IMG/VR virus record: IMGVR_UViG_3300005611_000012
Span: 8,075 to 72,074 of that record
Length of the DNA: 64,000 nucleotides
Direction: 5' to 3' (one strand)
From: a virus
A program made the position numbers and the translations under genes. Shown here piece after piece: positions 1 through 64,000 of the stretch (within the stretch, counting starts at the first letter, position 1; the number at the start of each line of letters is the position of its first letter). The notes below the pieces were generated by a model, which saw only the letters and a list, made by a program, of their open reading frames with translations, ran no database searches and was not told where the DNA came from.

Positions 1-631
1 AATCGTCCGGTACAAATTTAAGATCTCCATGGCAATCCAAGCCACTGGCACGGATAAGGTGTGCGATATCCCGCACTGTCCGGCTAATAACATTAGGCCG
101 ACGAGAATCCCTTTGGATTTTGCCTAAGGCATACGGGATTTGTGTTTTGAAGAAATCCCAATCTAGCTCATCACCTGTCATCACTACAGCTGATTGAAGG
201 GATCCATCCCCAATCAAGAGACCTACAGTATACGGGTCAAGTAACTGGTTTTTGTTCTCCATGAACCCCATTGGTTCAATGTTCTGAATCCAGAGAAGAG
301 GTCTCTGGCTGCCTTTGGGGTCTGTGATGTAAAGCGGCTCCTTTAAGAGCTCAGCAGTCGTGTACGTACCCTCTTCCAGGGTGTACTTCGAGAAGGTCTT
401 TTCTGATTGGAATTTTTTAACCCAGACCTGATTCAGATGCTCTTCACAGACTTTCAAAATACGTCCGTCTGCCAGCTCAAGATTATACATCGGTCGATTA
501 AAGATTTCGCTTTTGTCGTAGATGCGAGTAGGCTTTCCATTCGCACCAATAATGATATCTCCAATTTGAGCCGAGCCAACAGTAGTCACGCCCCCATCAG
601 CTAGATATAGCTCAGTGTCTAAAGAGAGGGC
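1..631 (-). mobile_element. Intein with LAGLIDADG homing endonuclease inside terL (N-terminal part only)
   Basis: After FGAK the frame reads ALSLDTELYLADG (block A), IGDIIIGANGKPTRI, MYNLELADGRILKVCEEHL (block B-like), LDPYTVGLLIGDGS (LAGLIDADG block C) and GLDCHGDLKFVPDD (block D-like). Confidence 0.85.
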
Positions 632-1201
632 CTTGGCACCGAACATTTTGATACCAAAGCGCTTGCCCTCTTTGTTGACATACTCGATGTAGTTATCGGT
701 GAACTTCGCCTCTGGCAGATACTCCTGAAGGAATTCCGAATTATGATACCTGAACTCAATGTTCTTGCGCGCAGACTTCACGCCATTGTCCATACTATCC
801 GAGACGTAGATCATGGAATCGAGCTCCCCAAAGTCTGGAAGCTCTCGGAAAATCGCCACATAGAAATTGAGATATTCGAAGAAGAGCGTGGTTTTCGCTA
901 TTCCACGATGGCAAAGGTTGGCGATGCGGTGTACCGGGGACACCACCTTATCAAGCATTTTTAAGTGAACCACCGGCGTAGAGTGAGATTCCCCTTCCGC
1001 ACCGTTGATCAGCTTGATCATATTCATAAACTTCAGAGCGAAGTCTGACGGCACATAGTTGCCTGTGTTCAAGTCAGTATAGTCGACTTCGTCGAGCCAA
1101 TCGTCGACGGTCTTCTTCAGATCTTCAATTTGCTCTGAATCGATAATCCCCGGCATACCGGTAATCTCGGGAGCAGCTACCATTTCCGGCATAGTCGACA
1201 T
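1..1201 (-). CDS. terL: Terminase large subunit, N4 gp68-like (5' part; runs off the window start), intein-containing
   Basis: Manual translation from ATG at 1201 (TAATG overlap with upstream stop): MSTMPEMVAAPEITG...KKTVDDWLDEVDY...YVPSDFALKFMNMIKLING...HLKMLD...NLCHRGIAKTT...YVSDSMDNGVKSARKNIEFRY...FGIKMFGAK; these blocks are typical of N4-like terminases. Open to position 1; absent from the ORF track because it is truncated. Confidence 0.9.
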   Translation of the reverse strand, partial: MSTMPEMVAAPEITGMPGIIDSEQIEDLKKTVDDWLDEVDYTDLNTGNYVPSDFALKFMNMIKLINGAEGESHSTPVVHLKMLDKVVSPVHRIANLCHRGIAKTTLFFEYLNFYVAIFRELPDFGELDSMIYVSDSMDNGVKSARKNIEFRYHNSEFLQEYLPEAKFTDNYIEYVNKEGKRFGIKMFGAKALSLDTELYLADGGVTTVGSAQIGDIIIGANGKPTRIYDKSEIFNRPMYNLELADGRILKVCEEHLNQVWVKKFQSEKTFSKYTLEEGTYTTAELLKEPLYITDPKGSQRPLLWIQNIEPMGFMENKNQLLDPYTVGLLIGDGSLQSAVVMTGDELDWDFFKTQIPYALGKIQRDSRRPNVISRTVRDIAHLIRASGLDCHGDLKFVPDD

Positions 1202-1989
1202 TAAGAATCTTCTTTCTCAAACATTTTCTGGTGGGCGATATCTCGGGTTCGGGCGCCACTTTGAATTTGATTGATTTGATTATCAGCAACCTCTTGCATG
1301 ATGCTCTTGAGCTCATCGATACCAGAATTGTCCTTCACAGTCACATCCAGCTGGACTTGGCTTTTCTCCGGAGCCCGAGTTGCCTCGAGAACAGCTTTGG
1401 CCGCATCCACCATAACTTTCTCAGATTTGGCGTTCATCATCAGGTCTGCACAGACATTCAGTGCTTTCTGGTGCAGATCCACATTGAGAACGAAAGACGG
1501 GATCAGAGCTTGCTCGATGATCGTGTTAACAAGCTTGCCTTTAGAATAGCTGTGAACGAATCCCGAGATATAAGAATCGTTCCGGTTCTCAGCTCTCATT
1601 CGAGCCATCTTGTCAGGAAACGTCAGACCCCAGGCGCTCTGGTTCGTATGGCCCATCATTTTGTAAGTCGCATAGGCACAGGCATTGAGATAATCCTCAA
1701 GCTTGAACTTGCCTTCTTTCATGATGTTGTTGAAGCCCAGGAAGTTGTCTCGAATTTCATCAGCGACATCTGGATCCTGAGAAACAGAATTAAGCTTCGC
1801 CATCAGAGAATCAGTAACTTTGGTTCGAAGCTGTGCCGGCAAGGCTTTTTTAATGTCCGCTTTAGAGTAACGACCTTCTTCGATTGGTTCCTGAGGATCC
1901 ATTGAAGATTCTTGAATTAACTCGGCTTCGACTTCCGGTGGAATGTCCGGTTGCATGTCCGCCATTTTGAAGATGTCTAGCCGGCCCAT
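1201..1989 (-). CDS. N4 gp69-like protein (putative terminase small subunit)
   Basis: 262 aa with AAGGAG RBS; directly upstream of terL as in N4-like phages; FKLEDYLNACAYATYKMMG and EQALIPSFVLNVDLHQKALN blocks recalled from this family. Confidence 0.65.
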   Translation of the reverse strand: MGRLDIFKMADMQPDIPPEVEAELIQESSMDPQEPIEEGRYSKADIKKALPAQLRTKVTDSLMAKLNSVSQDPDVADEIRDNFLGFNNIMKEGKFKLEDYLNACAYATYKMMGHTNQSAWGLTFPDKMARMRAENRNDSYISGFVHSYSKGKLVNTIIEQALIPSFVLNVDLHQKALNVCADLMMNAKSEKVMVDAAKAVLEATRAPEKSQVQLDVTVKDNSGIDELKSIMQEVADNQINQIQSGARTRDIAHQKMFEKEDS

Positions 1990-2055
1990 ATGATCGATAC
2001 TCCTTAGGTTGCTATTAGTCCTGTATTAATCGTTATAGTGAATTACAAGCCCCTT

Positions 2056-2085
2056 AAAAGAAAAAGGCGGCTCGAAAGCCGCCTT
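2056..2085 (-). terminator. Rho-independent terminator
   Basis: Minus strand AAGGCGGCT-TTCG-AGCCGCCTT followed by a T-rich tract, just after the stop at 2111. Confidence 0.85.
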
Positions 2086-2110
2086 CTCCCTTATTTGGTA
2101 CCCGCACCCA

Positions 2111-2986
2111 TTACAGCTGTGGTTTAGGCAAACCCGTTAGAGGGTCCAATTCCCCCGTAGGCTCAGCTGGTGCGTCGGGCTCGGCCACAACAGGATCAGA
2201 TCCTGTCTCTGTCGCTTCGGCTCCCAAGCTTTCGGTCGACGTTTCCGGAGCAGCAGGTTCAGTTGCTGGCTCAGTCACTAAGGGTGCTTCGTCCGACGCA
2301 GGTGTTGGCATATCGGGCAAAGTAGGCTGGTCGTCAACCATTTCCGGATCACCCGGGGCCGGCTCAGCTACCGTAAGAGTTTCAGGCTCTTCGATAGGTT
2401 GTTCCGGAGCAGGCTCAGTCACTGCCGGCAGGCCCAGAGTGTCGGAACCAGGAAGACCAAGGTCTGTGGCTACCGGTTCTTCAAACGTGACAGGCTGCTC
2501 AGTTGCAACCGGTGCAGGCGATGGAGTGACCGGTTTAGGGACAACTTCTGGTGCATCAACCGGAGCTGTACCTGGTACAGCAAGCTCAGCTGCTGCAGCG
2601 ACTGGGTCGGCTGCTGCGTCAACTGGCGTAGAAGGAACCTCAGGTGCAGGCTCTTCAACAACAGGAGTATTTGCAGCTTCTTCTGCAGCGGCGGCAGCCG
2701 TGGCTTCGGCATCAGCAATTTCGTCAGCCTTTGTTACGAGATCGGGAAGGACTGTCAGAGAACCAAGGAAAGCTGTGATGGCGCCGAGGGCACCAGACAA
2801 TTCAAGGCGTGTGTCTGTCAGTTGTTGTTCAAGATCCAGGCGTTCAGCGTGAGATGCGACTGCTTTATCAGCGAAGTCCTTAGTCTCTGCGTCTTTGCTT
2901 GAAATCTTGGCTTGAAGTTCGTCCATGCGCTGGGCAATGGCAACAAACGAGTTCGACATGTCTTTTCTCCAGAATGCGAGTTTCAT
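2111..2986 (-). CDS. Hypothetical protein: N-terminal coiled coil plus long Pro/Ala/Glu/Thr-rich disordered tail
   Basis: 291-aa ORF co-oriented with late genes and closed by a terminator; composition seen directly. Confidence 0.7.
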   Translation of the reverse strand: MKLAFWRKDMSNSFVAIAQRMDELQAKISSKDAETKDFADKAVASHAERLDLEQQLTDTRLELSGALGAITAFLGSLTVLPDLVTKADEIADAEATAAAAAEEAANTPVVEEPAPEVPSTPVDAAADPVAAAAELAVPGTAPVDAPEVVPKPVTPSPAPVATEQPVTFEEPVATDLGLPGSDTLGLPAVTEPAPEQPIEEPETLTVAEPAPGDPEMVDDQPTLPDMPTPASDEAPLVTEPATEPAAPETSTESLGAEATETGSDPVVAEPDAPAEPTGELDPLTGLPKPQL

Positions 2987-3014
2987 ATCTTGGGTCCTTA
3001 GCTAAGTCCGACCC

Positions 3015-3239
3015 TCACACCCGTGGAGGCCAGAACCATCGCATACCATCAGTTGGTTCTTCTGAAAACAGCACATCGGCCAATCCCAGAGGAGTGTCTA
3101 GATTACGATAAATTAGGAGATCCACAGTGAAATCATCGATAACCCGAGTGATTATTGCAGGTACGGGATCTTGAGTGTGCCCACGCTGAGCTTGGTCGGG
3201 AGAATCAAAATGCACAATACGTCCGACAGAGGGTTTCAT
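3015..3239 (-). CDS. Small conserved phage protein (MKPSVGRIVHF...PAIIT type)
   Basis: 74 aa from ATG 3239 (ATGA overlap with upstream gene); the N-terminal KPSVGRIVH motif is common in phage small proteins. Confidence 0.7.
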   Translation of the reverse strand: MKPSVGRIVHFDSPDQAQRGHTQDPVPAIITRVIDDFTVDLLIYRNLDTPLGLADVLFSEEPTDGMRWFWPPRV

Positions 3240-3568
3240 GCTTCTTCTCCCTGGAACATCCGCTCTTTCAGGAGATAGCCTTCGAGCTCCCAGATTTTGC
3301 GGACGGCGTCTTGGACAGCAAACTTGCGCCCCAAGTAAACATTGAAGTTCTTTGGATCCGCGGCGCCAGATTTGCCGATGACGGAAAACCCATTGTCGAG
3401 AACCACGTTGGCAATGGTAACGCCCGGGCTCGAGGTTGGGTTCCAATATTCTACCGATCGAATCTTTTCATGGATCTCACCGAGGTCGACTCGATTATCG
3501 GTTTTAGCGACTGCCTTGGCTTCGGCATTTGAGGCTTCCAACGCCTCGCTCTTGAGGGGATCGTCCAT
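3236..3568 (-). CDS. N4 gp49 / Sf6 gp66 family protein
   Basis: 110 aa from ATG 3568 (AAGGA RBS); VLDNGFSVIGKSGAADPKNFNVYLGRKFA...KIWELEGYLLKE matches the family signature. Confidence 0.85.
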   Translation of the reverse strand: MDDPLKSEALEASNAEAKAVAKTDNRVDLGEIHEKIRSVEYWNPTSSPGVTIANVVLDNGFSVIGKSGAADPKNFNVYLGRKFAVQDAVRKIWELEGYLLKERMFQGEEA

Positions 3569-3695
3569 AATGGTTCCTTCTTGGGTTTTAGGAATTAACG
3601 GGCTTATAACCGGTAATCGAGAAATGCAAGTGCCTCGCGCGCGCATTTATATCTCCCCATAAGTAAACCCATATGGATATAGTGTATTATATTAG

Positions 3696-3755
3696 GGGAA
3701 GGGGGAGGGGGGTCCCCAGGCGCTACGCGCCGTGGGGACCCCCCTCCCCCTTCCC
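3696..3755. repeat. Perfect 23-bp G/C inverted repeat with inner 5-bp stem and 3-nt loop
   Basis: GGGAAGGGGGAGGGGGGTCCCCA (3696-3718) and TGGGGACCCCCCTCCCCCTTCCC (3733-3755) are exact reverse complements; GGCGC-TAC-GCGCC plus a 1-nt bulge lies between them. Confidence 0.95.
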
Positions 3756-3873
3756 TATAGTAGAAAAATAATTCTTGTAAACCTCTATTTAAACACGCGC
3801 GCGCGATAGGGCCTTTGCTTGCTTTATCGGCAATTTACGGATAATGGCTGGATTAACGATTAAGGAGTGAACA

Positions 3874-4125
3874 ATGTCAGGTCCTGGTTATTTTGCATCT
3901 GAGTATCTGACGGAGGGGTTCTCTGAGAACCATCTCTCACCTCCGACGTTGAACCCAAACAAAACAGGTCTCCCATATACGAATGCCTCAAATCATATTT
4001 TGAGACAAACGCTTGCTGCCCGCGATGTTGTGATTGTAATTAAAAACGATCTCGACCAAATCTTGGTGGATATTCAAGCCGGCATTGCAGGATCTGATAT
4101 CGCGGCTCTTCCAGCCCGACCTTAG
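3874..4125 (+). CDS. Hypothetical protein preceding the tail fibre
   Basis: 83 aa, AAGGAG RBS, first gene of the divergent plus-strand module. Confidence 0.65.
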   Translation: MSGPGYFASEYLTEGFSENHLSPPTLNPNKTGLPYTNASNHILRQTLAARDVVIVIKNDLDQILVDIQAGIAGSDIAALPARP

Positions 4126-4137
4126 TGGAGACTAATT

Positions 4138-7100
4138 ATGGGACTACCCCAGGATAACGACCTCTTCAAAGTAGTAGTGGGGGCGACCCAAGGATCTGCT
4201 GGCACAGGAACACCATACTCAGTCAAATGGTCTGAGATGATTGCTGCCGCTGCGGCATCTCTCCTAATCACCGATATTGAGCTTGCCGACTCCTTGTCGA
4301 TTTACGGCACAGCCGCGGTTCAGGATGTCGAATATTTTGCTACAGCCGCTCAAGGTGGTTTAGCGGATACGGCTATTCAGCAAGCAGCCTTGGATGCAGC
4401 GATCGCTACTCGAGCAGCTGCCAGCCATACGCATACATTATCTGAGATTACTGATCTTGGCTCTCTCACAATTACCGAAGCCCAAATCAGCGATCTTGGT
4501 TCCTATCTTACAGACATTACGGGTCAGAGCATTGGCTCTCTGAATAATGTCACTCTGGATACCGTCCAGAATGGTGAGATCCTTCGTTATTCTGCTGGTC
4601 AGTTCGTGAACCAAACCTATGGCGAAGCAGGCATCTCTGAAGTTGGTCATACACACACTATCAGTGAAGTCACCGGTCTTCAGACGCAACTCGACAATAA
4701 ACTCGAGGCTGCAGATCTCTCGGGCTATGCTCTGACTTCGTATGTTGACACTCAGATCACTAATTTGATCAATGCGGCGCCAGGAGCTTTGGATACCCTT
4801 AATGAAATTGCTTCAGCATTAGGTGATGACCCAAATTTTGCTGCGACAATGACAAGTCAATTGGCTACCAAGGCTCCTTTGGCTTCTCCGGCCCTTACCG
4901 GTACTCCAACGGCGCCAACTGCCACAGGCGGAACCAATACAACTCAACTGGCTACCACAGCATTTGTTCAATCAGCCATTTCAAGTCTAGCCTCAGCGCT
5001 TGATGATTTGACAGATGTCACAATCACAACCGTGGCAACTGGTGAAATCTTGATGAAAACTGCTACGGGTTGGGAAAACCAAACCCTGGCAGAAGCAGGT
5101 ATTCAGCCAGCTGGTTTTTATGCGGCTGCCAGTCACACCCATGCAATTGGTGAAATTACCGGTTTCACAGATAACTCTGCGAACTGGAATACAGCCCATG
5201 GATGGGGTGATCACGCAGCTGCTGGTTACGCAGATGGAGCCAATGAGGCAAACTGGAACACAGCTTTTGGTTGGGGTGACCATGCTGCCGGCGGGTATCT
5301 AGCTGCCAGTGCTTATACGGCTGCAGATATTCTTACAAAATTGCTTACAGTTGATGGTGCCACATCAAACCTTGATGCTGATCTTTTGGATGGCCAACAA
5401 GGGTCCTACTATCTGGACTATAACAACCTGATCAACACACCAGCGGGTGGCGGAACAGGTGATGCTGTTCTTGCCGATGATGAAACTGTTACGGGTCAGT
5501 GGACATTTTCAAATGATATTCGAGTTGTTGGTTCTATTTATGGTGGACCAACTGCGCCAACTTTAGGCACTCGAGCATTACATATTCGAGACGACACCGA
5601 CACAGTAGGCGATTTTGTTTTTCAGGCAACAGATCAAAAACTACGTTTTCAAACTTACTGGGAATCGGGCGTCGGCCAATGGGCTTCTATTCAATCTACA
5701 AACGATGCTGAATCTGCGCAATTTGGTCTATTACTAAATCCCGATGGTGGTAACGTAGGTATTGGCACACTCACAGCTACTAGTCTTTTAACTGTGCACG
5801 GCGATATTGAACAAAACGCCTACAAAGACATTATTGCTGGAACTGGAAACGCCAAAGGACGTCGACAGCATAGATATAATGTTGCAGGTAGCGCACATGA
5901 TTATATGTTCTTGAATGTAAATTTTGATCGCGATGCTTCAGGATCTGGTGGCACAATAGACCACACTTCTTTAGGGACGGCTGAGATTGCGTTAATAGCT
6001 ACTAATGCAGGAAACGGCGCTATTAACTTTAGTGTAGGCGCTGTAAATAACGCTCCTGCTACTAAAGTAATTATTGATGGATACGGCTTAGGGGCGGGAG
6101 CTGCTCCTGTATCTGGACCAAATTTCACTGTGGGCTCTTCCGGTATCCTGAATAAAGGTTTTACTGTACTTGGACGAGGTAATGCTGGATGGAACACTTA
6201 TGGTTACGAAGTGGCCATTGATGCCTCATCTGGGACTCCTCCGTTAATTTGGAGAACTGGAGGAGCAACCTTAGGCACTGTTAGTACTAATGGTGGAATA
6301 ACCATTTATAATACTGCAGGTTATGGACTAAGTATTAGCGCTACAAGTGGTACAGATGCTGATGGTTTATTAATCACCACTTCAGCTAACGTTGCAAACA
6401 ACGCAATAGTTTGGAATCAGAATGGTGCATCCATTATGAATTTGTACTCTAATACGAGCAACCAAGGACGTGGCTATTTTCTTGGGAACTTAGGTATTGG
6501 AACTACTTCTGTCGCACATCCTTTAACCGTTAATGGTCATATTTTAGCGGGGTCTATGACCCTGGAAGGCTTTGCTCCAGAATTAACCTTTAATGATTTA
6601 TCCTCCACAAGTGATTATTCTATCGAAGTAGATCAAGCACAGTGGAGAGTCCAAGAAAATGGCTCGACGGTGTTATATATGTCTGGCGGACTTCTTTATT
6701 GCGTAGGCACTTATAATTCTACAACTGCCGGCAGTGTAAATGTTCGTATTGGCTCTAGTGGTGGCTTTCAGAGATCAACTTCTGCAGCTAAATACAAACC
6801 TATACGAGAAGATCTTACTAAAGAATCTGTTGATAAGTTTTTTGAAGTATGCGCTCAACCAGATACTCTAATTTGGTATCGGTCAGACCCAGCTCTTACA
6901 ATCGATCCTGAAGACCACTCCTATTATGGAATGCTTGCAGATCGATTCGTAAAAGACTTCCCTCAACTATGCGGTTTTGGTGAGCCTAACAAACATGGAA
7001 AGCGAGAAGTTGAAGATTTCGCTTATGAGCGTACAGCACCTTTTGTTATTTACCGAGTGAATGAGCAAGAAGGTAAAATTAAAAAACTAAAAAAGTTAGT

Positions 7101-7188
7101 TCATCGGCTTGAAGAAATAGTTCTAGAGCAGAGTGATTTTATTGCGAATCTCGCAGCTCGTTTAGAAAAATTAGAACATGCCGCGTAA
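4138..7188 (+). CDS. Tail fibre / receptor-binding protein with C-terminal intramolecular chaperone (peptidase S74-like)
   Basis: 1016 aa, Gly/Ala/Thr-rich; APGALDTLNEIASALGDDPNFAAT...KAPLASPALTGTPTAPT fibre motif; three HTH(T/A)(L/I)xEIT-type His repeats; NLDADLLDG motif; RSTSAAKYK chaperone-start motif and a terminal coiled coil. Confidence 0.9.
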   Translation: MGLPQDNDLFKVVVGATQGSAGTGTPYSVKWSEMIAAAAASLLITDIELADSLSIYGTAAVQDVEYFATAAQGGLADTAIQQAALDAAIATRAAASHTHTLSEITDLGSLTITEAQISDLGSYLTDITGQSIGSLNNVTLDTVQNGEILRYSAGQFVNQTYGEAGISEVGHTHTISEVTGLQTQLDNKLEAADLSGYALTSYVDTQITNLINAAPGALDTLNEIASALGDDPNFAATMTSQLATKAPLASPALTGTPTAPTATGGTNTTQLATTAFVQSAISSLASALDDLTDVTITTVATGEILMKTATGWENQTLAEAGIQPAGFYAAASHTHAIGEITGFTDNSANWNTAHGWGDHAAAGYADGANEANWNTAFGWGDHAAGGYLAASAYTAADILTKLLTVDGATSNLDADLLDGQQGSYYLDYNNLINTPAGGGTGDAVLADDETVTGQWTFSNDIRVVGSIYGGPTAPTLGTRALHIRDDTDTVGDFVFQATDQKLRFQTYWESGVGQWASIQSTNDAESAQFGLLLNPDGGNVGIGTLTATSLLTVHGDIEQNAYKDIIAGTGNAKGRRQHRYNVAGSAHDYMFLNVNFDRDASGSGGTIDHTSLGTAEIALIATNAGNGAINFSVGAVNNAPATKVIIDGYGLGAGAAPVSGPNFTVGSSGILNKGFTVLGRGNAGWNTYGYEVAIDASSGTPPLIWRTGGATLGTVSTNGGITIYNTAGYGLSISATSGTDADGLLITTSANVANNAIVWNQNGASIMNLYSNTSNQGRGYFLGNLGIGTTSVAHPLTVNGHILAGSMTLEGFAPELTFNDLSSTSDYSIEVDQAQWRVQENGSTVLYMSGGLLYCVGTYNSTTAGSVNVRIGSSGGFQRSTSAAKYKPIREDLTKESVDKFFEVCAQPDTLIWYRSDPALTIDPEDHSYYGMLADRFVKDFPQLCGFGEPNKHGKREVEDFAYERTAPFVIYRVNEQEGKIKKLKKLVHRLEEIVLEQSDFIANLAARLEKLEHAA

Positions 7189-7200
7189 AAGGAATTTGAT

Positions 7201-7695
7201 ATGTTAAATCCCCCAATTGAGATTATGGATTGGGGTATCTACCTCATCCTCGCTGCCGTGACTGCAGTCGCCAATATGTGGATCGGCTGGGAACATGGTG
7301 ATCGTTATACTGGATCCATCAGCATTGGCTTTGTTGGCTGGCTCTTCCTTGGATATGCCGGCATCTTAATCGGTCTGGCCATGCTAGGTTGGCGTTTTGT
7401 CGGTTGGTTCCGGGCTCTTGACCTTGGTCGCAGTGATCATTCGGTCCAGAGAGACTTTTTGGTGATGGCTGCCACTACAGCTGTGCCAATCTTTATATTT
7501 TCATACGGGCTCTGGCATTTAGGCTATGGGTTCGCCGGTTTGTGGTCGCTCAGCTTGGCTGTTTTCATGCCGACTTGTTACGCTATCGCAATGTGGGTCC
7601 CACCATGGGATCCAAAGTACGATCACATAAAATACGCTGAAGCATTGGCAGGCGCGGTGTTTGGGCTTATTGGCGTTGCAATGATTCTAAACTGA
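7201..7695 (+). CDS. Multi-pass membrane protein, function unknown
   Basis: 164 aa with about 5 hydrophobic segments; AAGGA RBS. Confidence 0.7.
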   Translation: MLNPPIEIMDWGIYLILAAVTAVANMWIGWEHGDRYTGSISIGFVGWLFLGYAGILIGLAMLGWRFVGWFRALDLGRSDHSVQRDFLVMAATTAVPIFIFSYGLWHLGYGFAGLWSLSLAVFMPTCYAIAMWVPPWDPKYDHIKYAEALAGAVFGLIGVAMILN

Positions 7696-7708
7696 GAGGA
7701 CTACCCAA

Positions 7709-8008
7709 GTGCAAGTTATTGAGATCCACGGTAAAAACTACGATGCCGAAGCCCTAACACAGGAAGCCAAAGGAATTTTGGGCCTGATGCAGATTAATCA
7801 GCAAAATATGGGAAAGCTACAAGCCGACCTTGGTATTGCTCAAGCGGCCGTCGAGACCTTGGATGGTCGGCTCAAGCTCGCTCTCAAGAGCGTGAAGCCG
7901 CTTCCAAAGACCAAAGTTGAAAGCCCCAGTGCCGGCGCCGGTGGCACCAACCGGAAAACACGTCGCGCTACCTCGAGCACTCGTCGGAAGACGGCGGCTA
8001 AGAAGTGA
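7709..8008 (+). CDS. Hypothetical coiled-coil protein with basic tail
   Basis: 99 aa, GTG start with GAGG RBS; followed by a terminator. Confidence 0.6.
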   Translation: MQVIEIHGKNYDAEALTQEAKGILGLMQINQQNMGKLQADLGIAQAAVETLDGRLKLALKSVKPLPKTKVESPSAGAGGTNRKTRRATSSTRRKTAAKK

Positions 8009-8066
8009 ATCTGGGCTCGGGGTGTCAGATTTAGTTCGCATCTCGGTTTCCTACATTCAATAGATC

Positions 8067-8099
8067 AAAGAACCAAGGCTCTTGTCTTGGTTCTTTTTT
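8067..8099 (+). terminator. Rho-independent terminator
   Basis: AAAGAACCAAGG-ctcttg-TCTTGGTTCTTT followed by further Ts. Confidence 0.75.
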
Positions 8100-8137
8100 G
8101 TAACACAGACTTGTTATCTATTACAAATCTGATGTAA

Positions 8138-8401
8138 GTGACAATAAGCGAAACTACGTTTATGGGGTTATCGATGGAAAGCGAGATTGCAAACCAGGTA
8201 GCAATACCACTGAGTTGGTTCCTCAGCACAATCGCCGGTCTTGCCGGCGTAATTGGTTTACTCGCCCGCACCATATTCAGCCTCCAGAATCAACGAGCAG
8301 ATGAAGCTCGAGGAGATACTGAAACGGTCGTTACCGCCCTTAATGATAATACTCAGGCATTAAATAAAATGACGGACGTCCTGACCTCAGGAGGATCCTA
8401 A
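8138..8401 (+). CDS. Small membrane protein (one TM helix plus amphipathic tail), holin-like; start may be ATG 8174
   Basis: Hydrophobic segment IPLSWFLSTIAGLAGVIGLLA followed by a coiled-coil-like tail; TAATG coupling to the next gene. Confidence 0.55.
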   Translation: MTISETTFMGLSMESEIANQVAIPLSWFLSTIAGLAGVIGLLARTIFSLQNQRADEARGDTETVVTALNDNTQALNKMTDVLTSGGS

Positions 8402-8559
8402 TGCCGTTCTTCAAAACAAAAAAGAAATCTCCCAATGAACGCGATGATCGGAAGGATCGTGCCGTTCGTAAGAATAGGGAGGCAAAGGAACGCTTCGACG
8501 AAGCGCTTAAACGCCTCAAGCCTATGAAAGACATCTCTGATTTTTTGGGAGAATCCTAA
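8401..8559 (+). CDS. 52-aa highly charged protein (missed by ORF track)
   Basis: MPFFKTKKKSPNERDDRKDRAVRKNREAKERFDEALKRLKPMKDISDFLGES; TAATG overlaps on both sides. Confidence 0.7.
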   Translation: MPFFKTKKKSPNERDDRKDRAVRKNREAKERFDEALKRLKPMKDISDFLGES

Positions 8560-9128
8560 TGCGATACCTACGCTTTGCCGCGTGGATCCTTGCAGCGCTG
8601 ACTATGATGACAGCTATAGGATCCAGCATCCACAATGTGTTTAATTGGGTCCTCCCAATTTTTAATGTGGACGGAAACCGGGCTACTGCCGGTGGTTATA
8701 CGATGGAGGTCATTGTGGCTGTCATCGCATTTATCATGGTGCTCTGGCGCCTTCTTTGGGCTCTTGAGGTTGTTAGATCTGTCTCAGAGGCATTGGATGT
8801 TCTGAAAACCAGAACTGCAATCCTATCCACTGGCCTAGCTGGTCTGGTAGGGATGGGGTTCATAAATCGCTTTTTCTGGTGGCAGAAACATATGTTTACA
8901 GGCGAGGCATTTAATTATGTTGATTCCTATACAGGTGCCGCCAACTCAGCGATCGTGACTATGTTTCTCTGTGTCATCGTATACGCGCTTCATGCGAACC
9001 CGAAAAAGCCGTATATCAAAGGGCATCTTACAAAATACCCTTCTGGCTTACCGACTGGATTATTGCTATGGCTCGTCGGGTGGATCAGCTTCATCTTTGG
9101 TATGGTGATCTACACACCTCAATTTTAG
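8559..9128 (+). CDS. Multi-pass membrane protein, function unknown
   Basis: 189 aa with about 5 hydrophobic segments; translationally coupled to the upstream gene. Confidence 0.7.
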   Translation: MRYLRFAAWILAALTMMTAIGSSIHNVFNWVLPIFNVDGNRATAGGYTMEVIVAVIAFIMVLWRLLWALEVVRSVSEALDVLKTRTAILSTGLAGLVGMGFINRFFWWQKHMFTGEAFNYVDSYTGAANSAIVTMFLCVIVYALHANPKKPYIKGHLTKYPSGLPTGLLLWLVGWISFIFGMVIYTPQF

Positions 9129-9140
9129 GAGTAGGATCCA

Positions 9141-9695
9141 ATGGAATTCTTCATCACACTACAAGACGGCTTTGGTGATGGCATTCTCGCTGAACCAGCT
9201 GCAATCGTTGAAGCTGCGCATAACTGGGAACCAGAACAACTCTCGGTTTACGGCAAAGCAACCTTCCGGGAAGACGGTGAAAATACGATCTTCGTTGAAG
9301 GCGCCTATCAATGGCACCCGCAAGTGAAGTTCTTCGCGAACATCCAAGATGCACCCGGTGAACAGCCAGACTACAACGAATCAATCACTTTCCAGCTTGG
9401 TGCTGAATTGGATATGGATGTTGTTACGATCACCGCAGACGCTTCGCCCGACGCCTTCGACGCCGGGGCGCGCGCTCGCTTTGGACTGAAGTCTGAATAT
9501 CAGTTTACCCCCCGGGTTTCTGTAGGCTCTCATTTCCGGTACCGTTGGTCGGCCGATCAAAAGAATTGGGAACCTCAAGCTGAAATCCAGGTGGATTATA
9601 AGCTGAACCAGAACGCGACCGTCTTTGTGAAACACACGGAACACGATTTCTTTGACGATGCGACAGTTCTCGGATACAAACTCCGAGCGTTCTAA
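9141..9695 (+). CDS. Outer-membrane-type beta-barrel-like protein, no signal peptide
   Basis: About 10-12 amphipathic strands with aromatic turn motifs (GAYQWHPQ, SEYQFTPRVSVG, VDYKLNQNATV) and C-terminal LGYKLRAF; in-frame TAG at 9132 excludes an upstream leader. Confidence 0.6.
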   Translation: MEFFITLQDGFGDGILAEPAAIVEAAHNWEPEQLSVYGKATFREDGENTIFVEGAYQWHPQVKFFANIQDAPGEQPDYNESITFQLGAELDMDVVTITADASPDAFDAGARARFGLKSEYQFTPRVSVGSHFRYRWSADQKNWEPQAEIQVDYKLNQNATVFVKHTEHDFFDDATVLGYKLRAF

Positions 9696-9715
9696 TACCG
9701 GAACGTGTCACAATA

Positions 9716-9785
9716 TGTGGCTTCAAGCAGTGAACCGAGGGATCAGCTCTCACAAAACTGGGACCCTCGGGGATCTGCTGCCACA
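9716..9785 (+). other. 70-nt intergenic rod-like stem-loop
   Basis: Nested pairs TGTGGC/GCCACA, AGCAG/CTGCT, CCGAGGG/CCCTCGG and CAG/CTG. Confidence 0.65.
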
Positions 9786-9811
9786 ACCCAAAATTACATG
9801 GATCTCCCACC

Positions 9812-10186
9812 ATGGCACAACATATCCACGCCCTTACTGCGTCAGAGGCTCAAGTCGCGATCGATCATCTCGATCTGCTGATTCAATCCCTGGTTCAGAA
9901 AAGAACACATCTCGAAGAGATCAAAGCCGAAGCTTCGAAAGAAGCTGTTGAGCGTGAAGAGCCAAAAGTATTTTTCTCATATCAAGGCCGCGGAACGAGC
10001 GAGAAACTTCTCGATCACTGCAAGCAAATGAGGACGGGGAGCATCCGCCGAATCGATAGATTTATTCAAGTGGATCCTATCTGGGCTGTTCGGGTCCGGG
10101 TTAATTCCGCTAATCCAGAAGATAACTATCGTTTTACAGATTCGGAAGATTCAGCTAAAGGCGTCCTATCGCTTCATAGTCTCTAG
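9812..10186 (+). CDS. Hypothetical protein (member of the YRF-x-x-x-EA paralog family)
   Basis: 124 aa; C-terminus DNYRFTDSEDSAKGVLSLHSL. Confidence 0.6.
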   Translation: MAQHIHALTASEAQVAIDHLDLLIQSLVQKRTHLEEIKAEASKEAVEREEPKVFFSYQGRGTSEKLLDHCKQMRTGSIRRIDRFIQVDPIWAVRVRVNSANPEDNYRFTDSEDSAKGVLSLHSL

Positions 10187-10204
10187 TAACCAAAGGAGGC
10201 GGCT

Positions 10205-10438
10205 ATGACTAAACCTGAGATCGCCTGCGAATTCAAAGTTCGTACGGTTCATGAGTATTCAGCTCACCCAACATCTTACGAGGTGTTGCTCTATCGCAAA
10301 GGCGATCGAGGTTGGACACGGCTGAGTTTTGAAGATGGTTCACGGGCGCTGTTCACATCGCCACCCAAGAACGAGACTGAGGCTCGTCGGGTGATGAAAG
10401 AATGGGAAACCCGTAATCATGTCGAGCAAGCAGCATAA
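10205..10438 (+). CDS. Hypothetical protein
   Basis: 77 aa, AGGAGG RBS. Confidence 0.65.
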   Translation: MTKPEIACEFKVRTVHEYSAHPTSYEVLLYRKGDRGWTRLSFEDGSRALFTSPPKNETEARRVMKEWETRNHVEQAA

Positions 10439-10763
10439 AGTAGAAAACCTGCACGAGCAGCCATGGTATGACTACGATGAGTGTATGCGCGCTGTTCAGC
10501 GCGTAGACAACTCGTGGAAGTTTCTTGCCGGCGCCATCTTCTCGGTTTTCATCAATTCAACAAATGTCGAGGAGTCGCCTCATCAATTCTTCGCTCTCAA
10601 GTTATGCGAGGGAGGTGAGGCGGCCGATCGATATCGTATGTGTCTCTATCCAGGACCGCTGGTAGCTCAACGAGTTTTGCGCGGGCTGGAAGAACCACCA
10701 AAGAAAAAGCCCAAGAGCCAAGATCCAAAATTGGCCAAAGGGTTTGGAGGATTTCAAATATGA
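10419..10763 (+). CDS. Hypothetical protein (divergent paralog family member)
   Basis: 114 aa; DRYRMCLYPGPLVAQRVLRGL. Confidence 0.6.
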   Translation: MSSKQHKVENLHEQPWYDYDECMRAVQRVDNSWKFLAGAIFSVFINSTNVEESPHQFFALKLCEGGEAADRYRMCLYPGPLVAQRVLRGLEEPPKKKPKSQDPKLAKGFGGFQI

Positions 10764-11161
10764 TGCCCCAAGCAAGCACTTTTACCTATGACGAAGCTGT
10801 TCGTGCATCAAACGCCGCGGAACGAGGGTACTCAACTCTCAGATCCCAATACAGCCGGCCCGGTCGAATAGAGAAGTTTCTTCGCAAAAGGCTCAATGAG
10901 AGATTCGACCAAAACCTCTCATACCGCCCCGGGGACATTCACCAGTTTACAGTGAAGGCTCGACGATACCGAGTCTTTTGTCTGGTTCTCCCATACGACG
11001 ATAACAAGATGCCAGAATTCCCAGGGATTTCTCGAGCTTCGAAACATCGGCAATTCAGATTTTTCGATAATCTCGATGAAGCCCTTCATGCACGAGCCAT
11101 GAGAGATCTCCCCCAACATGAACCCAAAGACCTGGGACATTTAAAACACAAAGCACTCTAA
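10760..11161 (+). CDS. Hypothetical protein (paralog family member)
   Basis: Start re-assigned to ATG 10760 (GGAGG RBS, ATGA overlap); QFRFFDNLDEALHARAMRDL. Confidence 0.65.
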   Translation: MMPQASTFTYDEAVRASNAAERGYSTLRSQYSRPGRIEKFLRKRLNERFDQNLSYRPGDIHQFTVKARRYRVFCLVLPYDDNKMPEFPGISRASKHRQFRFFDNLDEALHARAMRDLPQHEPKDLGHLKHKAL

Positions 11162-11176
11162 GAGAGGAACAAGGCG

Positions 11177-11599
11177 ATGACCCCAAGATATACCGCCAAC
11201 ACCAATTTCAGATCTCATAACCCAAAGAACGGCTTCACCCGTTTCTTAGCAGAACCAGGATTTAACGAAGACTGGATCCTCAAATATGCTCGCGGCCGGA
11301 TCAAAGGCCACAAATCCAGATGGAACCCGGCAGAGGGGGATCTCATCCGAATCAACTGCCGAATCACTCGGTCTATGGACGTAAAGTTTTATGGCATCGT
11401 GACTGTGGTAGGTGACCCTGGTGGACCACTCACCTGGATCGTGCGCTTCTATAACACCAAAGAAGAAGCGGTTGCTCAGCGAACTCTTCGGGACATTCAG
11501 CCAAAAGAGCCTTTCACTTATGTAATGAAACTCAACTTGGCTGATTTCCGAATCATCGCTGATCCTCGCTTAAAACCAATCTCACTCTTGAAAGGATAA
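11177..11599 (+). CDS. Hypothetical protein (paralog family member)
   Basis: 140 aa, GAGG RBS; IVRFYNTKEEAVAQRTLRDI. Confidence 0.7.
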   Translation: MTPRYTANTNFRSHNPKNGFTRFLAEPGFNEDWILKYARGRIKGHKSRWNPAEGDLIRINCRITRSMDVKFYGIVTVVGDPGGPLTWIVRFYNTKEEAVAQRTLRDIQPKEPFTYVMKLNLADFRIIADPRLKPISLLKG

Positions 11600-11603
11600 T
11601 TCA

Positions 11604-11801
11604 ATGGGACCCGATATCGTTGAGGTACTATGTTTTCTACACGGCGAAACAGACAAGGCTTTCTATGTCTCGGACACTGGAGAGCGCCAGCAAGCAGTAT
11701 GGGTACCTACGTCCCAGCTGAAAGGCTACGAATACAAAAGCGGATCGAAGATCGAGCTCTCTATGCCCGAGTGGCTCGCCTTGGAGAAAGGCTTTATCTG
11801 A
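11604..11801 (+). CDS. Small conserved phage protein (ETDKA...WxPxSQ...PEWLAxEKG type), copy 1
   Basis: 65 aa; clear paralog at 12683. Confidence 0.75.
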   Translation: MGPDIVEVLCFLHGETDKAFYVSDTGERQQAVWVPTSQLKGYEYKSGSKIELSMPEWLALEKGFI

Positions 11802-12127
11802 TGAAAAACCCCTACAGCCGCGGCGAAATGCTTTTAGTGGAATCTGGATCATTAGCTGATTATTTCAGAAATGGCGGCACACCAGAGAAGATTTTTGACG
11901 ATTACGAGAAACACGCCATTAGAAAAGTCGACCTCAACGCCATGAAGATTGGCGAGCACGCCCGCCTGAAGTTCGAATGGCCAGATAAAGACGTTTCCAA
12001 TTACCTGAACGAGATCCAGGTATGGATCTTAAAAGTCGACGACACCGGCATCTATTATGACGATTTTCGTTGGTTCTACTCATCTGAGCCAATCGAAGAA
12101 GAGAAAATCTTGAGAGGACTGAACTAA
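11801..12127 (+). CDS. Hypothetical protein (paralog family member)
   Basis: Start re-assigned to ATG 11801 (TGATG overlap); DDFRWFYSSEPIEEEKILRGL. Confidence 0.65.
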   Translation: MKNPYSRGEMLLVESGSLADYFRNGGTPEKIFDDYEKHAIRKVDLNAMKIGEHARLKFEWPDKDVSNYLNEIQVWILKVDDTGIYYDDFRWFYSSEPIEEEKILRGLN

Positions 12128-12393
12128 TGAGCGCCCGCGGAAGGATCTATACGCCGTACACGACATTCATAGAATACGGCGGTGTCCGAGATGATCTCAT
12201 TAAACATTGCAATGTGGTCTATCGCAATAAAAAATCAGGCCATGTCGATCGTATGAAATATGAGGGTCCACCTAACAAATATGACTGGCAGGGACCCTTT
12301 CGGATCTGGTTCCTCAAACTAAGCCCCGGGATCTATCGTTTCTATGACACAGAACAAGAAGCCGAAGGGTGGAAAACACTAAGAGGAATATGA
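12127..12393 (+). CDS. Hypothetical protein (paralog family member)
   Basis: 88 aa, TAATG overlap; GIYRFYDTEQEAEGWKTLRGI. Confidence 0.7.
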   Translation: MSARGRIYTPYTTFIEYGGVRDDLIKHCNVVYRNKKSGHVDRMKYEGPPNKYDWQGPFRIWFLKLSPGIYRFYDTEQEAEGWKTLRGI

Positions 12394-12686
12394 CTATGGA
12401 AAAACCCATCACACTCCGACCTGAAGTTCAGGCTTTCGCTGAATTAATGGAACTCAAACTTCGTAAGAACGACGACAAACCTGGGTGGAAAAACGACGAT
12501 CCTCGAGACCTCTTTATGAGGGTTCGTGATGAGATGGTCGAACTTGCAGATGCAATTGCCGAGTTCCCAGTAGGGGGCGCAGGTAAAATGGACGCGCTCG
12601 ACGCATCTATGAACGTCGGAAACGAAACCGCAGATCTTGCAAATTTCGCTATGATGATCGCTGATGTATGTGGCGCTCTAAAATGA
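12390..12686 (+). CDS. MazG-like all-alpha NTP pyrophosphatase-fold protein
   Basis: Start ATG 12390 (ATGA overlap); ExxEL (DEMVEL) and ExAD (ETADLANFAMMIAD) acidic motifs. Confidence 0.55.
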   Translation: MTMEKPITLRPEVQAFAELMELKLRKNDDKPGWKNDDPRDLFMRVRDEMVELADAIAEFPVGGAGKMDALDASMNVGNETADLANFAMMIADVCGALK

Positions 12687-12871
12687 TCGTTGAAGTCACA
12701 GTCGCCCTCCACAGATACACCGACAAAGCGTACTTCGTGTCTGACGACGGGAACCAAAAGAAAGCAGTATGGATCCCGATCTCCCAGATTGAAGCTGAGC
12801 GCGACTTAGGGAAGGGTATGTACGAGCTCTCGATTCCTGAGTGGCTCGCATACGATAAAGGGCTCATCTAA
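12683..12871 (+). CDS. Small conserved phage protein, copy 2 (paralog of 11604..11801)
   Basis: 62 aa; YTDKAYFVSDDG...AVWIPISQI...ELSIPEWLAYDKGLI. Confidence 0.75.
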   Translation: MIVEVTVALHRYTDKAYFVSDDGNQKKAVWIPISQIEAERDLGKGMYELSIPEWLAYDKGLI

Positions 12872-13038
12872 TGATTGAGATGCTAAAAAGAATAATCCGC
12901 CAGTACGAGAAACAGAATCCAGTGCGTACAGCAGATGTCCATCCAGACAAATGCGAGTGCCTACGGTGTGTCATCGACCTCGCCCGCGCGCATGTAGCAT
13001 ATATGGAGAAAGACCATGTCCTTCCGGAAAGCGATTGA
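12871..13038 (+). CDS. 55-aa protein with HxxxCxCxxC motif (missed by ORF track)
   Basis: MIEMLKRIIRQYEKQNPVRTADVHPDKCECLRCVIDLARAHVAYMEKDHVLPESD; TAATG overlap. Confidence 0.55.
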   Translation: MIEMLKRIIRQYEKQNPVRTADVHPDKCECLRCVIDLARAHVAYMEKDHVLPESD

Positions 13039-13204
13039 TAAGCTCTTAATCAAGCACTTCGGCGATAACTGGGAATGCCGCCTGAAAGGCTGCAACGTCC
13101 GGAACCAGTCACACTATACAGGCATCCACTCTGTCCTGCGTATGGGCTGCCATAAAGTCGACTGTAAGCGATGTGGACAGGTCCATGAGTTTGACCCTTC
13201 ATAA
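13016..13204 (+). CDS. Small Cys/His-rich protein
   Basis: 62 aa; CRLKGC...CHKVDCKRCG; GGAG RBS. Confidence 0.55.
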   Translation: MSFRKAIDKLLIKHFGDNWECRLKGCNVRNQSHYTGIHSVLRMGCHKVDCKRCGQVHEFDPS

Positions 13205-13294
13205 ATGATTATTACGACCCATTAGGGCGATAATCACGATATTTTTTCAAAAGCAAATAGGCATAGTGAAGTAGCTATGTAGGAGATCTATGAG

Positions 13295-13579
13295 ATGGGG
13301 TACAGGATATATTTAGACGAAAATGTCACTAACTACGCGCATAGCTTAAGTGATTATTACCGCACTGGTAGGGATGATCTAGAACTGGATCTCGATTGCC
13401 AGAGAACATTCCAATCGTCAGAAATAGGGGCTATTGAGAGACATCTGTATAGTCCTTTTAATTGTAATCTTGAGTTTGAAATATTCAGCGTGAAGTTGGC
13501 CGAAGACACTTACCGGCACTACGAAACCCATAAAGAGGCCCTTGAAGGCGCTAATCTCATAATTTTTTTCGATTACTAA
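13295..13579 (+). CDS. Hypothetical protein (paralog family member)
   Basis: 94 aa, AGGAG RBS; DTYRHYETHKEALEGANL. Confidence 0.65.
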   Translation: MGYRIYLDENVTNYAHSLSDYYRTGRDDLELDLDCQRTFQSSEIGAIERHLYSPFNCNLEFEIFSVKLAEDTYRHYETHKEALEGANLIIFFDY

Positions 13580-13665
13580 TATGCTCATACAGGTGCCGAG
13601 GTAGTACCTTACACTTCGAGGAGGGGCTTCTTCGAAGCACCCCCCCGGTACACTTATATACACTT

Positions 13666-13686
13666 GGGGGCAGAGCCCCCTTGATG
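13666..13686 (+). promoter_or_regulatory. Hairpin element P1 (putative virion-RNAP early promoter; predicted +1 at G13686)
   Basis: GGGGGC-AGA-GCCCCC-TTGAT-G; one of four matching intergenic elements. Confidence 0.65.
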
Positions 13687-13784
13687 AGGTGCATAGAGTC
13701 ACTTGAAGGCGTAAGCCGAGTCCCTGCCAATTGGGAGTGCATCTCACTTAACCAACCTACTACAATCCATGAAAGGATTATCCC

Positions 13785-13988
13785 ATGAGCAACATCATCC
13801 TAGCAGCCGGTCTCACCGCAGGCGGAATCGCACTTGGAATGCGTGAGGACGTTCGCAAGTCAGTCAAGAAAGCAGCCGGAGTAACATCCGATGCAGTCAA
13901 GGCAGGCAAGCAGCGCTTCACCCAGACCGAGGCTTCTCTCGTTGAAACTGAGACCGTGACAACGCTCCCTCGCCAGGCTAACGCCTAG
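13785..13988 (+). CDS. Small early protein
   Basis: 67 aa, AAAGGA RBS, first gene downstream of P1. Confidence 0.7.
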   Translation: MSNIILAAGLTAGGIALGMREDVRKSVKKAAGVTSDAVKAGKQRFTQTEASLVETETVTTLPRQANA

Positions 13989-14000
13989 GCCGCTCGTGGA

Positions 14001-14022
14001 CCCGTCCCCTTCGGGGGGCGGG
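14001..14022 (+). other. GC-rich hairpin (TTC/TTCG loop) after stop codon; terminator-like without U-tract
   Basis: CCCGTCCCC-TTCG-GGGGGCGGG. Confidence 0.6.
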
Positions 14023-14344
14023 ATTCCCACTCTCGAAGATTGTTTGCTTAATCTTTATGCTCAATCTTTATGGGAGACCAAGATAGTATGGTTGGGTTCA
14101 TGCGTACACGAAGATGGTCTGGTTAAGGGGTACTGCTTAGCTCTGCTTCCTAGCCCATCTATACGCAAATCCCATAACCTACCTACTATCCATACGATAA
14201 TCGAACATATACCTAAAACGTATAGTTCCTATCGTTCTACCCATTTATCTCATTCATTTGTGTATATCCCTCTAGGATTGATTCTAAGCCTCACTGAGAG
14301 ACGTTCAACTCCAAGAGCGTAATTCCTACAGGTATACACCTTAC

Positions 14345-14365
14345 GGCCGCAGAGCGGCCTTGCTG
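14345..14365 (+). promoter_or_regulatory. Hairpin element P2 (predicted +1 at G14365)
   Basis: GGCCGC-AGA-GCGGCC-TTGCT-G. Confidence 0.65.
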
Positions 14366-14403
14366 AGCGATACTGCTCGTCTTTTAACCGAAAGGACTAT
14401 CCC

Positions 14404-14742
14404 ATGTCTAAATACTCTCAACTCGACTATGATCTGTGTAACCCGATCATTATCCCTCCAACTCAATTCCATGCTCGCCCTGCTCGGCTCATCAAGACCA
14501 CATATTCTTGTAATGGCGCCACTGCTCTCGTTGGTATGGACCTTGCCAAAGATATCCAACTTTGGATCGCTACTGCCAACTTCATCGATTTCCCTCCAAA
14601 CGATGGCTGTGTCTGGATAGACAACGAAGGCAAGAACGAAGGCTTGCTCGATCACCTGGTCCGAGCTCAAGTCATTGAATTCAACAACCGCTTTATCGGA
14701 ACCAACAAAGGCTATGCCTTTGAGTGTAAAGTGATGATCTAA
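14404..14742 (+). CDS. Early hypothetical protein (weak DUF4313-like appearance)
   Basis: 112 aa, AAAGGA RBS; IATANF...VWIDNEGKNEGLLDHLV. Confidence 0.6.
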   Translation: MSKYSQLDYDLCNPIIIPPTQFHARPARLIKTTYSCNGATALVGMDLAKDIQLWIATANFIDFPPNDGCVWIDNEGKNEGLLDHLVRAQVIEFNNRFIGTNKGYAFECKVMI

Positions 14743-14871
14743 GTCAACTGCGCGCTCACTCGAGCTGCGCATCATGGGGGAGGTCAGAGCTGGTGGGAGT
14801 GGTTACCCATCATTAAGGCTCTGGCCTCTTTATGCCCATTATCAACTAATCTCAATTAAAGGACCATTAAT

Positions 14872-15111
14872 ATGCATTACTCTGAAACTGAAAGCATGGT
14901 ACGCCTGAGCCGTTTTAAGAAATCAGGTAAGTGGTATGATGACCATGCCATCAATATGGCTGGTTATTATAATACCAGCTCAGTTCACGAAGCAGTCAAG
15001 TTAGCTGCCAAAGCTGCCAACATCTCACATGATGGCTACTTCTTCGTCGTCCTCGAACCCTATCACGAGTATGCACATCCAGTGACATGCTATCTCAATT
15101 ACAACAGTTAA
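14872..15111 (+). CDS. Early hypothetical protein
   Basis: 79 aa, AAAGGA RBS. Confidence 0.7.
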   Translation: MHYSETESMVRLSRFKKSGKWYDDHAINMAGYYNTSSVHEAVKLAAKAANISHDGYFFVVLEPYHEYAHPVTCYLNYNS

Positions 15112-15123
15112 AGGACCATTATT

Positions 15124-15483
15124 ATGGAAACCATTATCACAGCTGCTGGTCTGGCAGCATTCACCGTAGCAGGCTTCATGTTCCTGCTATCCAAAGTCAT
15201 TGGCTGGAGAGGCATCTCCAAACACAAAGCCAAAGTCGACATTGGCTGCTCATTCGCAGCGTTCTTCCTATTCGCAGGTACATCCACTCTGGGGATCTTC
15301 GTCGCTGTCATGTCAGGCTTCATCGCCTCAGTGGCTACGTCGCTTATCGGCAAAGTCGTTAATCCTGCTCAAAAGCCGCTCACTCCTCAAGAGAGAGCAG
15401 CTCAAACCCGTTCCAACCTTGACCGCATCAGAACTGCGCCTCAAAGATGGAAAGCCAAGGCTGATTCGTCAGTCTGGCATTAG
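15124..15483 (+). CDS. Early membrane protein
   Basis: 119 aa, 2-3 hydrophobic segments, AAAGGA RBS, followed by a terminator. Confidence 0.7.
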   Translation: METIITAAGLAAFTVAGFMFLLSKVIGWRGISKHKAKVDIGCSFAAFFLFAGTSTLGIFVAVMSGFIASVATSLIGKVVNPAQKPLTPQERAAQTRSNLDRIRTAPQRWKAKADSSVWH

Positions 15484-15519
15484 TCCGATCACCCTCGATC
15501 GGGCATCCTCCCTTACCTT

Positions 15520-15555
15520 AAGCCCTGGTGACTTCGGTCACTGGGGCTTCTTTTT
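15520..15555 (+). terminator. Rho-independent terminator
   Basis: AAGCCCTGGTGAC-TTCG-GTCACTGGGGCTT followed by CTTTTT. Confidence 0.85.
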
Positions 15556-15568
15556 GTCTAGTACACTC

Positions 15569-15589
15569 GCGGGCAAAGCCCGCTTCCCG
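15569..15589 (+). promoter_or_regulatory. Hairpin element P3 (predicted +1 at G15589)
   Basis: GCGGGC-AAA-GCCCGC-TTCCC-G, immediately after a terminator. Confidence 0.65.
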
Positions 15590-15637
15590 GCGTTTCCATA
15601 GTGGAAGCGTCTTAACCAACAATCCAGGAGATTAATT

Positions 15638-15973
15638 ATGACCCTTGCAAATGTCGCTATCCGTTCAGGTGTGGGCTTTGTCGTCGGTTCAGCTATCGGT
15701 CGGGTCTTCCGTCCTGTCACTACCACTGTGAAAACAGCTGGAACCATGATCACCAATGCTAACAAGTCGATAGTCCGCAGCGCCGAAACAAAAGCTTTGG
15801 TCTCTGAGACCAAAGATGTCGTCCGCCGGATGAACCTCCAGACAGAGCAGCGCCAAGCGCTGATCGACTTTGGTAACAACTCGATTGAGTTGAACTCCAA
15901 GTTCAACGAATTCGACAATGATACCCAAGCTACCTTGAATGCATGGGAGCAAAAGCTCCCTGATGTCATTTGA
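15638..15973 (+). CDS. Early hypothetical protein
   Basis: 111 aa, AGGAG RBS. Confidence 0.7.
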   Translation: MTLANVAIRSGVGFVVGSAIGRVFRPVTTTVKTAGTMITNANKSIVRSAETKALVSETKDVVRRMNLQTEQRQALIDFGNNSIELNSKFNEFDNDTQATLNAWEQKLPDVI

Positions 15974-15984
15974 GTTTTTTGGTG

Positions 15985-16006
15985 AGCCGGCAGTGCCGGC
16001 TTGCTG
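15985..16006 (+). promoter_or_regulatory. Hairpin element P4 (predicted +1 at G16006)
   Basis: AGCCGGC-AGT-GCCGGC-TTGCT-G. Confidence 0.65.
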
Positions 16007-16023
16007 ATTGCACGGAGTAGCTC

Positions 16024-16668
16024 ATGGCAGACTTTAAAACGCAGATGATGAAATTCGCCGCACAGCGAGTTCTTTCGGAAGCCGTTCGAATTGCTGCTCG
16101 AAATGTCGAGACTACAGCCAAGAACAAAGTCCGTGATGGCAAACTCCGTAAAATCGTTAAATCCACCACTATATCTCAGAATAAGGAAATTGAGACAATG
16201 GCACGTACTGAAACAACACGCTTCTCTGAACCAACAACGCGAGCTCAGGCCGCAACTTCAGGGAATGACAAAAAGCCCAAAGAGCCAATCGACTTTTGGG
16301 TAAACACCATGCTCGTCGACTCCGACGGTGCTGAGCCAATCCGGATCCTGACCGGACGGCCGCTGAAAGCATTCAACGCTAATCGCGATGTGACAACCTC
16401 CAATGAGGATTTCAACCGCGTCAACGCAATCAACAATGCGTTCGTTGAAATGTTGAATGCTGATGCCAATACCCTCGAGCTTGGCGAAAGCAAGTTCTAC
16501 TCACCGCAGGGAACCCCTGTCGACAAAGAGTCGGGCGAGCTCAAGCTCAAGAAAGGCATTTACCTTCAGCTCCACCGTGAGGAAACCGATCACGCCGCCG
16601 CAGCTGCGGAAGCTCAGGACATTGTCGCGTCCGAGGGCGATCGCTTGCGGAAACTGTTCGGCAACTAA
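16024..16668 (+). CDS. N4 gp2/Drc-like ssDNA-binding RNAP II cofactor; second in-frame start at 16198
   Basis: FWVNTML...GRPLK...SNEDFNRVNAINNAFVEML...LELGESK...LQLHRE resembles the gp2 pattern FWLNIG...GIPLD...N..F....N.L...LEPGE...LQLRR; position in the early region ahead of RNAP1. Confidence 0.65.
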   Translation: MADFKTQMMKFAAQRVLSEAVRIAARNVETTAKNKVRDGKLRKIVKSTTISQNKEIETMARTETTRFSEPTTRAQAATSGNDKKPKEPIDFWVNTMLVDSDGAEPIRILTGRPLKAFNANRDVTTSNEDFNRVNAINNAFVEMLNADANTLELGESKFYSPQGTPVDKESGELKLKKGIYLQLHREETDHAAAAAEAQDIVASEGDRLRKLFGN

Positions 16669-16687
16669 GCTGAACTCCAAGCCCCGA

Positions 16688-16730
16688 GGCAACCGCCGCT
16701 CCCACCCTTCGGGTGGGGCGGCGGATTGCC
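16688..16730 (+). other. Long GC hairpin with TTC triloop
   Basis: GGCAA-CCGCCGC-t-CCCACCC-TTC-GGGTGGG-GCGGCGG-ATTGCC. Confidence 0.7.
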
Positions 16731-16757
16731 GACTGAAGATAGTTTAAGGATAAAACC

Positions 16758-16964
16758 ATGGCAGATAGTTTAAGTGTTGAAGTAAGCGTGAGTGACGTAC
16801 CTAACTCATTCATTGCTGGAGCCCTAGTTGACCGACTTTGGGACACAGGCAACGCTGAAGACCTGGCAAAGCAGATCTTCCAGGAAGCTGAAGACGAAGG
16901 TCACGAAGACGGTGTCAGAGAGCTAATTCTTGAATTAAGCAAGCTCTACTCACCTAAAACCTAA
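16758..16964 (+). CDS. Small acidic hypothetical protein
   Basis: 68 aa, AAGGA RBS. Confidence 0.65.
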   Translation: MADSLSVEVSVSDVPNSFIAGALVDRLWDTGNAEDLAKQIFQEAEDEGHEDGVRELILELSKLYSPKT

Positions 16965-16987
16965 AAAGGGCCAAAAGAGCCCTTTTT
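16963..16987 (+). terminator. Terminator-like hairpin flanked by a 15-bp direct repeat
   Basis: AAAAAGGGC-caaaaga-GCCCTTTTT; CCTAAAACCTAAAAA occurs at 16953 and 16999. Confidence 0.6.
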
Positions 16988-17056
16988 CGCAAATCACCCC
17001 TAAAACCTAAAAATGCTGGTCTTTATCCTGTAAAGATCCAGTAAGAGGATAATACC

Positions 17057-18025
17057 ATGTCGCAAGGACTATTCTCTTCACCTACCCAGGACACAAAACC
17101 TGAGTTCGTGACCAGACAAAATGTAGCGTACCAAGCCCTCGATCAGTCTCGTCTCGACGACGCTCCATTCCATGAAGCAGAGACAGAGCTCGAGAAACTC
17201 TTCGACAAAAATCAGCTCAAGCCACGGCTCAGAGATTGGTTCGGGTCTCCCGAATTCATCGACTTCGTAAAGGGCAAAGGGATGTCAGAATCTGTCACTC
17301 CCAAGTTCTGCATCGAGCTCTGTGCCACCATGGCTATGATGAAACGTGCCACACCAGGTGCGCTCATCGGGATCCTCTATAAAGAGTTCCTCACTGATGC
17401 CGGCAAGCACGTCGCCATGCAAGAATGTGCCCACGCTCTGGAAGAGTGTGTCGATGCTGATCTGGTCGATTACTCCATGAATCAGCAGATGTTCATCATC
17501 AGATTGGACATTGATCATATCACCCGCCAAGAGCTCGATCGATATCAATATCCTCTACCGATGGTGGTTCAGCCCAAAGTGCTGAGATCTAACACCCAAA
17601 ATGGATATGTTTCACGTGAAACAGGCCGAGGTCTCGTTGTCTTGAAAGCTGGCCGGCAGGCTCCGCTCTACGAGCAGGCTGACGTCTGTCTTGACCACTT
17701 GAATCGTATGAACTCCATCCCTCTAACACTCAACATGCAGACGGCAGAGCTCATCGACAACGAGTGGAAGCATATCGATCGACGCAAGCCAGGTGAAACA
17801 CCAGCCCAATTTGAGCTGCGCCGGAAAGCCTTCGAGAAGTATGATCAGTCCTCCAAGGATGTCATGCACGCTTTGATGGGGATCCGGGACAGATTCTGGC
17901 TCACCCACAAATATGATCGCCGGGGCAGAACCTACTGCCAAGGATACCATGTCAATTATCAAGGCACGTCCTGGAACAAGGCTGTCGTTGAATTCGCCAA
18001 TAAGGAATTAATCCATGGGATATAG
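17057..18025 (+). CDS. RNA polymerase II subunit 1 (N4 gp15-like)
   Basis: 322 aa; FWLTHKYDRRGRTYCQGYHVNYQG (T7-family DxRGR motif); LPMVVQPK block. Confidence 0.92.
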   Translation: MSQGLFSSPTQDTKPEFVTRQNVAYQALDQSRLDDAPFHEAETELEKLFDKNQLKPRLRDWFGSPEFIDFVKGKGMSESVTPKFCIELCATMAMMKRATPGALIGILYKEFLTDAGKHVAMQECAHALEECVDADLVDYSMNQQMFIIRLDIDHITRQELDRYQYPLPMVVQPKVLRSNTQNGYVSRETGRGLVVLKAGRQAPLYEQADVCLDHLNRMNSIPLTLNMQTAELIDNEWKHIDRRKPGETPAQFELRRKAFEKYDQSSKDVMHALMGIRDRFWLTHKYDRRGRTYCQGYHVNYQGTSWNKAVVEFANKELIHGI

Positions 18026-18326
18026 ACTATGGCCAGCCCGGGTGCAGTATCAATTAGAGCTGCCGCCTGGAACCATGCTCAAGATTCTTCATCATGATGA
18101 GAGAAACATGAATCCAAACTCTAATGCCATGTGTTTAGCCGAGTATCTCGAATGCTACACCAAAGCCGAAGACGTCAATTATGACGGCATGTTCGGTGAA
18201 GTTGTGATGTTCTATCTCGATAAACGTGACGACAATTGGTGGCGCCGGCGGCAGGTGATCAAAGTGATCAAACGCTGGGCTAATCATGTTCCAACCAAAG
18301 GCACAGCAGGAAAGGACTTCAAATGA
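18015..18326 (+). CDS. Hypothetical protein
   Basis: 103 aa, overlapping coupled gene arrangement. Confidence 0.55.
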   Translation: MGYRLWPARVQYQLELPPGTMLKILHHDERNMNPNSNAMCLAEYLECYTKAEDVNYDGMFGEVVMFYLDKRDDNWWRRRQVIKVIKRWANHVPTKGTAGKDFK

Positions 18327-18619
18327 AATACGTCATGTTCGAAAACAAGGATGGGCACAAAACTGCGCTCATCTTCCCCAATCACATTCCCCATAAGAAT
18401 ATGACTGGTGACGTCCCTCGGATGATACGCCATTTCAGCAATGAATATGGCGGGGTAGATATCGGGGAGCCAGTGTCAGCTGGATTCGTCGGACCAAACT
18501 CAGACTTCCAAATGAGTGTCTGGGGATCTTCTGAAAGCTTGGGTCTTAAATCAGATCCTGGAGACAGTCGTATCATCTTCTCTGAAATGACGCGTTCTGA
18601 GCATTCAAAAGAATTCTAA
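18323..18619 (+). CDS. Conserved phage hypothetical protein
   Basis: MKYVMF...IFPNHIPH...VSAGF...GSSESLGLKSDPGD pattern seen in many phages. Confidence 0.7.
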   Translation: MKYVMFENKDGHKTALIFPNHIPHKNMTGDVPRMIRHFSNEYGGVDIGEPVSAGFVGPNSDFQMSVWGSSESLGLKSDPGDSRIIFSEMTRSEHSKEF

Positions 18620-18810
18620 TGAGTGACGGTCGTAAGGTCATTCGAGCCAAGGAAGAATTCGATTACAAAGGATATCGCCCTTTCGGGGCGATGTTCGAAG
18701 CTGAAGACAGACGTAAGCTTCACGATCTGGCCCTGGAGATGAACACCTCCATGGCAGAGGCTCTACGTTTCTGTGTTCGATTCACTCACAACGGGACGAT
18801 CAACTCATGA
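18619..18810 (+). CDS. Ribbon-helix-helix (CopG-like) DNA-binding protein
   Basis: FGAMFEAEDRRKLHDLALEMNTSMAEALRFCV fits the strand-helix-turn-helix RHH pattern. Confidence 0.6.
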   Translation: MSDGRKVIRAKEEFDYKGYRPFGAMFEAEDRRKLHDLALEMNTSMAEALRFCVRFTHNGTINS

Positions 18811-19403
18811 CCCAATCAACCAACACGCAAGAGCTGGTAACAAAACTAAAATTGCATTTTGAAAGGTGGCAGATCGGTACATGTGATGATGCCGAAATAG
18901 CGCAAGAAGCAGTTATGGAGATGGTGCCGGACGTTATTGACGCTCTTACCATCCAGCCGCAGGCAGAAGCCCAGCCGCTCATAAAAGATCTGGCAAACTT
19001 GCTGGAGGCAAAGATTGCGGCCTACGAAAAAGCCACTGCCGCCCTCACCCCCGCCCAGCCTGCCGCTGACGTGCGTGAGCGGGTGGCGCGGGCGATCTGC
19101 GAAGCAGACGATTATGACCCTGACGACATCGTGCCCCATGTTCATGAAGACCGGCCTAAGTGGCGCGACTATGAGGCGCACGCCGATGCCACCCTCTCAG
19201 CCACACCCGCGGTGAGTGGATGGCGGGACACACTGAACAACATCGATAAAGCGCTCGATAAGTATCACACTGATCTGCTCAAACGCGAGAACGGCGACAT
19301 AGCCGCAAGTCGATTGGTCAGCGCTGTTGAGCACGCGTTCGGGCGCAACGATTTTCACAAACAACGGGATCGCTTGCTCCCGCCCCAGAACGAGGGAGGC
19401 TAG
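18807..19403 (+). CDS. GC-rich hypothetical protein resembling alphaproteobacterial prophage accessory proteins
   Basis: 198 aa; VRERVARAICEAD...WRDYEAHADATL motif; sampled lines 63-70% GC. Confidence 0.65.
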   Translation: MTQSTNTQELVTKLKLHFERWQIGTCDDAEIAQEAVMEMVPDVIDALTIQPQAEAQPLIKDLANLLEAKIAAYEKATAALTPAQPAADVRERVARAICEADDYDPDDIVPHVHEDRPKWRDYEAHADATLSATPAVSGWRDTLNNIDKALDKYHTDLLKRENGDIAASRLVSAVEHAFGRNDFHKQRDRLLPPQNEGG

Positions 19404-19457
19404 TGCTGAAACAATGCGGGATTTCATTCATACCCAAGCTCAAAAGGAGGGCTTATA

Positions 19458-19883
19458 ATGCAAATTGAACATCCATCCAAAACGCTCACTGAAGCAATGG
19501 GAGCGGCTATTCATCGAGATCTATCTCCAATCAAATATCAGCGTTGGACTGTGGCAATGAAAAAGGAGGGTATTGACCCTCGAGATGCCCCATATGCTGA
19601 ACGACGTCCTCGCTATGAAGAACTTGAAGTTATCATGTTCCCAGAGCAATGGAGCAGCACAGCTCTTGGATATGGAGGCGTAGGCGGCGCCGCAATGACA
19701 CCGGCATATACCGTTGTTGTTATGTGCCGTCGGAACCAAGAAGCTTGTATCTATTGGGGATGTGGTCGTCTTGGAATGAAGCTCGATCTCCAGGAACCAA
19801 AAGATATCAAAGATCTCGAATATATCCTGGAAAATCGCTCTTCACATATCCAAGCTAGAACCCGTCGATCAAAGACAAGCTGA
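19458..19883 (+). CDS. Conserved phage hypothetical protein
   Basis: MFPEQWSSTALGYGGVGGAAMTPAYTVVV motif; AGGAGG RBS. Confidence 0.75.
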   Translation: MQIEHPSKTLTEAMGAAIHRDLSPIKYQRWTVAMKKEGIDPRDAPYAERRPRYEELEVIMFPEQWSSTALGYGGVGGAAMTPAYTVVVMCRRNQEACIYWGCGRLGMKLDLQEPKDIKDLEYILENRSSHIQARTRRSKTS

Positions 19884-20227
19884 TGTTTGTATATATTGGT
19901 GATCAACCAGGCTGGGGATACAAAATGGATCCAAAGGCCTTTTCCAACGCATGGAAAGTGGATTTCGATACAAGCCTCCCTAATAAGGATGGCTTGTATT
20001 TTGCGGTCGAAGCTAATTCGATAAAGCCGCACAATTCTCGCAAATACGAAATTATCAAACGAGACAAACTTGAGATGATCTTGGAAGACACGCTTCAAGC
20101 GCTGTACTTCAGAGACCTCATGTACCGTGGGGTAATTCCAGCCTCTCGCAAAAACCTCGAACATGCAGCTGAAAGCATACCTCGGCTGCTTAGCCTCGAG
20201 AACCAACGTTTTAAGGTAAAAGCATGA
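19883..20227 (+). CDS. Hypothetical protein
   Basis: 114 aa, TGATG coupling. Confidence 0.6.
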   Translation: MFVYIGDQPGWGYKMDPKAFSNAWKVDFDTSLPNKDGLYFAVEANSIKPHNSRKYEIIKRDKLEMILEDTLQALYFRDLMYRGVIPASRKNLEHAAESIPRLLSLENQRFKVKA

Positions 20228-20739
20228 CATTATGGCACAAAACGGCTGAGTATAAACTCATCACTGATCATTATCGTGGTGAGTATGCTGACCGCTCCGG
20301 CCGGCACAAAATGGAGCATATCAAGGAAGGTTGCCGTCTTCTGGTCGGATGGCAACGTCCTGACGTAGAGCATCAAGCTTTCTGCCTTCATCCTTTAGTA
20401 GAGACCGAAGGGTTCACCTATGAAAGAAAGCATTCGTATATCTTGGCAGCTGAGATGATGAAATTTGCTACGGCATACCTATGCCGTCCTGAAACCGATG
20501 ATATTACCTATCGGGGATCCAGGACATATCTCTTTAAATATCTTGGACCAATGTCTGAAGCTTGCGCTTGGTTGCTGCTTGCAGACAAAGTCCAAAATCG
20601 ATCGGATTTCATGAAATATCATGCATTCACCCATGCCCGGGCTGACATGCTTATCCGGTATTTTGATCTCTGGATTCAAACTCTTCACACTTATTATCTG
20701 CCGAAAGAGCAGTTCAACGGAAAGGCACGCCGTACATGA
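20224..20739 (+). CDS. HD-domain-like (Mesh1/SpoT hydrolase-like) protein with HD replaced by HP
   Basis: RSGRHKMEHIKEG...AFCLHPLVETE...LLLADKVQNRSDF aligns by eye with RKSGEPYIxH...AALLHDxVED...KLADRLHN. Confidence 0.5.
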   Translation: MTLWHKTAEYKLITDHYRGEYADRSGRHKMEHIKEGCRLLVGWQRPDVEHQAFCLHPLVETEGFTYERKHSYILAAEMMKFATAYLCRPETDDITYRGSRTYLFKYLGPMSEACAWLLLADKVQNRSDFMKYHAFTHARADMLIRYFDLWIQTLHTYYLPKEQFNGKARRT

Positions 20740-21992
20740 CATTCACATTCACAGAATACTCCGCTCTTGATTATCTCAAGATCGATATCGCTTCTAACTA
20801 TGGAGACCATAATGGTCAGGACCTTGAAAAACTCAACTTCGATGACCGCATTGCGTGGTTCGATGCCCGAGAATCTGAAGGCAGACTTGTTGAACTCATT
20901 GATTCAGCAGATGAACCAGCCCTTTATTTTGGGGGACTTCAAGCATACCGAGATACTCTTGATGGGAACCCTACGGGTTATGCGATTGCACTGGACGCCT
21001 GCTCGTCCGGACTTCAAATACTGTCTGTCCTCGCCAATTGTGAAAAATCCGCTCGTCGGTGCGGGATACTGAACACCGGTAAAAGAGAAGACGCATATAC
21101 GTCTCTCTTCGGTGACATGCAGACCCAGGCAGATTTCAATCTCTCCGCGGGACGTAAAGACCTAAAGCAAGCCATTATGACATCGCTCTATGGTTCTGTG
21201 GCTATGCCGCGGCAGCTGTTCGGTGAAGGATCAGATGCTCTGAAGCTCTTCTACTATATCATGGAGACCGAGATCCCAGGTGCATGGTCATTGAACTTGG
21301 CTCTGAAGGGTCTCTGGCAGTCTTGGGCCACCGAACATGAGTGGGTGGTTCCGGACGGCTTTGAAGTCTCAATGGCTGTCGAAGAGAACATGATCAATGA
21401 GATCCAGTTCTTCGGGGAACCAGTGGAGGTGTTCACAAAGCAAGCCAAAGGTACACCTAAAGGCCTGTCACTCTCTCCAAATATCGTTCACTCGATCGAT
21501 GGGATGATTGTCAGAGAGGTGGTGCGTCGGTGCTACCACAATCCTAAGCGCATTCGTGAAGTCGAGAGCGCTTGCAACATTGCGATCAAACGACGTGAGC
21601 GTCGTAAGTCTGCTTCAGGCCATGGCCGGAAGAAAGACAAAGAATTGAGAGCCCTTTGGGAACGGTACCTGGCTTCTGGCTTTCTCTCTGCTCGGGTCCT
21701 CGACCTGATCGACGAGAAAAACGTCAATATCGTCTCAGCACACGCTGTGATGGAGCTGATCCAGACACTTCCAGTGGATCCTTTCCCTGTTTTGGCGATC
21801 CATGATTGCTTCCGGGTTCACCCGAATTACGGAAACGATCTGCGCCGGCAGTATAACCGCATCATGCGAGATCTCTGCGCATCAAACATTCTTGGCGACA
21901 TCGCTACTCAGATCACTGGGCGCCGCCAGGAACTCAAGAAAATTGGCAATATCGCCGATTCAATCCTCAATGCGGATTACGCACTCTCATAG
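20736..21992 (+). CDS. RNA polymerase II subunit 2 (N4 gp16-like)
   Basis: Motif A ALDACSSGLQIL, motif B RKDLKQAIMTSLYG, motif C AIHDCF. Confidence 0.93.
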   Translation: MTFTFTEYSALDYLKIDIASNYGDHNGQDLEKLNFDDRIAWFDARESEGRLVELIDSADEPALYFGGLQAYRDTLDGNPTGYAIALDACSSGLQILSVLANCEKSARRCGILNTGKREDAYTSLFGDMQTQADFNLSAGRKDLKQAIMTSLYGSVAMPRQLFGEGSDALKLFYYIMETEIPGAWSLNLALKGLWQSWATEHEWVVPDGFEVSMAVEENMINEIQFFGEPVEVFTKQAKGTPKGLSLSPNIVHSIDGMIVREVVRRCYHNPKRIREVESACNIAIKRRERRKSASGHGRKKDKELRALWERYLASGFLSARVLDLIDEKNVNIVSAHAVMELIQTLPVDPFPVLAIHDCFRVHPNYGNDLRRQYNRIMRDLCASNILGDIATQITGRRQELKKIGNIADSILNADYALS

Positions 21993-22002
21993 GAGAATTA
22001 AA

Positions 22003-22260
22003 ATGGGACGATACCTAAATCCACCAGACATGTCGAAAGAGATGTGGCTGATTAAAAATGCCATTCCTTTCACTGGCCCTCCCAAGAGCCATGACGAGCT
22101 GGAAGGCCATACCGCAGCTTGTCTTGTAGACAATGGCGCATTCACTGCGTGCGCTTTGGCTTTCAATAACAGAGAGGTTGAGGTTTTTAGTAACTCTCGC
22201 GACTCTAGGCCAAAAGATTGGTTCTGGATCCCCAATCACCTAACCCACATGTTCAAGTAG
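22003..22260 (+). CDS. Conserved phage hypothetical protein
   Basis: Start re-assigned to ATG 22003 (AGGAG RBS); MGRYLNPPDMSKEMWL...CLVDNGAFTACA. Confidence 0.7.
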   Translation: MGRYLNPPDMSKEMWLIKNAIPFTGPPKSHDELEGHTAACLVDNGAFTACALAFNNREVEVFSNSRDSRPKDWFWIPNHLTHMFK

Positions 22261-22273
22261 AAAGGCTAGAACC

Positions 22274-22495
22274 ATGAAAATGATCACAGTCCCGGCGGAA
22301 TCACTCCGCCTGATCGTGCGTGCCCTCGATGGGTACGCTACGGCGAACCAGATGAAGCACATGCCTCATGCTCTCGATAACATGCGGATTACCTTCACTG
22401 AAGAAGAGCTCTCCTGGCGAGGGGTCATCGATGAAAAGCAAGAACGACCTGCCATCCTGGAATGGCGGGAAGAACCGGAGTGGTTCAATGAATGA
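22274..22495 (+). CDS. Hypothetical protein
   Basis: 73 aa in a coupled gene run. Confidence 0.55.
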   Translation: MKMITVPAESLRLIVRALDGYATANQMKHMPHALDNMRITFTEEELSWRGVIDEKQERPAILEWREEPEWFNE

Positions 22496-22736
22496 TATCG
22501 GCGTCTGTATTCTCCTGGTGATGGCGGTAATAGTCTTTTGGTGGCTCGGTGATCAATCCGAAAAAGACCGGAAGAAAGTAGCTGAACTGACTGCAGAACT
22601 CTGCCTTGCTGTTGAGGGGGAAGATTTCTTCGTGTGTCATGCTAAATGCTCAGAACTTCCTAAGCATTTGGATCGTCATTGCGTCAATCATTATGCGGAG
22701 CTTCTTGCCAATGCTGGATCCAACCCAACCAAATAG
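22488..22736 (+). CDS. Small membrane-anchored Cys-containing protein
   Basis: Start ATG 22488 (GGAG RBS); N-terminal TM segment, four Cys in the soluble part. Confidence 0.55.
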   Translation: MNDIGVCILLVMAVIVFWWLGDQSEKDRKKVAELTAELCLAVEGEDFFVCHAKCSELPKHLDRHCVNHYAELLANAGSNPTK

Positions 22737-22914
22737 AAGCTTTCTCTTGTGGGGATTACTGGGACAGGGCCGTGATGGCCCTGTTTTCGTATCTTTCAAG
22801 GGACAGCTTTGCTCATTCAAAACCCGGCAGGAGGCCAGAGATTTCAATCACCTGGCATTCCAAGACAAACATAAAGTCGTCAAAATACGACTCACTTTGG
22901 AAAGGGAAAAATGA
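22711..22914 (+). CDS. Hypothetical protein
   Basis: Start ATG 22711 (GGAG upstream); SFKTRQEAR motif. Confidence 0.5.
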   Translation: MLDPTQPNRSFLLWGLLGQGRDGPVFVSFKGQLCSFKTRQEARDFNHLAFQDKHKVVKIRLTLEREK

Positions 22915-23144
22915 TGGCAAAAAAAGCGACATCCATGACCTGCACCTGTTGCGGTGAGCCTATGGAAAAGAAATACCAGCAATGGTGGAACCAGGACAGG
23001 GGGCGTTCTTTATGCGCGCTCTGCGCCATATGGATCAAACACCGTGAGAATAAATCTGACGGAGAAATGATTCGCATCTACGGAGAGGAGGGAATTCATC
23101 GTGAACTTGTGTCTGAAAATGAAAACCCGTCCGAAGGCGACTGA
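22911..23144 (+). CDS. Zinc-finger-like phage protein
   Basis: CTCCG...QWWNQDRGRSLCALC. Confidence 0.65.
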   Translation: MMAKKATSMTCTCCGEPMEKKYQQWWNQDRGRSLCALCAIWIKHRENKSDGEMIRIYGEEGIHRELVSENENPSEGD

Positions 23145-23394
23145 AGAAGATTTCCGGAACTGTGGTTTTACAGCTGCAGCCATTAATTACCCTCTGAATG
23201 AAGCTGCAGTGCGTGCTCTGGCGCATATCAACGGACTTTCTTTTGAGCAGTACATCAACATCAGCCCTGCCGTATGGTACTCTCCTAACTTCTATTGCCA
23301 GAAACAGGCAATGGAGCGGGGAGTGGCCCACGCTGAAGGTCGACTCCACAAGAATGAGGAGGGTCGCTGGGTTGTCACGATTAAAAGCACATGA
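23119..23394 (+). CDS. Hypothetical protein
   Basis: Likely start ATG 23119; coupled gene run. Confidence 0.5.
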   Translation: MKTRPKATEEDFRNCGFTAAAINYPLNEAAVRALAHINGLSFEQYINISPAVWYSPNFYCQKQAMERGVAHAEGRLHKNEEGRWVVTIKST

Positions 23395-23398
23395 CGCA

Positions 23399-23599
23399 AT
23401 GGTTCGACGTAAGTGCAAAAGGAAACGTACGTTTGTTACTGAGGAAACTGCCGAAATGGCTATTCGCCATAACGCAACCGGGTTGAGTACCTATAACTGC
23501 AACATCTGCGGTAACTGGCATCTGACCTCGAATGGTAAGAAAGCCAGGAACGTCAAACAAAAACGAAAACACAATCCCAAAAGGATCAAAGTTCAATGA
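23399..23599 (+). CDS. Small basic zinc-finger-like phage protein
   Basis: CKRKRTFVTEETA...YNCNICGNWHLT motif. Confidence 0.65.
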   Translation: MVRRKCKRKRTFVTEETAEMAIRHNATGLSTYNCNICGNWHLTSNGKKARNVKQKRKHNPKRIKVQ

Positions 23600-23688
23600 T
23601 ACATGAAGTAGCAGCGGCGCTGATTGTCGTCTGTTTTGCGGGGGTGATCATCAGATTTATGATGTTCATTCACAAGAATTTACGGCCT

Positions 23689-23722
23689 TAGGCAAGGCCC
23701 GGCGAAGCCGGAGCCTTGCCTA
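23689..23722. other. Long hairpin with GCGAAGC mini-hairpin core
   Basis: TAGGCAAGGC-CCGGC-GAA-GCCGG-a-GCCTTGCCTA. Confidence 0.75.
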
Positions 23723-23774
23723 ATGGCCAGGACAAAGATAGTATCTCCATTCATTCAGAAACGGAGATCTCCCA

Positions 23775-24017
23775 ATGTCCGAACCACGGTTCTATTACAT
23801 CAACGAAGAAGCCAAAGAGATTAAGCATTTCGGCGAACAGCTGAATAGCGAACTCGAGGGCTTTGTTTTTGCGGGTATGAGCGAGCTGCCAATCAAAGGC
23901 GCCGCGGGATACTACGCAAAAAATCAACCAGGCTACCGTCTTATTGACGGTGACGCCGTAGCTGAAGAGACCCAAGACAATGTCCAAGACAGCGGAGCTG
24001 ACGTTCCAGCACATTGA
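23775..24017 (+). CDS. Hypothetical acidic protein
   Basis: 80 aa, GGAG RBS. Confidence 0.65.
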   Translation: MSEPRFYYINEEAKEIKHFGEQLNSELEGFVFAGMSELPIKGAAGYYAKNQPGYRLIDGDAVAEETQDNVQDSGADVPAH

Positions 24018-24330
24018 GAATTCAATCGTCATCCTGAATAAGGGTGGCATTCAATCCCAACATGAAGCTTACCTGCGACGAGGTGAGGTATTTGCGAAGA
24101 TGGGGTCCGGCTTTGTCGGACTCCGTCGACACGGCACCTCCAAGGCAGGCGTAAACGTGGTCGACTGGGACCTCGGCGGACAAGAGACGTTTGTCTATAG
24201 CCCTACGGGGCGTGTGGTCATTGAAGGCCATCCAGATGCTGGTGAAGAAAACGCATCGACGAAGATCAGCACTGCTCTGCCAGAACCAACAGAAGAAGTG
24301 AGCGCCAAGAAGCGCACTCGCAAAAAGTGA
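23980..24330 (+). CDS. Conserved phage hypothetical protein
   Basis: FQHIENSIVIL..GGIQSQ..AYLR...FAKMGSGFVGL..GTSK pattern. Confidence 0.6.
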   Translation: MSKTAELTFQHIENSIVILNKGGIQSQHEAYLRRGEVFAKMGSGFVGLRRHGTSKAGVNVVDWDLGGQETFVYSPTGRVVIEGHPDAGEENASTKISTALPEPTEEVSAKKRTRKK

Positions 24331-24572
24331 TGTGGCTCTTCGAGATAGTCCAGTTTTGGGCCTCTCTAGGTATTTTCATAATGACCATAGATTGGGCTCG
24401 AGGCTGGCCTAATGCTCTGTCGAATAGACATGCGTTAGAAAAAATGATGGCCGATTACAAAAAAGAGGAGCCAGATATGGATCCTCGATACGCGATCGTT
24501 CTCTCTTTCGTTGCGGTCCATATTATCACTGGACCCTTTGCTATCTTTATTGATGGCGTCCACTCAGACTAA
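24327..24572 (+). CDS. Small membrane protein
   Basis: 81 aa, two hydrophobic segments. Confidence 0.6.
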   Translation: MMWLFEIVQFWASLGIFIMTIDWARGWPNALSNRHALEKMMADYKKEEPDMDPRYAIVLSFVAVHIITGPFAIFIDGVHSD

Positions 24573-24583
24573 GGAACTCCCAA

Positions 24584-25414
24584 ATGGCACAATATATAAA
24601 TCTGGTGGAATTTGCAGATCGTCTGCATCAACAGCCAGGTCAGGCTTGGTGGCCTAACGATATCCGGAATATCACCGAATACAATCAAGCACTCCGACAA
24701 GATTGTTATCCCTATTTTTTTATGCGCGGCGTTGAAGGCTTTTTGGCCAGCCGGCATAGCCATCCTATCTATCATCACGAAGGATGGGCACAAAGTGCAT
24801 GGCTCGCAGGGCATAACTTTGCGAAAGAATTCCTCACTTTTCATGCGCAAGATTTTAGCCATGAGACAGCCTGGATCACTTTTTTTATGATGGGTTATTA
24901 TCCTAATTTGGATTTTCCATCTGAAAAGCGTTGCCACCTTTGGTGGCTATCTCTTTTTGGGGTCTATGCCCGGGTCGCCGCTCATTGCGAAGAATTCGGT
25001 TACGATTTCGAAGATTTTCTCGGACCAAAACGGTCCTCAGCTCCGCCAGCACAAGGAAACACTCAAATGGCACAGCTCTATAAAGACGTCGCAACCGGCG
25101 TCATCGGTACCTGGATCGGCGAAGACGCAGACGGTATCGTCCTCAAGACTGATGACGGTTTTAAAGTCTTCAAGGAAGTCCGGAAGGTCATGCCTTACAC
25201 CGTTCGTGTGAAATTCACTGGCGGCGCCTCTTCTCAGGTCAAACTCGAGAAGGGTAAGTATCTCGTCGGCGATGTTCTTCTGACTTACACCTCGAATAAA
25301 GGCCCTCAGATGATGTCGATTCGAGAACTCGATACTGAGAAAGAAGACGCGTACGACGCGCCTCAGATCATCAAGTTCATCCACAAGGTAACGCGCCCTA
25401 AAGCGAAAAAGTAG
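24584..25414 (+). CDS. Two-part protein; C-terminal part (internal start 25067) resembles a conserved N4-like middle protein
   Basis: Internal AAGGAAACACTCAA-ATG at 25067; LYKD...GTWIGEDADG...KVMPYTVRVKF...GD pattern. Confidence 0.6.
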   Translation: MAQYINLVEFADRLHQQPGQAWWPNDIRNITEYNQALRQDCYPYFFMRGVEGFLASRHSHPIYHHEGWAQSAWLAGHNFAKEFLTFHAQDFSHETAWITFFMMGYYPNLDFPSEKRCHLWWLSLFGVYARVAAHCEEFGYDFEDFLGPKRSSAPPAQGNTQMAQLYKDVATGVIGTWIGEDADGIVLKTDDGFKVFKEVRKVMPYTVRVKFTGGASSQVKLEKGKYLVGDVLLTYTSNKGPQMMSIRELDTEKEDAYDAPQIIKFIHKVTRPKAKK

Positions 25415-25424
25415 AGGTCTGGCC

Positions 25425-25811
25425 GTGAAAGCAAAGCAATTAGATATTTGCCCTTGCTGCGGCCAGACTGTCGCTAAAAACCCCGCTCAGCGTAAGCAGA
25501 AACACATTGATGCGATCGAGCAGCTGTATGATGTGACCTTTAAAGAGATGTCTTCTCGGACAAAGATCCATCGTATCAGCCTCGCTCGCAATCATTACTG
25601 GTTCTTGCTTGTTGTAGAAGAGCGATGGAGCTTAACCCGTGCCGGCGCATCAACCGGTCACGGAGCGCAGCCTGCTCTGCAAGGCACTCGCCGAATTGCC
25701 AATCAATTACTCGGCACTCACATGAAAATGTCTTTAGACGATATCCGTATCGCTTATTGGAAAAACCTTGGTTTCTCTGATGAACAAATCGAGGAAAAAG
25801 TCTACGGATAA
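25425..25811 (+). CDS. DnaA domain IV-like helix-turn-helix protein with N-terminal CPCCG
   Basis: VTFKEMSSRTKIHRISLARNHYWFLL...WSLTRAGASTGH...RRI resembles the DnaA C-terminal signature. Confidence 0.5.
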   Translation: MKAKQLDICPCCGQTVAKNPAQRKQKHIDAIEQLYDVTFKEMSSRTKIHRISLARNHYWFLLVVEERWSLTRAGASTGHGAQPALQGTRRIANQLLGTHMKMSLDDIRIAYWKNLGFSDEQIEEKVYG

Positions 25812-25831
25812 GAACCAAGAAAGATCTCCCA

Positions 25832-26938
25832 ATGACTGCAATGGAAAACTTTATCGGACACACTCAGCTCCAGGAAGAGTATGAGGTTTGTATCAGCAAA
25901 GGACTGGTGCCCTATGTCCGCTCATCGCCGGGTATCGGTAAGTCCGATTCCGCGAAAAAATTCGCTAAAAAGCACAATCTCGAACTGATCGATATTCGTT
26001 TGAGCCAGTGTACCCCAGAAGATTTGCAAGGCTATCCCATGCGGGAAGGCGATAAGGCTGTGTTCACGCCGTTCAACATCTTCCCCCTGGAAGGAGAGCC
26101 TCTTCCGATTGACCAAGAAGCTCTTGCTCGGATGGGCGATAAAGCGAATTCTCTTACTGAAGAACAAATTCCCCGCAAGAACGGTTGGCTTCTGCTCCTC
26201 GATGAGCTGAGCTCCGCCAATAAAGCCGTTCAAGCCGCGGCGTATAAAATCATTCTCGATCGTCAGGTTGGTTCATTCAACCTGCATCCAAATTGTGGAA
26301 TGATCGCTTGCGGTAACCTGATCACGGATAAGGCGGTGGTCCACAAGATGTCGACCGCTTTGCAGTCGCGGCTTGTTCATTACCAGCTTCAGATCACTGT
26401 TGATGAGTGGACTGAGTGGGCTCTTGAACATAATATCGATCATCGGATCTCCGCCTTTGTCAATTTCGACAATAACATGCTGATGAACTTCAACCCCGAC
26501 CATGAGGACCATACGTTTGCTTGTCCACGGACTTGGGAATTCCTCAATCGAACCATGAATAACGTCACTGTTGATCGTTCGGCTCACCAGCCGCGAATCT
26601 GTGGCACTATTGGTTCCGGCGCCGGAATGGAGTTTATCTCATTCTGTGAGGTCTATAATGACCTTCCCAAGTGGGATCACATCATTGATCCAAAAATCAA
26701 TGAGGCGTTGACCCCACCTCCAGAACCTACAGCTAAGTTCGCTGTGATCTCCTGGATTGGTGCAGAAGTCGAAAAGACAGATGTGGAAAAAGTGTTGCCT
26801 TACGTTCAAAAGTTTGGCGGCGAATTCCAAATGCTCTTCTGCCGGCACATTCTTCGACGTCTGCCTAATATGGACCGCGAGAGCGAAGAATTCCGCAAAT
26901 TCTCTATGAAGATCATCTCTAAAGCCAACCGCTCATAG
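25832..26938 (+). CDS. AAA+ ATPase (N4 gp24-like, MoxR-type)
   Basis: Walker A SSPGIGKS, Walker B LLLLDE, ACGN sensor, STALQSR; paired with the vWA gene. Confidence 0.9.
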   Translation: MTAMENFIGHTQLQEEYEVCISKGLVPYVRSSPGIGKSDSAKKFAKKHNLELIDIRLSQCTPEDLQGYPMREGDKAVFTPFNIFPLEGEPLPIDQEALARMGDKANSLTEEQIPRKNGWLLLLDELSSANKAVQAAAYKIILDRQVGSFNLHPNCGMIACGNLITDKAVVHKMSTALQSRLVHYQLQITVDEWTEWALEHNIDHRISAFVNFDNNMLMNFNPDHEDHTFACPRTWEFLNRTMNNVTVDRSAHQPRICGTIGSGAGMEFISFCEVYNDLPKWDHIIDPKINEALTPPPEPTAKFAVISWIGAEVEKTDVEKVLPYVQKFGGEFQMLFCRHILRRLPNMDRESEEFRKFSMKIISKANRS

Positions 26939-26945
26939 GTGATTT

Positions 26946-28139
26946 ATGACCCAACCCACATTCAATCCTGAGGACTATATCTCCGACGAACCAGTAACTG
27001 AAGGTGATATGATTGAGCTCAATCGTATGCTGGATGCTGTGAAAGTTCGGCTCTTCCAGAAGAAATGGAATGGTTTCTTGGGTCCTCTTGTAGCCTCGAT
27101 CTCTTTCAAATGGGATCGTTCAATTCCAACAGCCGCCACAAATGGCGTGTTCATGGTCTGGAACCCAGAATTCTTTAAATCCCTGGATCGCGACAGCAAA
27201 GTCACTGTGCTTGCACACGAAGCTTGGCATATCGCTTTCCAGCACATGGGACGTCGAGAGAAACGACATCCTTATATCTGGAATGTCGCTGCAGACTATG
27301 TAATCAACAATATGCTCAAGTCTGGCGGCTATTACATGGATGGGTTTCCTTACCTGATGGATTCCCAGTTCGATGGCTGGACCACCGATCAAGTCTACGA
27401 CTGGCTGATGGACAACAAGGTAGAAGTCGTCAATCCTCAGGATGGTGACTTCTTCGAGGCCGGAGATGGTCCTGAGTCGATGCAGGGAGGTATGACCCCT
27501 GACCAGATTGCCAAAAAAGCATTTGGCAATGTCCACAATGCGTCGACCGCTTCCAAGATGTCCAAAAACCACGGTGATATGCCAGGTGAAGTGAAGCAGA
27601 TGATTGAGGATTTCCTCAAGCCGAAGCTTCCTTGGCAAGAGATCCTGGTCAATTTCTTTGAAGCACTCTCTTCCGTAGAATATTCTTATAGCCGACCGAA
27701 CCGCCGATATAGCGATCCAATGCTACCGGGCCGTGTCGGGCGGTCTGGTTTGGAGCTGATCCACTATTACCTGGATGTCTCTGGTTCCATCTCAGATGCA
27801 GAGATCAAACGCTTCAACTCGGAAGTGAAATACATCAAGGATACCTATAATCCCGAGAAGCTTGTGCTAATCACTTTTGATACCAAGCTTCAGGATTTCT
27901 ACGAGTTTGAAGAAGACGATGAGTTCGAGAAAATTGTTGTCACCGGCCGCGGTGGAACCAATCTAAAAGAAGTCTGGGCTCACGCTAAAGAGCATATGCC
28001 CAATGCTATCGTTGTCTTCACTGACTTGTATGTGGGGATCCCACAAGAACCGCCAGGCCCACCTCTTATTTGGGTGGTCTCAGGTAATCCAAACTCCGAA
28101 GTGCCTTATGGCACTCTCATTAATATCGAGGAAGACTGA
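26946..28139 (+). CDS. Metallopeptidase-like plus vWA domain protein (N4 gp25-like)
   Basis: TAATNG, LAHEAWH (HExxH), WNVAADYVIN, MIDAS motif DVSGS, GRGGT, VFTD. Confidence 0.9.
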   Translation: MTQPTFNPEDYISDEPVTEGDMIELNRMLDAVKVRLFQKKWNGFLGPLVASISFKWDRSIPTAATNGVFMVWNPEFFKSLDRDSKVTVLAHEAWHIAFQHMGRREKRHPYIWNVAADYVINNMLKSGGYYMDGFPYLMDSQFDGWTTDQVYDWLMDNKVEVVNPQDGDFFEAGDGPESMQGGMTPDQIAKKAFGNVHNASTASKMSKNHGDMPGEVKQMIEDFLKPKLPWQEILVNFFEALSSVEYSYSRPNRRYSDPMLPGRVGRSGLELIHYYLDVSGSISDAEIKRFNSEVKYIKDTYNPEKLVLITFDTKLQDFYEFEEDDEFEKIVVTGRGGTNLKEVWAHAKEHMPNAIVVFTDLYVGIPQEPPGPPLIWVVSGNPNSEVPYGTLINIEED

Positions 28140-28315
28140 TGCTAAAAGCTACGGTAAAATGCACACTTTCAGTCAACGTTCCGCAATGGTTTGTTGATGA
28201 CTCGGGAGATCTCGAGCCAGCTGACATTGTCTGGGAATGGTTATCCTCAGGTATGACGAGCGTGGAGAATGTTGAAATTTTAGATTCAGACCGCGCTCTG
28301 ATCGAGGAAAAATAA
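28139..28315 (+). CDS. 58-aa acidic protein (missed by ORF track)
   Basis: MLKATVKCTLSVNVPQWFVDDSGDLEPADIVWEWLSSGMTSVENVEILDSDRALIEEK; TGATG and TAATG overlaps on both sides. Confidence 0.7.
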   Translation: MLKATVKCTLSVNVPQWFVDDSGDLEPADIVWEWLSSGMTSVENVEILDSDRALIEEK

Positions 28316-29673
28316 TGACCCAACCAGCTCCCCAACTTAACGCTGACCAACAAAAAGCGGCAGATACTCTCGCCACTTACATCATTGGTCCGGACAAGGA
28401 ATTCTTCCTGACTGGATCCCCTGGTGTTGGTAAGACCTATCTGACCCGTGAACTGGTCAGTCTCCTGCCGGCAACAATCAGTGCGTACAATCAATCCATG
28501 TCGCTTCAGCGAACACCCATGGAATTGATGCTGACAGCTACCACTAACAAAGCCGCTGCGGTTTTGGGTGAGCAAACTGGCCGGCAAGCCAAGACAATCC
28601 ATTCATTCTTGGGTGTGGTCCCTATGACGGATTATTCGACCGGTCAGACTTACCTGAAGCGAACCAACAACTATAAGATCCATTCGAATGTGATGCTCTT
28701 CATCGATGAAGCGTCTATGATCGATAAAGATCTTTATATGATCCTTCAGGAAGCGACCGACGAAACTTGTAAGATCATCTATGTCGGTGACAAAAATCAA
28801 TTGCCGCCGGTTATGGAGAAGCTTTCTCCTGCCGTGGCTCTCGCTGACATTGGAAACCGCCATTACGAGATTACAACGCCTGTCCGTAACGCTGGTTCGC
28901 CGGCGCTGCAGGAACTATGTGAGGGCCTCAAAGAAGATATTCTTCTCGAGCGGCCGAAAGACCAGCTTACAAAATGGAAGCAGGCACCGGGTGAGATTGA
29001 TTTCATCAATGGCGATCAGCTGAAGCTACTCATCGAGGGCATCTACGGCCCTAATGGAACCATGAAAGCAGACGATCCTGAGCTGGCTTGCCGGATCCTT
29101 TGTTACACCAACAAAGCAGTAATCGGTTATAACCATTTTATCCGGGGTATTCGTGGTTTGCCTGATTATCCGACTGTGGGTGAGCGGATGGTTTGTAACT
29201 CCCACTTTCCACTCTCTGCCCAGGCATCTTTCAATGTCGAAGAGCAAGTCAAAATTCATGGCGTCTATGGTCCTGAGGAGGTTCAGATCGATGATCACAA
29301 TTCTCTGGATGCCTATATGGTGGAAGTTTCTTCTGCGTTCACTTCCCGATACACTGTGAAATATCCAGCTAATCGTGATGCATGGGATTCTCTTCGACGT
29401 CATTATAAGTCGAAAAATTTCCGGAACTGGAAGCTGTTCTACAAGCTCCAGGAAGAGTGGATCGATCTCCGTAACCGTGAAGCCTCGACAGTCTATAAAG
29501 CTCAAGGCTCGACTTATGACTCGGTCATTCTGATCATGGATGATATTTTCACGTCTCGAGATGTAAACCAGCTACGCCGTATGCTGTATGTTGGTGCGTC
29601 TCGTGCGCGGAAACGAATCTATGTCTATGACCGCGGCATTCACCAAAATCAGAGAGGTTTGTATATCCCATGA
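28315..29673 (+). CDS. SF1 DNA helicase (RecD/Dda-like, N4 gp37-like)
   Basis: GSPGVGKT, TATTNKAA, IDEASMID, YVGDKNQLPPV, STVYKAQGSTYD, LYVGASRAR. Confidence 0.93.
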   Translation: MTQPAPQLNADQQKAADTLATYIIGPDKEFFLTGSPGVGKTYLTRELVSLLPATISAYNQSMSLQRTPMELMLTATTNKAAAVLGEQTGRQAKTIHSFLGVVPMTDYSTGQTYLKRTNNYKIHSNVMLFIDEASMIDKDLYMILQEATDETCKIIYVGDKNQLPPVMEKLSPAVALADIGNRHYEITTPVRNAGSPALQELCEGLKEDILLERPKDQLTKWKQAPGEIDFINGDQLKLLIEGIYGPNGTMKADDPELACRILCYTNKAVIGYNHFIRGIRGLPDYPTVGERMVCNSHFPLSAQASFNVEEQVKIHGVYGPEEVQIDDHNSLDAYMVEVSSAFTSRYTVKYPANRDAWDSLRRHYKSKNFRNWKLFYKLQEEWIDLRNREASTVYKAQGSTYDSVILIMDDIFTSRDVNQLRRMLYVGASRARKRIYVYDRGIHQNQRGLYIP

Positions 29674-30236
29674 GCCATACAGACGATGAACTGATCCAAG
29701 CTTGGAAAGACGATCTCATTTCCAAGCTGGTGTTCGTTGAAATTCAAGCTTCACTTGAGGCACGGGAACAGGAACTCATTGGTCAAGAGACTAAACGTCT
29801 TGTTGAGAAGAACCAGGTCCTTGGGGGATCCGAACACGGTTTCTATTACAAGTCTGAGCTCTTCGTTGTCGACGGCGCCTATGGCAAAGATGGTATCGAA
29901 ATCATCGATCCCAGCCTCGAGGAAGAAGCAGAATTTCTCCGCTTGAACCGTGTTGAGGTTCAGCAACACACAACGTATATCGCCCATTTCCTGGGAGCCC
30001 TTGAGCGCTTTGCTGAAGGCAACCCCAGTCGATACTGTGCCAACGCACCGCGGGGCCTTATGCAACTTTCAGACTCACTGAGCCGATTGGATCTCTTCTG
30101 CCAGAAGAACGATACAGCCTTCTATGAAGACTCAAAGTTCCATCCAGAAGATAAAGCGAAAGCTTCATTTTTCGCGCACTACAACCGTGTCGACGATCCT
30201 ATCAATCGGTTCCTTTTTAGACGGACAGCGTACTGA
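29670..30236 (+). CDS. Conserved N4-like protein between helicase and DNA polymerase
   Basis: 188 aa, coupled on both sides; syntenic position. Confidence 0.7.
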   Translation: MSHTDDELIQAWKDDLISKLVFVEIQASLEAREQELIGQETKRLVEKNQVLGGSEHGFYYKSELFVVDGAYGKDGIEIIDPSLEEEAEFLRLNRVEVQQHTTYIAHFLGALERFAEGNPSRYCANAPRGLMQLSDSLSRLDLFCQKNDTAFYEDSKFHPEDKAKASFFAHYNRVDDPINRFLFRRTAY

Positions 30237-32893
30237 TGCGATGGATTGGCTTTTCAAACGACTTTGAGCCTAACGATGTAGAAATCCTCATTCTCTCATA
30301 TGAACTTGATTATGCAGAGATGAAGAGAACCTATCTCGATAAAGGCTTGATCGCTCAAGGAGAGCCAGCAAAGCGCATTCTCGATCGTACTGCAGCTGTT
30401 CAGCTGCCCTATCTCCTGTCAGGTCCCAAAAAGAAAAAGAAGCCACTCTCAGTTGCTGAACGTCGTGAGTGGTTCAACGAGCTTTTCGAGAAGCTTAAGC
30501 ATACCAAAATTAAGCACGTATTGATCGCTAATCCCGATTACTACAAGACTTTTACCGGTTCCGCGAAAGCGGCGCTCGAAGTGGGCTCTCTAACACCTCC
30601 CCATGAGGACCACTTCGAGCATCTTAAACATTTGCGGGTTGGGTTTATCCCAAACCACAAAATGGCGTTCTATGATCCAGTGAAGACCGAAGCATCCATT
30701 ACCACAGCAATGAAATCTGTGATCGAGGATAGACAGGGTAAATACAAGGATCCTGGAACTGGCATCATCAAAAAATGCTATTATCCCCAGACACTCGATG
30801 AAATTCGAAACGCACTAACATACATCGTTGTGAATAAGTTGCGGGTGACGTGTGACATCGAAGGGTTTAGTTTGCATATTGATGATGCCGGTATCGCCAG
30901 CATTGCATTCGCTTGGAACAAGCATGAGGGTATTGCTTTCCAAGTTGATTGGGCACCAAATTTCCCAAACCAAGATGTACGTCGGATTCTTATTGATTTT
31001 TTCACCAGGTTTCATGAAACGTACAAAAGGGGCAGAGAACGCCGGCTGATCTTTCACAACGCCAGTTACGACCTAAGCGTGCTTATCCACCAACTATCTA
31101 AAGACACCAGCGCGTACGATTACGAAGAGATTTTCGATGTTCTGGCTTGTGAGGGAATGATCCATGATACCAAAATCATCAGTTACTTGGCTACGAACTC
31201 AACTTCGGGAAATAAGCTTAGCCTTAAAGATCAAGCTGTTGAATTTGCAGGCAACTATGCTGTTGAGGAAATTAAAGACATCACAAAAATCCCGGTCCAA
31301 GAGCTCCTCGAATACAACTTGGTGGATGCTCTAAGTACCTGGTACGTCTATGAAAAGAACATGCCGATCATGATCGCTGATGATCAGATGTCGGTGTACA
31401 AAGAAATCTTCCGGCCGTCTCTCATCGACATTATCGATATGCAGCTCACTGGGCTGCCTGTTCACATGCCTTCTGTTTATGGATCCGAAGCTGAGCTGAT
31501 GAAGCTCAAGGCCCAGGCAGAAGCTACAATCCAGGGGAACCAAGTTGTCCAAGATTACCGTCACCACCTTCGACAAATGGAAATATCCAAGTGGAACGCT
31601 CGACTCAAAAAGAAAAGGGTTACCCTTTCTGACGCCACTGCCGAGTTTAATCCTGGCAGCGATACTCAGCTGGCTGGCTTGCTATTTGATCCAGCCTTCT
31701 TTGGATTCCCAGTCCTTGGAAAAACAGACAGCGGTGCTCCATCAACTAAAGGAGCCATTCTAAAGAACCTAAAGAACCATACGAATGATGTAATCACGCT
31801 CGAACTTCTCGATGCCCTTATCGAATATAAAGACGTGAGTATCCTCTTATCGACATTTATCCCGGCATTTAAGAATGCTCGGAAAGGTCCAGATGGATGG
31901 CATTATCTTCATGGTTCTTTTAACTTGGGTGGTACTGTCTCAGGCAGATTGAGCTCCTCGGATCCAAACCTTCAGAATATTCCTTCTGGGTCCAGACTCG
32001 CTAAGTACATCAAACGATGTGTGAAGGCACCTCCTGGATATCTTTTCATGGGTCTCGACTTCGATAGTCTCGAGGATAAGATCTCAGCACTGACGACCAA
32101 AGATCCCAACAAACTGAAAGTCTATACCGATGGTTATGATGGTCATTGTCTACGCGCTTATTCTTATTTTGGCGATAATATGCCCGACATTGACCCTGCT
32201 TCTGTTTCTTCCATCAATTCTATTGCTGTTAAGTATCCGCAGGAGAGACAAGATTCAAAGGCACCGACGTTCGCGCTGACATATGGCGGTACCCACCATG
32301 CTCTGGTCACACAGTGTGGCATCGACAAAGTCCAGGCTTTGGATATCGAACGGAAATACCATCAACTCTATAAGCACTCAGATGATTGGGTCGATCTCAA
32401 GATCCAAGGAGCCAGAGATAACGGCTATATCACTGTCGCTTTTGGCTTGAGAGTCAGAACACCTTTATTGGGTCAGACACTCAACACAAAGCGTCACACG
32501 CCGTACCAGGCGCTCTCTGAGGCTCGTACTGCCGGCAATGCCCTTGGCCAGTCCTGGGGCTTGTTGAACAATCGTGCTGCCACAGCTTTTATGAAGAAAG
32601 TTCGAGCGCACCCAGTAAGGGCTGACATTAGAATCTGTTGCCAGATTCATGATGCCCAGTATTACTTGGTTCGGGCTGATTCACATATTGTGGAATGGTT
32701 CAATCGAACACTCTCTGAAGAAGTGAAATGGCAAAATCACCCGGATATCAGTCACCCTGATGTTCATCTTTCTGGTGAAGCTTCAATCTTCTATCCGACA
32801 TGGGCTGAAGAGCACAGTATACCAAACTCCGCGTCCATAATGGACATTAAACGAATAGGCCGAGAAATAGCAGAGGAATACCCTGATGGCTGA
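30236..32893 (+). CDS. Family A DNA polymerase (N4 gp39-like)
   Basis: 3'-5' exonuclease TCDIEGF, FHNASYD and YNLVDAL; GTVSGRLSSSDPNLQN; motif A LDFDSLE, motif B RQDSKAPTFALTYG, motif C QIHDA. Confidence 0.95.
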   Translation: MRWIGFSNDFEPNDVEILILSYELDYAEMKRTYLDKGLIAQGEPAKRILDRTAAVQLPYLLSGPKKKKKPLSVAERREWFNELFEKLKHTKIKHVLIANPDYYKTFTGSAKAALEVGSLTPPHEDHFEHLKHLRVGFIPNHKMAFYDPVKTEASITTAMKSVIEDRQGKYKDPGTGIIKKCYYPQTLDEIRNALTYIVVNKLRVTCDIEGFSLHIDDAGIASIAFAWNKHEGIAFQVDWAPNFPNQDVRRILIDFFTRFHETYKRGRERRLIFHNASYDLSVLIHQLSKDTSAYDYEEIFDVLACEGMIHDTKIISYLATNSTSGNKLSLKDQAVEFAGNYAVEEIKDITKIPVQELLEYNLVDALSTWYVYEKNMPIMIADDQMSVYKEIFRPSLIDIIDMQLTGLPVHMPSVYGSEAELMKLKAQAEATIQGNQVVQDYRHHLRQMEISKWNARLKKKRVTLSDATAEFNPGSDTQLAGLLFDPAFFGFPVLGKTDSGAPSTKGAILKNLKNHTNDVITLELLDALIEYKDVSILLSTFIPAFKNARKGPDGWHYLHGSFNLGGTVSGRLSSSDPNLQNIPSGSRLAKYIKRCVKAPPGYLFMGLDFDSLEDKISALTTKDPNKLKVYTDGYDGHCLRAYSYFGDNMPDIDPASVSSINSIAVKYPQERQDSKAPTFALTYGGTHHALVTQCGIDKVQALDIERKYHQLYKHSDDWVDLKIQGARDNGYITVAFGLRVRTPLLGQTLNTKRHTPYQALSEARTAGNALGQSWGLLNNRAATAFMKKVRAHPVRADIRICCQIHDAQYYLVRADSHIVEWFNRTLSEEVKWQNHPDISHPDVHLSGEASIFYPTWAEEHSIPNSASIMDIKRIGREIAEEYPDG

Positions 32894-33206
32894 AGACAAG
32901 AAACATTTCTGGATGGCTGCAGTGGAAATTGCAGCAGTACACCCTGGCAACGAAGATGCCGGTGTGGCGCCATATCCCATGGCGGTTAAAATCAACGTCT
33001 TGACCGAGACAACCCGCAAGCGAATGGACGCAGATGCGATGGATACGCTCCGCCAAGCAGCCCTGATGAAAGCCCAAGAAAAGTATGAATTAAACCCTTC
33101 ATGGGTGGCAAATTTCTTCTTTTTTGGTATCTATTATCTGGGCCTTATGTCGCCGAAAGAGTACATGGGCCGGACCCAACCGACAAAGATTGTCGCCAAC
33201 GAATAG
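32886..33206 (+). CDS. Conserved N4-like protein downstream of DNA polymerase
   Basis: 106 aa; YYLGLMSPKEY C-terminal motif; synteny. Confidence 0.65.
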   Translation: MAEDKKHFWMAAVEIAAVHPGNEDAGVAPYPMAVKINVLTETTRKRMDADAMDTLRQAALMKAQEKYELNPSWVANFFFFGIYYLGLMSPKEYMGRTQPTKIVANE

Positions 33207-33215
33207 GATCTCCTA

Positions 33216-34247
33216 ATGACTGACCGTCCGCTAACGAACCAAGCAAATCTGGGCCTCGTGATGGCTATATGGCTTGCCCATGATACCTATGATCATGATC
33301 CAGTTGATGCACCTCAAGATGACAATCCGATCGTCTCAGCTACGACACTTTTGAAGCCCACTAAGGCTCTTGTCCTCGGACACCGTGTACCGCCAGAAGA
33401 TAGTACGATAGACCTTCAGGATTTGGTTGCTGCGCGGATGGGTCAGTCAATTCACTCTGGAATTGAGAGTGCAATCTTCTCAGATGCTCGAGATCAAATT
33501 CTCAAGAAAATCGGTACATCACAGCGTATAATCGACAATCTTGTGATTAATCCAAAAAAGAAATTGCTCGAGCAAAACCCCAGCGCAATACCGCTCTATC
33601 TGGAGCAACGCCGTTTCCGGATGATCACTGCGACCAACGGAACCAAGGTCTGGATCTCAGGACAATTTGACCAGGTGTTTGCTGGGCGGGTTGAAGACAA
33701 CAAAACCACTTCGACCTACAAATGGCTGAAAATGAATCAATCTGAGAAATCAGACTTTGCTGTCCAGCTGAGCATTTATCGCTGGTTGGATCCAGAAGTG
33801 ATCACTTCCGAGGTTGGGATTATCAACTTCATCTTCAAAGATTGGAAGCGCGGTGAGGCTTCTAGGATTGATAACTATCCGCCATTCCCCGTCAGCGAGC
33901 TGCCAGTTCAATTGATGAGCCTCGAAGAAACTGAGCGCTTCATCATCAAGAAGATCGACGAGATCCTTGCTACTGTGCCTATGAAGCACGAAAGCGATAT
34001 GCCTCGCTGCAAGGAAGAAGAACTGTGGAAGCAGCCTGACGTCCACAAGTATTACAAGAACCCCGAGACCGCTCAAAAGAACGGCCGGGCCACCAAGAAT
34101 TTTGATTCTTACCCTGCGGCTATGCAGCACAAAGCTAAAGCCGGCGGAGTGGGTGTCATTAAAACATTCCCAGGCGAAGTTCGCCGATGCTCTTATTGTG
34201 ATGCAGCACCTCTGTGTACGCAGCGACTAGAGTATCAAACAGATTAA
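33216..34247 (+). CDS. PD-(D/E)xK nuclease (N4 gp42-like)
   Basis: SATTLLKP, RMGQSIH, ISGQFD...EDNKTTS, QLSIYRWL, C-terminal C...CSYC...C. Confidence 0.85.
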   Translation: MTDRPLTNQANLGLVMAIWLAHDTYDHDPVDAPQDDNPIVSATTLLKPTKALVLGHRVPPEDSTIDLQDLVAARMGQSIHSGIESAIFSDARDQILKKIGTSQRIIDNLVINPKKKLLEQNPSAIPLYLEQRRFRMITATNGTKVWISGQFDQVFAGRVEDNKTTSTYKWLKMNQSEKSDFAVQLSIYRWLDPEVITSEVGIINFIFKDWKRGEASRIDNYPPFPVSELPVQLMSLEETERFIIKKIDEILATVPMKHESDMPRCKEEELWKQPDVHKYYKNPETAQKNGRATKNFDSYPAAMQHKAKAGGVGVIKTFPGEVRRCSYCDAAPLCTQRLEYQTD

Positions 34248-34359
34248 CCAGTTTCCCCGAGAAAGGTGACTTTCTGCAGAGAGTCCCCAACAAGTCCTGT
34301 CTGCAGCAGAGAGCGTTCATTGCACGAGCGTGGGAATTCAATTTTTAGAGGGTACCTCA

Positions 34360-36516
34360 ATGCGTGATTTCAATACGCTGACCGATCATCCTGTCTTGGA
34401 ACGTATGGTCAATATCATTTCCAAGAAGACTCAAAACGATAATCGAAACTTCTTTCGAGTTGAGTGCGCCTACTTTCTTGCAAAGATGGCTGCTGCGATG
34501 AGAGCGGAGATTATCACCAAAGACCGCGGTAAGATCCCGGTAAACCTGTATGCTCTGGCTCTCGCCACATCAGGCTTTGGTAAGGGTCATTCTGTCGGTA
34601 TTATTGAAGACACGCTGATGCATGGCTTCAAGAAGCGTTTCATCGAAACAACGATGCAGGGTCTTGCAGAAAAGAACCTGATACGCCTCGCGAATAAGCG
34701 GGCTGCTTATAAGGGAACGGATCCGTCTACAGAAGAAACCTCTCTTCAGAGGGAGTATGATCAGGCGGGTCCGTATCCTTTTACATTCGATAGCGGCACC
34801 GTGCCGGCAGTGAAGCAGCTTCGCCAGAAACTGATGCTCTCCGGATGTGGCGGGATCAATCTCCAAATCGATGAAGTTGGTTCTAATCTTCTGCAGAGCG
34901 CAGAGATCATGAACACATTTCTCGAGCTCTATGATAAGGGCAAGACCAAAGCAAAACTGACGAAAAACACTGTCGACAATTCTCGGGGTATCGACCTCGA
35001 TGCACCGACACCAGCTAATATGCTGCTCTTTGGCACCCCATCTAAATTACTGGATGGTGGAGCCACAGAAGACACTTTCTTTGAGTTTCTTCAAACTGGC
35101 TACGCACGCCGTATGCTTTTCGCCTGGGGCGAACAGGAACGCTCTATGAAGAAGCGCTCAGCTGCAGATGTTTATGCAGCCCTGACAGACCCTGCAATGG
35201 AAAGCGATGTCGCAGTGCTATCTCGAGGATTTGCTCAGCTGGCCAGCGAGATGAACCATGAATACCAGATTGAGGTACCAGACAATGTTGGCATTCTGCT
35301 TCTGGAATATCGATTCCTATGTGAGGAGCAGGCTGATGCTCTGGAAGAGTATCAAGATCTGCAAAAAACTGAGCTAGGTCACAGATACTTCAAGGCGCTG
35401 AAGCTTGCCGGCGTATACGCCTTTCTGGATCAATCTCCGGTAATGACCGAAGATAACCTCTATCAGGCTATTCATCTGGTTGAGAGCTCTGGCCAGGATT
35501 TCAAGAAGCTCCTCTCTCGTGAGGCGCCATATGTGAAGCTGGCTCGATATATTGCTTCATTCAACGGGGAGCTGACTCATGCTGATCTGACGGAGAATCT
35601 TCCGTACTATAAGACCAGCAGCACTCAACGCCGGGAGATCATGGATCTCGCTACAGCGTGGGGATATAAGAACAACATCATCATCAAGAAGACGTTTGCC
35701 GAAGGTATTGAGTTCTTCACCGGCGAAAGCCTCAATGAGACCAATACGGATCAGATGCTTTTTACGGTGAGCGAAGATATGGCCACAGGCTATGCCATAG
35801 AAGTTCAGCCTTTTGACCAGATGTGGCGACTTACCGGAGCGGCTGATCATCATTGGTGTAACCACCGTTTCCATGAAGGTCATCGTCGCGGCGACAAAGT
35901 CATTGAAGGCTTCAATATGGTTGTCCTCGATGTCGATGGTGAAACATCACTCGCATTCGCCCACGAGATGCTCCGGGACTACATGTTCATGACGCACACG
36001 ACTAAGCGACACGGCGAAGAAGGCAAAGACCGGTTCCGTATCGTGATGCCTCTGAAATATGAGCTATTCCTCAATAAAGAGGATTATCGCCAATTCATGA
36101 ATAATATCATGGAATGGCTACCATTTGATTCTGATGAAGGATCCAACCAGCGAGAGCGTAAATGGATGACTAATCCTGGAGCGCAGCACCACTACAACAT
36201 GGGTGGGGTTTTGCTGGATCCGGTACGCTTCATTCCAAAGACTTCGAAAAATGAGCAACACATCAATCAGATGACCGAACTCAAAGATCTTGGGGCCTTG
36301 GAGCGTTGGTTCGCTGAACGTATGGAACCAGGAAACCGGAACAACCAGATGATCAAATATGCCCTGGCTCTTCTTGATGGGGGATTGGATTATCCTTCAA
36401 TTGAAGCCCGGGTCATTCACTTTAATGATCAGCTACAATCGCCGCTCTCTGAAAATGAGCTCCGGATGACAGTCTTAAAGACGGTTGCCCGGAAATCCAC
36501 ACAAACCGAACCATAA
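34360..36516 (+). CDS. DNA primase (N4 gp43-like)
   Basis: Start ATG 34360 (GAGG RBS); LALATSGFGKGHS, QIDEVG, VVLDVDG, HTTKRH...RFRI, GNRNNQMIKYA. Confidence 0.9.
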   Translation: MRDFNTLTDHPVLERMVNIISKKTQNDNRNFFRVECAYFLAKMAAAMRAEIITKDRGKIPVNLYALALATSGFGKGHSVGIIEDTLMHGFKKRFIETTMQGLAEKNLIRLANKRAAYKGTDPSTEETSLQREYDQAGPYPFTFDSGTVPAVKQLRQKLMLSGCGGINLQIDEVGSNLLQSAEIMNTFLELYDKGKTKAKLTKNTVDNSRGIDLDAPTPANMLLFGTPSKLLDGGATEDTFFEFLQTGYARRMLFAWGEQERSMKKRSAADVYAALTDPAMESDVAVLSRGFAQLASEMNHEYQIEVPDNVGILLLEYRFLCEEQADALEEYQDLQKTELGHRYFKALKLAGVYAFLDQSPVMTEDNLYQAIHLVESSGQDFKKLLSREAPYVKLARYIASFNGELTHADLTENLPYYKTSSTQRREIMDLATAWGYKNNIIIKKTFAEGIEFFTGESLNETNTDQMLFTVSEDMATGYAIEVQPFDQMWRLTGAADHHWCNHRFHEGHRRGDKVIEGFNMVVLDVDGETSLAFAHEMLRDYMFMTHTTKRHGEEGKDRFRIVMPLKYELFLNKEDYRQFMNNIMEWLPFDSDEGSNQRERKWMTNPGAQHHYNMGGVLLDPVRFIPKTSKNEQHINQMTELKDLGALERWFAERMEPGNRNNQMIKYALALLDGGLDYPSIEARVIHFNDQLQSPLSENELRMTVLKTVARKSTQTEP

Positions 36517-36528
36517 AAGGAAAGATAA

Positions 36529-37254
36529 ATGCCAGGTCAGCTAATTCTTATCAGCGGCGAATCCGCTTCTGGTAAATCCACATCGCTGATGAATCTGCCG
36601 AACCAGGAACGCTGGGGTTATTTGAACACTGAGTCTGGTAAAGACTTGCCGTTTCCGCATAACTTCCGCGCAGCTATCGTGACCGATCCGTATGAGATTT
36701 CTTCTACGATCGACGAGGTGGTTGATGCTCCACAATTCGACGGCGTCATCATTGATTCACTCACCTTCATGATGGACATGTTCGAAAGCCTCTACATCGT
36801 AGGAGCCAAAGACGGTCGTGATGCATGGCAGCAGTATGCTCAGTTCTTTAAGAACCTCATGCAGCAGTCTGTCGCCAAAGCACTCAAAGCCGGCAAGCAT
36901 GTGATATTTTTGGCACATACTCGCACTGAGCAGGACGCTGCGCTGAACGATAAGACATACGTTCCTATCAAAGGCCAGCTCGCCAATCAGGGAATTGAAG
37001 CCTATTTCTCGACAGTGGTCTCCACCAAGCGAATCCCTCTCGAGAAACTTGAAGGTATGGATCCAGCACTCTTGAACATCACTGAAGATGACAAGATGGT
37101 TGGTTACAAACACGTTTTCCAAACACGTCTCACCAAAGAGACGGTTGGTGAACGAATCCGGGGTCCTATCGGTCTGTTCCAACGGAACCAGATCTATATG
37201 GACAACGACGTTGCAAAGCTCATTGAACATATGAACGCACATTTTGGCGTTTAA
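36529..37254 (+). CDS. P-loop ATPase (N4 gp44-like, Sak4-type recombination protein)
   Basis: GESASGKSTS, LNTESGK, IIDSLTF, IFLAH, GIEAYFSTV. Confidence 0.85.
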   Translation: MPGQLILISGESASGKSTSLMNLPNQERWGYLNTESGKDLPFPHNFRAAIVTDPYEISSTIDEVVDAPQFDGVIIDSLTFMMDMFESLYIVGAKDGRDAWQQYAQFFKNLMQQSVAKALKAGKHVIFLAHTRTEQDAALNDKTYVPIKGQLANQGIEAYFSTVVSTKRIPLEKLEGMDPALLNITEDDKMVGYKHVFQTRLTKETVGERIRGPIGLFQRNQIYMDNDVAKLIEHMNAHFGV

Positions 37255-37311
37255 TTGAGTTTTGTTTTTTGGTGGCCATAGGTCACGTTGAAACCCGAAA
37301 GGTAAAATAAA

Positions 37312-38037
37312 ATGTTCCAGGACTTGGAAAAAGAACTCGAAGGTGTTGCTGAACAGGAAGACCGCCTTGGTGGCGGAGGCTATTTGGTCAATTCCGGCGT
37401 CTATGACGCAGCTGTCAAAATGGCGTACATCACGCCGGCATCGAGCTCAAAAGCTCAGTGCATGAATATTGTCCTTGAAGTCGACGGCAAAGAAATCCGT
37501 GAGCGTGTTTGGTTCACCAACCGCGAAGGCAAGCCGACGTACACAAAAGACGGCAAGAAGTTCATGCTGCCAGGCTATGAAACGATTAACGATCTTTGTC
37601 TTGTGACGACTGGACATCCGTTCTCTGAACAGACTGTCGAAGAGAAAGTCATCAAGGTCTACGATTACGAAGCCAAAGGCGAAGTCGAAAAAGCTCTCCC
37701 TGTCGTGACGTCCATTCTGACGAAGCCACTCTTGGCCGGCGTTCTGATGGTTCGCGAAAACAAGCAGGAAAAGAACTCTGCCGGTGATTACGTTAATATC
37801 GCGGAAACCCGTGAATTTAACGAATTCGACAAGTTCTTCCACAAAGACACCCGCAAGACGGTGCCTGAGCTGAAGCGCGGCGGTGACATCACCGAAGAAG
37901 ACATGTTCATCACCCTCTGGGCCGAAAAGAACACCGGAGAGATCCGAGATCGGTCGAAACCAGTGGCTGGATCCGGACCAGCGAAAGCTGCCGGCGGTGC
38001 CGCAGGGGGTGGTGGGAAATCGCTGTTCGCGAACTAA
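37312..38037 (+). CDS. ssb: Single-stranded DNA-binding protein (N4 gp45-like)
   Basis: EQEDRLGGGG, LPGYETINDLCL, EKVIKVYDYE, Gly/Ala tail ending KSLF; synteny after gp44. Confidence 0.85.
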   Translation: MFQDLEKELEGVAEQEDRLGGGGYLVNSGVYDAAVKMAYITPASSSKAQCMNIVLEVDGKEIRERVWFTNREGKPTYTKDGKKFMLPGYETINDLCLVTTGHPFSEQTVEEKVIKVYDYEAKGEVEKALPVVTSILTKPLLAGVLMVRENKQEKNSAGDYVNIAETREFNEFDKFFHKDTRKTVPELKRGGDITEEDMFITLWAEKNTGEIRDRSKPVAGSGPAKAAGGAAGGGGKSLFAN

Positions 38038-38060
38038 ATCGAGCGCGAGCAGTGGGGCTA

Positions 38061-38089
38061 GGGGCCTCTTGAGATGCAAAGGAGGCCCC
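38061..38089 (+). terminator. Hairpin after ssb
   Basis: GGGGCCTC...GAGGCCCC 8-bp stem; no clear U-tract. Confidence 0.5.
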
Positions 38090-38090
38090 G

Positions 38091-38531
38091 ATGCCTGTTC
38101 CCCATTATTACCGTTTGGTTCTCCCTCTTTATACGGGAGGAACCACCCGAACTCTGAAATCCGGTAAAGTGACAAAGCCAACCAAGAAACACTGGTTGAC
38201 GATGAATAACTACCGGAACTGGCACTATCAGACGGCCGATTCCACGAAGAAGAAATTCAAAGAAGCCGTGAAGCCTCAAATATTGGCTCTGCCGGACCTG
38301 ACAGCCCTCTGGGGCGTCATTCACCTGCACTATATCCTGTACCCCCCAAATCGTCAGACACGCGATCTCATGAACGCTGTGGCGATTATCGACAAATACT
38401 TCTCTGACGCATTGGTCGAATTGGGGAAACTCACTGATGATGATTTAGATAATATCAGATCATTGTCTTGTAATGCAGAAAACATTGACAAGGCCAATCC
38501 GAGGATGGAAGTTGTTATAACCCAACATTAA
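38091..38531 (+). CDS. RusA-like Holliday junction resolvase
   Basis: TMNNYRNWHY...KKKFK, YILYPPNRQTRDLMN...KYFSDALV..G.LTDDD. Confidence 0.8.
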   Translation: MPVPHYYRLVLPLYTGGTTRTLKSGKVTKPTKKHWLTMNNYRNWHYQTADSTKKKFKEAVKPQILALPDLTALWGVIHLHYILYPPNRQTRDLMNAVAIIDKYFSDALVELGKLTDDDLDNIRSLSCNAENIDKANPRMEVVITQH

Positions 38532-38552
38532 TCCACAATCCAAGGAAACCCA

Positions 38553-39311
38553 ATGCCAGACATTGATACCTATTCGCCGCGCAAGGTCACTGACCAAAAC
38601 CGTGACCTGCTCCCTGCAACACATGATCCCGAGAAAAGGAAGACTTACGTGGAAATCACATTGCAAGAACCCGAGATCCAGGAAGCTATCCGGAACTATA
38701 TCCGTGGCATGTACCCGACATTGCCGGACGAAGAGCTCCCTGTGAAAATCATCGCCGGCCGCGGTGAGAATGGCCATAGCGCCACAATCATCAAAGAGCC
38801 CATCCCAATCACCGTAAACTCACCTTCACAGCCTAAGGTCGCCGTGGCGTCCTATACGGCCGCCCAGGAAGATGCTAATCGCCGCAATGGCGAAGAGGCT
38901 ATCACAGAAGGTCCTGAAGATGCCGAGACGATCCAAGAAGCTGATGCGGCTCCAGAAACAGCTGGAGAACCAGAAGAAGATGGAACCGGTCCTGAGCCAG
39001 CCAACATATTCCATGATATCGATTTCGCCATCGACGTCAAAGACGTCGACACCACACCCGATGAACCTGCCCCAGCAGATGAGCCGGAATCGGCGCCGGC
39101 GGAGACAAGTGCAGACGCTCCTGAGACTGTCGCACAAGAAGAACAAGTGACGCCAACAGAGCCTCCTAAAAAGAGCTCGTTGTTCGACACACCAAAACCA
39201 GTCGAAGATAACTCTTCTGCCGCGGAGGCCGCCGGTACGCCTCCAGAAGCGGAGCCTGAAGCTCCAACTGAGGCATCGGCGTCAAAGCCAAAGAGTATCT
39301 TCGACAACTAA
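38553..39311 (+). CDS. N4-like acidic protein with low-complexity tail
   Basis: ITLQEPEIQEAIRNYI...IIAGRGENGHSA N-terminal domain; Glu/Pro/Ala tail with KKSSLF and KSIF. Confidence 0.7.
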   Translation: MPDIDTYSPRKVTDQNRDLLPATHDPEKRKTYVEITLQEPEIQEAIRNYIRGMYPTLPDEELPVKIIAGRGENGHSATIIKEPIPITVNSPSQPKVAVASYTAAQEDANRRNGEEAITEGPEDAETIQEADAAPETAGEPEEDGTGPEPANIFHDIDFAIDVKDVDTTPDEPAPADEPESAPAETSADAPETVAQEEQVTPTEPPKKSSLFDTPKPVEDNSSAAEAAGTPPEAEPEAPTEASASKPKSIFDN

Positions 39312-39670
39312 GATCGGCAGTGAAGATGCTGATGCTTGGGAACCCTGACCAAAAGCACCACCTGAGAGAAATACGTTAGGGCTGTAGCTGTGCCACAAAG
39401 GGCAGCATAACGGCTGAATCTTCTCAAGAGGGTTTACTTCACAAGGGGCGAGGGAGAGATCCCCGAGTCGGTTAGACCCTGGCCGGCACTTAAGTTTCAA
39501 GAATCTCGCACGACGCGCTACCGGGCCAGAGATATTAACTGGGTATATGTAGTGAGGTGGGCATTACCATCCCCTCGAGGATTACGACTTCGGAAGGTTT
39601 TCTCAAAAAGTGGCTGGCTTTGGCAGCATTGAGCCTAGGGAGATCAACGCTGCATTCAAATTTCACCCGA
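39312..39670 (+). ncRNA. Candidate structured non-coding RNA (upstream tract)
   Basis: About 360 nt with no convincing ORF; helices TCGGCA/TGCTGA, CTGGCC/GGCCAG and GCAGCATTGA/TCAACGCTGC. Confidence 0.35.
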
Positions 39671-39679
39671 GAGGACGAT

Positions 39680-40180
39680 ATGAAATATTTCTTCGGAACT
39701 AAACTGGTCAAAGCTACGCCTATGACCCAGGAAGAGTTTGCCCAGTACATGGGCACCACTACGCCAACCAATATGCCTGACCGATCGCCTCCAGGCTATC
39801 TGGTCGAATATAAAGACGGAGGCGGCCCCAATCATGAAAACCACGATAATTATATCTCGTGGTCCCCTAAAGCGGTTTTCGAAGATGCCTATCAGCCTAC
39901 GACGGCTATGGCCTTCGGCCATGCCGTCGAGGCTTTAAAGCGGGGAATGCGGGTTTCTCGTGCTGGCTGGAACGGCAAAGGTATGTTCCTCTATATGGAA
40001 GAACAGACTACTTCCAACGCTGCAATGGAGCGTCACCTGGGGTTGAAAGAACATTTCTCCCATGGCGGCGTCATCATTAAGCGCTCCCATATCATGATGC
40101 TCACAGCCCAGGACGATGTTGTTCCGTGGCTCGCGTCACAGTCAGATATTCTGGCCAATGATTGGTGCATCGTCGAATAG
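39680..40180 (+). CDS. DUF2829 (Tad2-like anti-defence sponge) domain fused to an N-terminal phage domain
   Basis: Start ATG 39680 (GAGG RBS); MAFGHAVEALKRGMRVSRAGWNGKGMF...VPWLASQSDILANDW; N-terminal GTKLVKATPM...GYLVEY...YISWSPK.VFE.AY. Confidence 0.8.
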   Translation: MKYFFGTKLVKATPMTQEEFAQYMGTTTPTNMPDRSPPGYLVEYKDGGGPNHENHDNYISWSPKAVFEDAYQPTTAMAFGHAVEALKRGMRVSRAGWNGKGMFLYMEEQTTSNAAMERHLGLKEHFSHGGVIIKRSHIMMLTAQDDVVPWLASQSDILANDWCIVE

Positions 40181-40234
40181 GGCGTCCGGCGGACCGGTTT
40201 GAAGCGGCGGGTTCAATTCCCGTCACGTCCACCA
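40180..40234 (+). ncRNA. Truncated tRNA-like element (acceptor stem, T arm and ACCA; no normal D or anticodon arms)
   Basis: GGGCGT/ACGTCC acceptor helix, GCGGG-TTCAATT-CCCGT T arm, encoded ACCA; only about 20 nt between the acceptor 5' strand and the T arm. Confidence 0.6.
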
Positions 40235-40255
40235 TTTCTTTTTAAGGAGCCTTTT

Positions 40256-40627
40256 ATGGCTGATACCAAGCTCAAAATTGGGGAAACTGTCTGCTATAAG
40301 TGTGGCTCTCCAACTTTCGTCATCAAGAAAATCGTCAAAGACGGTGATCTCATTCTTTCTTGGTTCAATTCCAAGATTCATGCTCATCAGGATATTCGGG
40401 TACCCCCGCATCTGGTGGAGCTGGTTGAAGACTTCAACGAACGCAAATTGAAGATCGAGACCCAATTCGATAAACGCCTTTATCGCGTTCCAGAGGGTCT
40501 CCCGTTGGATCACATTCTGACGATCGGCTTTGATTCTGCTGAACTTAAACAAAGCTTTCTTGAGCGGATGTTTGATGAGCAGATGCAAGCTCGTATTCTC
40601 GGTGATGACGAACCACTGAAACACTAA
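40256..40627 (+). CDS. Protein with YodC/DUF2158-like N-terminal domain
   Basis: Start ATG 40256 (AAGGAG RBS); KIGETVCYKCGSPTFVI...ILSWF resembles GDxVxLKSGGPxMTV...WF. Confidence 0.55.
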   Translation: MADTKLKIGETVCYKCGSPTFVIKKIVKDGDLILSWFNSKIHAHQDIRVPPHLVELVEDFNERKLKIETQFDKRLYRVPEGLPLDHILTIGFDSAELKQSFLERMFDEQMQARILGDDEPLKH

Positions 40628-41217
40628 AACCCCGTGAGGGGCAGGATCCGTGAAGGCCGAGGGGGGTTTGTTCGCCCAGAGCCGTGTAAGGGATCCGCAG
40701 GACCAAGAGCTGCAGAGCACGGTTACCTGATTGGATATTGGTGTTCTGAAAGATGGTCGCCGGTAGTGACAGAGTTTTTGGTTCGGGCTTCATTTGTCGT
40801 AGTGCCATTCGATGAATGAAGCCCATTAATAGCTCCCGCAAGGGAGTAGGGCCTAGTGATCTACGAAACGCCTTCGGGCATAGAACACCCCTCACCCCGA
40901 ACCAGGGGCCGTGTTAGTAAGGGTTCAAATCCGTAAAGCACGGTTCCTGGTTCTTCATTAAGTTTTATGATGCGATGATCCCGAATGTACCAGGTAGGTG
41001 TATTTAGGCCTGGTTCTCCATACGGTCGACAAGGGCGGCTACGGAGGTAACTACTCTGAGTACAGAGGACAATCACGTCGCAACCGCTTAGCGAAAGCGA
41101 AAGCAGCCTGGAACGGGACAGGGTCCCATGACGTGCGTGGATGAAGAGACGGCGACCTGGGTAAGAGTTGTAATCAAAGGTGTCCCGGTTCGATCCCGAG
41201 ACAGAGATCATCGTATC
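40628..41217 (+). ncRNA. Candidate large ornate non-coding RNA (about 590 nt)
   Basis: No credible ORF; long-range helices GGTGTTCT/AGAACACC and GATGCGATGATC/GATCATCGTATC; GNRA and UUCG tetraloops; two T-loop hairpins; internal duplicated module. Confidence 0.6.
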
Positions 41218-41256
41218 TTAAAGCTTATTGCTTAGTGTCAACATAAGGAAATTTTT

Positions 41257-41604
41257 ATGCACTATCGAATCGTATCTTTTGCCGACATCGATGATCCATC
41301 TGACGTGGATCTGAATGATCTGCCTATAGCTCAATGCGGTTGGTTCGACGGTTATCCTGTCGGAGACCGGGCACTTGAGGGTGTGATGATTAAAGTCGTC
41401 ACCAACAAAGCCAGTGACGCTCTTGAGCTGGTATTCGACCAATGGCCCCCTTCTTTGGCCCAAGGGCATTTTGCCCCCAAGCTGTTAGAGTTTGCCTACC
41501 AGAATGATTTCTTCTCAAGCACTGAGGACGCTAATGATGATATGATTATGATCATCAAACGAGAAGACGATCAGAAGCCTTGGCGATATAATTACGAGGA
41601 TTAA
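41257..41604 (+). CDS. Acidic hypothetical protein
   Basis: 115 aa, AAGGA RBS. Confidence 0.65.
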   Translation: MHYRIVSFADIDDPSDVDLNDLPIAQCGWFDGYPVGDRALEGVMIKVVTNKASDALELVFDQWPPSLAQGHFAPKLLEFAYQNDFFSSTEDANDDMIMIIKREDDQKPWRYNYED

Positions 41605-41649
41605 AAAGCTCATCCGCCCGCGCGTAAATTTTCTGGGAGAAAAAAGTTT

Positions 41650-42411
41650 ATGTTGAAAAACTTAGAGATTCTTTTTTCTCAAGCAGACGAGATGGATATA
41701 TCCGATGGCAAACAAGCGTATAAACGATACCATCGCGTCCTTCTCGGAATCGCAGTATATTATGGGCAACCCATGTCGCGGGTGGTGGCTGCGTTTGCAG
41801 CTCTTAGTCCTAATAATGACTACGTTGGCAATCTTCGTTCTCTTGTTTCTATGCTCGATGCCAAACGCCGAGGGTATGAATATAAAGACGCAATCGTTTC
41901 AACATATAAAGCCGCTAGAGCCAGAGCCAACTTATACCTGACTGGAACGCCTTTCCTGGATCACGCTAAGGGCCTGAAGACTCGCGCATTTTACCAAAAT
42001 TTATTACATCCTGAGATGGACGGGCCAGTCACAGTTGATGGCCATATGTACCACGCCTGGATGGGAACCACCGGAGGCATGAAAGATGCGAACGTTACTG
42101 CAAAACTTTATGCTGAAATATCGGATGCGACGCGCCGGCTGGCAGCTGAGCATGGTTATCTGGCTCATGAAGCACAAGCGATCCTCTGGTATACTAGGAA
42201 GCGTTTGCTCGGGATTGTCTACGATCCTCAATTGGCTCTGTTTGCGCAACACGGAGGCTATCAGCAGGCACATTTCGCGCCTCAAGAAATCCGACCCTAT
42301 GGAGTAGAAAATGAAACTCAAGACTTTAGAATTGACCCGCTGGGAACATGCGAAGGTTCAGCATCACGCAGCAGTCAGCGCTCTCAATTGGATCTCCCAT
42401 TTCCGGGCTGA
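41650..42411 (+). CDS. HhH-GPD/endonuclease III-fold-like protein (putative DNA glycosylase or base-modification related)
   Basis: VAAFAALSPNN...N, KGLKTRAFYQN (HhH-like), PVTVDGHM (catalytic VDxH-like), EAQAILWY. Confidence 0.55.
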   Translation: MLKNLEILFSQADEMDISDGKQAYKRYHRVLLGIAVYYGQPMSRVVAAFAALSPNNDYVGNLRSLVSMLDAKRRGYEYKDAIVSTYKAARARANLYLTGTPFLDHAKGLKTRAFYQNLLHPEMDGPVTVDGHMYHAWMGTTGGMKDANVTAKLYAEISDATRRLAAEHGYLAHEAQAILWYTRKRLLGIVYDPQLALFAQHGGYQQAHFAPQEIRPYGVENETQDFRIDPLGTCEGSASRSSQRSQLDLPFPG

Positions 42412-42559
42412 AGGTCTCCTCAGCATGGAAGAGTTCAATGAGATGGAGCGTTGGCGCCATTTGGCTGCCAAGCTTAGCGGCGATAAGTTTGAACCAATGG
42501 ATGAGACCACCGGCAAAGTCCGTGGTTGGGATCCAGAACAGAGAATGGATTTATCATGA
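42311..42559 (+). CDS. Hypothetical protein (overlaps 3' end of upstream ORF)
   Basis: 82 aa, GGAG RBS at about 42302. Confidence 0.5.
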   Translation: MKLKTLELTRWEHAKVQHHAAVSALNWISHFRAEGLLSMEEFNEMERWRHLAAKLSGDKFEPMDETTGKVRGWDPEQRMDLS

Positions 42560-42720
42560 GGGGCTCATCCGTGGTCGGTATTCTTTGGACATTTTGGTAT
42601 TGTTATGACGATTGGATTGCCAGCGTTAGCGGCATCCCTGAGCTAGGTACCGTCCCATTCTTTCTTTGGTTCGTTATTTGGCTCATCCTGAGTGCAGTGA
42701 CGGTCAGAATAGAAGTTTAA
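42556..42720 (+). CDS. Small two-TM membrane protein
   Basis: Start ATG 42556 (ATGA overlap); convergent with vRNAP. Confidence 0.55.
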   Translation: MRGSSVVGILWTFWYCYDDWIASVSGIPELGTVPFFLWFVIWLILSAVTVRIEV

Positions 42721-45700
42721 GATGTCAGATTCACCCAGGGATTAAGGTTCCAGCCAGCCTCGATCATTCCCGGCCCAATCGAATAACCCAAACGCCCGTC
42801 TCCAGCGACAGATGCCACATTATCTAGGACTGGTGATCCCGCATCCAGATTCAGCACGTTGGCTGTACTCAGAGCCAGGAGAGCAGAGGCTGGGTTGTTC
42901 CGGATGATGTCCAGAGCAATCTTGATCGAGCGCAGCTTGAAGTTCATGAACCAAGTCAGACCAATGCTCTCGAGGTACGAACGTGCCCGGGAGTCATTCA
43001 AATCGTAGTTAATAAATTCCTGATCGATTTTCAGCATCGCATCCTCAGGACTTACGCCTCGCTCTTCAGTGAGGAAGTCGTAGTAGATGGCTTTAGAGAT
43101 GAAGTCTCCATACTGTACGCCCTTGGCCAGACCCTGATAAAGCGCAGTGTCTTTCGCCACGATGCTATACCGAGCCACGGTAGCCAGACCACCGGGGAGC
43201 TCACCCGCTTTCTTTTCCACCCAATCCATAAACCGCCCGTCCATGAGTGCCCGGTCAGAGTCTGTCAGACCCTCGGAAATCGTGGTGAATTGGTTCGCTT
43301 CCAGGAGTGGCCAGATCGACATCTTACGGTTGGCTTCATCGATTGCCTCGATGCGTGCCTCAATGTTCTTCTTCTCTGTCTTGGATCTCGAGGCCAGAGC
43401 ATCAGCTCGGAGCTTCACTTTGAGATCTTCATTCTTGAGATAGGTCTCGATTTCAGCAAACTTAGACCGAGTCCGCTGGGTCATATATGAGAGAGGCACT
43501 TCCCGAGTTGCCAGCTGGATCACGTTCGCAATCGTGTTAGCAGCCAGGATTACGCCGCTCTTAACGACGATTACGTGTTTAACTTCAGAAACAACTTGCT
43601 GGAGAATCTCTTCGGCGCCCACCACATACTTGAATGCGTCTGCACCCAGGAATGGCGTAGCCATAAAGACGCCTTTGATGCCTTCACGGAGCTCTTCGTT
43701 AAGACGAGACTTACCGGTCCAGATGTCAGCTACTGAAGCCGATCGGAAACCAAACGTATTGTTGATTAAGTCACGACGTACTTTGATGGGTCCACCAAAG
43801 ACTTCCTCGGCGTATTCACGTGCCTCTTTCGGCATAAGGAAATAGGCTTCTCGCCAGACAGGATCACCCTGCAGATCACCAGTAAGATCCCAGGAGCCAT
43901 CGTCTTTCTGCTCACGACCAAAGTCAGCGTACTCATCACCGCGGCCGTTTGCATTGTCACGATCATAAATCGCTTTCATGGCGTCGATTAACTCTTTATT
44001 AAGACCTTGCGCAGCTTTCTCTTCCTGGATCCGGCCGGCCCAGCGTCCAAGGCTGTCAGCATAATCCTGTGTTGGCTCCAGCATTGGCAGCATGTCAGAT
44101 GCCACAGCCTGTTCGAAGCCTACAAGACTACCATCCATATTGAAGACCGGGATCAGACCATCTTTGTGATCAAGCCCTGTACGGGCTTTCATTCTCTTAT
44201 TCAGAAGAGAAGCTTCTTTGCCGGAGATCAACCCACCAGTGGTCTCAGGACCCACAGTCAAGCCAGTGACAGCGTCGACACCTGAATAGGTATTCTGGAC
44301 TGTCTGAACGACACCCTGGTTGTAAGTCGCCAGCTTATTGTGAGCGGAGAAATAATAGCTCTGACCTTTCCGAGTTGGGTCCAACTGCTGGACAGCTGAA
44401 TCATAATCCCGAATCCGCTTGTAACCCTGCTCACGAAGTTTCTGCTCATCCGAGTTATTAGCTAGGATTACTGAGTATTTACGTCTTCCCTGGGTCACAA
44501 AGTGTCCCTTGACCCCGTTCACCGCGGCAGAGCTATTGATATCCACCTTGGCTCTTTCAAGGCGGTGGAGCTCTCTCTGATAGTCTGCAGCATACCGCAG
44601 AGCATCTCGGTCTGTCTTAACGAGCTCAGCAATCTCAGAGTGTGTTTCATCACTAAGCTTGTTCAAAGCCTCCAGAGAAGCCAGCAGATCGATCTGATCA
44701 ATAAGGGCACGAGTCTCTGTGGAGATACGCCCCTGACCGGTACGGCGTTTCTTTAGAGCCTCCTGCAGGGCTTTGTACTCAGCTTGGCTAATTGAAAGAC
44801 CATCCTCATTATGAAGGTTCAGGATCCCGACAGCGGATGTAAGCAAGTTTACACCGGTGTTCTTGTTGACCATGTACTCAGCGAGCTGTTCAGCCTTACT
44901 GAAGTAAGCCCGGACAATCTTGTCTGAGACATCCATGCCGGCCATGCTGCGCTGGATCTGCTCTTTGACGTCTTTGATGGCACGATCTCTGCGCCCACGG
45001 GCATCCCGGTCGGAACCATAGAGCTCCAAGCCTGAGTTCACACCCATGACTTTAGCGATGATGCCGAAGTCAGTCTGTCCCATCCCCTGAAAGAGGGCCT
45101 TCATGGCTTTGCGCTGGCCTTTCTCGTCGAGGTTCTGGAACGCATCACCAAAACGAGACCGGATAATCTTCGGTACCTGTTCGATGTATTCCTGACGCAG
45201 ACGAGACACTGCGTTCTTCGCTTTCTTAACCAGCTGCAAGACCTGGGCGTTATCTGAGCCGATTGAACGCATTTCTGCGTAGAGAGCTCGAATAGCCTCA
45301 GGGATCTCGGGCTTATTCAAGAAGCTGATAAGACGTTCGTCCTGTGCTTGGGCGCGCTCTTCTACCAGGATATCTGCCAAGCCGGCAGCCACACCCTGTA
45401 CAGCCTTAGAAAGATCATTGCTGGATTTCTCAGCGCTTTCTCTGAAGCCGTCGCTGACCCGACGCGCAGCGTCGGAGACAGCGCCGCGGACAATGACATT
45501 AATACCCTTGAGGTTATCAGCCCGATCGTTCTCGAATTCAGTTGCAGCTTGAGCGTCATACTCGAGAAGCATCTCAGTAAGTGCATCCAATGCAGCATTA
45601 GACGGCAATGACTTGTCGCCGTTGCTTTCGATAATACGACCATTAAGTCGGTTAATAACTTTTTGAGTGGTAGAACCAAGAAGACCATCCAAGCCGGAGC

Positions 45701-48700
45701 CTGTGTCAAAGTCAGTGTTCAGACCCAGCTGACCGAGATCAATCTCAGAAAGAACCTCTCTCAGCTCTGGGGACGTCTGGGCCAGCGACAAGAACATGGC
45801 AAGCTTCTGACCACCTTTGTCTTCACCGACAGGGGTAAACTCAGTTGCGCCGGCAAGGTCATAGAAAGGAATACCGAGGAGGGCAGCAAACATACGCTGT
45901 CCCTGGAGTTCATTTGCTTGGCCACCGGGACCAAAGCGCTCAAACATCTCAGGCTTCAGCTGCTCCATGATCTTACCGTAGATCTGGTTCAGCTCTTGAA
46001 GGGCGACAGTGTCTAACTTGGTATCAACAGCTAATACCGCGTAAAGGGTCTGGAATAGCAGATTGTCTTGGGTCCCTTCGATGGTGAAACCAGCGGCCGC
46101 TGCGGTAGACAAAGCGTCCAGACCTTCAGTCTTGGCTTTGGTGTACTCAGCTGCAGCTTTAGTCTGCTTGGCCCGGGTAGCGACATTGTCATCTCCGCGG
46201 AGACGAGCCTTTAAGAATTGAGTAACCTGCTCGCCGACCTTGCGCTGAATGCCCAGCTTGCGCTGGGCTTCAGCACCGGTCGCTGTCGCTTCAGTAAACG
46301 CAGAGTGGGCCAACGGATGATGAGTAAACTCAGTCGTCTGAGGGATTTCCCGCATTACAGACTTAGTCCAGAACTTAACGGCATTATACTCTTTAGCAGG
46401 GATACCAATGAGTTTACGGATCGTGTTAAGCACAGACCGGAAAGCTTTTAAGACTTTACCACGAACACTTTGATCAAAACCAGAGAGGATATTATCCATC
46501 GTACTTTGATTGGTCGTGCCATAAGCGATGAACTCAGCAACAGCTGAAGCAATATCACCCTCGAGCTGGTAGCCTTTAATGACACTGGCAACTTTTGCCA
46601 GAATTGGATCCGAACTAAAGTTTTGATCCAGGAACGTATCCATATCCTGTTCGATCGATTCAAAGGCTCGGTCCAACTGAGGTGTCGTGTTCCCGCGGAC
46701 ATAGTAATCATAAATCTGATGCACAGTTGTGGCGTGAACCATCTCGTGGGCAGTCACTTCAGCATTGGCAATATTCAAATAGATCGTTTTCGTACGGCCG
46801 TCGTAAGTACCAGCAATTGCTGGGATGTCTCCGCCTTTATCGTTTAATACGACTTTAAAGCCTTCTTCAATCAATTGACCCAAGACAGGAGATTTAAACG
46901 CAGCTGTTACGATGTCCTGTAGATCAGGGTTTGCGTCGATTGCTTCACGAAGAATGTCACGGATCTGCTCACCAGTATATGTGCCCTCGGTTACACCGAG
47001 ATCACGACCAGCTTCAGTTACCAATGATTCGAGCCCTTCACGCTTCTGTTCTTCAAGCCGGCTAAGGCTCTCAATCCAGATCCGATTGGTCTCATAGTTG
47101 AGGTGATCAATAAGTTCCTTTTCGGATTTGAACCTTTGACCTTCTTGAACGAACGGGGCATCCGCACCAGGGACCCCTTGGAACGATGTGAACACGCTCT
47201 TTTCGGCTTCGATACGGGCGTCTCTCTTCAAGACATCAATCTCAAGAGCATCCCGAACAGCTTTGAGCTCAGCATAATCGTTGGTGTCTTCTTCCATGAA
47301 GGCAAGCGCACGATCATATGCTTCGAGCACAGGGCGCAGCGTATTGGTGTGCCAAGCTTTGGAGATGGCCTCATTCATAACCTGAGAGGCTTGAACCAGA
47401 TCAGTCGTAGCATGGTTATTACCATCGTGAACTGCCAACGCATTGGTTGGGTAGTTCGGATTAGTCCAGCTATCGACTTCCATTGCCACGTCGGCATTAG
47501 TTTGTGTGGTGAACGGTAGGATCCGAACACCTGGATCACCAAGGACGTCTCGACGAGAGTCGATTTGCTTACCTGAAAGCGTACGAGACCGCGGATTGAA
47601 TGGGTTCTCAACGACAGCGTCTTTGTCACTCTCAGCCTTTTTCTGCTGACCGTAACGTCGACGAGCCACATCAGTGGATGTCTCAGATTCGTTGGTCACC
47701 ACGTTGAATGAGGTTACGCCGTTGTCGATGATTGGAGCCAGATCACGATGAGCATCAATGATCTTACGCACCTCAGAACGAGGAAGCTCATGGCTCTCAA
47801 AGATCTCGCCGGCTTCTACCATCTCTTTACGACGAGCGTCTAAAGCAGCTTCTACTGTCTTCTTGTAAATACGTCCTTGGAGTTGGGCGCCTTCAATGAG
47901 AGACTTATTCAGCTGAGCAACCGACGGATCCACAGCTTGCTCAAGAGCGGCCGTAAAGCCAGAGATATAAAAAGCTTGCAGAGATCGAGCCAAACGTTGA
48001 GCCTGATCATTGTCGACAAGGAAATCTCTTAAAACCTCTTTAGACGGATTATTACTTTGTAATACCGAAGAGAGAGTACGACCCTTAGGGGCCGACCGGA
48101 CAACCTTATCGAGGTTCCCAAACTCATCAAAGACCACATCGTGGGTCACCAGATTATCAAAGATCTTCGCTTTCTCACGAAGAATAGGGAGGACAGACGC
48201 GTCTCCCTGTCCCAGTTTTGTGAGATCAGAATAGATGTCTGTAATGATATCTGCAGCAAGACCCAGTGAGATTGAGGGAGCTTTTGCACCGTAGAGGTTC
48301 TGGGTGATCGGTGACTTAGTTGCTCCCCGGGCAATCTTCATAACAGGACGTCCGTCCTCACCTACAGTGAGTTCGTATCCTTTCATGGTTCCCAGTAGCT
48401 GGAGTGTACGAGCAAATGCACGCTTGCCATCTTCTTTCCAGCGGAAAGCTTCGTCTGCGTCTTCGGCTCTGCCGCCGAAGATCGTGCCATCCAGAATACT
48501 CTCTTGAACACTCAAAAGGGTTGAGCCCATGAGCTCACCAACACGGCCGTAGAAGTCTGCAGCAGAACGTTCAGCTACCGGTGTGAGCGTATCGTCTGCA
48601 TTAACGCCGTTCTTCCATTGGTAATAAGAAATACCGTCATTGGGATTGAAAGCGTTCGACAAGAAGTATCCACCGCGGCGCCACGTGGCCAGGATTTCTG

Positions 48701-51700
48701 GAGAATACGCACCACCAAAATGCTGAATGGCAGCCGTGATAGGACCGTTCGTCTTACCATCGAGCTCCATGTACATATCAGTTTCGAGCTGGGTCTCGCC
48801 GGCAGCCTTTGCATCAGCAATCTTTTTGGCAGTCCAAAGGCCCTTCAGAGTAAACGCATCTTCTTCGAGACCAATCTGGTTCATCTTCTCTACGACAAAC
48901 TGTCTGATCTTTGGATCCGTCAGCTCACCATCAAAGGCTTCGAGCACATCTTTATACTCAGTAGCCAAGAGTTCACGGGCTTGCTTGGCAGCTTCTGCAA
49001 TCCCAAGGTTCTCAACCTTAAGACCCAGAGACTGGCCAATAGCCGCATAAAGAGTGTCTTCCTGGGTTGCATCTGACAAGTCGACTGTGTGTCGAGTTGG
49101 CGAGAACATCTCCCGAGCCAGCTTATTCTGCTGTGGGTTGAAGCCTTCAAAGTTAAAGCGCGTGTTTGTGCCGATCGAGATCCGATAGTAAATAGGTACC
49201 TCGTGAGGATTCAGATCATGTTTCTCAGCGTAGGCCATGACCTCATCGATTTGACGAAGAACGTTATTGATCCCGTAATCAACGCTGACGTTCTTGCCTT
49301 CGACAGACTTTTCATCAAATTTGTTATAGAACTGACCGTTTGCCAGAGGCTTAAAGCCAAGCATATAAGCAACAGCCTGGTTGCCCAGCTGCTGGTACAT
49401 TTCCCAGAAGTCTTTCGAGAAATAGAACGGAGTGTCTTGCTGAGCTTTGATAGCCGCTCGCTGTTTGTCAGAAATTCGGAGCGTACGATCTTTTTTCACA
49501 GTACGATCGACGTCTTCATCGGCCCATCGCTGACCAATAGAATACCGGTGCATGTCGCTGGACTTAGACGTCAGGACATCTCTCAACAGGTTCTTGCCGG
49601 CACCTTCTTGCCAGCCTTTTGGGTTACCAAAACTATACGCAGTCACGGTACGATCACCTGGCATCTGCACACTACGTGACTTGAACCAGAAATTCTTACC
49701 AACAGCGTTCGCACCATCTAATGACAGATATTCCAGGATTTCGTGGGACAGAGCTTCAAACACACCTTCGGTCTCTGTGGCAGAGACTTGATCATTTAGC
49801 TCAGCTCCAAGAAACTGACGAATATGAGAAGCCAGAGCCGGCTTAACGAATGCCCCAGGCCGACCAGAATTCACCATGTCGATCATCTCAGGTGTGATTT
49901 TTGTCACATCTGAAATACCGAGGATCTTGGCAATCTCAGAAAGCTTATATTGGCCTCCTGAGTTCTCATTGTTCATGACATAATCAGCAGCAGCCATCAC
50001 AGCCAACATCAGGATATGCTGATCGAACTTTGGTTCACCATCACGAATAGATTGGGCATCCATCCAAGCGAGGATCCGGAACTGTTCAGAACGAGCCGGG
50101 TTGAATTCAGTCTCGCCGTTCTGGAATTCCTGCATCGCCTGTAAGAGAGGCTTACCGTTCTTGGCTTTGAGCTTCTTGATCTGAGCAGTCACTCGCTGCT
50201 GCATTCCCTGAACAACGCGGAAAGCTTCAGCACGAACCTTTTCGTTAGCTGCTCGCATATCAGGAGTGACCCCATAAGAGAGGTCTTCTTCTGCTGCAGA
50301 GATCAGTCTTTCCAGGGTATCCCCGGGTTGCAGCTTTGGTTCCAACGCAGTGAGTATTCTCGACATAAACGAAGGTTGATCACCATTACTCAAAAGCGTT
50401 GTGCCCAGAATATACTCTGGGGTCCAACCTTCAGGGAGACCAACATCCTGGTCTACTACTCGAGTTGTTTCGATCGGTTCTAGCCCTTCAGGTGCCTGGA
50501 CCTGCTCAGCTGAAGAAGTCGCAGGAGTGTTCTCAACACCCGTCGTCTCGACGGCGTCAGCCGTCGCAGTTTCGGGTGTTGGGGTTGCTTCTGATACTTG
50601 TTCTGTCTGTGCGGGGGCAGGCACCGGTGATGGGAGACGCTCTTCAATTGCTTTACCTACTCCATCGGCAATAGCTGCTACAGCTGCTGCAATAGCACTT
50701 TCTGTCTCAGTAGCTTCTACCGCCGGGAGCGTCGCGTCGGAGCCAGTCTCCGCAGGAGACTGTTCCTCCGCCTGCGCCGGCTGGGAAGTCTGAACAAAGA
50801 AAGCGGAGCCATCAAATTCCCAACCATCTATTTTTGTATTTTCGGGTAGGGTGTTAATAATCGCTTGTCTGATAGTAGCATCAGTTAATTTCAAGAACTC
50901 ATCAAAAACTGCTTGATCACCTTGAGTGGTATCATCGTAAATTTTAGTCAACAATGAATTTTCAAACTCTAAGCGAAAATCACCTTCTGGGTATGTTGTT
51001 TCAATTTTAAGCTCAGGATTTTTGAAAGCCTCAGCAAGCTCAAAAGCTTTGTCCTGTGCAGCTGTAATTTTAGGAACAACATTAAAAATAAGCTGTTCTT
51101 GGAACCATTCAAATTCCAAAATCTCATTAGCATTGCCAATAAGTGGTTGAATATTTTTTTCGATCCAGGGATCTAATGTATCCCAAGTATCGCGTTTTAA
51201 CATGTCATTTAATCGAGCAATCCAAGAAGTTTTTTTAAATGTAACACGTAATTTAAGACGACCATCAGCCTGTTTATTAGCGATTAGTGTGTAATCTGCT
51301 TTTTCAATTGTCTTAGTTTCAACAGTCTCTACTGGGGACCGTGTTCGTTCAGGAGCTGGAGCGGGCTGTTCTTTAGCTTGCTTCTTTGTGTCCGGCGTTG
51401 GCGCCTCTTTTCGCGCTGGTGCCGTAGAAGTTGTTTCTGCTTCAGATCCTTGCGTGACATCTTCTGCCTGTCTTTGCTGAACTTCTCGAGCTTGCAAAGA
51501 TGTGGTTTGGCTGTCAAGCGCCAGCGTACGAGTGTTCAGATACAGTCTATCTAACGCTGTGAGCGCTTTTCGTGAGTTACGTTGTGGATTGCTTTCACCG
51601 ATGAAAGCACCGATCAGACCTTTCACAAAGCCAATAACCTGTTTGGCAAAACCAGGATCTTCATAAACGATAGCATCCAGATCAGGCTCAATCTCTTTTA

Positions 51701-54700
51701 CAGTGAGGCCGTACGCCATGTACTCAGAGATTGCCCGAGCCATATTGCGATCTTGTTGTGCGATCGGAAGCGCTGGATTGACTAGAGCTCGCATGATGTC
51801 TTGAACTCGCTGACTCTCAGGAGAGACATCTGTTCGCTCCATAAACGCTAAAGCAGCATCATTAAGCTCTAATGCAGCTTTTTCCGTAGCAGTAAGGGGT
51901 TGCTCGGTACCACGCTTCAAAGATGCACTGGCCAGGTTTTGGAACAATGCTTCCAGAGTGGTCGCATGAATCATCTCATGCAAAAGAGCCTCAGCGTTCT
52001 GATTGAAAATAACAATCTCGTTCTTCTGAGGATCCCACCAACCATGAGTGGTCTTTGAAGCTTTGCGCTCTTCAGCAGTGGCTTGTCGTACAATCGTACG
52101 AGGGTTCGCTCTCGCGAAAGAGGAACCAGCAATCATAGACAAAATCGTTTGCTGATTTGGATTTAGGGCGCTGGATCCCAGTAGATATCGGATAGCGCCT
52201 GAGAGGTTGGTTTCGTTACTTCCTTGGAATAACTCTTTAAAGCTGATCCGGCCGTCAGGCTGCAGACCGTCACCAGGGCTCCGAGGAGTATTATCCACAC
52301 CGGTATCTTGTACCACTTCCGTGGGTTGGGCTTGTTCAGTTTGATCTTGCTCAGATCTCTGTGGTGTCGGGGCATCTTGGGTCGCCTCACTCTGTTCAGG
52401 GACTGCCGGCACTTCCACTTCTTGGAGGCGCTCACCCTGATAGGTTTCTGGAAACTGCTCGAGCAACGCATTATAAGCGCGGATCCCGGTATTAAGATCT
52501 TCGGCAATGGCAGCATATGTTTGAAGGGAGTTGTTGCTTTTTGCGTTAACGAAAATTTTACCCTTTCCAGGACGGAACTCACCAGTCTTCTGACTGAGAG
52601 AGTCAAAGGGTCTGGTGGTATCTCGGGCATCGGGGTTTGCAACAGAGAAATCGTGGCTCTCTTGAGCCGCAGCATACTTGTTTTGTTGGTGCTGGATAAG
52701 CTTCTGGAGATCCGCCAAGACGTCTTTAGCGTCGACTTGAGCCCCTGTCGTATCGCGTACAACTGTGGATCCTTCGCGGCCGTTGCGAATGGCGCCGCGG
52801 ATGAGTTGAGAAACCATATCATTGAATGATGCGATCTCACCAAACTTGGCTGTCTTACTTTGGAAGAGTGTCTCACGACGTGCGCCGGCACGATCGTTTT
52901 TACGATTGCCTTGTACGGGACCCAAACGATCAGAATGCTCAGGTGCCTGAATAGCTTCAACGACGGCCACCGCTTTCAGAGAATCCTCTGACATGCCGGC
53001 TTTGGCCTCTTCAGTGATACGAGCAGGATCTACGCCCACTGGGTTCATCACAACTTCTTTGATGGAACCAATAGGACGAACCTCTCCGCCGGCGGCTACT
53101 GATTTAACAGATGCAGCATTGAGAATTTCAGACGTCTTCCGAATTGTCTCAGCGAGAACTGGTTGCTCATCCATATGGGATGTAAACTCATCAGCCCGGG
53201 CTTTGGCACGTGCTTCAACCGCTGCGTCTTCTTCGGGGGTACGTTGAGTAGAAGGCGTGTCTTCTTCAGTTTGTTGCTGGGCATCCAGACCCAGAAACTC
53301 AAAAGCTCCATGGTACCCAGACAAGAGATCTGCTTGTTCCTGATAATACTCAGCCAGGGCAATGCCTGCTTCGCTCTCAGGATCATAAGCATTCCGAGAG
53401 ATAGCTTCTTGAAGGTTCTGAAGCGTCTTCACCCGATCGCCGTCGACGATCTCTTTCTTGAATGGTTTGGTCTTTTGCTTCTCTTCTGGGGTCAGCCCTT
53501 CCAGGAACTGGATCTCATCACCCAGAATGTCCCGTACCCGTTCGATCTGGGCTCGGGCCTCAGGAGCAATTTCTGCTTTAGGGTCGTCTAATGCTTTAAT
53601 AAGGTCTGCAACCTGCTTACCTTCTTCAACCATTGGACCATAGGTCTCTTCCAATGTGACACGCTCTTTGGCAATGAGACGATTACGTTTCAGCTCATTT
53701 AGATTTTTACCAATGGTAACGCCCGTTTTAAGAGAAACATCCGCTACAACCTCAGCCCAAGCCTTCGGGAAAGAAGGTGCGCTAATGACGGCCGTAGCAC
53801 CCAGACCACCGATGGCGCCTTCAGTGGCTGCCTGACCGACGTCGTCTGAAAGCCGTACACTTGAGTCTGCATTGTCTCGAAGAGCGATGTTCTGGAAAGC
53901 CTGCGCTGTGGCGTTCTGTGCTGCTTCTTCAACAGTTTGACCGGCTACATCTTCGCCTAAGGATTTGAGGCTTCGGATCCCTCGAGTGAATGCACCACCT
54001 TCAAAGCCAGCAAATGGTGTTGAAATACCAGCTGCCACAAGCGTGGTGTTAAGCTGAGCTTCCATCGCAGCAATGCGAGATACTTCTTCCCGGGCTTTTT
54101 CGTGAGACACGCCGCCTTCACGAAGAGCTCGATAGTCATCTGAATCCTTGAGAAGAGTTTCTTCATCCAACTCCAGGACAGCACGGCGTGTCTCACCGTA
54201 GGCACCTGAACCTTCAAGAGCACCAACAGTTGCCGCAGTGACAGCGGTTTCAATGACTTCTTTACCGACGCCTTTAATACCCACTCTTTCAAGGAGAGCT
54301 GTAGCCAGACCACGTGCGCCACCAGCCGCTGCAAGCGACGGGATCATGGAACCAAGACCCTCAGCTGCTACGTCTGCCGCGGCAGATGGGTTATCCTTAT
54401 AGGAGTCGGCTGAAATAATTGCGTCTCGGCCGATGCGACGGAACTGCTCACGCAGCGACTTGTCTGAATTCTCAAACGCAAGGGCACTATCTTTAAGACG
54501 GGCTTCTGCTGTTTGGGCTTGGCCGGCACGAAGTTCATTGATGCGTTCGCCTTTACCCTTTGCAATGAAATCAGCAACAGCAGCACCACCATCAGAGATT
54601 GTATCGTCAAGACGCGCTGGATCTACATCTAAACCTGCAGCATCTCCAAGCGCCCGCGCTCCTTCTCGGGTGGCTTCGCCACCCGGAAGGGCGCGAGCAC

Positions 54701-55112
54701 CAAAGGCCAAAGTATCAGCTGAAATACGAACAGCAGCGGAACCAGCTCCCGCCAGGGAGTCAGTAGCTTTTTCTCTTAATATACGAGTATCTTGGCGATT
54801 AACTGCTCGCTGAGATTCATTGGTTGTTTGGTCAGGGGATTCAAAGAAACGAGCTCGCTCGGCTTCAAGACCATACTTAAGAGCGAACTGCCCAGGTGGC
54901 AGTGTTTGCTTATCAATCTCCAATTGCTCATTGGGTCCTACTTCGGGACCCCCGGGACGGAGTCGATCAAAAAGACCCTCGCCAATTCCAACGAGACCCT
55001 GTCCAACATCCACAGCTGCAGCAGTTACAGGATCTCGATCACGGATAGTTTTAGGCTCTTCCGTAATAGTAGATCGACCGATATCGGCTAGTTGCTCTGT
55101 GAATTGTGACAT
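42717..55112 (-). CDS. Virion-encapsidated RNA polymerase (N4 gp50-like), 4131 aa
   Basis: Motif A MELDGKTNGP, motif B RGATKSPITQNLYG, motif C AVHDG; conserved C-terminal VKHVIVVKS...IQYGDF-like...EFINYD...GLTWFMNFKLRS; no Cys noticed on reading, as reported for N4 vRNAP. Confidence 0.95.
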   Translation of the reverse strand: MSQFTEQLADIGRSTITEEPKTIRDRDPVTAAAVDVGQGLVGIGEGLFDRLRPGGPEVGPNEQLEIDKQTLPPGQFALKYGLEAERARFFESPDQTTNESQRAVNRQDTRILREKATDSLAGAGSAAVRISADTLAFGARALPGGEATREGARALGDAAGLDVDPARLDDTISDGGAAVADFIAKGKGERINELRAGQAQTAEARLKDSALAFENSDKSLREQFRRIGRDAIISADSYKDNPSAAADVAAEGLGSMIPSLAAAGGARGLATALLERVGIKGVGKEVIETAVTAATVGALEGSGAYGETRRAVLELDEETLLKDSDDYRALREGGVSHEKAREEVSRIAAMEAQLNTTLVAAGISTPFAGFEGGAFTRGIRSLKSLGEDVAGQTVEEAAQNATAQAFQNIALRDNADSSVRLSDDVGQAATEGAIGGLGATAVISAPSFPKAWAEVVADVSLKTGVTIGKNLNELKRNRLIAKERVTLEETYGPMVEEGKQVADLIKALDDPKAEIAPEARAQIERVRDILGDEIQFLEGLTPEEKQKTKPFKKEIVDGDRVKTLQNLQEAISRNAYDPESEAGIALAEYYQEQADLLSGYHGAFEFLGLDAQQQTEEDTPSTQRTPEEDAAVEARAKARADEFTSHMDEQPVLAETIRKTSEILNAASVKSVAAGGEVRPIGSIKEVVMNPVGVDPARITEEAKAGMSEDSLKAVAVVEAIQAPEHSDRLGPVQGNRKNDRAGARRETLFQSKTAKFGEIASFNDMVSQLIRGAIRNGREGSTVVRDTTGAQVDAKDVLADLQKLIQHQQNKYAAAQESHDFSVANPDARDTTRPFDSLSQKTGEFRPGKGKIFVNAKSNNSLQTYAAIAEDLNTGIRAYNALLEQFPETYQGERLQEVEVPAVPEQSEATQDAPTPQRSEQDQTEQAQPTEVVQDTGVDNTPRSPGDGLQPDGRISFKELFQGSNETNLSGAIRYLLGSSALNPNQQTILSMIAGSSFARANPRTIVRQATAEERKASKTTHGWWDPQKNEIVIFNQNAEALLHEMIHATTLEALFQNLASASLKRGTEQPLTATEKAALELNDAALAFMERTDVSPESQRVQDIMRALVNPALPIAQQDRNMARAISEYMAYGLTVKEIEPDLDAIVYEDPGFAKQVIGFVKGLIGAFIGESNPQRNSRKALTALDRLYLNTRTLALDSQTTSLQAREVQQRQAEDVTQGSEAETTSTAPARKEAPTPDTKKQAKEQPAPAPERTRSPVETVETKTIEKADYTLIANKQADGRLKLRVTFKKTSWIARLNDMLKRDTWDTLDPWIEKNIQPLIGNANEILEFEWFQEQLIFNVVPKITAAQDKAFELAEAFKNPELKIETTYPEGDFRLEFENSLLTKIYDDTTQGDQAVFDEFLKLTDATIRQAIINTLPENTKIDGWEFDGSAFFVQTSQPAQAEEQSPAETGSDATLPAVEATETESAIAAAVAAIADGVGKAIEERLPSPVPAPAQTEQVSEATPTPETATADAVETTGVENTPATSSAEQVQAPEGLEPIETTRVVDQDVGLPEGWTPEYILGTTLLSNGDQPSFMSRILTALEPKLQPGDTLERLISAAEEDLSYGVTPDMRAANEKVRAEAFRVVQGMQQRVTAQIKKLKAKNGKPLLQAMQEFQNGETEFNPARSEQFRILAWMDAQSIRDGEPKFDQHILMLAVMAAADYVMNNENSGGQYKLSEIAKILGISDVTKITPEMIDMVNSGRPGAFVKPALASHIRQFLGAELNDQVSATETEGVFEALSHEILEYLSLDGANAVGKNFWFKSRSVQMPGDRTVTAYSFGNPKGWQEGAGKNLLRDVLTSKSSDMHRYSIGQRWADEDVDRTVKKDRTLRISDKQRAAIKAQQDTPFYFSKDFWEMYQQLGNQAVAYMLGFKPLANGQFYNKFDEKSVEGKNVSVDYGINNVLRQIDEVMAYAEKHDLNPHEVPIYYRISIGTNTRFNFEGFNPQQNKLAREMFSPTRHTVDLSDATQEDTLYAAIGQSLGLKVENLGIAEAAKQARELLATEYKDVLEAFDGELTDPKIRQFVVEKMNQIGLEEDAFTLKGLWTAKKIADAKAAGETQLETDMYMELDGKTNGPITAAIQHFGGAYSPEILATWRRGGYFLSNAFNPNDGISYYQWKNGVNADDTLTPVAERSAADFYGRVGELMGSTLLSVQESILDGTIFGGRAEDADEAFRWKEDGKRAFARTLQLLGTMKGYELTVGEDGRPVMKIARGATKSPITQNLYGAKAPSISLGLAADIITDIYSDLTKLGQGDASVLPILREKAKIFDNLVTHDVVFDEFGNLDKVVRSAPKGRTLSSVLQSNNPSKEVLRDFLVDNDQAQRLARSLQAFYISGFTAALEQAVDPSVAQLNKSLIEGAQLQGRIYKKTVEAALDARRKEMVEAGEIFESHELPRSEVRKIIDAHRDLAPIIDNGVTSFNVVTNESETSTDVARRRYGQQKKAESDKDAVVENPFNPRSRTLSGKQIDSRRDVLGDPGVRILPFTTQTNADVAMEVDSWTNPNYPTNALAVHDGNNHATTDLVQASQVMNEAISKAWHTNTLRPVLEAYDRALAFMEEDTNDYAELKAVRDALEIDVLKRDARIEAEKSVFTSFQGVPGADAPFVQEGQRFKSEKELIDHLNYETNRIWIESLSRLEEQKREGLESLVTEAGRDLGVTEGTYTGEQIRDILREAIDANPDLQDIVTAAFKSPVLGQLIEEGFKVVLNDKGGDIPAIAGTYDGRTKTIYLNIANAEVTAHEMVHATTVHQIYDYYVRGNTTPQLDRAFESIEQDMDTFLDQNFSSDPILAKVASVIKGYQLEGDIASAVAEFIAYGTTNQSTMDNILSGFDQSVRGKVLKAFRSVLNTIRKLIGIPAKEYNAVKFWTKSVMREIPQTTEFTHHPLAHSAFTEATATGAEAQRKLGIQRKVGEQVTQFLKARLRGDDNVATRAKQTKAAAEYTKAKTEGLDALSTAAAAGFTIEGTQDNLLFQTLYAVLAVDTKLDTVALQELNQIYGKIMEQLKPEMFERFGPGGQANELQGQRMFAALLGIPFYDLAGATEFTPVGEDKGGQKLAMFLSLAQTSPELREVLSEIDLGQLGLNTDFDTGSGLDGLLGSTTQKVINRLNGRIIESNGDKSLPSNAALDALTEMLLEYDAQAATEFENDRADNLKGINVIVRGAVSDAARRVSDGFRESAEKSSNDLSKAVQGVAAGLADILVEERAQAQDERLISFLNKPEIPEAIRALYAEMRSIGSDNAQVLQLVKKAKNAVSRLRQEYIEQVPKIIRSRFGDAFQNLDEKGQRKAMKALFQGMGQTDFGIIAKVMGVNSGLELYGSDRDARGRRDRAIKDVKEQIQRSMAGMDVSDKIVRAYFSKAEQLAEYMVNKNTGVNLLTSAVGILNLHNEDGLSISQAEYKALQEALKKRRTGQGRISTETRALIDQIDLLASLEALNKLSDETHSEIAELVKTDRDALRYAADYQRELHRLERAKVDINSSAAVNGVKGHFVTQGRRKYSVILANNSDEQKLREQGYKRIRDYDSAVQQLDPTRKGQSYYFSAHNKLATYNQGVVQTVQNTYSGVDAVTGLTVGPETTGGLISGKEASLLNKRMKARTGLDHKDGLIPVFNMDGSLVGFEQAVASDMLPMLEPTQDYADSLGRWAGRIQEEKAAQGLNKELIDAMKAIYDRDNANGRGDEYADFGREQKDDGSWDLTGDLQGDPVWREAYFLMPKEAREYAEEVFGGPIKVRRDLINNTFGFRSASVADIWTGKSRLNEELREGIKGVFMATPFLGADAFKYVVGAEEILQQVVSEVKHVIVVKSGVILAANTIANVIQLATREVPLSYMTQRTRSKFAEIETYLKNEDLKVKLRADALASRSKTEKKNIEARIEAIDEANRKMSIWPLLEANQFTTISEGLTDSDRALMDGRFMDWVEKKAGELPGGLATVARYSIVAKDTALYQGLAKGVQYGDFISKAIYYDFLTEERGVSPEDAMLKIDQEFINYDLNDSRARSYLESIGLTWFMNFKLRSIKIALDIIRNNPASALLALSTANVLNLDAGSPVLDNVASVAGDGRLGYSIGPGMIEAGWNLNPWVNLTS

Positions 55113-55129
55113 GGCCTCGCCTTGTTAGA

Positions 55130-56719
55130 CTATTGGCCTGCACCAGACCGTGTGTTGAATTCAGCTTCTGTGCGTAGGATCCGGGTCGTAAGAGTTGAGA
55201 TCTCAGCGTTGAGCTTGTTAATCCGATCACTATCCGGATTGTTGCTTTGCTGCAATCGAGCAAGTTCTTGGCGCTTAGAGTTGATCTGAGACTGCCAAGT
55301 AGCAGCTTGAGTACGATCGCGTTGAATTCGTCGATACTGCTCTTCGATCTGACTTTTGTTGGCGGCAAAAGCTTCAGCTTTTTCGATAAACCGGGAATTG
55401 TGTAATTCCGGGCTTTGACCAATTAATGTGGTATTATCGATAGAAGCGCCAACAATAGCCATTGTTTGCTCAGGCGTCAGACCTAAACGAGCTGCAGTCC
55501 CTTTGATGAGCTGCTGCTCACCTTTAGAGATATCATAATCAGGGAACCGACGAGCGATTTCAATACCGATGTCATCGCTGAAGCCTTCAAATGATTCAGC
55601 GAGTTCTTGAGATGTCGCAAAGATATCGAGATCTGGTTCAGACCGGATGATGTCATTGGCCCGGCTATCAATACCATCAATGACAGCTTGTACCGGTACC
55701 TGACGAGTCTGGTTTGTCTCGAGCTCTGTGCCAAGGAATGCATTCGACAGAGACCGTCCCAAGTTAGACAGAGGATCGATCTGACCTGCCGGCGCAGTAA
55801 TTGATACATCGTCACGGATACGGTTCGTGAGATCCAGATCAGGACCTGTCTGAATAGCCTGCAGTGCAGAGACTCGCTCTTCTTCTGTTAGGTTCTGATC
55901 ATCGTTGATCATATCCAGCTGATTACCCTGAGAGGTACCTTGTACCCGAGCACGTGCTACGGCCGCATCAACGCGATCCCGTGAAGCAAGGTCATCATCT
56001 GAACGCTTAGCAGCTTTGACTGTACGGCCAAAATTGAAGTCACGAGCGCGGTTAGCGTCTTCGCCAGCTTCCAGGGTTTGGACATTACTGGCTTCAGTAA
56101 AGCGAGAATTCTCACCGGTGTCCCGATCTTCAAAGCCTGCGCGTAAACGTTCGTTCACAAAATCAGCACCGAATGTACCTGAGGCGTTTGCGACAATAGA
56201 ATCAGCAAGTTCCTGTGCTTGCTCGTTTCTACCTTGCAAGCGCAAGTTCGTCATACGGGCAAGGTCATTGCCGTATTCCAATTGGAAACGATTACCCAGT
56301 TCTTCTTGATCGAGTTCATTGTTGGCGCCGCGGAGTAAGACATCATTTTTGTCGGCAACAGCACGGTTAGAACGATTAGAAATAATACGCGAACGAGCGT
56401 TATTGATTACGTCCGCAGAACCAGGAACAACGACAGCGCTATTAGTGTCACCACCAGGAAGCAAGCCAAGCGAACCAAAAATCTGATTAAGTTCACCTTC
56501 GTCTGTGGTATTGGCAGCCGCAAGTTTCAAAATCTCCAGTCCACGGGCGTTCTTACGTTCAGTCTCAGCATCAAGCCTTGCCTGTCGGCGATCGCCCAAT
56601 CCTGTGATTTTCTGGCCCAAGTTGTCAAGCCCTGCTCCAATGGAGAGGGCTGCACGGGACACTGAAGCTGATCCGTTTCCTACGGATGGAAGTCCAACTG
56701 GTTGGTAGTATAAAGCCAT
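55130..56719 (-). CDS. Internal virion/ejection protein (N4 gp51-like position)
   Basis: 529 aa, Cys-free helical composition, directly upstream of vRNAP. Confidence 0.7.
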   Translation of the reverse strand: MALYYQPVGLPSVGNGSASVSRAALSIGAGLDNLGQKITGLGDRRQARLDAETERKNARGLEILKLAAANTTDEGELNQIFGSLGLLPGGDTNSAVVVPGSADVINNARSRIISNRSNRAVADKNDVLLRGANNELDQEELGNRFQLEYGNDLARMTNLRLQGRNEQAQELADSIVANASGTFGADFVNERLRAGFEDRDTGENSRFTEASNVQTLEAGEDANRARDFNFGRTVKAAKRSDDDLASRDRVDAAVARARVQGTSQGNQLDMINDDQNLTEEERVSALQAIQTGPDLDLTNRIRDDVSITAPAGQIDPLSNLGRSLSNAFLGTELETNQTRQVPVQAVIDGIDSRANDIIRSEPDLDIFATSQELAESFEGFSDDIGIEIARRFPDYDISKGEQQLIKGTAARLGLTPEQTMAIVGASIDNTTLIGQSPELHNSRFIEKAEAFAANKSQIEEQYRRIQRDRTQAATWQSQINSKRQELARLQQSNNPDSDRINKLNAEISTLTTRILRTEAEFNTRSGAGQ

Positions 56720-56722
56720 CGC

Positions 56723-57217
56723 TTACCCGATCCGTTTAAAGTCCAGGGAGTTCGCTGAAATGCCTGCTTCGGTGGTTGTTGCGCTGTCGCCTTGGGTATG
56801 GCCGCGGGCACGTCGAATATCTGCAAGTCGAGTATTATACGACTTAACTGTGTTTTCCAGGTTTGCATTGGCAAACCCTGTCTGAGTGGCCAATTCTTTT
56901 TTGGCCATCTTATTCGCTTGGAAGCCTAGATAGATGGATGCCAGATCTCCCAGGATTGAAACACCAGAACCAAAATCACCCAGATACTGAGAAAGCTTTG
57001 ATTGTGGGGCTACTCCGCCAATACCACCTTCACGGAAAGCCGCGCCTACATCAACACCTGGCACTTGAGGACCTGTGCCTTCTCCGACTCCAAAAGCACG
57101 AAGTGCGCCGGCTAAACCCGGACTATTTGAAGGGGTTGAACCAAATGAAGCAAAGGAGCCTGAGCTCATTGGAGCGACTGCTGGGACCCCGAGAGCTTCC
57201 ATATTGAAACCAGACAT
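56723..57217 (-). CDS. Virion structural protein (N4 gp52-like)
   Basis: Gly-rich N-terminus; GLASIYLGFQANKMAKK...ANLENTVKSYNTRL pattern; synteny. Confidence 0.75.
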   Translation of the reverse strand: MSGFNMEALGVPAVAPMSSGSFASFGSTPSNSPGLAGALRAFGVGEGTGPQVPGVDVGAAFREGGIGGVAPQSKLSQYLGDFGSGVSILGDLASIYLGFQANKMAKKELATQTGFANANLENTVKSYNTRLADIRRARGHTQGDSATTTEAGISANSLDFKRIG

Positions 57218-57269
57218 TAGAGATCCTTTCCGCGGCAGTACGAATCTTTACGCAGGATTACCCCCTAAA

Positions 57270-59597
57270 TCAGGGTAAAGTCAATGCAGCGTCGACAAAG
57301 TCAGTTACCATAGAATGGCTCAAATCAATGAGATCCCCACCAGATAAGAGAGTCCGATCTAGGAAATCCTGAGGTGTTTCGCCAAAGAATGTGGCCCGGG
57401 TCCAGTTTTGACCCATCTGGTTCCATTCATTTATTGGAGATGTAAAGTCAGTTAGCATGGTCGGATTAATGATTCCGCTACTATCAAGCCCAGCCATAAG
57501 CTCTTCCAGGCGTTTCATTTCTTCCTGATATTCTTCAAGCACTTCGCCCGTACGCTCGAGGGTTTCCTGAAGCTGTTCTTGTTGGATTACTCCTACCAGA
57601 TCAGTGGCTGCATTGGTCATGAGAGACAACTTGTCCAGCGCTGCCATATTGCCCCAGTTCACACCTTGGGCGACATTATCGAAGCTGAAGCCTCCAGGCC
57701 CAGAGCCAAGAATGAGGATCGCAGCTGTTACGGCCGTAAGAATCTTACCGATCTTTTCTCCGAAAAGCTCTCCGCCGGCAACGTCCACCAGCTGGAGAAT
57801 GATCATTGCTGCAATAGCGTTTGCTGCTGCACCCACAGCCACAGCCAAAAGACCTGAAAAACCAAGGGCGGCGCCTACAGCTGCCGCGGAACCAAGAACA
57901 CCAGCACCTGCAGCGGCGGCCGCGGGAGTACCCGCACCGGCTGTGACCACAGTCACTACGGCTACGACAACCACAACGATTACAGCCAGAATAAATGAGA
58001 AGATTCCGGTCTGGTACCATTTCTTTTTTACGACCTGGTATGAATTAAAGACCATCAAATAGGATTCACGAGCTACGTCCGTAGCTTTGATGCCCCCTAG
58101 TCGTTTGAGGGTTGGCTCATGTAAGGGAATGATAAAGCCACTGTCGTCGCTATCAGCCATGGCTTCTGCCGCGGAGATATCCACTGACTTGCCTGAATAG
58201 ATCAGGTTCTTGTGGAGAAGCCCGTCGACACGGATCTCAGAATACTGGGTCCTCGAGATTTGCTTGCGAATCATCAAGCCAGTGGCTGAATTGACCCGGG
58301 TCTCGATGCCCCCAGAGAATGAAAAATCGATCTGATTATTGATCTGGTATCCATCACCGACCGTGACATCACCTACTTTGGCGTTGGGGGTAATCAGTCC
58401 GTTCTTGGTCGTCTCATCAATATCGGCCCAAGTAATCTTCATATCGAGCACACCAAAGGCGCTCGTAGGAAGGGTCAGGTGAACTTCTTCTACCCGGGGG
58501 CCTGTACCGGTAGTGGCAGGGTTGATTCCATCCAACCGTCCAGCATTACCCACTGCATTGAAAGCTGCAGCGTTGACTTGCTCCGTGCCTTCGACGAATC
58601 GTTCGTGATACCCTAACGTGTCATTGGTAGTAGCCCAGGAATCGAACGTTCCACTTGGGAGAGTCTGACGCTCAGCAAGGAGCTTGAAGAATTCATAGAT
58701 GTACGCCTTTTCTGCTTTATCGCTTGTGTTCAGACAAACACCAAAAACCAGATAAGCGTAATCAATATCGCCGATATCAACGTTGTCGTTGACCTCGTCG
58801 ATGGCGTCTTGCATCTCAGAGCCCATAGCCTTTTTCCAGGCTTCACGGATATCGTCTTCATGGGCGAGAGCGGGAGAGCCAGGATCGAACACAGATGTGT
58901 TATCGATACGAATCGGGAGAAAGGGGTAGAACTCCCGGACACTGGACCCAGAGCTCACCTGGATCTTTCTATTATCCAGAGCAGCATTGCCAGATCCCAG
59001 CACATAAATGAAGACCTTGGTGGGTGACGTTACACCACCGTTGGTAACTGTATAATACGCAATAAGAACGTCGATAGACGAATTGTAACCTGGGATGTTG
59101 ATCGTCGTAGACGTCATATCCGGCCACTGAATATAAATGTCATCTGTAACTGGATCAGCGTCTGCAGCCCAATCTTCAGTAGCTCGGGCCGGCACAGTGT
59201 CATAGATGTACCGCTCAGCATAATAGGATTCATCAGCATTATCGATTAATGTGTGAATAATATTGATTGTGTTGGCTGCATCTCCGCCGAACTCTGAGCT
59301 CAAGATCTCCGCGGCAACTGCGACATCGTCGATCGTCTCAGTGTAATTGATGGCAGCCCGGGGCATACCAGCATCTAGGTTATTGGTTGCCCATCTGAAG
59401 AAGCTCTTCTGGATTCCTCGAGGGCCATTCTGGATCCCAGCCTGGATTGCTTCCGCATAAGACGCATTAGGATTACCGGATAACGCTACGCCGGCGATAG
59501 TCTCTCTAATGAAGTCTGCACGATCATTGCCGTCATCGACCACTTTGTAGACTGTTGACGAGACATAGATTTTCTTCTTGGTTCCAAAGAGGCTCAT
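57270..59597 (-). CDS. Virion structural protein (N4 gp53-like)
   Basis: MSLFGTKKKIYVSST start; FIIPL...VFNSYQVVKKKWYQTGIF followed by a hydrophobic Ala/Val tract. Confidence 0.8.
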   Translation of the reverse strand: MSLFGTKKKIYVSSTVYKVVDDGNDRADFIRETIAGVALSGNPNASYAEAIQAGIQNGPRGIQKSFFRWATNNLDAGMPRAAINYTETIDDVAVAAEILSSEFGGDAANTINIIHTLIDNADESYYAERYIYDTVPARATEDWAADADPVTDDIYIQWPDMTSTTINIPGYNSSIDVLIAYYTVTNGGVTSPTKVFIYVLGSGNAALDNRKIQVSSGSSVREFYPFLPIRIDNTSVFDPGSPALAHEDDIREAWKKAMGSEMQDAIDEVNDNVDIGDIDYAYLVFGVCLNTSDKAEKAYIYEFFKLLAERQTLPSGTFDSWATTNDTLGYHERFVEGTEQVNAAAFNAVGNAGRLDGINPATTGTGPRVEEVHLTLPTSAFGVLDMKITWADIDETTKNGLITPNAKVGDVTVGDGYQINNQIDFSFSGGIETRVNSATGLMIRKQISRTQYSEIRVDGLLHKNLIYSGKSVDISAAEAMADSDDSGFIIPLHEPTLKRLGGIKATDVARESYLMVFNSYQVVKKKWYQTGIFSFILAVIVVVVVAVVTVVTAGAGTPAAAAAGAGVLGSAAAVGAALGFSGLLAVAVGAAANAIAAMIILQLVDVAGGELFGEKIGKILTAVTAAILILGSGPGGFSFDNVAQGVNWGNMAALDKLSLMTNAATDLVGVIQQEQLQETLERTGEVLEEYQEEMKRLEELMAGLDSSGIINPTMLTDFTSPINEWNQMGQNWTRATFFGETPQDFLDRTLLSGGDLIDLSHSMVTDFVDAALTLP

Positions 59598-59606
59598 GCT
59601 GCCTCC

Positions 59607-60692
59607 TTATACAGTTCCGAGACTCAAGTCAGTCTTAAGGCTTCCGAGGACCTCATCGATCTCGTTGTTGGTAAACTGAGTTGGAGCCAGCAAACCTTCG
59701 TCCAGAGACTTTTGAGTGATCCAGCCATCAACCCAGAACTTGGCAGCTTTGTAGCGTGCGTCTTTGACATACGAAGAGATCTGCTCGGTATAGAGATCTT
59801 TCTGTTTACCAATGGCACCAGCAACCGAAGTCACTCCATCAGAACGAGTATCCAGTGTTTGAGCGCGCTGAACTTCGTATTGCTCACCAAGCACGTTTTT
59901 CTGTGCCGGCAAGATGTCAGTGTGCTGGTACGTCTTGATATTGACGTCCTGGGTGAGGAGATTGTTCTGGCTCACCATCAAGACATCTACTTCATAATTC
60001 AGCTTATTATACTGCTCTACGAGGATATTATCGATTGTGTAGGTAAGCTGTCTCTTTTCCTCAGGGAGGATGTTGGCCAGCTGATAATCCAGAATAAGCT
60101 TTTCAGCATTGACGCTGGCAGCCTGGTTTGTAGTCAGACTGACTTGCTGCTCGATGTTCGAGTAAGAAATATCCTGCACAGCAATCTGCATCTTGGTCAG
60201 AGCATATTGGGCTTTCATGTTCTCAGACTCGGCAAGCGAGCTAATCACAGCATATTTAGCGGTTACGGCATTAGCCCGGGCAATGAGAGCCTGGTGCTCT
60301 GCGGCACGGCCCTGCATCTGCAGGAGAGCGTTCTGATATTGGGTTGTGCTCGCCTGAAGGGTGTACTGCACAGCGTTGCCCAATGCGGCAGCTGAGACAG
60401 CTTGATAAACTTCAGCGTATTCACGGCCGGTGATCCGGCCATTGTCGAACTCTTCAATTAAGTGAGCTCTCATCGATGTCATGATTTTATCAAAGACACC
60501 GGCGCCTCCCACAGTTGTGTCAGTCAGATTATCGACTGTCAGGGCTGTAGGGGCAGTATAGAGAATGCCAGACTGTGCCGGCAGGTCAAAAGACGTATCA
60601 GTGATATCGTCTGTGAGCGTCGGAAAGGTGATGCCGGCGATCAGCGCATTAAAGGCTGTAATTGCTTCAGTAGCTGGTTCGTTCGGCATCAC
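59607..60692 (-). CDS. Virion structural protein (N4 gp54-like)
   Basis: LTDTTVGGAGVFDKIM..HL.EEF..GRITG.EYA.VY; GAIGKQKDLYTEQI. Confidence 0.85.
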   Translation of the reverse strand: MMPNEPATEAITAFNALIAGITFPTLTDDITDTSFDLPAQSGILYTAPTALTVDNLTDTTVGGAGVFDKIMTSMRAHLIEEFDNGRITGREYAEVYQAVSAAALGNAVQYTLQASTTQYQNALLQMQGRAAEHQALIARANAVTAKYAVISSLAESENMKAQYALTKMQIAVQDISYSNIEQQVSLTTNQAASVNAEKLILDYQLANILPEEKRQLTYTIDNILVEQYNKLNYEVDVLMVSQNNLLTQDVNIKTYQHTDILPAQKNVLGEQYEVQRAQTLDTRSDGVTSVAGAIGKQKDLYTEQISSYVKDARYKAAKFWVDGWITQKSLDEGLLAPTQFTNNEIDEVLGSLKTDLSLGTV

Positions 60693-60705
60693 ACTCTCCT
60701 AGAGA

Positions 60706-61545
60706 TTAGCCAACTCCGACCATTCCCACATTGGCCTCACCGCGAGCACCCTGCATGTTTGCAAGTTGCTGCAGCTCATCCACTGTAAGGGGTCGCAGTT
60801 CATTGATTGTGAATTCTGGCGCCTGACGGTGCTCAACGCGCTCGGTACCATCTGCATTTTTTCGAGACTTGGTCTGAACGTACTTCTTCTGGCGAAGCAT
60901 ATTCACCAAGATCCGCGGCACGTGATAGCCATTTTCGGTGACTTCCCCGTAGGGGATGTATTTCCGGACAACACCAAGATACTTGTTCTGAACGGAGAAA
61001 ATCTCACCATGGAGATCGTTCTTGTCAGGATTGTTGTTGTAAATTTGGCAGCGAACCAGGGCCATCTCAGTGTGCATCTGACGGGCGCGGATAATCATTT
61101 TCCGCTTACGTTCAGGCTGACGCATCAAATCGTCTGTAGTCATTTCCAACATCACAGAAAGAGGTGGCAACTTATTACGCTGAGATGGAGATGGGCGTCG
61201 AGCCACCGGTGTAGCGGCAGGCTCTCCTTGGCGAGCAACGTCGCTTTCAGGTTGCTCTGGTTGTTTAGCTGATTCGAGAGCTTCAATGTGCTCGTCGATT
61301 TTCGCTTTCAGAGTGTCCACATTGATGTTGTTCGAATGCCTGATACCCAGGGCCTTCGCCCGCTCTTTCAGAGAATCAAGCTCAGAAGGTCCATCCAAAA
61401 GAGGATCGCGATCTTCAGGCAGCGTGTCAGGATCTACAACAGGCTTTTCGCCCTGATCACCAGCAAGTTCTACTGGATCCTGGGCGGGCGTTGCGATTTC
61501 GTCGTTTGGGACCTCAGTCAGGCCATCGTCGTTTGTGTCACTCAT
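60706..61545 (-). CDS. N4 gp55-like conserved protein
   Basis: ELDSLKERAKALGIRHSNNI.VDTLKAKI; LVRCQIYNNNPDK.DL.GEIF; GYHVPRIL. Confidence 0.85.
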   Translation of the reverse strand: MSDTNDDGLTEVPNDEIATPAQDPVELAGDQGEKPVVDPDTLPEDRDPLLDGPSELDSLKERAKALGIRHSNNINVDTLKAKIDEHIEALESAKQPEQPESDVARQGEPAATPVARRPSPSQRNKLPPLSVMLEMTTDDLMRQPERKRKMIIRARQMHTEMALVRCQIYNNNPDKNDLHGEIFSVQNKYLGVVRKYIPYGEVTENGYHVPRILVNMLRQKKYVQTKSRKNADGTERVEHRQAPEFTINELRPLTVDELQQLANMQGARGEANVGMVGVG

Positions 61546-61588
61546 AATAATCTTCCTTGGGCTTCTTGGGTCAGTTGTTGATCAGGGT

Positions 61589-61620
61589 GTTGGCCGGGCA
61601 ACCCAAGATACCCGGCCAAC
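61589..61620 (-). terminator. Hairpin downstream of the major capsid gene
   Basis: GTTGGCCGGG/CCCGGCCAAC 10-bp stem in the MCP-gp55 intergenic region. Confidence 0.5.
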
Positions 61621-61661
61621 TGATGCTTCCCTGATCTCCCAAAAAGGGTCGCACCATTCGG

Positions 61662-63101
61662 TTAGATGACCGCCAGGGTCTTAACCAGTGCGAGACGCTC
61701 CGGACGGAGGATCATTGTTCCATACCACCATTTGATGGAGTGGAAGCCGATCTCGCCGTAAGGGTTCGTCCGATCAGCAACTTCCTTACCAGGCTTCTTG
61801 TGGATCATTTTCCACTTGACGCCCTTACCGCCGGTTTGGAAACCGATGGTAGTGAAGGAGCCTTTACCAATTACAAGCATCGGATAGATGTTGTAATTGT
61901 GTCCGCCGTTGTCGCGGTAGCCTGGGTTTGTGGTGACAGACGCACCAGCGCCTTCCCAGTGCTGCATCTCAGGAACAACGATAATACGGAACTGAGCAAC
62001 AGTACCGATTTCGCCATTCATGAGAGTCGCGGCTGCGCCATACTGGTGAGCATGGACAAAGGCCGGGTTCGAGAAGCTATCGGTCATTTCTTCCAGCGTT
62101 TGCTGGAGTTCGTTACCGATATACATCGCGCGGCCACCACGGACGGTACGTGTATCAATCATCCGAGAACCAGTGATGATATCCGTCTCACGAGGAGTAC
62201 GGTTGTCATCCAGGGTCAAAGACAGATTGAACAGGTCCTGGTAGCTGACTTCAGCTGGGTCGGCAGATTCGCCGTCCACAGTTGCGTCTGATACAGCGTC
62301 ACCGGCATAGACAACGACGCCAGCGCCGTTGAGCAGGTCAAGCTGCAGAGCCGCTTCCGAAATCTGCACAGCACCGTTAATCAATTCACGGTTCATGTGC
62401 ATCATCAGTTCGCTGTCGGAATCGAAATCCATTGCGTCCTGAGAATATTCGGTGAAGAAGCCGAGCTTCGAAATGGAACCTTCACGAACGATACGTGTAA
62501 AACCAACACGGTTCACACGGCCGCCGGTCTCAGAGAGAACAGGCAGTTTCGAAGTGATGGTACCAACGTCTTTCGAAGAACCATAGAGGTTACCAGAGCC
62601 TTGAAGCACAGTCAGTGTGTTCGGAGCAGATGCATTTGCAACAGCGGTTTGAACCGCGGCAGCTTCAACATCTGTGCCGGCAACCAGTTCGTCTTTCGTC
62701 AAAGTGATGACCCAAGGGCCTGCACCTGACTTAGACGCAACAGCGGCTTCGATGGCGTTGACCGCGGCGAGGAACGTGTCAGCGTTGCCTTCCACTGCAA
62801 AAGAATAAGTCGCGTAATCGAAATTCACGAAATACTCAGTTGAGAGGATAGCGGCGCCAGCAGCGTCGATACCTTGGTCGTTCACGTTGCGATCGTCGAG
62901 CAGCGGAATGTAGTGATACACTTTGATCCGCTTACCGAAGTGCTTCGGCATTGCTGTGACGTCTGCGAGAGGCATAAAATACATCTCGCGGCGAGCATCG
63001 ATGAGAGCTTTCTTTTGCCAGTAAAACTCATGCATCTGGCCTCCACCGATCGTTGAATCAGTGGACGGCGGGTTGTTATACAGGTGAGCAGCGTCAGCCA
63101 T
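61662..63101 (-). CDS. Major capsid protein (N4 gp56-like) with an inserted segment
   Basis: [66 protein letters not shown]-like [16 protein letters not shown]. Confidence 0.95.
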
Positions 63102-63128
63102 TGTAAAACTTCCTCTTTATGCGCAACT

Positions 63129-64000
63129 TTAGCCGAGCAGTTTTTCTTCCAGTTTAGCGAAGTCCTCATCCGACATGTCCATAACGGACGCATCGACTTT
63201 GGGCGGGACAGCTGGTGCTTGTTTCACCGGCGCTACTCCTGAAGGGTCACCGCCTGCGGCGGCTTTCTTCTTTGCAGCTGCTGTTTCGATAACCTTCGAC
63301 TCTGCTGGCGTGGTTGCTGTTTCCGTTGAGGGTGAGCTCGTAGACTCGGACCCAGTGCTAAAAGCGCCACTTTTCTCCAAATCGGATCCTACTTGGTAGT
63401 AGGCCTCCAGCCAGGGTACATTGTTGGCCAGTGTTCCCAGAGTTTGTCGTCGGTTCACCTCAGAAGTGATCCGGTCAAAGACACCGGAGTCCTTTTGGCG
63501 AACGAGGATAGGAAGGATCTCAGGATCCTCGACAAGCCTGTTCCTACTGTCATCGTCCCAATCCTTTTGGATTGTTCTCAAGATCGCATCACCGTTCGGG
63601 GTCCCTTGGACTGTACCGATGTTCTCGGTTAATGCGACGTCCTTGTCACTCACCAGGTGGTTCGTGGGACGATATTCTTTGTCTGCGCTACGGGCTGCAT
63701 CCGTATTCTCTATGTCATACGGTTCCAGCTTCGCATCGCGAACAAGTTTCTTAATAGCATCAACTTTCCCGTTTGCGCAATCAATAAGAAAGTTTAGCTG
63801 ATTATTATCGATTTTGTTGTGATCCAGGGTTTGCTGGATAGCGAGTGCTGGACGGACTTTTTGCTGGTATTTAACGAAACCAGCGCCCATCTGCATCAAC
63901 CGTACAGCTTCTTCAGGGGTCTCAACTTGGATGTCTTTGCCGTTGGCCTTAAAGACAGAGAAGACAGCGTCATATACTTCGGCCTTTTTGTCGGCCGTTA
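63129..64000 (-). CDS. N4 gp57-like protein (3' part; runs off the window end)
   Basis: Frame open to 64000: FKANGKDIQVETPEEAVRLMQMGA...; MSDEDFAKL C-terminus; directly upstream of MCP. Confidence 0.85.
   Translation of the reverse strand, partial: TADKKAEVYDAVFSVFKANGKDIQVETPEEAVRLMQMGAGFVKYQQKVRPALAIQQTLDHNKIDNNQLNFLIDCANGKVDAIKKLVRDAKLEPYDIENTDAARSADKEYRPTNHLVSDKDVALTENIGTVQGTPNGDAILRTIQKDWDDDSRNRLVEDPEILPILVRQKDSGVFDRITSEVNRRQTLGTLANNVPWLEAYYQVGSDLEKSGAFSTGSESTSSPSTETATTPAESKVIETAAAKKKAAAGGDPSGVAPVKQAPAVPPKVDASVMDMSDEDFAKLEEKLLG

Follow-up and report, generated by a model that had tools for sequence, protein, structure and literature searches.

Hairpins with a variant loop ahead of the gp2-like gene of an N4-like phage are candidate early promoters of its virion RNA polymerase

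The window, that is, the whole stretch of 64 000 nucleotides analysed here, belongs to the genome of an N4-like phage. It encodes a virion polymerase of 4131 amino acids, both RNAPII subunits and a homologue of gp2, the cofactor of RNAPII in N4 (table 1). The virion RNA polymerase (vRNAP) can be aligned with the N4 mini-vRNAP with 23 per cent identity over 970 residues (E 2e-41), and the gp2-like proteins of the metagenomic relatives described below carry the domain PF26984 (Phage_N4_Gp2). No Pfam match was obtained for the small early proteins. The source phage is best explained as a member of a marine clade of N4-like (Schitoviridae) phages.

Table 1. Positions of the hairpins, the neighbouring signals and the relevant genes in the window.
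Feature	Position	Strand	Description
Left-end-like block 5' of P1	13600..13663	+	GGTAGTACCTTACAC, C-run 13640-13646, TACAC 13649-13653 and 13659-13663
P1	13666..13686	+	GGGGGC-aga-GCCCCC (13666-13680), linker TTGAT, putative start G 13686
RNA hairpin after first early gene	14001..14022	+	TTCG loop, G.U pair; read from sequence
P2	14335..14365	+	TACAC 14335-14339, GGCCGC-aga-GCGGCC (14345-14359), putative start G 14365
Intrinsic terminator just 5' of P3	15520..15556	+	13 pairs, TTCG loop, G.U pairs, T-run
P3	15562..15589	+	TACAC 15562-15566, GCGGGC-aaa-GCCCGC (15569-15583), putative start G 15589
P4	15985..16006	+	AGCCGGC-agt-GCCGGCT (15985-16001), 7-bp stem, putative start G 16006
gp2-like early gene	16024..16668	+	32% identity to N4 gp2, E 1e-09
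RNAPII small subunit (N4 gp15-like)	17057..18025	+	phrog_2166, E 1e-80
RNAPII large subunit (N4 gp16-like)	20736..21992	+	phrog_2051, E 2e-133
Virion RNA polymerase (vRNAP)	42717..55112	-	4131 aa ORF; polymerase domain about residues 1690-2626

The four hairpin elements described in an earlier note on this DNA are all present, and are called here P1–P4. Each is intergenic, in sense orientation and located 5' of an ORF with a Shine–Dalgarno sequence; the putative start G of P4 lies 18 nt upstream of the ATG of the gp2-like gene. The loop centres are at positions 13673, 14352, 15576 and 15993, and the elements consist of perfect 6–7 bp G/C stems with 3-nt loops. All four have GC-(A-R-W)-GC around and in the loop and a T following the stem, and in each the distance from the loop centre to a G is exactly 13 nt. 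The motif TACAC, which the earlier note had also seen ahead of P1–P3, is found twice at P1 and once each at P2 and P3.

The block upstream of P1 resembles the leftmost 95 nt of N4, where CCTTACAC, a C-run and TACACgtTACAC are found before N4 P1; left-end-like blocks are kept 5' of P1 in three relatives (L086, L088 and L102). There is also a C-GAA-G hairpin at 13632. As a promoter candidate it was rejected, since L086, L088 and L102 do not share it and neither +11 nor +13 is a G. P3 does follow a terminator, as previously noted (15520–15549 plus a T-run), and the hairpin at 14001–14022 is a candidate terminator of the P1 unit, without a T-run. P1–P4 themselves do not look like intrinsic terminators: a U-tract is absent 3' of all four, and the terminator scan puts terminators elsewhere nearby. 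A search of the region against Rfam gave a single sub-threshold terminator-like match (15484–15562) and none on P1–P4, and a sigma-70 scan found no -35/-10 match at the four sites.

The 73.5-kb genome contains five hairpins with an all-G/C 6-bp stem and a 3-nt loop, against 0.16 expected. The full motif is found four times, always on the plus strand, and never in 300 dinucleotide shuffles; a chance origin of the motif is excluded. The four sites fall within 2.4 kb and are confined to the region 5' of the gp2 and RNAPII genes. There are no further copies elsewhere in the 73.5-kb genome, none directly ahead of the RNAPII genes, and none 3' of gp2 in those loci of relatives that reach 4–6 kb past this gene. 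A much longer G/C palindrome is present at 3700–3750, without an obvious promoter role.

A motif search in related genomes, one of the checks named in the earlier note, yielded 28 additional copies in six metagenomic relatives. The conservation set thus comprises 32 sites from seven genomes (the window, L035, L086, L088, L089, L102 and L104), which include orthologues and are not independent. Orthologues of P1 with changed stems are found in L086 (position 986), L088 (2345) and L102 (2839), and orthologues of P3 in L086 (3096), L088 (5554) and L104 (1500). One relative, of roughly 90 per cent identity (80–99% by piece), is present as contigs in DNA runs and shows mosaic replacements at the P1 leader and in the P2 region. 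Near and distant DNA searches of a phage collection with the 4-kb region gave no match, and in a degenerate motif scan of IMG/VR the window's own contig was the sole match.

With positions numbered from the loop centre, C-2, A-1, G+2 and T+8 are invariant across the 32 sites. A G at +13 is found in 29 of the 32 clade sites and in all four of the window, with a purine at +14 in 32/32; the pair G-3/C+3 is present in 28/32 clade sites, the window having GC on both sides of the loop at 4/4. The upstream TACAC box accompanies 17 of the 32 sites (background, 1.2%). All 192 stem pairs are Watson–Crick, with no G.U, although this complete pairing is partly a matter of ascertainment, because the sites were gathered by a search for perfect stems. 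Covariation of the outer stem, as claimed in the earlier note, is borne out: at 53 of the 192 pairs both partners have changed, a one-sided change is nowhere seen, and the covariation score is 0.71 as compared with 0.14 in shuffles. The unbiased subset is the P4 series, located via gene context. A hairpin is present at the P4 position in eight genomes, with the stem GCCGGC or GCCCGC/GCGGGC, and with 4-nt loops in L089 and L106. Stems of 7–8 bp still have their G at +13, so the distance is set from the loop and not from the base of the stem; N4 uses the same kind of loop-based ruler for its start distance (PMC4496689).

The claim that an RNA stem begins at the conserved G stands for two of the four elements. 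The predicted transcript opens at this G with a 5-bp hairpin (GAGCG/UGCUC) at P2 and with a 10-bp hairpin at P3. The P1 stem is a long-range one that closes a multibranch fold and is not significant (z-score -1.3), and P4 has no 5' RNA stem. Across the conservation set, an RNA hairpin opens at the +13 nucleotide at 23/32 sites, against 42 per cent of control positions (p = 5e-4, based on minimum free energy (MFE)). A strict test by exact offset, requiring stems of at least 4 bp, gave no sharp peak (9 sites at +13, 8 at +12 and 9 at +8). At N4 P1 and P2, too, a stem begins at the mapped +1 G. The 5' stems may be protective, as the earlier note proposed.

The early promoters P1, P2 and P3 of N4 are DNA-hairpin promoters of vRNAP (Glucksmann 1992; Davydova 2007; Gleghorn 2008; reviewed in PMC4496689). 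Like them, the elements of the window are inverted repeats with a stem of 5–7 bp and a 3-nt loop, closed by a C:G pair followed by G:C. In both, the interval between the loop and a G (here the putative start) is constant, and the transcript, as predicted here, opens with a stem-loop. With GC-loop-GC on the coding strand, the template has a G where N4 has -8G. The genomic setting is also that of N4: the genome encodes a vRNAP, the sites lie in sense orientation at the first-injected (left) end, 5' of the gp2 and RNAPII genes, and a TACAC box and a C-run are found ahead of P1. P1, after the left-end block, occupies the position of N4 P1, and P4, before gp2, that of N4 P2. Unlike N4, which has P3 there, the window has no promoter directly before the RNAPII genes.

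The loop is different. In N4, the loop of the template strand reads 5'-G-R-A-3' and has its centre at -11, and both the N4 vRNAP and extrusion of the N4 hairpin require the -11 purine, -10G and the sheared G.A pair (PMC4496689). The earlier note's description of the N4 loop agrees with the N4 sequence, which gives coding loops ttc, tcc and tcc and a G at +11. Its observation that the loop of the window differs is also correct: the coding loop is A-N-W here, as against T-Y-C in N4 and, more broadly, T-N-C in N4, LUZ7 and most surveyed lineages. The template loop is therefore 5'-W-N-T-3', with no G-N-A triloop; it reads TCT at P1 and P2, TTT at P3 and ACT at P4, without the G-R-A triloop, the -11 purine, the -10G or the sheared G.A pair of N4. 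In the clade as a whole, the centre of the template loop is never G and usually a pyrimidine, and there is no G..A pair.

The putative start lies 13 nt from the loop centre, as against 11 in N4; in 46 T-N-C promoters from 18 genomes, the first G followed by a purine is at +11 in 30. The stems, all of 6 bp or more and about 91 per cent G/C, are also predicted to give stronger DNA hairpins than in N4, with energies of -6.9 to -8.8 kcal/mol as compared with -3.7 and -5.2. Stem means are 6.3 bp and 91 per cent G/C in the clade, against 5.4 bp and 75 per cent in the 46 T-N-C promoters.

The early promoters of Pseudomonas phage LUZ7 likewise have a conserved 3-nt loop; ONT-cappable-seq placed their starts at a G 13–14 nt 3' of the hairpin centre (PMC9163698). 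The 13-nt geometry is thus not new, being experimentally known for LUZ7. Unlike the elements of the window, the LUZ7 early promoters have the coding loop T-A-C (template G-T-A) and 5-bp stems of mixed composition. The middle promoters of LUZ7, used by RNAPII, have a G/C-rich stem of at least 6 bp and a loop of 3–4 nt, about 15 nt 5' of a G start (PMC9163698). They sit 3' of the RNAPII genes, in the middle region, whereas the elements described here are found only 5' of gp2 and RNAPII.

Hairpin promoters have been predicted in the Pectobacterium phages CB1, CB3 and CB4 (Cbunavirus) and treated as N4-like, with no remark on their different loop (PMC6027278). In the CB4 record (KY549659), the hairpins TGGCC-ata-GGCCA, ATAGTGC-ata-GCACTAT, CGTGC-ata-GCACG and AGGCGC-ata-GCGCCT are annotated as regulatory features, putative N4-type promoters. 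Like the elements of the window, they have a coding core (GC-ata-GC) with a G at +13, TACAC ahead of the first hairpin, and GGCAATCCTGCC as a 5' stem; this architecture is that of the ata-loop relatives L088 and L102. With GC-A-N-A-GC and +13 already annotated in CB4, the code that the earlier note called distinct is not peculiar to the window phage, and no connection between the motif and the enlarged polymerase is evident. The CB4 promoters, known from prediction only, are unlike those of the window in having A, a purine, at the template centre instead of C or T, and in that their stems contain fewer base pairs and less G/C. CB4 is distant; in a first-look search, the window vRNAP as a query had no match in the CB4 genome.

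Three early-region hairpins with the coding loop A-C-A (template T-G-T) are present in the Klebsiella phage pKP-BM327-1.1 (Efbeekayvirus); no description of them was found in the literature searched. They resemble the elements of the window in a coding loop of the A-N-W type and in having G or A at +13, and differ from them in their closing pairs (CC/GG instead of GC/GC), their A/T-rich stems of 7–8 bp and the G at the template centre. To judge from these genomes, a few further N4-like phages share the loop variant, so far without comment.

The four hairpins most probably serve the virion-encapsidated RNA polymerase as early promoters. By analogy with N4, negative supercoiling after injection would cause the 6-bp G/C inverted repeat to be extruded as a cruciform, and vRNAP would bind the hairpin of the template (-) strand, reading the conserved stem top, including the template G that corresponds to N4 -8G. 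RNA synthesis would start from the conserved G that lies 13 nt 3' of the loop centre, a purine following as the second transcribed nucleotide. The transcripts from P1–P3 would open with a stem-loop and end at nearby intrinsic terminators, and P4 would drive the gp2-like gene. The longer and more G/C-rich stem may compensate for the lost G-N-A triloop. This assignment is a prediction from sequence, and the hairpin promoter class as such would be expected in phages of this kind.

It is improbable that the hairpins are instead middle promoters of the heterodimeric RNAPII (with gp2), as in LUZ7. The description of the LUZ7 middle promoters (PMC9163698) would fit here too, even to the 4-nt loops at P4 of L089 and L106, but all copies lie 5' of the gp2 and RNAPII genes, whose expression must precede RNAPII, and no copy is found in the middle region of the window genome or of the relatives' loci. 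P4 and P1 moreover stand where N4 has P2 and P1, both of them promoters of vRNAP, and an RNAPII role would leave the early region with no recognisable early promoter, the C-GAA-G hairpin not being conserved.

We consider it very unlikely that the hairpins act in RNA, in processing, stability or termination inside longer early transcripts begun elsewhere. They would fold in RNA as well, P3 and P1 lie directly 3' of terminator-like hairpins, and an RNA-library contig of a relative runs across the P4 site. However, in place of a U-tract the hairpins are followed by a T that never varies and, at a set spacing, by a G, a downstream signature of the DNA type, and the stems contain no G.U pairs, although the adjacent real terminators use them. 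The conserved TACAC box upstream and the lack of any Rfam family matching the hairpins also argue against an RNA element, and without the hairpins no other promoter would remain for these genes. Least probable of all are DNA cruciforms with another role (SSB or gp2 loading, priming or replication, DNA entry): perfect palindromes with Watson–Crick pairs only do point to a structure at the DNA level, and the palindrome at 3700–3750 has no obvious promoter role, but there is one hairpin per early transcription unit, always in sense, with an asymmetric T(N4)G-R signature downstream where the 5'-UTR would start, and the match to the experimentally defined N4 and LUZ7 promoters is position for position except in the loop.

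If the hairpins are vRNAP promoters, their loop bears on how the promoter is read. In the N4 model, the G-N-A triloop allows extrusion at physiological supercoiling, resists melting by SSB and provides base-specific recognition via R119 and W129. It is conceivable, though we would stop short of calling it probable, that the injected polymerase of this clade reads the hairpin differently. The template loop would be 5'-T-N-T-3', often all pyrimidine, without the sheared G.A pair or a central purine to stack on the tryptophan used by N4; the all-G/C 6-bp stem would pay for the lost triloop stability, and the start would lie 2 nt further from the loop. An ssDNA-hairpin promoter and its polymerase would then form an orthogonal pair of natural origin. 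The clade and at least two cultured genera carry template T-N-T while keeping the remaining architecture, and such natural variants could be used to test which of the triloop's functions cannot be dispensed with and how polymerase and promoter specificity evolve together. They could also supply additional orthogonal pairs of single-subunit polymerase and ssDNA promoter. For the annotation of N4-like early promoters, they suggest a second consensus: GC-A-N-W-GC, then T, then G at +13.

The polymerase sequences were compared at the positions of N4 residues. The specificity-loop residues D901 and R904 were rejected as markers of loop type; their columns are uninformative because they vary even among T-N-C phages. 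The full-length clade vRNAP contigs (L107–L109) are tentatively assigned to early regions through a shared sample (L109 with L089) or consecutive run accessions (L107 with L086/L087). In the vRNAP alignment, which has only 22–30 per cent identity, all five clade vRNAPs have Ala or Ile at the column of N4 W129 (motif N-P-[AI]-R), whereas Trp or Tyr is found in 9 of 11 outside the clade. The change at this column may be taken as a weak hint of altered loop reading. A sister lineage with tgc loops is also devoid of an aromatic residue at the W129 column.

Judged by its genes, the phage is a divergent N4-like phage (Schitoviridae). The window, bases 8075-72074 of a 73,486-bp IMG/VR virus contig, encodes a virion RNA polymerase (vRNAP), both subunits of a second, heterodimeric RNA polymerase (RNAPII) and a homologue of gp2, the RNAPII cofactor of N4. 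The closest cultured relatives show only about 44% identity in RNAPII. The DNA runs in which related sequence occurs come from metagenomes, and two carry the label marine or marine plankton.

Coordinates of the features discussed (window positions unless another locus is named)
Feature	Position	Strand	Details
P1 hairpin	13666-13680	plus	loop centre 13673; proposed start G 13686
P2 hairpin	14345-14359	plus	loop centre 14352; proposed start G 14365
P3 hairpin	15569-15583	plus	loop centre 15576; proposed start G 15589
P4 hairpin	15985-16001	plus	loop centre 15993; proposed start G 16006
TACAC boxes (examples)	13649-13663, 14335-14339, 15562-15566; N4, L032:77-90		
Block upstream of P1	13600-13663		
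gp2 homologue	16024-16668		32% identity to N4 gp2; PF26984 in its relatives
RNAPII, N4-type, both subunits	17057-18025 and 20736-21992		
vRNAP	42717-55112	minus	4131 aa; centre against N4 mini-vRNAP polymerase domain: 23% identity, 970 residues, E 2e-41
Stretch before RNAPII small-subunit gene	16968-17056; L035 ~1740-1820		
Antisense hairpin	14706-14722	minus	
G/C palindrome	3700-3750		
YAACC leader motifs	13746-13757, 14384-14392, 15611-15620		
Second hairpin of P2 leader	14379-14397		
Stretch from P1 unit to P2	14030-14340		

Four hairpins, P1-P4, lie where the earlier note had placed them, and the G that it described 13 nt from the loop centre is present in all four. The stems are perfect and consist of G and C only, apart from an additional A:T pair in P4; common to all are a GC-(A-R-W)-GC core and a T directly after the 6-bp stem. 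Each hairpin is intergenic, in sense orientation and 18-99 nt upstream of an ATG with a Shine-Dalgarno sequence. All-G/C hairpins with a 6-bp stem and a 3-nt loop occur five times in the whole 73.5-kb genome (0.16 expected). The full motif has four copies, on the plus strand only and confined to 2.4 kb, and is found in 0 of 300 dinucleotide shuffles of the genome. A relaxed scan (4-bp stems, 3-4 nt loops, both strands) revealed no further convincing copies. The loosely motif-like antisense hairpin CAAAGGC-ata-GCCTTTG, inside a 112-aa ORF and preceded by ttacact, has an A/T-rich stem without a G at +13 (nt from the loop centre, coding strand) and is probably a chance resemblance.

On the basis of sequence comparison, we consider it likely that P1-P4 serve as early promoters for the vRNAP in a marine clade of N4-like phages, their loop being re-coded and their start lying at +13. 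P4 directly precedes the gp2 homologue, the same placement as that of N4 P2, immediately before gp2. Transcription of gp2 and RNAPII has to precede the existence of RNAPII. Downstream of gp2 the motif is absent, both from this genome and from relatives' loci reaching several kb past the RNAPII genes; its distribution fits early rather than middle promoters. A sigma-70 scan gave no match at P1-P4, no Rfam family matches them, and terminators of the ordinary kind, which have G.U pairs and T-runs, stand apart from them. The C-GAA-G hairpin at 13632, the alternative promoter named in the earlier note, is not conserved in relatives.

The block upstream of P1, comprising GGTAGTACCTTACAC, a C-run and two TACAC boxes, is conserved in three clade contigs (L086, ~900-985; L088, ~2260-2344; L102, ~2750-2838) and is similar to the leftmost 95 nt of the N4 genome (L032 1-95). 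The phage's physical left end probably lies close to window position 13.6 kb, the contig being a permuted assembly. The RNAPII small-subunit gene has no hairpin promoter in front of it, in the window or in L035; upstream, a terminator (GGGC...GCCC TTTTT) followed by CACCC(C)TAAAAC is conserved between the two. Read-through from P4, or another signal, could possibly account for early transcription of the RNAPII genes.

Metagenomic relatives were recovered by protein-guided searches: L035, with an RNAPII small subunit 76% identical to that of the window, and contigs whose gp2 homologues range from 72% to 54% identity (L086/L087, L088, L102/L103, L104, L089). A motif search in related genomes, proposed as a check by the earlier note, located the motif in every clade relative, giving 32 sites in seven genomes including the window. 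C-2, A-1, G+2 and T+8 are invariant; G-7/C+7 is present in 29 sites, G-3/C+3 in 28. At the loop centre A, G and T occur but C never does, and 28 of the 32 sites have A at +1. Downstream, +12 is a pyrimidine in 30 sites, +13 is G in 29 (A in the rest) and +14 is always a purine. At the three inner stem pairs, G:C and C:G interchange freely. Watson-Crick pairing holds in every one of the 192 stem cells, a completeness partly built in by the perfect-stem search that gathered the sites; 53 cells have changed on both sides, and no cell has a change on one side alone. The score for covariation, 0.71 compared with 0.14 for shuffles, collapses on sliding the partner columns. The P4 series is free of the perfect-stem bias because its members were located by their position before gp2; a perfect hairpin is present in eight of eight genomes, the stem sequence takes two forms, and the loop has 4 nt in L089 and L106. 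Stems of 7-8 bp retain the G at +13, and the distance is therefore counted from the loop, as in N4.

In the N4 record, the coding strand reads GTTGC-ttc-GCAAC at P1, AAGAAGC-tcc-GCTTCTT at P2 and AAGCTGC-tcc-GCAGCTT at P3, with a G exactly 11 nt from each loop centre, in agreement with the literature. The N4 template loop is 5'-G-R-A-3'; vRNAP recognises -11A/G, -10G, -8G and +1C, and W129 stacks on -11G (PMC4496689; PMC13492108). The earlier account of N4 is correct by this record and these papers. In phage LUZ7, tandem hairpins precede the Drc gene (AGACC-tac-GGTCT and CAGGC-tac-GCCTG), and early starts mapped by ONT-cappable-seq fall on a G that is 13-14 nt away from the hairpin centre (PMC9163698); an N4-like phage with experimental evidence for the 13-nt spacing is thus already known.

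We surveyed loops in about 58 N4-like early regions. T-N-C loops (tcc, ttc, tgc, tac) are recurrent in ~30 lineages, and the nearest outgroup, L090/L105 (49% gp2 identity), has tgc loops of this type. The first G-purine is at +11 in 30 of 46 T-N-C promoters. Mean stem length and G/C content are 5.4 bp and 75% for these 46 and 6.3 bp and 91% for the clade; the DNA hairpins of P1-P4 have predicted energies of -6.9 to -8.8 kcal/mol, against -3.7 for N4 P1 and -5.2 for N4 P2. TACAC occurs <=20 nt upstream of 17 of the 32 clade promoters (background 1.2%) and upstream of 7 of 48 T-N-C promoters, N4 P1 among them; a literature description of TACAC as a promoter element was not found. A long G/C palindrome (arms ~17-23 bp, inner GGCGC-tac-GCGCC, plus-strand loop of T-N-C type), single-copy, lies at the divergence point of leftward late genes and a rightward tail-fibre block.

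The A-N-W loop is a minority code and is not unique. In the early region of Klebsiella phage pKP-BM327-1.1, three hairpins show the coding loop aca, with G or A at +13. Four GC-ata-GC hairpins occur in Pectobacterium phage CB4, with G at +13, a TACAC box and similar leaders; the GenBank annotation labels three of the four as N4-type promoter stem-loops (PMC6027278). Both phages have a purine at the template-loop centre, whereas the window phage has a pyrimidine there, which is its remaining peculiarity. The distinct promoter code claimed earlier thus stands relative to N4, but its novelty was overstated, since LUZ7 has the spacing and annotated Pectobacterium and Klebsiella phages have the loop type, unremarked. 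Other minority loops recur in metagenomic lineages (ctt in L064, L065, L066 and L085; tgt in L067 and L069), and the early region of L025 has no recurrent T-N-C loop; loop codes across the family seem more varied than the N4 literature suggests.

Sixteen vRNAP polymerase domains were aligned with MAFFT (identity 22-30%). The N4 W129 column holds Trp or Tyr in 9 of 11 non-clade vRNAPs. Each of the five clade vRNAPs (the window's and P0021-P0024, 52-81% identical, only the window's being physically linked to its promoters) has Ala or Ile there, within a conserved N-P-[AI]-R motif. This change may hint at an altered reading of the loop; the aromatic residue is also missing in the tgc-loop sister L090 and in L025. 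The specificity-loop motif (S/T)-L-(S/T)-G is conserved, which would be in keeping with the conserved GC/GC stem top. Relative to N4, clade vRNAPs carry a ~20-residue insertion before the conserved R-T-L-S-G of this loop (specificity-loop region, residues ~2480-2540 of the window's vRNAP). The promoter reading is directly testable with recombinant polymerase domain and oligonucleotides.

The conserved G at +13 and purine at +14 lend indirect support to a start at +13, for which the LUZ7 spacing is a precedent. In RNA folded from +13, the first nucleotide opens a local hairpin at 23 of the 32 sites, whereas among 1895 control positions the share is 42% (p = 5e-4); the mapped +1 of N4 P1 and P2 does likewise. 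Among the 5' RNA stems proposed earlier, those of P2 and P3 hold, that of P1 is weak (long-range stem, z = -1.3) and P4 has none. One DNA relative, of ~90% identity (80-99% by piece), has other sequence in place of the P1 leader past 13692, and the P1 stem is therefore not conserved.

Downstream of the 5' hairpin and ahead of the Shine-Dalgarno sequence, the leaders have a recurrent CA-rich YAACC motif (CTTAACCAAC, TTTTAACC, TCAACC), which relatives show in the same place; CB4 also has it (cacttaaccta). It may represent an unstructured translation-enhancing leader. In the second hairpin of the P2 leader, GUCUUUU/AAAGGAC, the 112-aa gene's Shine-Dalgarno sequence is paired, and the P2 5' hairpin with UCUUUU has a weak terminator score; these structures could serve attenuation or translational control.

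RNA-seq run X6 contains related-phage contigs over early genes only (window 13817-13905 and 15645-16750), with a depth of 126 for the first gene after P1 and 8-9 for the gene after P3 and the gp2-like gene; these are contigs, not evidence of transcription or start sites. The ~90% relative, from runs X1 and X2, differs from window 12904-17500 in a mosaic manner: it lacks two ORFs (13295-13579 and 14872-15111), 13693-13782 (P1 leader) and 16766-16947 are replaced, and the left-end block, at 13593, is precisely where homology restarts. From the P1 unit to P2, ~310 nt of A/T-rich DNA without a credible gene contain a 14-nt direct repeat (AATCTTTATG..), of which one unit is missing in a relative, where the adjoining P2 region 14311-14400 is replaced by 302 other bases.

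Follow-up and report, generated by a model that had tools for sequence, protein, structure and literature searches.

In this N4-like phage, the region at positions 39,312–42,411 of the 64,000-nucleotide window (the whole stretch of viral DNA analysed) coincides with the tRNA slot and is probably a hot spot for independent cargo. Both of its non-coding tracts consist of covarying modules in shuffled order, self-contained RNAs closed by stems, which have been gained, lost and moved singly. All the parts lie on the + strand, between a block of primase, Sak4, SSB, RusA and acidic protein genes and the virion RNA polymerase (vRNAP) gene on the opposite strand, a layout that bears out the single-strand island of the first-pass annotation. 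The left border is the acidic protein gene at 38,553–39,311 (+), in the position of N4 gp47, and the island corresponds to the slot between this gp47-like gene and vRNAP, with the gp49 ortholog included. In coliphage N4 this slot is occupied by four tRNAs together with gp49, to which the Tad2-like gene of the island is orthologous; true tRNAs are also present there in Zuri and some relatives. Besides the slot and the gp49 ortholog, the island shares with the N4 tRNA locus (gp47 to vRNAP, with gp48 and gp49) the presence of intergenic tRNA-like T-loop elements, but its RNA modules are different, there is no PF13876/Acb4 gene like N4 gp48, and neither a canonical tRNA nor a tmRNA was found in the window by ARAGORN. 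The shared order of genes is explained by inherited synteny of the N4 tRNA/gp48-gp49 slot. The tRNA cluster of T4, which includes the stable RNAs C and D, is a comparable location.

No Rfam family reached its gathering score in the island, and when the island and 30-odd related loci were searched at gathering and at E 10 the two RNA families described below (mini-tRNA and T-loop RNA) gave only weak matches to tmRNA ends or tRNAs. The slots of relatives contain single short-acceptor tRNAs and Y-RNA-like RNAs, the YrlA-like ones being located in L001, L017 and L100.

The first non-coding tract (array 1; 39,312–39,679, +) contains about nine small structured modules, with hairpins starting at 39,314, 39,334, 39,374, 39,420, 39,467, 39,512 and 39,623, among others. 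It had been described as a structured ncRNA; structured it is, since it is conserved at 72–88% identity in L004, L008 and L009 and covaries in relatives, but its folding energy is unremarkable against shuffles (z −0.06) and it is an array of modules, not a single RNA. In the last hairpin 97% of the cells were paired, with four pairs changed on both sides. Individual modules reappear in L001, L002, L017, L022, L099 and L100, and the ORF insertions of relatives, such as a 53-aa ORF in array 1 of L007, fall between modules.

In the second tract (array 2; 40,628–40,953, +) there are GNRA hairpins, one 15-bp hairpin whose 10-nt loop is conserved (40,785–40,824), a junction module and, at 40,899–40,953, a long hairpin with a T-like loop that is not conserved. 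The identical 10-nt loop is carried by different stems in L004/L007 and in L009. The proposal of one large ncRNA at 40,628–41,256 agrees with the strong folding of this segment, far better than that of shuffles (z −5.9), but not with its distribution, 40,628–40,953 and 40,959–41,227 being found separately, in different slots, among relatives. Two of the three T-loops reported earlier (40,212 and 41,189) are conserved family features. The third (40,923) is not conserved: it has a short stem, with non-T-loop sequence in its place in L007 and L009; the 9-nt T-loop pattern occurs 17 times genome-wide, mostly by chance. Positions 40,834–40,870 resemble P7.1/P7.2 of phage group I introns; a group I intron was discarded, as the strands that form P7, the guanosine-binding helix, in the introns of APK44 and ZC03 are missing here and no RF00028 match was obtained in the window.

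Array 2 is followed by a 270-nt RNA (40,959–41,227, +) closed by a 21–22-bp stem, with a GACAAGGG hairpin at 41,025 and a T-loop block at 41,179–41,200. Its homologs in L099, L100, L102 and L114 have a different closing stem. This domain is the long-insert form of a widespread, strongly covarying phage T-loop motif of 110–135 nt, in which 17 of 25 pairs are changed on both sides; Sulfitobacter phage vB_SupP_AX is among the carriers of the compact form. The covariance model regained only the 3′ block of the window RNA (E 0.2), two patterns derived from its clade-specific part gave only chance matches or a close relative, and neither this RNA nor the compact T-loop family has an Rfam match. The likeliest role of the 270-nt RNA, at low confidence, would be that of a protein-binding scaffold from which a mimic of the T-loop or elbow is displayed. 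A long closing stem enclosing a T-loop element, and a location in phage tRNA regions, are common to YrlA-type Y RNAs (RF02553), GOLLD and ROOL, but the window gave no Rfam match to these and the island tract is modular. Identity with GOLLD or ROOL was rejected on the Rfam models, the same tool having found GOLLD at another locus. Identity with YrlA was rejected because both the T-acceptor-D permuted domain and the Ro60 partner are absent: no D arm follows the T arm, and no Ro60/TROVE gene was found in the genome.

The 55-nt anticodon-less mini-tRNA (40,180–40,234, +) overlaps with its first base the stop codon of the Tad2-like gene, and its 12-bp acceptor-plus-T helix and encoded ACCA confirm the element annotated at this place. 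The alanine-accepting features G3·U70, A73 and CCA on a paired acceptor helix, and the T arm, are shared with tRNA-Ala and the tRNA-like domain of tmRNA (RF00023), from which the anticodon arm is likewise missing. The Rfam match to tmRNA ends is weak (E 4.6e-4; 16.6 bits against a gathering score of 47). A canonical tRNA was rejected for want of a cloverleaf with an anticodon arm, and a tmRNA on account of this sub-threshold score, the ARAGORN result and the absence of a gene uniting a tRNA-like with a message domain. A pair-keeping change is found in L004, and a compensated homolog (L100:5938–5996), located by synteny and not by pattern, keeps G3·U70, A73 and CCA. In addition, 11 independent look-alikes were found, many within tRNA arrays. 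The class measures 55–64 nt and differs from tmRNA by the absence of a message domain and of the GAC preceding the T stem, which in tmRNA is part of the SmpB site, and from both tmRNA and tRNA-Ala by a self-complementary hexamer in most members. This hexamer occupies the place of the anticodon arm in nine of the 11 look-alikes (1.2 expected), suggesting that they may form dimers. The window copy, shorter than its homolog and with a C7·C66 mismatch, is probably a degenerate member of this wider phage class. RNase P would generate its 5′ end, and the product would be a top-half tRNA mimic, chargeable by host AlaRS via G3·U70 and unable to decode, that could act on tRNA-binding host factors as a decoy or a buffer while offering nucleases no anticodon loop. 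This role is given somewhat less than an even chance for the window copy, which looks degenerate.

The shortened, mismatched mini-tRNA, the intron-like segment of array 2 and the ease with which modules are lost would also be expected if the tracts were relics of tRNAs, introns and terminators, in decay and no longer functional. The compensatory changes in modules, the conserved loops kept on unrelated stems and the family-wide covariation argue instead for selection on structure, and make such decay improbable.

A second explanation, judged equally improbable, joins the mini-tRNA and the 270-nt RNA as the tRNA-like part and the tag template of a split tmRNA mimic that would disturb ribosome rescue. 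It draws on the alanine identity and tmRNA-like 3′ end of the mini-tRNA, on a frame in the 270-nt RNA whose end, DNHVATA-stop, is in register with the NYALAA-stop ending of host tags, and on a stretch like a resume site in compact T-loop members. However, the two RNAs are not co-inherited (L004 has the mini-tRNA only, L102 and L099 the 270-nt RNA only), and the mini-tRNA lacks the tmRNA GAC. The putative tag shows no synonymous changes and is not conserved: relatives continue to DRK-stop, and the frame, found only in the window RNA, is absent from the long variants L253/L262 and from every compact member. Similarity and complementarity to three tmRNAs, examined for a tag or antisense reading, equalled those of shuffled controls.

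The 166-aa gp49 ortholog (39,680–40,180, +) combines an SH3/Tudor-like barrel with a Tad2-like sponge domain. The Tad2-like assignment made earlier was corroborated by PF11195 (E 1e-23; 84 bits against a curated cut-off of 25) and by matches to the SPO1 Tad2 and HgmTad2/AcrIIA7 structures (E about 1e-15), the C-terminal domain aligning end to end with the solved chains. The N-terminus is 49% identical to N4 gp49 (E 9e-19); in fold searches with this domain, nothing but SH3/Tudor barrels of a generic kind came up (Z up to 4.7; model pTM 0.48). An Acb4-Tad2 fusion, defined by an N-terminal PF13876 domain (10.1101/2025.07.12.664507), was rejected: the protein has no PF13876 match, whereas N4 gp48 scores E 9e-35. 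The island protein differs from the Tad2 sponges in its fusion to a 74-aa SH3/Tudor-like domain, not to Acb4. Tad2 forms tetramers, binds gcADPR and thus blocks Thoeris defence (10.1101/2023.05.01.538930; see also 10.1101/2023.11.15.567273), and by homology the domain probably sequesters Thoeris-type nucleotide signals.

The next gene encodes a 123-aa YodC/DUF2158-like protein (40,256–40,627, +) and is the most constant of the slot in the clade. The YodC-like label was retained through homologs, weakly: four of ten match DUF2158 (E up to 0.1, best 1e-4), while the window protein itself has no match to the profile; the atlas score is 0.84. Downstream of the 270-nt RNA are a 115-aa acidic protein of no family (41,257–41,604, +) and a conserved GC-rich 13-nt motif (41,611–41,623, +), 30–45 nt upstream of a start codon. 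The motif precedes the gene of the DUF7178 protein here and in L004 and L009, and an intervening ORF in L007 and L011, and is possibly a promoter or processing signal.

The DUF7178 protein (41,650–42,411, +; PF23802, E 3e-22) has an HhH-GPD fold. Comparison of its structure model (pLDDT 86.7) with 3n0u (Z 10.9, rmsd 3.7, 171 aligned) confirmed the HhH-GPD-like prediction; the top 23 rows of the fold search were all HhH-fold proteins, and the top Foldseek rows, none with E below 0.001, agreed. K110 and D130 are invariant and are presumably the catalytic Lys and Asp of HhH-GPD enzymes, an assignment from the roles usually ascribed to this pair and not from superposition of the individual residues. 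In the modelled structure the protein is closest to Ogg2-type 8-oxoguanine glycosylase/lyases, sharing with them the fold and an invariant Lys and Asp spaced by 20 residues, but with about 14% identity and no sequence-level match. It is rather likely to be an active base-excision enzyme.

Among the 12 complete slots of relatives, the YodC-like gene was present in 12, the Tad2-like gene in ten, DUF7178 in eight (one truncated), the acidic 115-aa protein in four, and the mini-tRNA and the 270-nt RNA in three each; RNA modules were scored by clade-derived patterns, which diverged copies may escape. The parts assort freely. They also exist elsewhere: both RNA families, Tad2 and DUF7178 were found in phages or contigs beyond this clade. 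The proposal of the first-pass annotation that the parts form a single integrated RNA-plus-protein anti-immunity system is the least probable explanation: the parts abut on the same strand, the Tad2-like part belongs to a known anti-defence family and the Tad2-like, YodC-like and DUF7178 genes are together in seven slots, but co-occurrence, the check named with that proposal, fails for the full set, which occurs in one slot of 12, that of this genome, the 270-nt RNA is missing from the nearest sister (RusA 98.6% identical), where there is an additional ORF, the RNA modules occupy different slots in different genomes, and every family is known outside the clade. Of the anti-immunity role, the Tad2 domain retains support, by homology, and the other parts have none. 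The YodC-like and Tad2-like genes adjoin in most relatives, so that a partnership of these two is possible.

For the island as a slot of independent cargo, co-transcription is plausible because the parts are on the same strand with abutting junctions; sigma-70-like promoters were as frequent as expected (5 against 5.0), in a scan that does not cover N4-type promoters. Transcription of the slot would be joined to that of the upstream replication genes, host RNases would cut at the closing stems to free the modules as small stable RNAs, and each released module would act alone.

The families of the mini-tRNA and the T-loop RNA, widespread in phages, could be matched neither in Rfam nor in the papers searched; no description of DUF7178 or of either RNA family was found in a literature search that covered few subscription papers. 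A more speculative and rather unlikely extension is that many unrelated phages encode undescribed anticodon-less, alanine-accepting mini-tRNAs dimerising via the hexamer, two-headed and proof against anticodon nucleases, which would act against tRNA-targeting defences or ribosome rescue, the island holding one of them plus the long form of a second undescribed family. As a composite system the island, a variable slot of known kind, is of small importance. It yields a structural assignment for the widespread DUF7178 family and two defined, covarying RNA families that are cheap to make and test, and this locus, where standard tools miss everything, bears on why phages carry tRNA regions.

In the virus record of the window (73,486 bases) the minus strand codes for a virion RNA polymerase of 4131 aa, and the window primase showed 54–55% identity to the primases of N4-like phages. 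The genes upstream of the island (39312–42411, plus strand) code for an exonuclease, a primase, Sak4, SSB, a RusA-like and an acidic protein. The equivalent slot of coliphage N4 measures 1.5 kb and contains four tRNAs, gp48 and the DUF2829 gene gp49; that of phage Zuri contains three tRNAs. Since the 166-aa window protein is the ortholog of N4 gp49 across both domains, and given these slot contents, the island is, by sequence comparison, the standard tRNA slot of the N4-like phage family; no canonical tRNA was found in it here. N4 (NC_008720, about 32868–32934; fetched stretch L095:4869–4935) has a tRNA-like RNA that is not annotated. It shows an acceptor stem, a T arm and CCA, its middle hairpin bears the palindromic loop GUGCAC, and beside it a further T-loop is enclosed by a long stem.

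The first-pass annotation had read the island as one composite RNA-plus-protein system whose parts should co-occur in other phages. Among 12 complete slots, the window's own included, fetched from relatives, the YodC-like gene was found in all, the Tad2-like gene in 10 and DUF7178 in eight (one truncated), the acidic protein in four, the mini-tRNA and the 270-nt RNA in three each, and the full set in one; RNA modules were scored with patterns built from the window's clade, so diverged copies may go uncounted. The co-occurrence expected of the whole set is thus not seen, and a single composite system is unlikely. The 270-nt RNA is missing from the relative L004 (RusA 98.6% identical), where an additional 128-aa ORF is present; in other relatives the slot is occupied by DUF7873, Y-RNA-like RNAs, single tRNAs or unrelated ORFs. 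NCBI assigns a protein (P0002) of L004, the closest relative, to an uncultured Amphritea bin, which may be mis-binning and is no proof of the host. YrlA-like RNAs lie 3′ of the DUF7873 gene at L001:12286–12403, L017:5056–5124 and L100:8753–8825, each followed by a tRNA whose acceptor is short and which has no CCA. In Pseudomonas phage ZC03 (L235:1750–2740) an HNH gene lies between group I intron core elements, the record carrying no intron annotation.

The Tad2-like domain (PF11195, E 1e-23) forms the C-terminal half of the 166-aa protein (39680–40180, plus strand) and aligned over its full length with Tad2 proteins of solved structure. Tad2 proteins sequester gcADPR (10.1101/2023.05.01.538930), and Acb4-Tad2 fusions have been described (10.1101/2025.07.12.664507); such a fusion was rejected here, the N-terminal domain not being PF13876, and in a fold search its likeness was limited to generic SH3/Tudor barrels. 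The 123-aa protein showed a weak DUF2158/YodC likeness, seen via homologs, and no family was assigned to the 115-aa acidic protein. For the model of the 253-aa DUF7178 protein (41650–42411, plus strand; pLDDT 86.7) the 23 best structural matches were all HhH-fold proteins, led by Thermotoga Ogg2 (Z 10.9, rmsd 3.7, 171 residues). K110 and D130, invariant in 119 sequences, would be the catalytic pair by analogy with known HhH glycosylase/lyases. A conserved motif upstream of the gene hints at its separate control. After DUF7178, 42311–42720 contains two short ORFs or gene remnants, the first stretch being 80% conserved in relatives and the second resembling a 52-aa membrane ORF of L009.

Both non-coding tracts are arrays of modules. 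The first (39312–39679) has an unexceptional folding energy (z −0.06) and is 72–88% identical to relatives, in which its modules recur singly, in different orders or split by an inserted ORF. In its last hairpin 97% of cells were paired, as compared with 25–43% in slid controls, and four pairs differed at both bases across five distinct sequences; these being related, the covariation supports the structure and does not prove it. The second tract (40628–41256) folds strongly (z −5.9), and in its 5′ half (40628–40953) a 10-nt loop is conserved on differing stems in L004/L007 and L009. The T-like loop at 40923, one of the three T-loops proposed earlier, is not conserved in L007 or L009. A stretch of 37 nt is similar to P7.1/P7.2 of phage group I introns; such an intron was rejected, P7 being absent. 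In the Tad2–YodC gap most relatives have, in place of the mini-tRNA, a conserved two-hairpin element starting UCCAAGGUC (L007:7800–7860, L009:3396–3450, L012:7134–7195, L017:5750–5812, L099:6848–6910). A pair of conserved modules whose final hairpin has a GAGAGA hexaloop was located at L001:9925–10050, L002:9937–10065, L022:7140–7275 and L100:5800–5932, and Sinorhizobium phage phiM9 matches it weakly over 23 nt. A structured module with GGGGCAACC, which the window lacks, is conserved at L011:6390–6470, L019:8480–8600, L099:7560–7670 and L100:7650–7780.

The mini-tRNA (40180–40234, plus strand) has A73, CCA, a T arm and the acceptor pairs G1-C72, G2-C71, G3·U70, C4-G69, G5-C68 and U6-A67. L004 shows a change that preserves pairing, and a homolog found by synteny in a different slot of L100 has compensated acceptor pairs with G3·U70 retained. 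Two pattern scans of viral contigs gave at least 65 distinct sequences, mostly ordinary tRNAs. With all three unforced acceptor positions paired, 56–64 nt, no full-length alternative and no ARAGORN call, 11 independent sequences among the matches listed, L100 included, formed the class, versus about three expected by chance; two further candidates were removed as tRNA-Tyr false positives. G3·U70 was imposed by the search pattern, and its class-wide presence is a search condition, not evidence of selection. Six of these 11 listed members lie within arrays of 5–32 tRNAs. Nine of the 11 carry a palindromic hexamer (seven different sequences) at most 11 nt from the T stem (1.2 expected, P 7e-8), a distance picked after the first scan and fitted by five of the six new second-scan cases listed; for any position P was 8e-4. 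The window copy may be degenerate, since it is 4 nt shorter than the L100 homolog, has lost the hexamer of the latter, has a C7·C66 mismatch and, in its hairpin, retains a different palindrome. In viral contigs with mini-tRNAs, RNase P RNA, tmRNA or GOLLD were seen within the same tRNA arrays (L108:4030–4350, L151:1887–2183, L117:4843–5286, L190:2601–3063).

Homologs of the 270-nt RNA (40959–41227) in L099, L100, L102 and L114 are located upstream of Tad2 and have a closing stem of different sequence; a compact form, in Sulfitobacter phage vB_SupP_AX, was reached via a weak match. Scanning with the 20-nt T-loop block matched 30 viral and seven genome stretches, about 22 being compact 110–135-nt members with the GACAAGGG hairpin upstream. 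In 21 aligned members of this T-loop motif family, for which no Rfam match was found, 17 of the 25 predicted pairs had both bases changed (covariation term −6.6 kcal/mol), and several members directly follow SSB-like or other replication genes. The 270-nt RNA was assigned to the family because both signature blocks are ordered within its closing stem and long intermediates (L253, L262) were found; only the 3′ block of this RNA is scored by the family model (E 0.2). One of its frames, with the ending DNHVATA-stop, resembles a tmRNA tag; the frame is not conserved, and similarity and complementarity to three tmRNAs did not exceed those of shuffles, both of which count against a tmRNA reading.

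Slot identity, modular build, covariation and protein families are established by these comparisons; the mode of action is inferred from them. The island would be transcribed by read-through from the replication block, as suggested by the common strand, by the first base of the mini-tRNA being the final base of the preceding stop codon, and by sigma-70-like promoter sites not occurring above chance. Host RNases would release the modules, and each part would act alone: Tad2 would be a sponge for signals, the mini-tRNA a mimic of the tRNA top half that can be charged but cannot decode, DUF7178 an enzyme of base excision, and the T-loop RNA either an imitation of the elbow or a scaffold for proteins. 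Loci of this kind are already known; its value lies not in a composite system but in its two RNA families, the mini-tRNA and the T-loop motif, both absent from Rfam and from the papers searched.

What the first reader, a model, noticed from the sequence alone, without database searches (positions are those of the whole stretch)
40628..41217. Candidate large two-domain ornate ncRNA with T-loops and an internally duplicated module
Seen: about 590 nt with no credible ORF. Domain 1 has GGTGTTCT (40740-40747) pairing with AGAACACC (40882-40889) around GGGCTTCATT/AATGAAGCCC, CTCCC-GCAA-GGGAG and GCC-TTCG-GGC; CCCC-GTGA-GGGG lies at its 5' end. A long hairpin GAACCAGG..GCCGTGTT/AGCACGGT..CCTGGTTC (about 40900-40953) caps a GG-GTTCAAAT-CC T-loop. 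Domain 2 is closed by a 12-bp helix (40969-40980 with 41206-41217) and contains CTCTG-AGTA-CAGAG, GC-GAAA-GC, GGGAC-AGG-GTCCC, CACGTC/GACGTG and a TGTC.CGG-TTCGATC-CCG.GACA T-loop hairpin. The module GCCGTGT..TAAGGG..ATCCG..AGCACGGTT.CCTG occurs twice (about 40681-40729 and 40908-40949). Known: phage tRNA regions host large ncRNAs such as GOLLD and ROOL. I found no core motifs of tmRNA, RNase P, SRP or group I introns. Inference: a new or divergent large phage RNA.
Basis: partly seen in the sequence, partly recalled or inferred. Interest (0 to 1): 0.8.

Follow-up and report, generated by a model that had tools for sequence, protein, structure and literature searches.

The report
Two phage RNAs, one tRNA-mimic
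The gene-free 600 bases of this N4-like phage hold two adjacent folded RNAs, and the second is an enlarged member of a widespread phage RNA family, absent from Rfam, that copies the "elbow" of a tRNA; what it does is unknown.

Summary
Every motif is at the stated coordinates, no ORF is conserved, the + strand folds far better than shuffles (z -5.0), and relatives keep the helices through compensatory changes.

The reading "one large two-domain RNA" is only partly right. Relatives show two separable modules.

**Module A (40628-40958):** about 330 nt built of GNRA- and UUCG-capped hairpins. It occurs only in five related marine N4-like phages, always just after a small YodC-like gene.

**Module B (40959-41227):** the long form of a family I found in 14 other IMG/VR phage contigs, further metagenome contigs of N4-like phages and 2 bacterial MAGs. 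Shared parts:
- a 10-23 bp terminal helix whose sequence differs in every copy;
- a 4-bp covarying hairpin with the loop ACAAGGG;
- a canonical T arm stacked on the terminal helix.

Rfam 15 and ARAGORN recognise neither module.

The architecture resembles Y RNAs. In both carrier phages that encode Ro60, the element lies within about 1 kb of that gene and of a YrlA-like RNA. However, this phage has no Ro60, and only 1 of 80 phage Ro60 loci carries the element.

No transcript data were available.

The parts
40628..40958 (+).
   Evidence: It is present directly after the YodC-like gene in the window, L004/L005, L012/L013, L007-L010 and L006. Fold z-score is -6.9. No Rfam hit.
40630..40641 (+). 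H1: CCCC-GUGA-GGGG, a GNRA-capped hairpin right after the stop codon
   Evidence: It covaries: CUCC/GGAG in L006 and CUCC/GGGG in L012, with internal copies UCCC/GGGA and CUCCC/GGGAG. An alternative pairing of GUGAGGGG with CCCCUCAC (40888-40895), used by the MFE fold, cannot be excluded.
40644..40696 (+). H2: 6-bp helix (40644-40649 with 40691-40696) around the conserved strands GUGAAGG and GUGUAAGG and a small hairpin with loop UUUGUUC
   Evidence: RNAalifold on 4 sequences shows AUCC/GGAU becoming ACUC/GAGU and GCUU/AAGU. In all, 12 of 35 predicted pairs in this 5' part carry compensatory changes. The same module follows the YodC-like gene in the more distant L028 at 3490-3570.
40700..40784 (+). 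H4: 12-bp helix (40700-40711 with 40773-40784) enclosing a variable interior
   Evidence: All 12 pairs are kept in 4 sequences, with changes on one or both sides.
40785..40824 (+). Hairpin whose 10-nt loop UAGUGCCAUU (40800-40809) is conserved
   Evidence: The same loop sits on different stems in L012, L006 and L007. A UCGUGCCAUU variant sits at another position in L004.
40832..40847 (+). GNRA hairpin GCUCCC-GCAA-GGGAGU, preceded by the conserved AUUAAUAGC
   Evidence: The loop is GCAA or GUAA. The stem covaries: GCCCCC/GGGGGU in L007 and GCUUCC/GGAGGU in L012.
40870..40879 (+). GCC-UUCG-GGC hairpin
   Evidence: Kept in 4 of 5 sequences, including CUCG and G.U variants.
40889..40953 (+). Near-invariant CCCUCACCYC followed by the long hairpin, which has a conserved base (GAACCAGG/CCUGGUUC) and a variable tip
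   Evidence: The 18-mer CCCTCACCYCGAACCAGG is shared by all five relatives. Upper-stem pairs covary: G-C to A-U in L004. The tip's T-loop is not conserved. Collection scans with this motif found only chance coding matches elsewhere.
40959..41227 (+).
   Evidence: It is 95-96% identical in L004 and L012, while flanking genes are 64-74% identical. Long forms also occur in L043 and L028-L030. Short forms occur in L026 and its near-identical partner contig L027, L031-L042, L044, L069 and L078.
40959..40980 (+). P1, 5' strand of the terminal helix. It pairs with 41206-41227 (about 21 bp with one mismatch).
   Evidence: Between the two groups of long forms, 10 of 12 pairs change on both sides. In 14 short forms, 9 of 10 pairs show double changes and 95% of cells are paired.
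40981..41014 (+). CCGAAUGU linker and hairpin ACCAGG...CCUGGU with the conserved loop AGGUGUNUUUAG
   Evidence: G-C becomes A-U in L004 and A-U becomes C-G in L043 and L028. CCGAAUGU (GUCCGAAUGU in L043) resembles the Ro60-contact motif quoted in PMC4201824, but the match is inexact.
41025..41039 (+). D-like hairpin GUCG-ACAAGGG-CGGC
   Evidence: The stem covaries in all four pairs across 14 short forms (CCCA/UGGG, CCAG/CUGG, CUCG/CGAG, CCGG/CCGG and others). The 7-nt loop is almost invariant, RYAAGGG.
41054..41135 (+). Insertion specific to the long form: CUCUG-AGUA-CAGAG, the helix CACGUC/GACGUG, GC-GAAA-GC and GGGAC-AGG-GUCCC
   Evidence: GGGAC/GUCCC becomes GGGUC/GGCCC (A-U to U.G) in L012 and in Logan contigs. 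CACGUC/GACGUG becomes UCACAU/AUGUGA in L043. Only two independent lineages are available, so the detailed fold is provisional.
41179..41203 (+). T arm: canonical loop UUCGAUC closed by G-C, a 5-bp stem with one C.A mismatch, extended by UGU/ACA and stacked on P1
   Evidence: This 22-mer was the search pattern, so its identity among hits comes from how they were found. The extension is kept differently in short forms (GUG/CGC with a bulged U), as read. ARAGORN and the Rfam tRNA model do not call it.

Best explanation
The ORF-free stretch holds two adjacent structured RNA modules that are inherited independently. Both are read from the + strand, probably as part of the same polycistronic transcript as the flanking genes.

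**Module B (40959-41227)** is a long-form member of a phage RNA family that Rfam does not list. Its parts:
- The 5' and 3' ends form a long helix.
- A canonical T arm stacks directly on that helix.
- A small hairpin with the invariant loop ACAAGGG supplies the GG that, in tRNA, docks on the T-loop.

Together these would copy the acceptor/T-arm stack and the elbow of a tRNA without an anticodon arm or a CCA end (inferred from sequence, not shown). The long form carries an extra insertion of about 130 nt at the place of the anticodon and variable region.

The most likely working is as follows; all steps are inferred. The RNA is cut out of the transcript at its long terminal helix and persists as a stable small RNA. 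It then acts by mimicry, occupying a host or phage protein that recognises the tRNA elbow. That partner could be a Ro60/Rsr-type protein or another tRNA-binding enzyme or nuclease.

**Module A (40628-40958)** is a separate, lineage-restricted ornate RNA. It is built of repeated units, each a GNRA-capped hairpin followed by a purine-rich junction and a helix. It always follows the YodC-like gene. Its function is unknown; a protein-binding or self-assembling scaffold is the best guess.
For: **Shown: real structured RNA.**
- Fold z-scores are -5.0, -6.9 and -2.7.
- No ORF is conserved.
- Module A: 12 of 35 pairs in its 5' part and 4 of 25 in its core carry compensatory changes.
- Short-form family: 97.3% of cells paired against 75.6% in shuffles, 13 pairs with changes on both sides, 0 of 500 shuffles as high, and slid controls at 31-58%.
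- The long-form terminal helix covaries in 10 of 12 pairs.

**Shown: the modules are separable.**
- L007 and L006 have module A without module B.
- L043, L028, L026 and 14 IMG/VR contigs have module-B-type elements without module A.

**Shown: long and short forms share a plan.** They have the same order of parts, the 12-nt box CGACAAGGGCGG and a 25-nt identical T-arm segment.

**Shown: strand and context.**
- In the 11 carriers with clear flanking ORFs, the element points the same way as the upstream gene.
- G.U pairs far outnumber A.C mismatches in the terminal helix.

**Shown: strong constraint or recent exchange.** Module B is 95-96% identical between phages whose neighbouring genes are 64-74% identical.

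**Link to tRNA-mimic systems.**
- Only 2 carrier phage records encode Ro60 on the same record. In both, the element is within about 1.1 kb of that gene and near a YrlA-like hit.
- YrlA-like RNAs also lie in the same island in L004 and L028.
Against: - No transcript, end-mapping or binding data exist. No RNA run holding the sequence was listed.
- The elbow contact between the ACAAGGG loop and the T-loop rests on analogy with tRNA, not on covariation. The T arm could not be tested for covariation because hits were collected with its sequence.
- A model built from short forms aligns only the T arm of the window (21.6 bits, E 0.011), not the whole long form. Long/short homology therefore rests on shared boxes and architecture.
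- No promoter or terminator was found, so independent expression is unproven.
- No CCA end or 7-bp acceptor stem is present, so several tRNA enzymes would not accept it.
Confidence: 0.55

Rival explanations
1. Module B is a true Y RNA. Its terminal helix and the CCGAAUGU segment would bind a Ro60/Rsr ring protein, here the host's. Its tRNA-like part would tether a second factor, as Yrn1 and YrlA do with PNPase.
For: - It has Y-RNA architecture: a long stem made of both ends, with an internal T arm.
- The D-then-T order matches what PMC4201824 describes for D. radiodurans Yrn1.
- In L032 the order is YrlA-like, Ro60 gene, element. In L039 it is YrlA-like, element, one ORF, Ro60 gene.
- L043 carries GGUCCGAA, the vertebrate Ro60-contact motif, at the end of the terminal helix.
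Against: - The window's 98%-complete genome has no TROVE protein, and 12 of the 14 other carrier records or genomes searched have none either; a third, the L078 MAG, has TROVE only on other contigs.
- Only 1 of 80 phage Ro60 loci carries the element.
- The window has no hit to Rfam YrlA even at E 10.
- The bacterial motif GNCGAAN0-1G is not met exactly: the window has CCCGAAUG.
Confidence: 0.2
2. The whole 590-600 nt is one large ornate RNA of the GOLLD/ROOL kind that works as a single unit.
For: - Modules A and B are adjacent in the same order in three phages: the window, L004 and L012.
- The region has many tetraloops and a variable 5' part with a conserved 3' part, as I recall for GOLLD. 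That recollection was not checked here.
- It lies in a region where relatives carry tRNA genes.
Against: - The modules occur separately in five other lineages.
- Each module is closed by helices of its own.
- Neither the GOLLD nor the ROOL model matches at E 10.
- The two modules have very different conservation levels: 76-81% against 95-96%.
Confidence: 0.12
3. The helices are cis-acting processing and stability signals of the polycistronic mRNA, such as RNase III sites or tRNA-like punctuation. They would not be trans-acting RNAs.
For: - The elements are always co-directional with their flanking genes.
- No promoter or terminator of their own was found.
- The terminal helices of 19-23 bp and the 17-bp hairpin are of a length typical for RNase III substrates (general knowledge, not tested).
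Against: A processing site does not need the invariant ACAAGGG loop, a canonical T-loop, or conserved junction sequences kept among phages whose flanking genes are unrelated.
Confidence: 0.1
4. The region holds decayed tRNA genes, an attP remnant of a tRNA or tmRNA gene, a MITE, or a DNA-level element such as an origin.
For: - It has T-arm sequence, and relatives have tRNA genes nearby.
- The element is bounded by inverted repeats.
- It lies in replication modules in several phages.
Against: - Stems covary while loops stay fixed, which is selection on an RNA fold, not decay.
- The inverted repeats differ in every copy while the interior is conserved. This is the opposite of a MITE.
- Carriers include lytic N4-like phages.
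- G.U pairs and the tetraloops fit one strand only.
Confidence: 0.03

Closest known systems
Bacterial and phage Y RNAs (YrlA, Rfam RF02553; Yrn1 and YrlB; Chen et al. 2014, PMC4201824)
   Same: - A long stem is formed by the 5' and 3' ends.
- The internal domain has a canonical T arm and a D-like element that mimic tRNA.
- They are encoded in phages.
- In the two carriers that encode Ro60, the element lies beside that gene and a YrlA-like RNA.
   Different: - The arms are in tRNA order (D then T), not permuted as in YrlA.
- There is no acceptor-like stem-loop.
- RF02553 does not match.
- This phage and most carriers lack Ro60, and 79 of 80 phage Ro60 loci lack the element.
- The long form is more than twice the size of known Y RNAs.
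tRNA, and the tRNA-like domain of tmRNA
   Same: - The T-loop sequence GUUCGAUCC is canonical.
- The T arm stacks on a terminal helix made of both ends.
- One copy (L031) lies 8 nt upstream of a permuted alpha-type tmRNA and among tRNA genes.
   Different: - There is no anticodon arm, no 7-bp acceptor stem, no CCA and no tag reading frame.
- ARAGORN and the Rfam tRNA and tmRNA models do not call it.
GOLLD and ROOL large ornate RNAs
   Same: - Phage-borne and rich in tetraloops.
- Near tRNA genes.
- Modular, with hairpins gained and lost. This applies above all to module A.
   Different: - No covariance-model match.
- Module A is about 330 nt and is known from only five related phages.
- No evidence of multimeric assembly.
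Permuted tRNA-like RNAs next to DUF7873 genes
   Same: They lie in the same accessory island. In L004, L025 and L028 a DUF7873 gene is followed by a YrlA-like hit and a tRNA, a few hundred bases from the elements studied here.
   Different: It is a different RNA: permuted, and matching the tRNA-like core of RF02553 at 33-41 bits. The window has neither DUF7873 nor that RNA.

Membership tests
YrlA (RF02553) | Scores at or above the Rfam gathering threshold (69 bits) | tested here: not met
   No YrlA hit in window 40400-41500 even at E 10. None at any short-form element either.
YrlA (RF02553) | Permuted order T arm, acceptor-like stem-loop, D arm inside the terminal stem | tested here: not met
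   The order here is D-like hairpin, then insertion, then T arm. There is no acceptor-like stem-loop.
Y RNA (general) | Encoded beside a Ro60/TROVE gene | tested here: not met
   The window's genome (98% complete) has no TROVE match at E 1. The feature is met in 2 of 14 other carrier records or genomes searched. Only 1 of 80 phage TROVE loci has the element.
Y RNA (general) | Ro60-contact motif near the 5' end (GNCGAAN0-1G in bacteria, GGUCCGA in vertebrates; PMC4201824) | tested here: inconclusive
   The window has AUCCCGAAUGU at the end of the terminal helix. L043 has GGUCCGAAUGU. Short forms lack the motif at that place.
Y RNA (general) | Binds Ro60 | not testable with these tools
   Needs a binding assay.
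tRNA | Cloverleaf with an anticodon arm, as called by ARAGORN or Rfam RF00005 | tested here: not met
   ARAGORN finds 0 genes in the window. No RF00005 hit at E 10.
tmRNA | tRNA-like domain plus a tag reading frame, as called by ARAGORN or the Rfam tmRNA models | tested here: not met
GOLLD / ROOL | Match to the Rfam covariance models | tested here: not met
   No hit at gathering threshold over the 64-kb window, nor at E 10 over 40400-41500.
New family defined here (terminal helix, ACAAGGG hairpin, T arm) | Terminal helix of both ends; 4-bp hairpin with loop RYAAGGG; T arm GGUGUCCCGGUUCGAUCCCGAG stacked on the helix, in that order | tested here: met
   The window has all three: 40959-40980 with 41206-41227, 41025-41039, and 41179-41203. 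However, the short-form model R1 aligns only the T arm.

The most novel reading that the evidence does not exclude
The terminal-helix/ACAAGGG/T-arm RNAs would be a new, Ro60-independent class of phage tRNA-elbow mimics. They would disarm or hijack a host factor that reads tRNA shape, for example a tRNA-directed defence nuclease or a processing enzyme. The N4-like long form would add a second functional domain. Module A would be a further, self-contained ornate RNA, perhaps one that assembles with itself or with the YodC-like protein encoded just upstream.
Probability: 0.2. Interest if true: 0.8.

Novelty: new variant of a known kind. Interest (0 to 1): 0.6.

Why it matters
Phages are known to carry tRNAs and a few tRNA-like or ornate RNAs whose roles are mostly unknown. 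This work defines a family, apparently not listed in Rfam, with very strong covariation support. It is spread over unrelated phage types, including N4-like podoviruses, a 165-kb phage carrying a tmRNA, phages with PolA-type replication modules, and prophage-like regions of two MAGs.

The family sometimes sits beside Ro60 and YrlA-like RNAs but mostly occurs without them. That makes it a testable case for whether tRNA-elbow mimicry in phages works through Ro60 or through other partners. The family is small enough for direct biochemistry.

Module B is near-identical between phages whose proteins differ by about 30%. This points to strong constraint or to recent lateral exchange of an RNA gene.

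Tried and rejected
**Searches that found nothing or only chance matches.**
- Rfam at gathering and at permissive E-values on the window and 20 or more related loci gave nothing for either module.
- ARAGORN found no tRNA or tmRNA.
- blastn and tblastn against GenBank phages gave no DNA match. The nearest isolates are only 38% identical in the vRNAP.
- Protein-anchored scans of IMG/VR with three neighbouring proteins found nothing.
- The first T-arm pattern, ending GAGA, found nothing.
- Scans with the module A 18-mer in IMG/VR and JGI metagenomes gave only chance hits in GC-rich genes, apart from one contig that is simply the reverse complement of L005.
- In the genome-contig scan, 34 of 36 hits were chance coding matches.
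- A scan for more long forms found only L043.
- Model R1 searched over the 52-genome bacterial family of one carrier found only the carrier itself.
- No RNA sequencing runs were listed.

**Ro60 partnership as a general rule: rejected** by the reverse test, 1 of 80 loci.

**Other readings rejected.**
- Coding: no conserved frame.
- MITE: the terminal repeats differ in every copy.
- attP remnant: carriers include lytic N4-like phages.
- Cis-regulator of the downstream gene: that gene differs among relatives (the 115-aa gene, DUF7873, a 77-aa ORF, a lipoprotein-like ORF).

**Neighbouring proteins.** Pfam and PHROG scans gave no recurrent partner apart from two Rv2179c-like exoribonucleases and the two Ro60 genes.

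Full report
**Setting**

The window is most of a 73.5-kb virus record from IMG/VR, estimated 98% complete. It carries a 4131-aa virion RNA polymerase on the minus strand at 42717-55112. That protein is 36-38% identical to those of cultured N4-like phages.

The finding lies at the end of the + strand gene block. The local gene order is:
- a Tad2-like gene;
- a 123-aa gene with a YodC-like N-terminus (40256-40627);
- the ORF-free stretch 40628-41256;
- a 115-aa gene;
- a DUF7178 gene.

**Observation**

The stretch folds much better than dinucleotide shuffles:
- whole region z -5.0;
- 40628-40958 z -6.9;
- 40959-41227 z -2.7.

The complementary strand is about 22 kcal/mol less stable. The GNRA and UUCG tetraloops and the T-loop read correctly only on the + strand. 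Stop-to-stop frames are short and fall at different places in the relatives. ARAGORN finds no tRNA or tmRNA. Rfam 15 finds nothing at gathering threshold in the 64-kb window and only noise at E up to 10 in the region.

**Finding relatives**

DNA and protein searches of GenBank phages and IMG/VR with the immediate neighbours failed. The large protein collection gave the relatives instead. Contigs were fetched through homologs of the 115-aa and DUF7178 proteins. Laid Logan contigs from aquatic and marine viromes confirmed further variants.

Module A plus B or parts of them were found in these lineages:

| Lineage | What it holds |
|---|---|
| L004/L005 | 93-95% identical, except that 40654-40825 is replaced |
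| L012/L013 | both modules |
| L007-L010 | module A only |
| L006 | core of module A only |

**Module A (40628-40958)**

RNAalifold on four sequences of the 5' part gives these helices:
- a GNRA hairpin;
- a 6-bp helix around the conserved strands GUGAAGG and GUGUAAGG;
- a small inner hairpin;
- a 12-bp helix.

Of 35 predicted pairs, 12 carry compensatory changes.

The core (40822-40958) keeps several features:
- AUUAAUAGC;
- a GYAA-capped hairpin whose stem covaries;
- a UUCG hairpin;
- the near-invariant CCCUCACCYCGAACCAGG;
- a long hairpin with a conserved base and a variable tip.

A hairpin with the invariant 10-nt loop UAGUGCCAUU sits on different stems in four lineages and at another position in L004. 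L007 and L012 hold extra internal copies of the unit "GNRA hairpin, purine-rich junction, helix". The RNA is therefore modular.

Scans of IMG/VR and JGI metagenomes with the invariant 18-mer found no further member. An HMM of the core found none in more distant N4-like relatives.

All five carriers have the YodC-like gene directly upstream. The first two helices also follow that gene in the more distant L028.

**What did not survive in module A**

- The pairing GGTGTTCT/AGAACACC has no compensatory support.
- The T-loop at the tip of the long hairpin is absent in L007 and non-canonical in L012 and L006.
- The "duplicated module" is significant in the window (0 of 2000 shuffles) but at chance level in L012 and L004.
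- It stays open whether CCCC-GUGA-GGGG is a local hairpin, as L006's CUCC/GGAG suggests, or whether GUGAGGGG closes the module by pairing with CCCCUCAC, as in the MFE fold.

**Module B (40959-41227)**

Module B is 95-96% identical in L004 and L012. The neighbouring protein genes are only 64-74% identical and module A 76-81%.

The short contig L026 contained a 130-nt miniature with the same T-arm segment and the same box CGACAAGGGCGG. This led to the key search.

**Collection scans for module B**
- Scanning IMG/VR with the 22-mer GGTGTCCCGGTTCGATCCCGAG gave 14 contigs.
- The 19-mer in 185,579 species genomes gave 36 hits. Only two (L069, L078) are real; the rest are chance matches in GC-rich genes.

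**Shared plan.** Every real hit shows the same order of parts:
- a terminal helix of 10-23 bp whose sequence differs in every copy;
- CCACUAG, in most short forms;
- a variable hairpin;
- a 4-bp hairpin with loop RYAAGGG;
- a variable segment ending CAACAGCARAGG;
- the T arm;
- three bases;
- the 3' strand of the terminal helix.

**Covariation.** On 14 short forms cut at fixed distances from the conserved boxes:
- 97.3% of cells pair, against 75.6% in shuffles;
- 13 pairs have changes on both sides;
- none of 500 shuffles reaches the observed values;
- slid controls give 31-58%.

The T arm itself cannot be judged this way, because it was the search pattern.

**Long forms.** These occur in the window, L004, L012, L043 and L028-L030, all N4-like. 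They replace CCACUAG by CCGAAUGU and carry an insertion of about 130 nt before the T arm. Between the two long-form lineages, 10 of 12 terminal-helix pairs and several inner pairs change on both sides. A scan for more long forms found only L043.

The short-form covariance model R1 recovers L034 and L036 at full length (26 bits), although they were not in its alignment. In the window it aligns only the T arm (21.6 bits). Placing the window's module B in this family therefore rests on three things: the shared order of parts, the two identical boxes, and the terminal helix.

**What module B works like**

The T-loop is canonical (G-UUCGAUC-C). Its arm continues without a break into the terminal helix, like the acceptor/T stack of tRNA. 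The ACAAGGG loop offers the GG that contacts the T-loop in tRNA. This is inference.

A long stem made of both ends with an internal tRNA-like domain is the architecture of bacterial Y RNAs. The D-then-T order is what PMC4201824 describes for Yrn1.

I tested the Ro60 link in both directions.
- **Forward:** of 15 carrier records or genomes searched, only two phage records encode a TROVE protein on the same record. In both the element is next to it, and a YrlA-like hit is there too.
  - L032: YrlA-like 504-570, Ro60 gene 734-2179, element 2225-2375.
  - L039: YrlA-like 1793-1910, element 2095-2215, Ro60 gene 3238-4611.

- **Reverse:** of 80 phage Ro60 loci with 3-kb flanks, only the L032 record has an R1 hit.

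The family is thus not a general Ro60 partner, though it keeps company with tRNA-mimic systems. YrlA-like RNAs also lie in the same island in L004 and L028, there next to DUF7873 genes.

Other context:
- Neighbours elsewhere are replication-module genes, plus an Rv2179c-like exoribonuclease in two cases.
- In the 11 carriers with clear flanking ORFs, the element points the same way as the upstream gene.
- The window has no promoter or terminator of its own. Release by processing is therefore likely but unproven.
- No RNA runs were available.

**Verdict**

The region is genuinely structured, conserved RNA that Rfam does not list. It is two modules rather than one two-domain molecule.

Module B is a new, enlarged variant within a widespread family of phage tRNA-elbow mimics that Rfam 15 does not list, and its architecture resembles Y RNAs. 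Module A is a narrow-range ornate RNA of unknown role.

**Confidence**
- High that both are real RNA structures and that they are separable.
- Moderate that module B acts by tRNA mimicry.
- Low for any specific partner.

Noticed in passing
L004:2566-2692, L025:1616-1685, L028:4753-4825: In three relatives a DUF7873 gene is followed by a permuted tRNA-like RNA. It matches Rfam YrlA at 33-41 bits, below the 69-bit threshold. A tRNA follows (Ile-TAT in L004). This fits the earlier scan note on DUF7873-associated tRNA mimics. The window lacks this cassette.
   Followed up: partly
window 39312-39670: The non-coding tract upstream of the Tad2-like gene is 82% identical in L007/L009. That is higher than the neighbouring protein genes, so it is probably another conserved RNA. 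In L043 and L028-L030 the equivalent position holds 200-840 nt of non-coding sequence that includes the long-form element. In L043 and L030 it also holds T-arm-like hairpins that neither ARAGORN nor Rfam calls in L043.
   Followed up: partly
L026:3195-3350, L028:3640-3790, L011:4490-4590: A further recurrent structured element ends in a terminator-like hairpin. Its shared boxes include UAUACCCGUGCAAGCAGGGUG in L026 and L028 and GGGGCAACC in all three. It has no Rfam match.
   Followed up: no
L006:5640-5830, L007:4795-5000: Another conserved GC-rich structured segment lies just upstream of the DUF7178 gene. It starts with a UUCGGAG...CUCCGA hairpin. The same start follows module B in the Logan contigs of runs X8 and X9.
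   Followed up: no
L031:1787-1913 (minus strand): In a 165-kb phage contig a short-form element lies 8 nt upstream of a complete permuted alpha-type tmRNA (Rfam 104-108 bits) and among seven tRNA genes.
   Followed up: partly
window 40654-40825 versus L004:1114-1247: Between two phages that are 93-95% identical on both sides, about 170 nt of module A are replaced by a different 135 nt. The replacement moves the GUGCCAUU-loop hairpin to another position. Directly after module B, L004 has a 1.15-kb insertion holding DUF7873, a YrlA-like RNA and a tRNA. The island is a recombination hot spot.
   Followed up: partly
ARAGORN and model R1 do not call it.
   Followed up: no
L042:50-772, L069:2851-3564: In two unrelated carriers the gene directly downstream of the short-form element encodes an Rv2179c-like 3'-5' exoribonuclease (Pfam E 1e-39 to 1e-43).
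   Followed up: no
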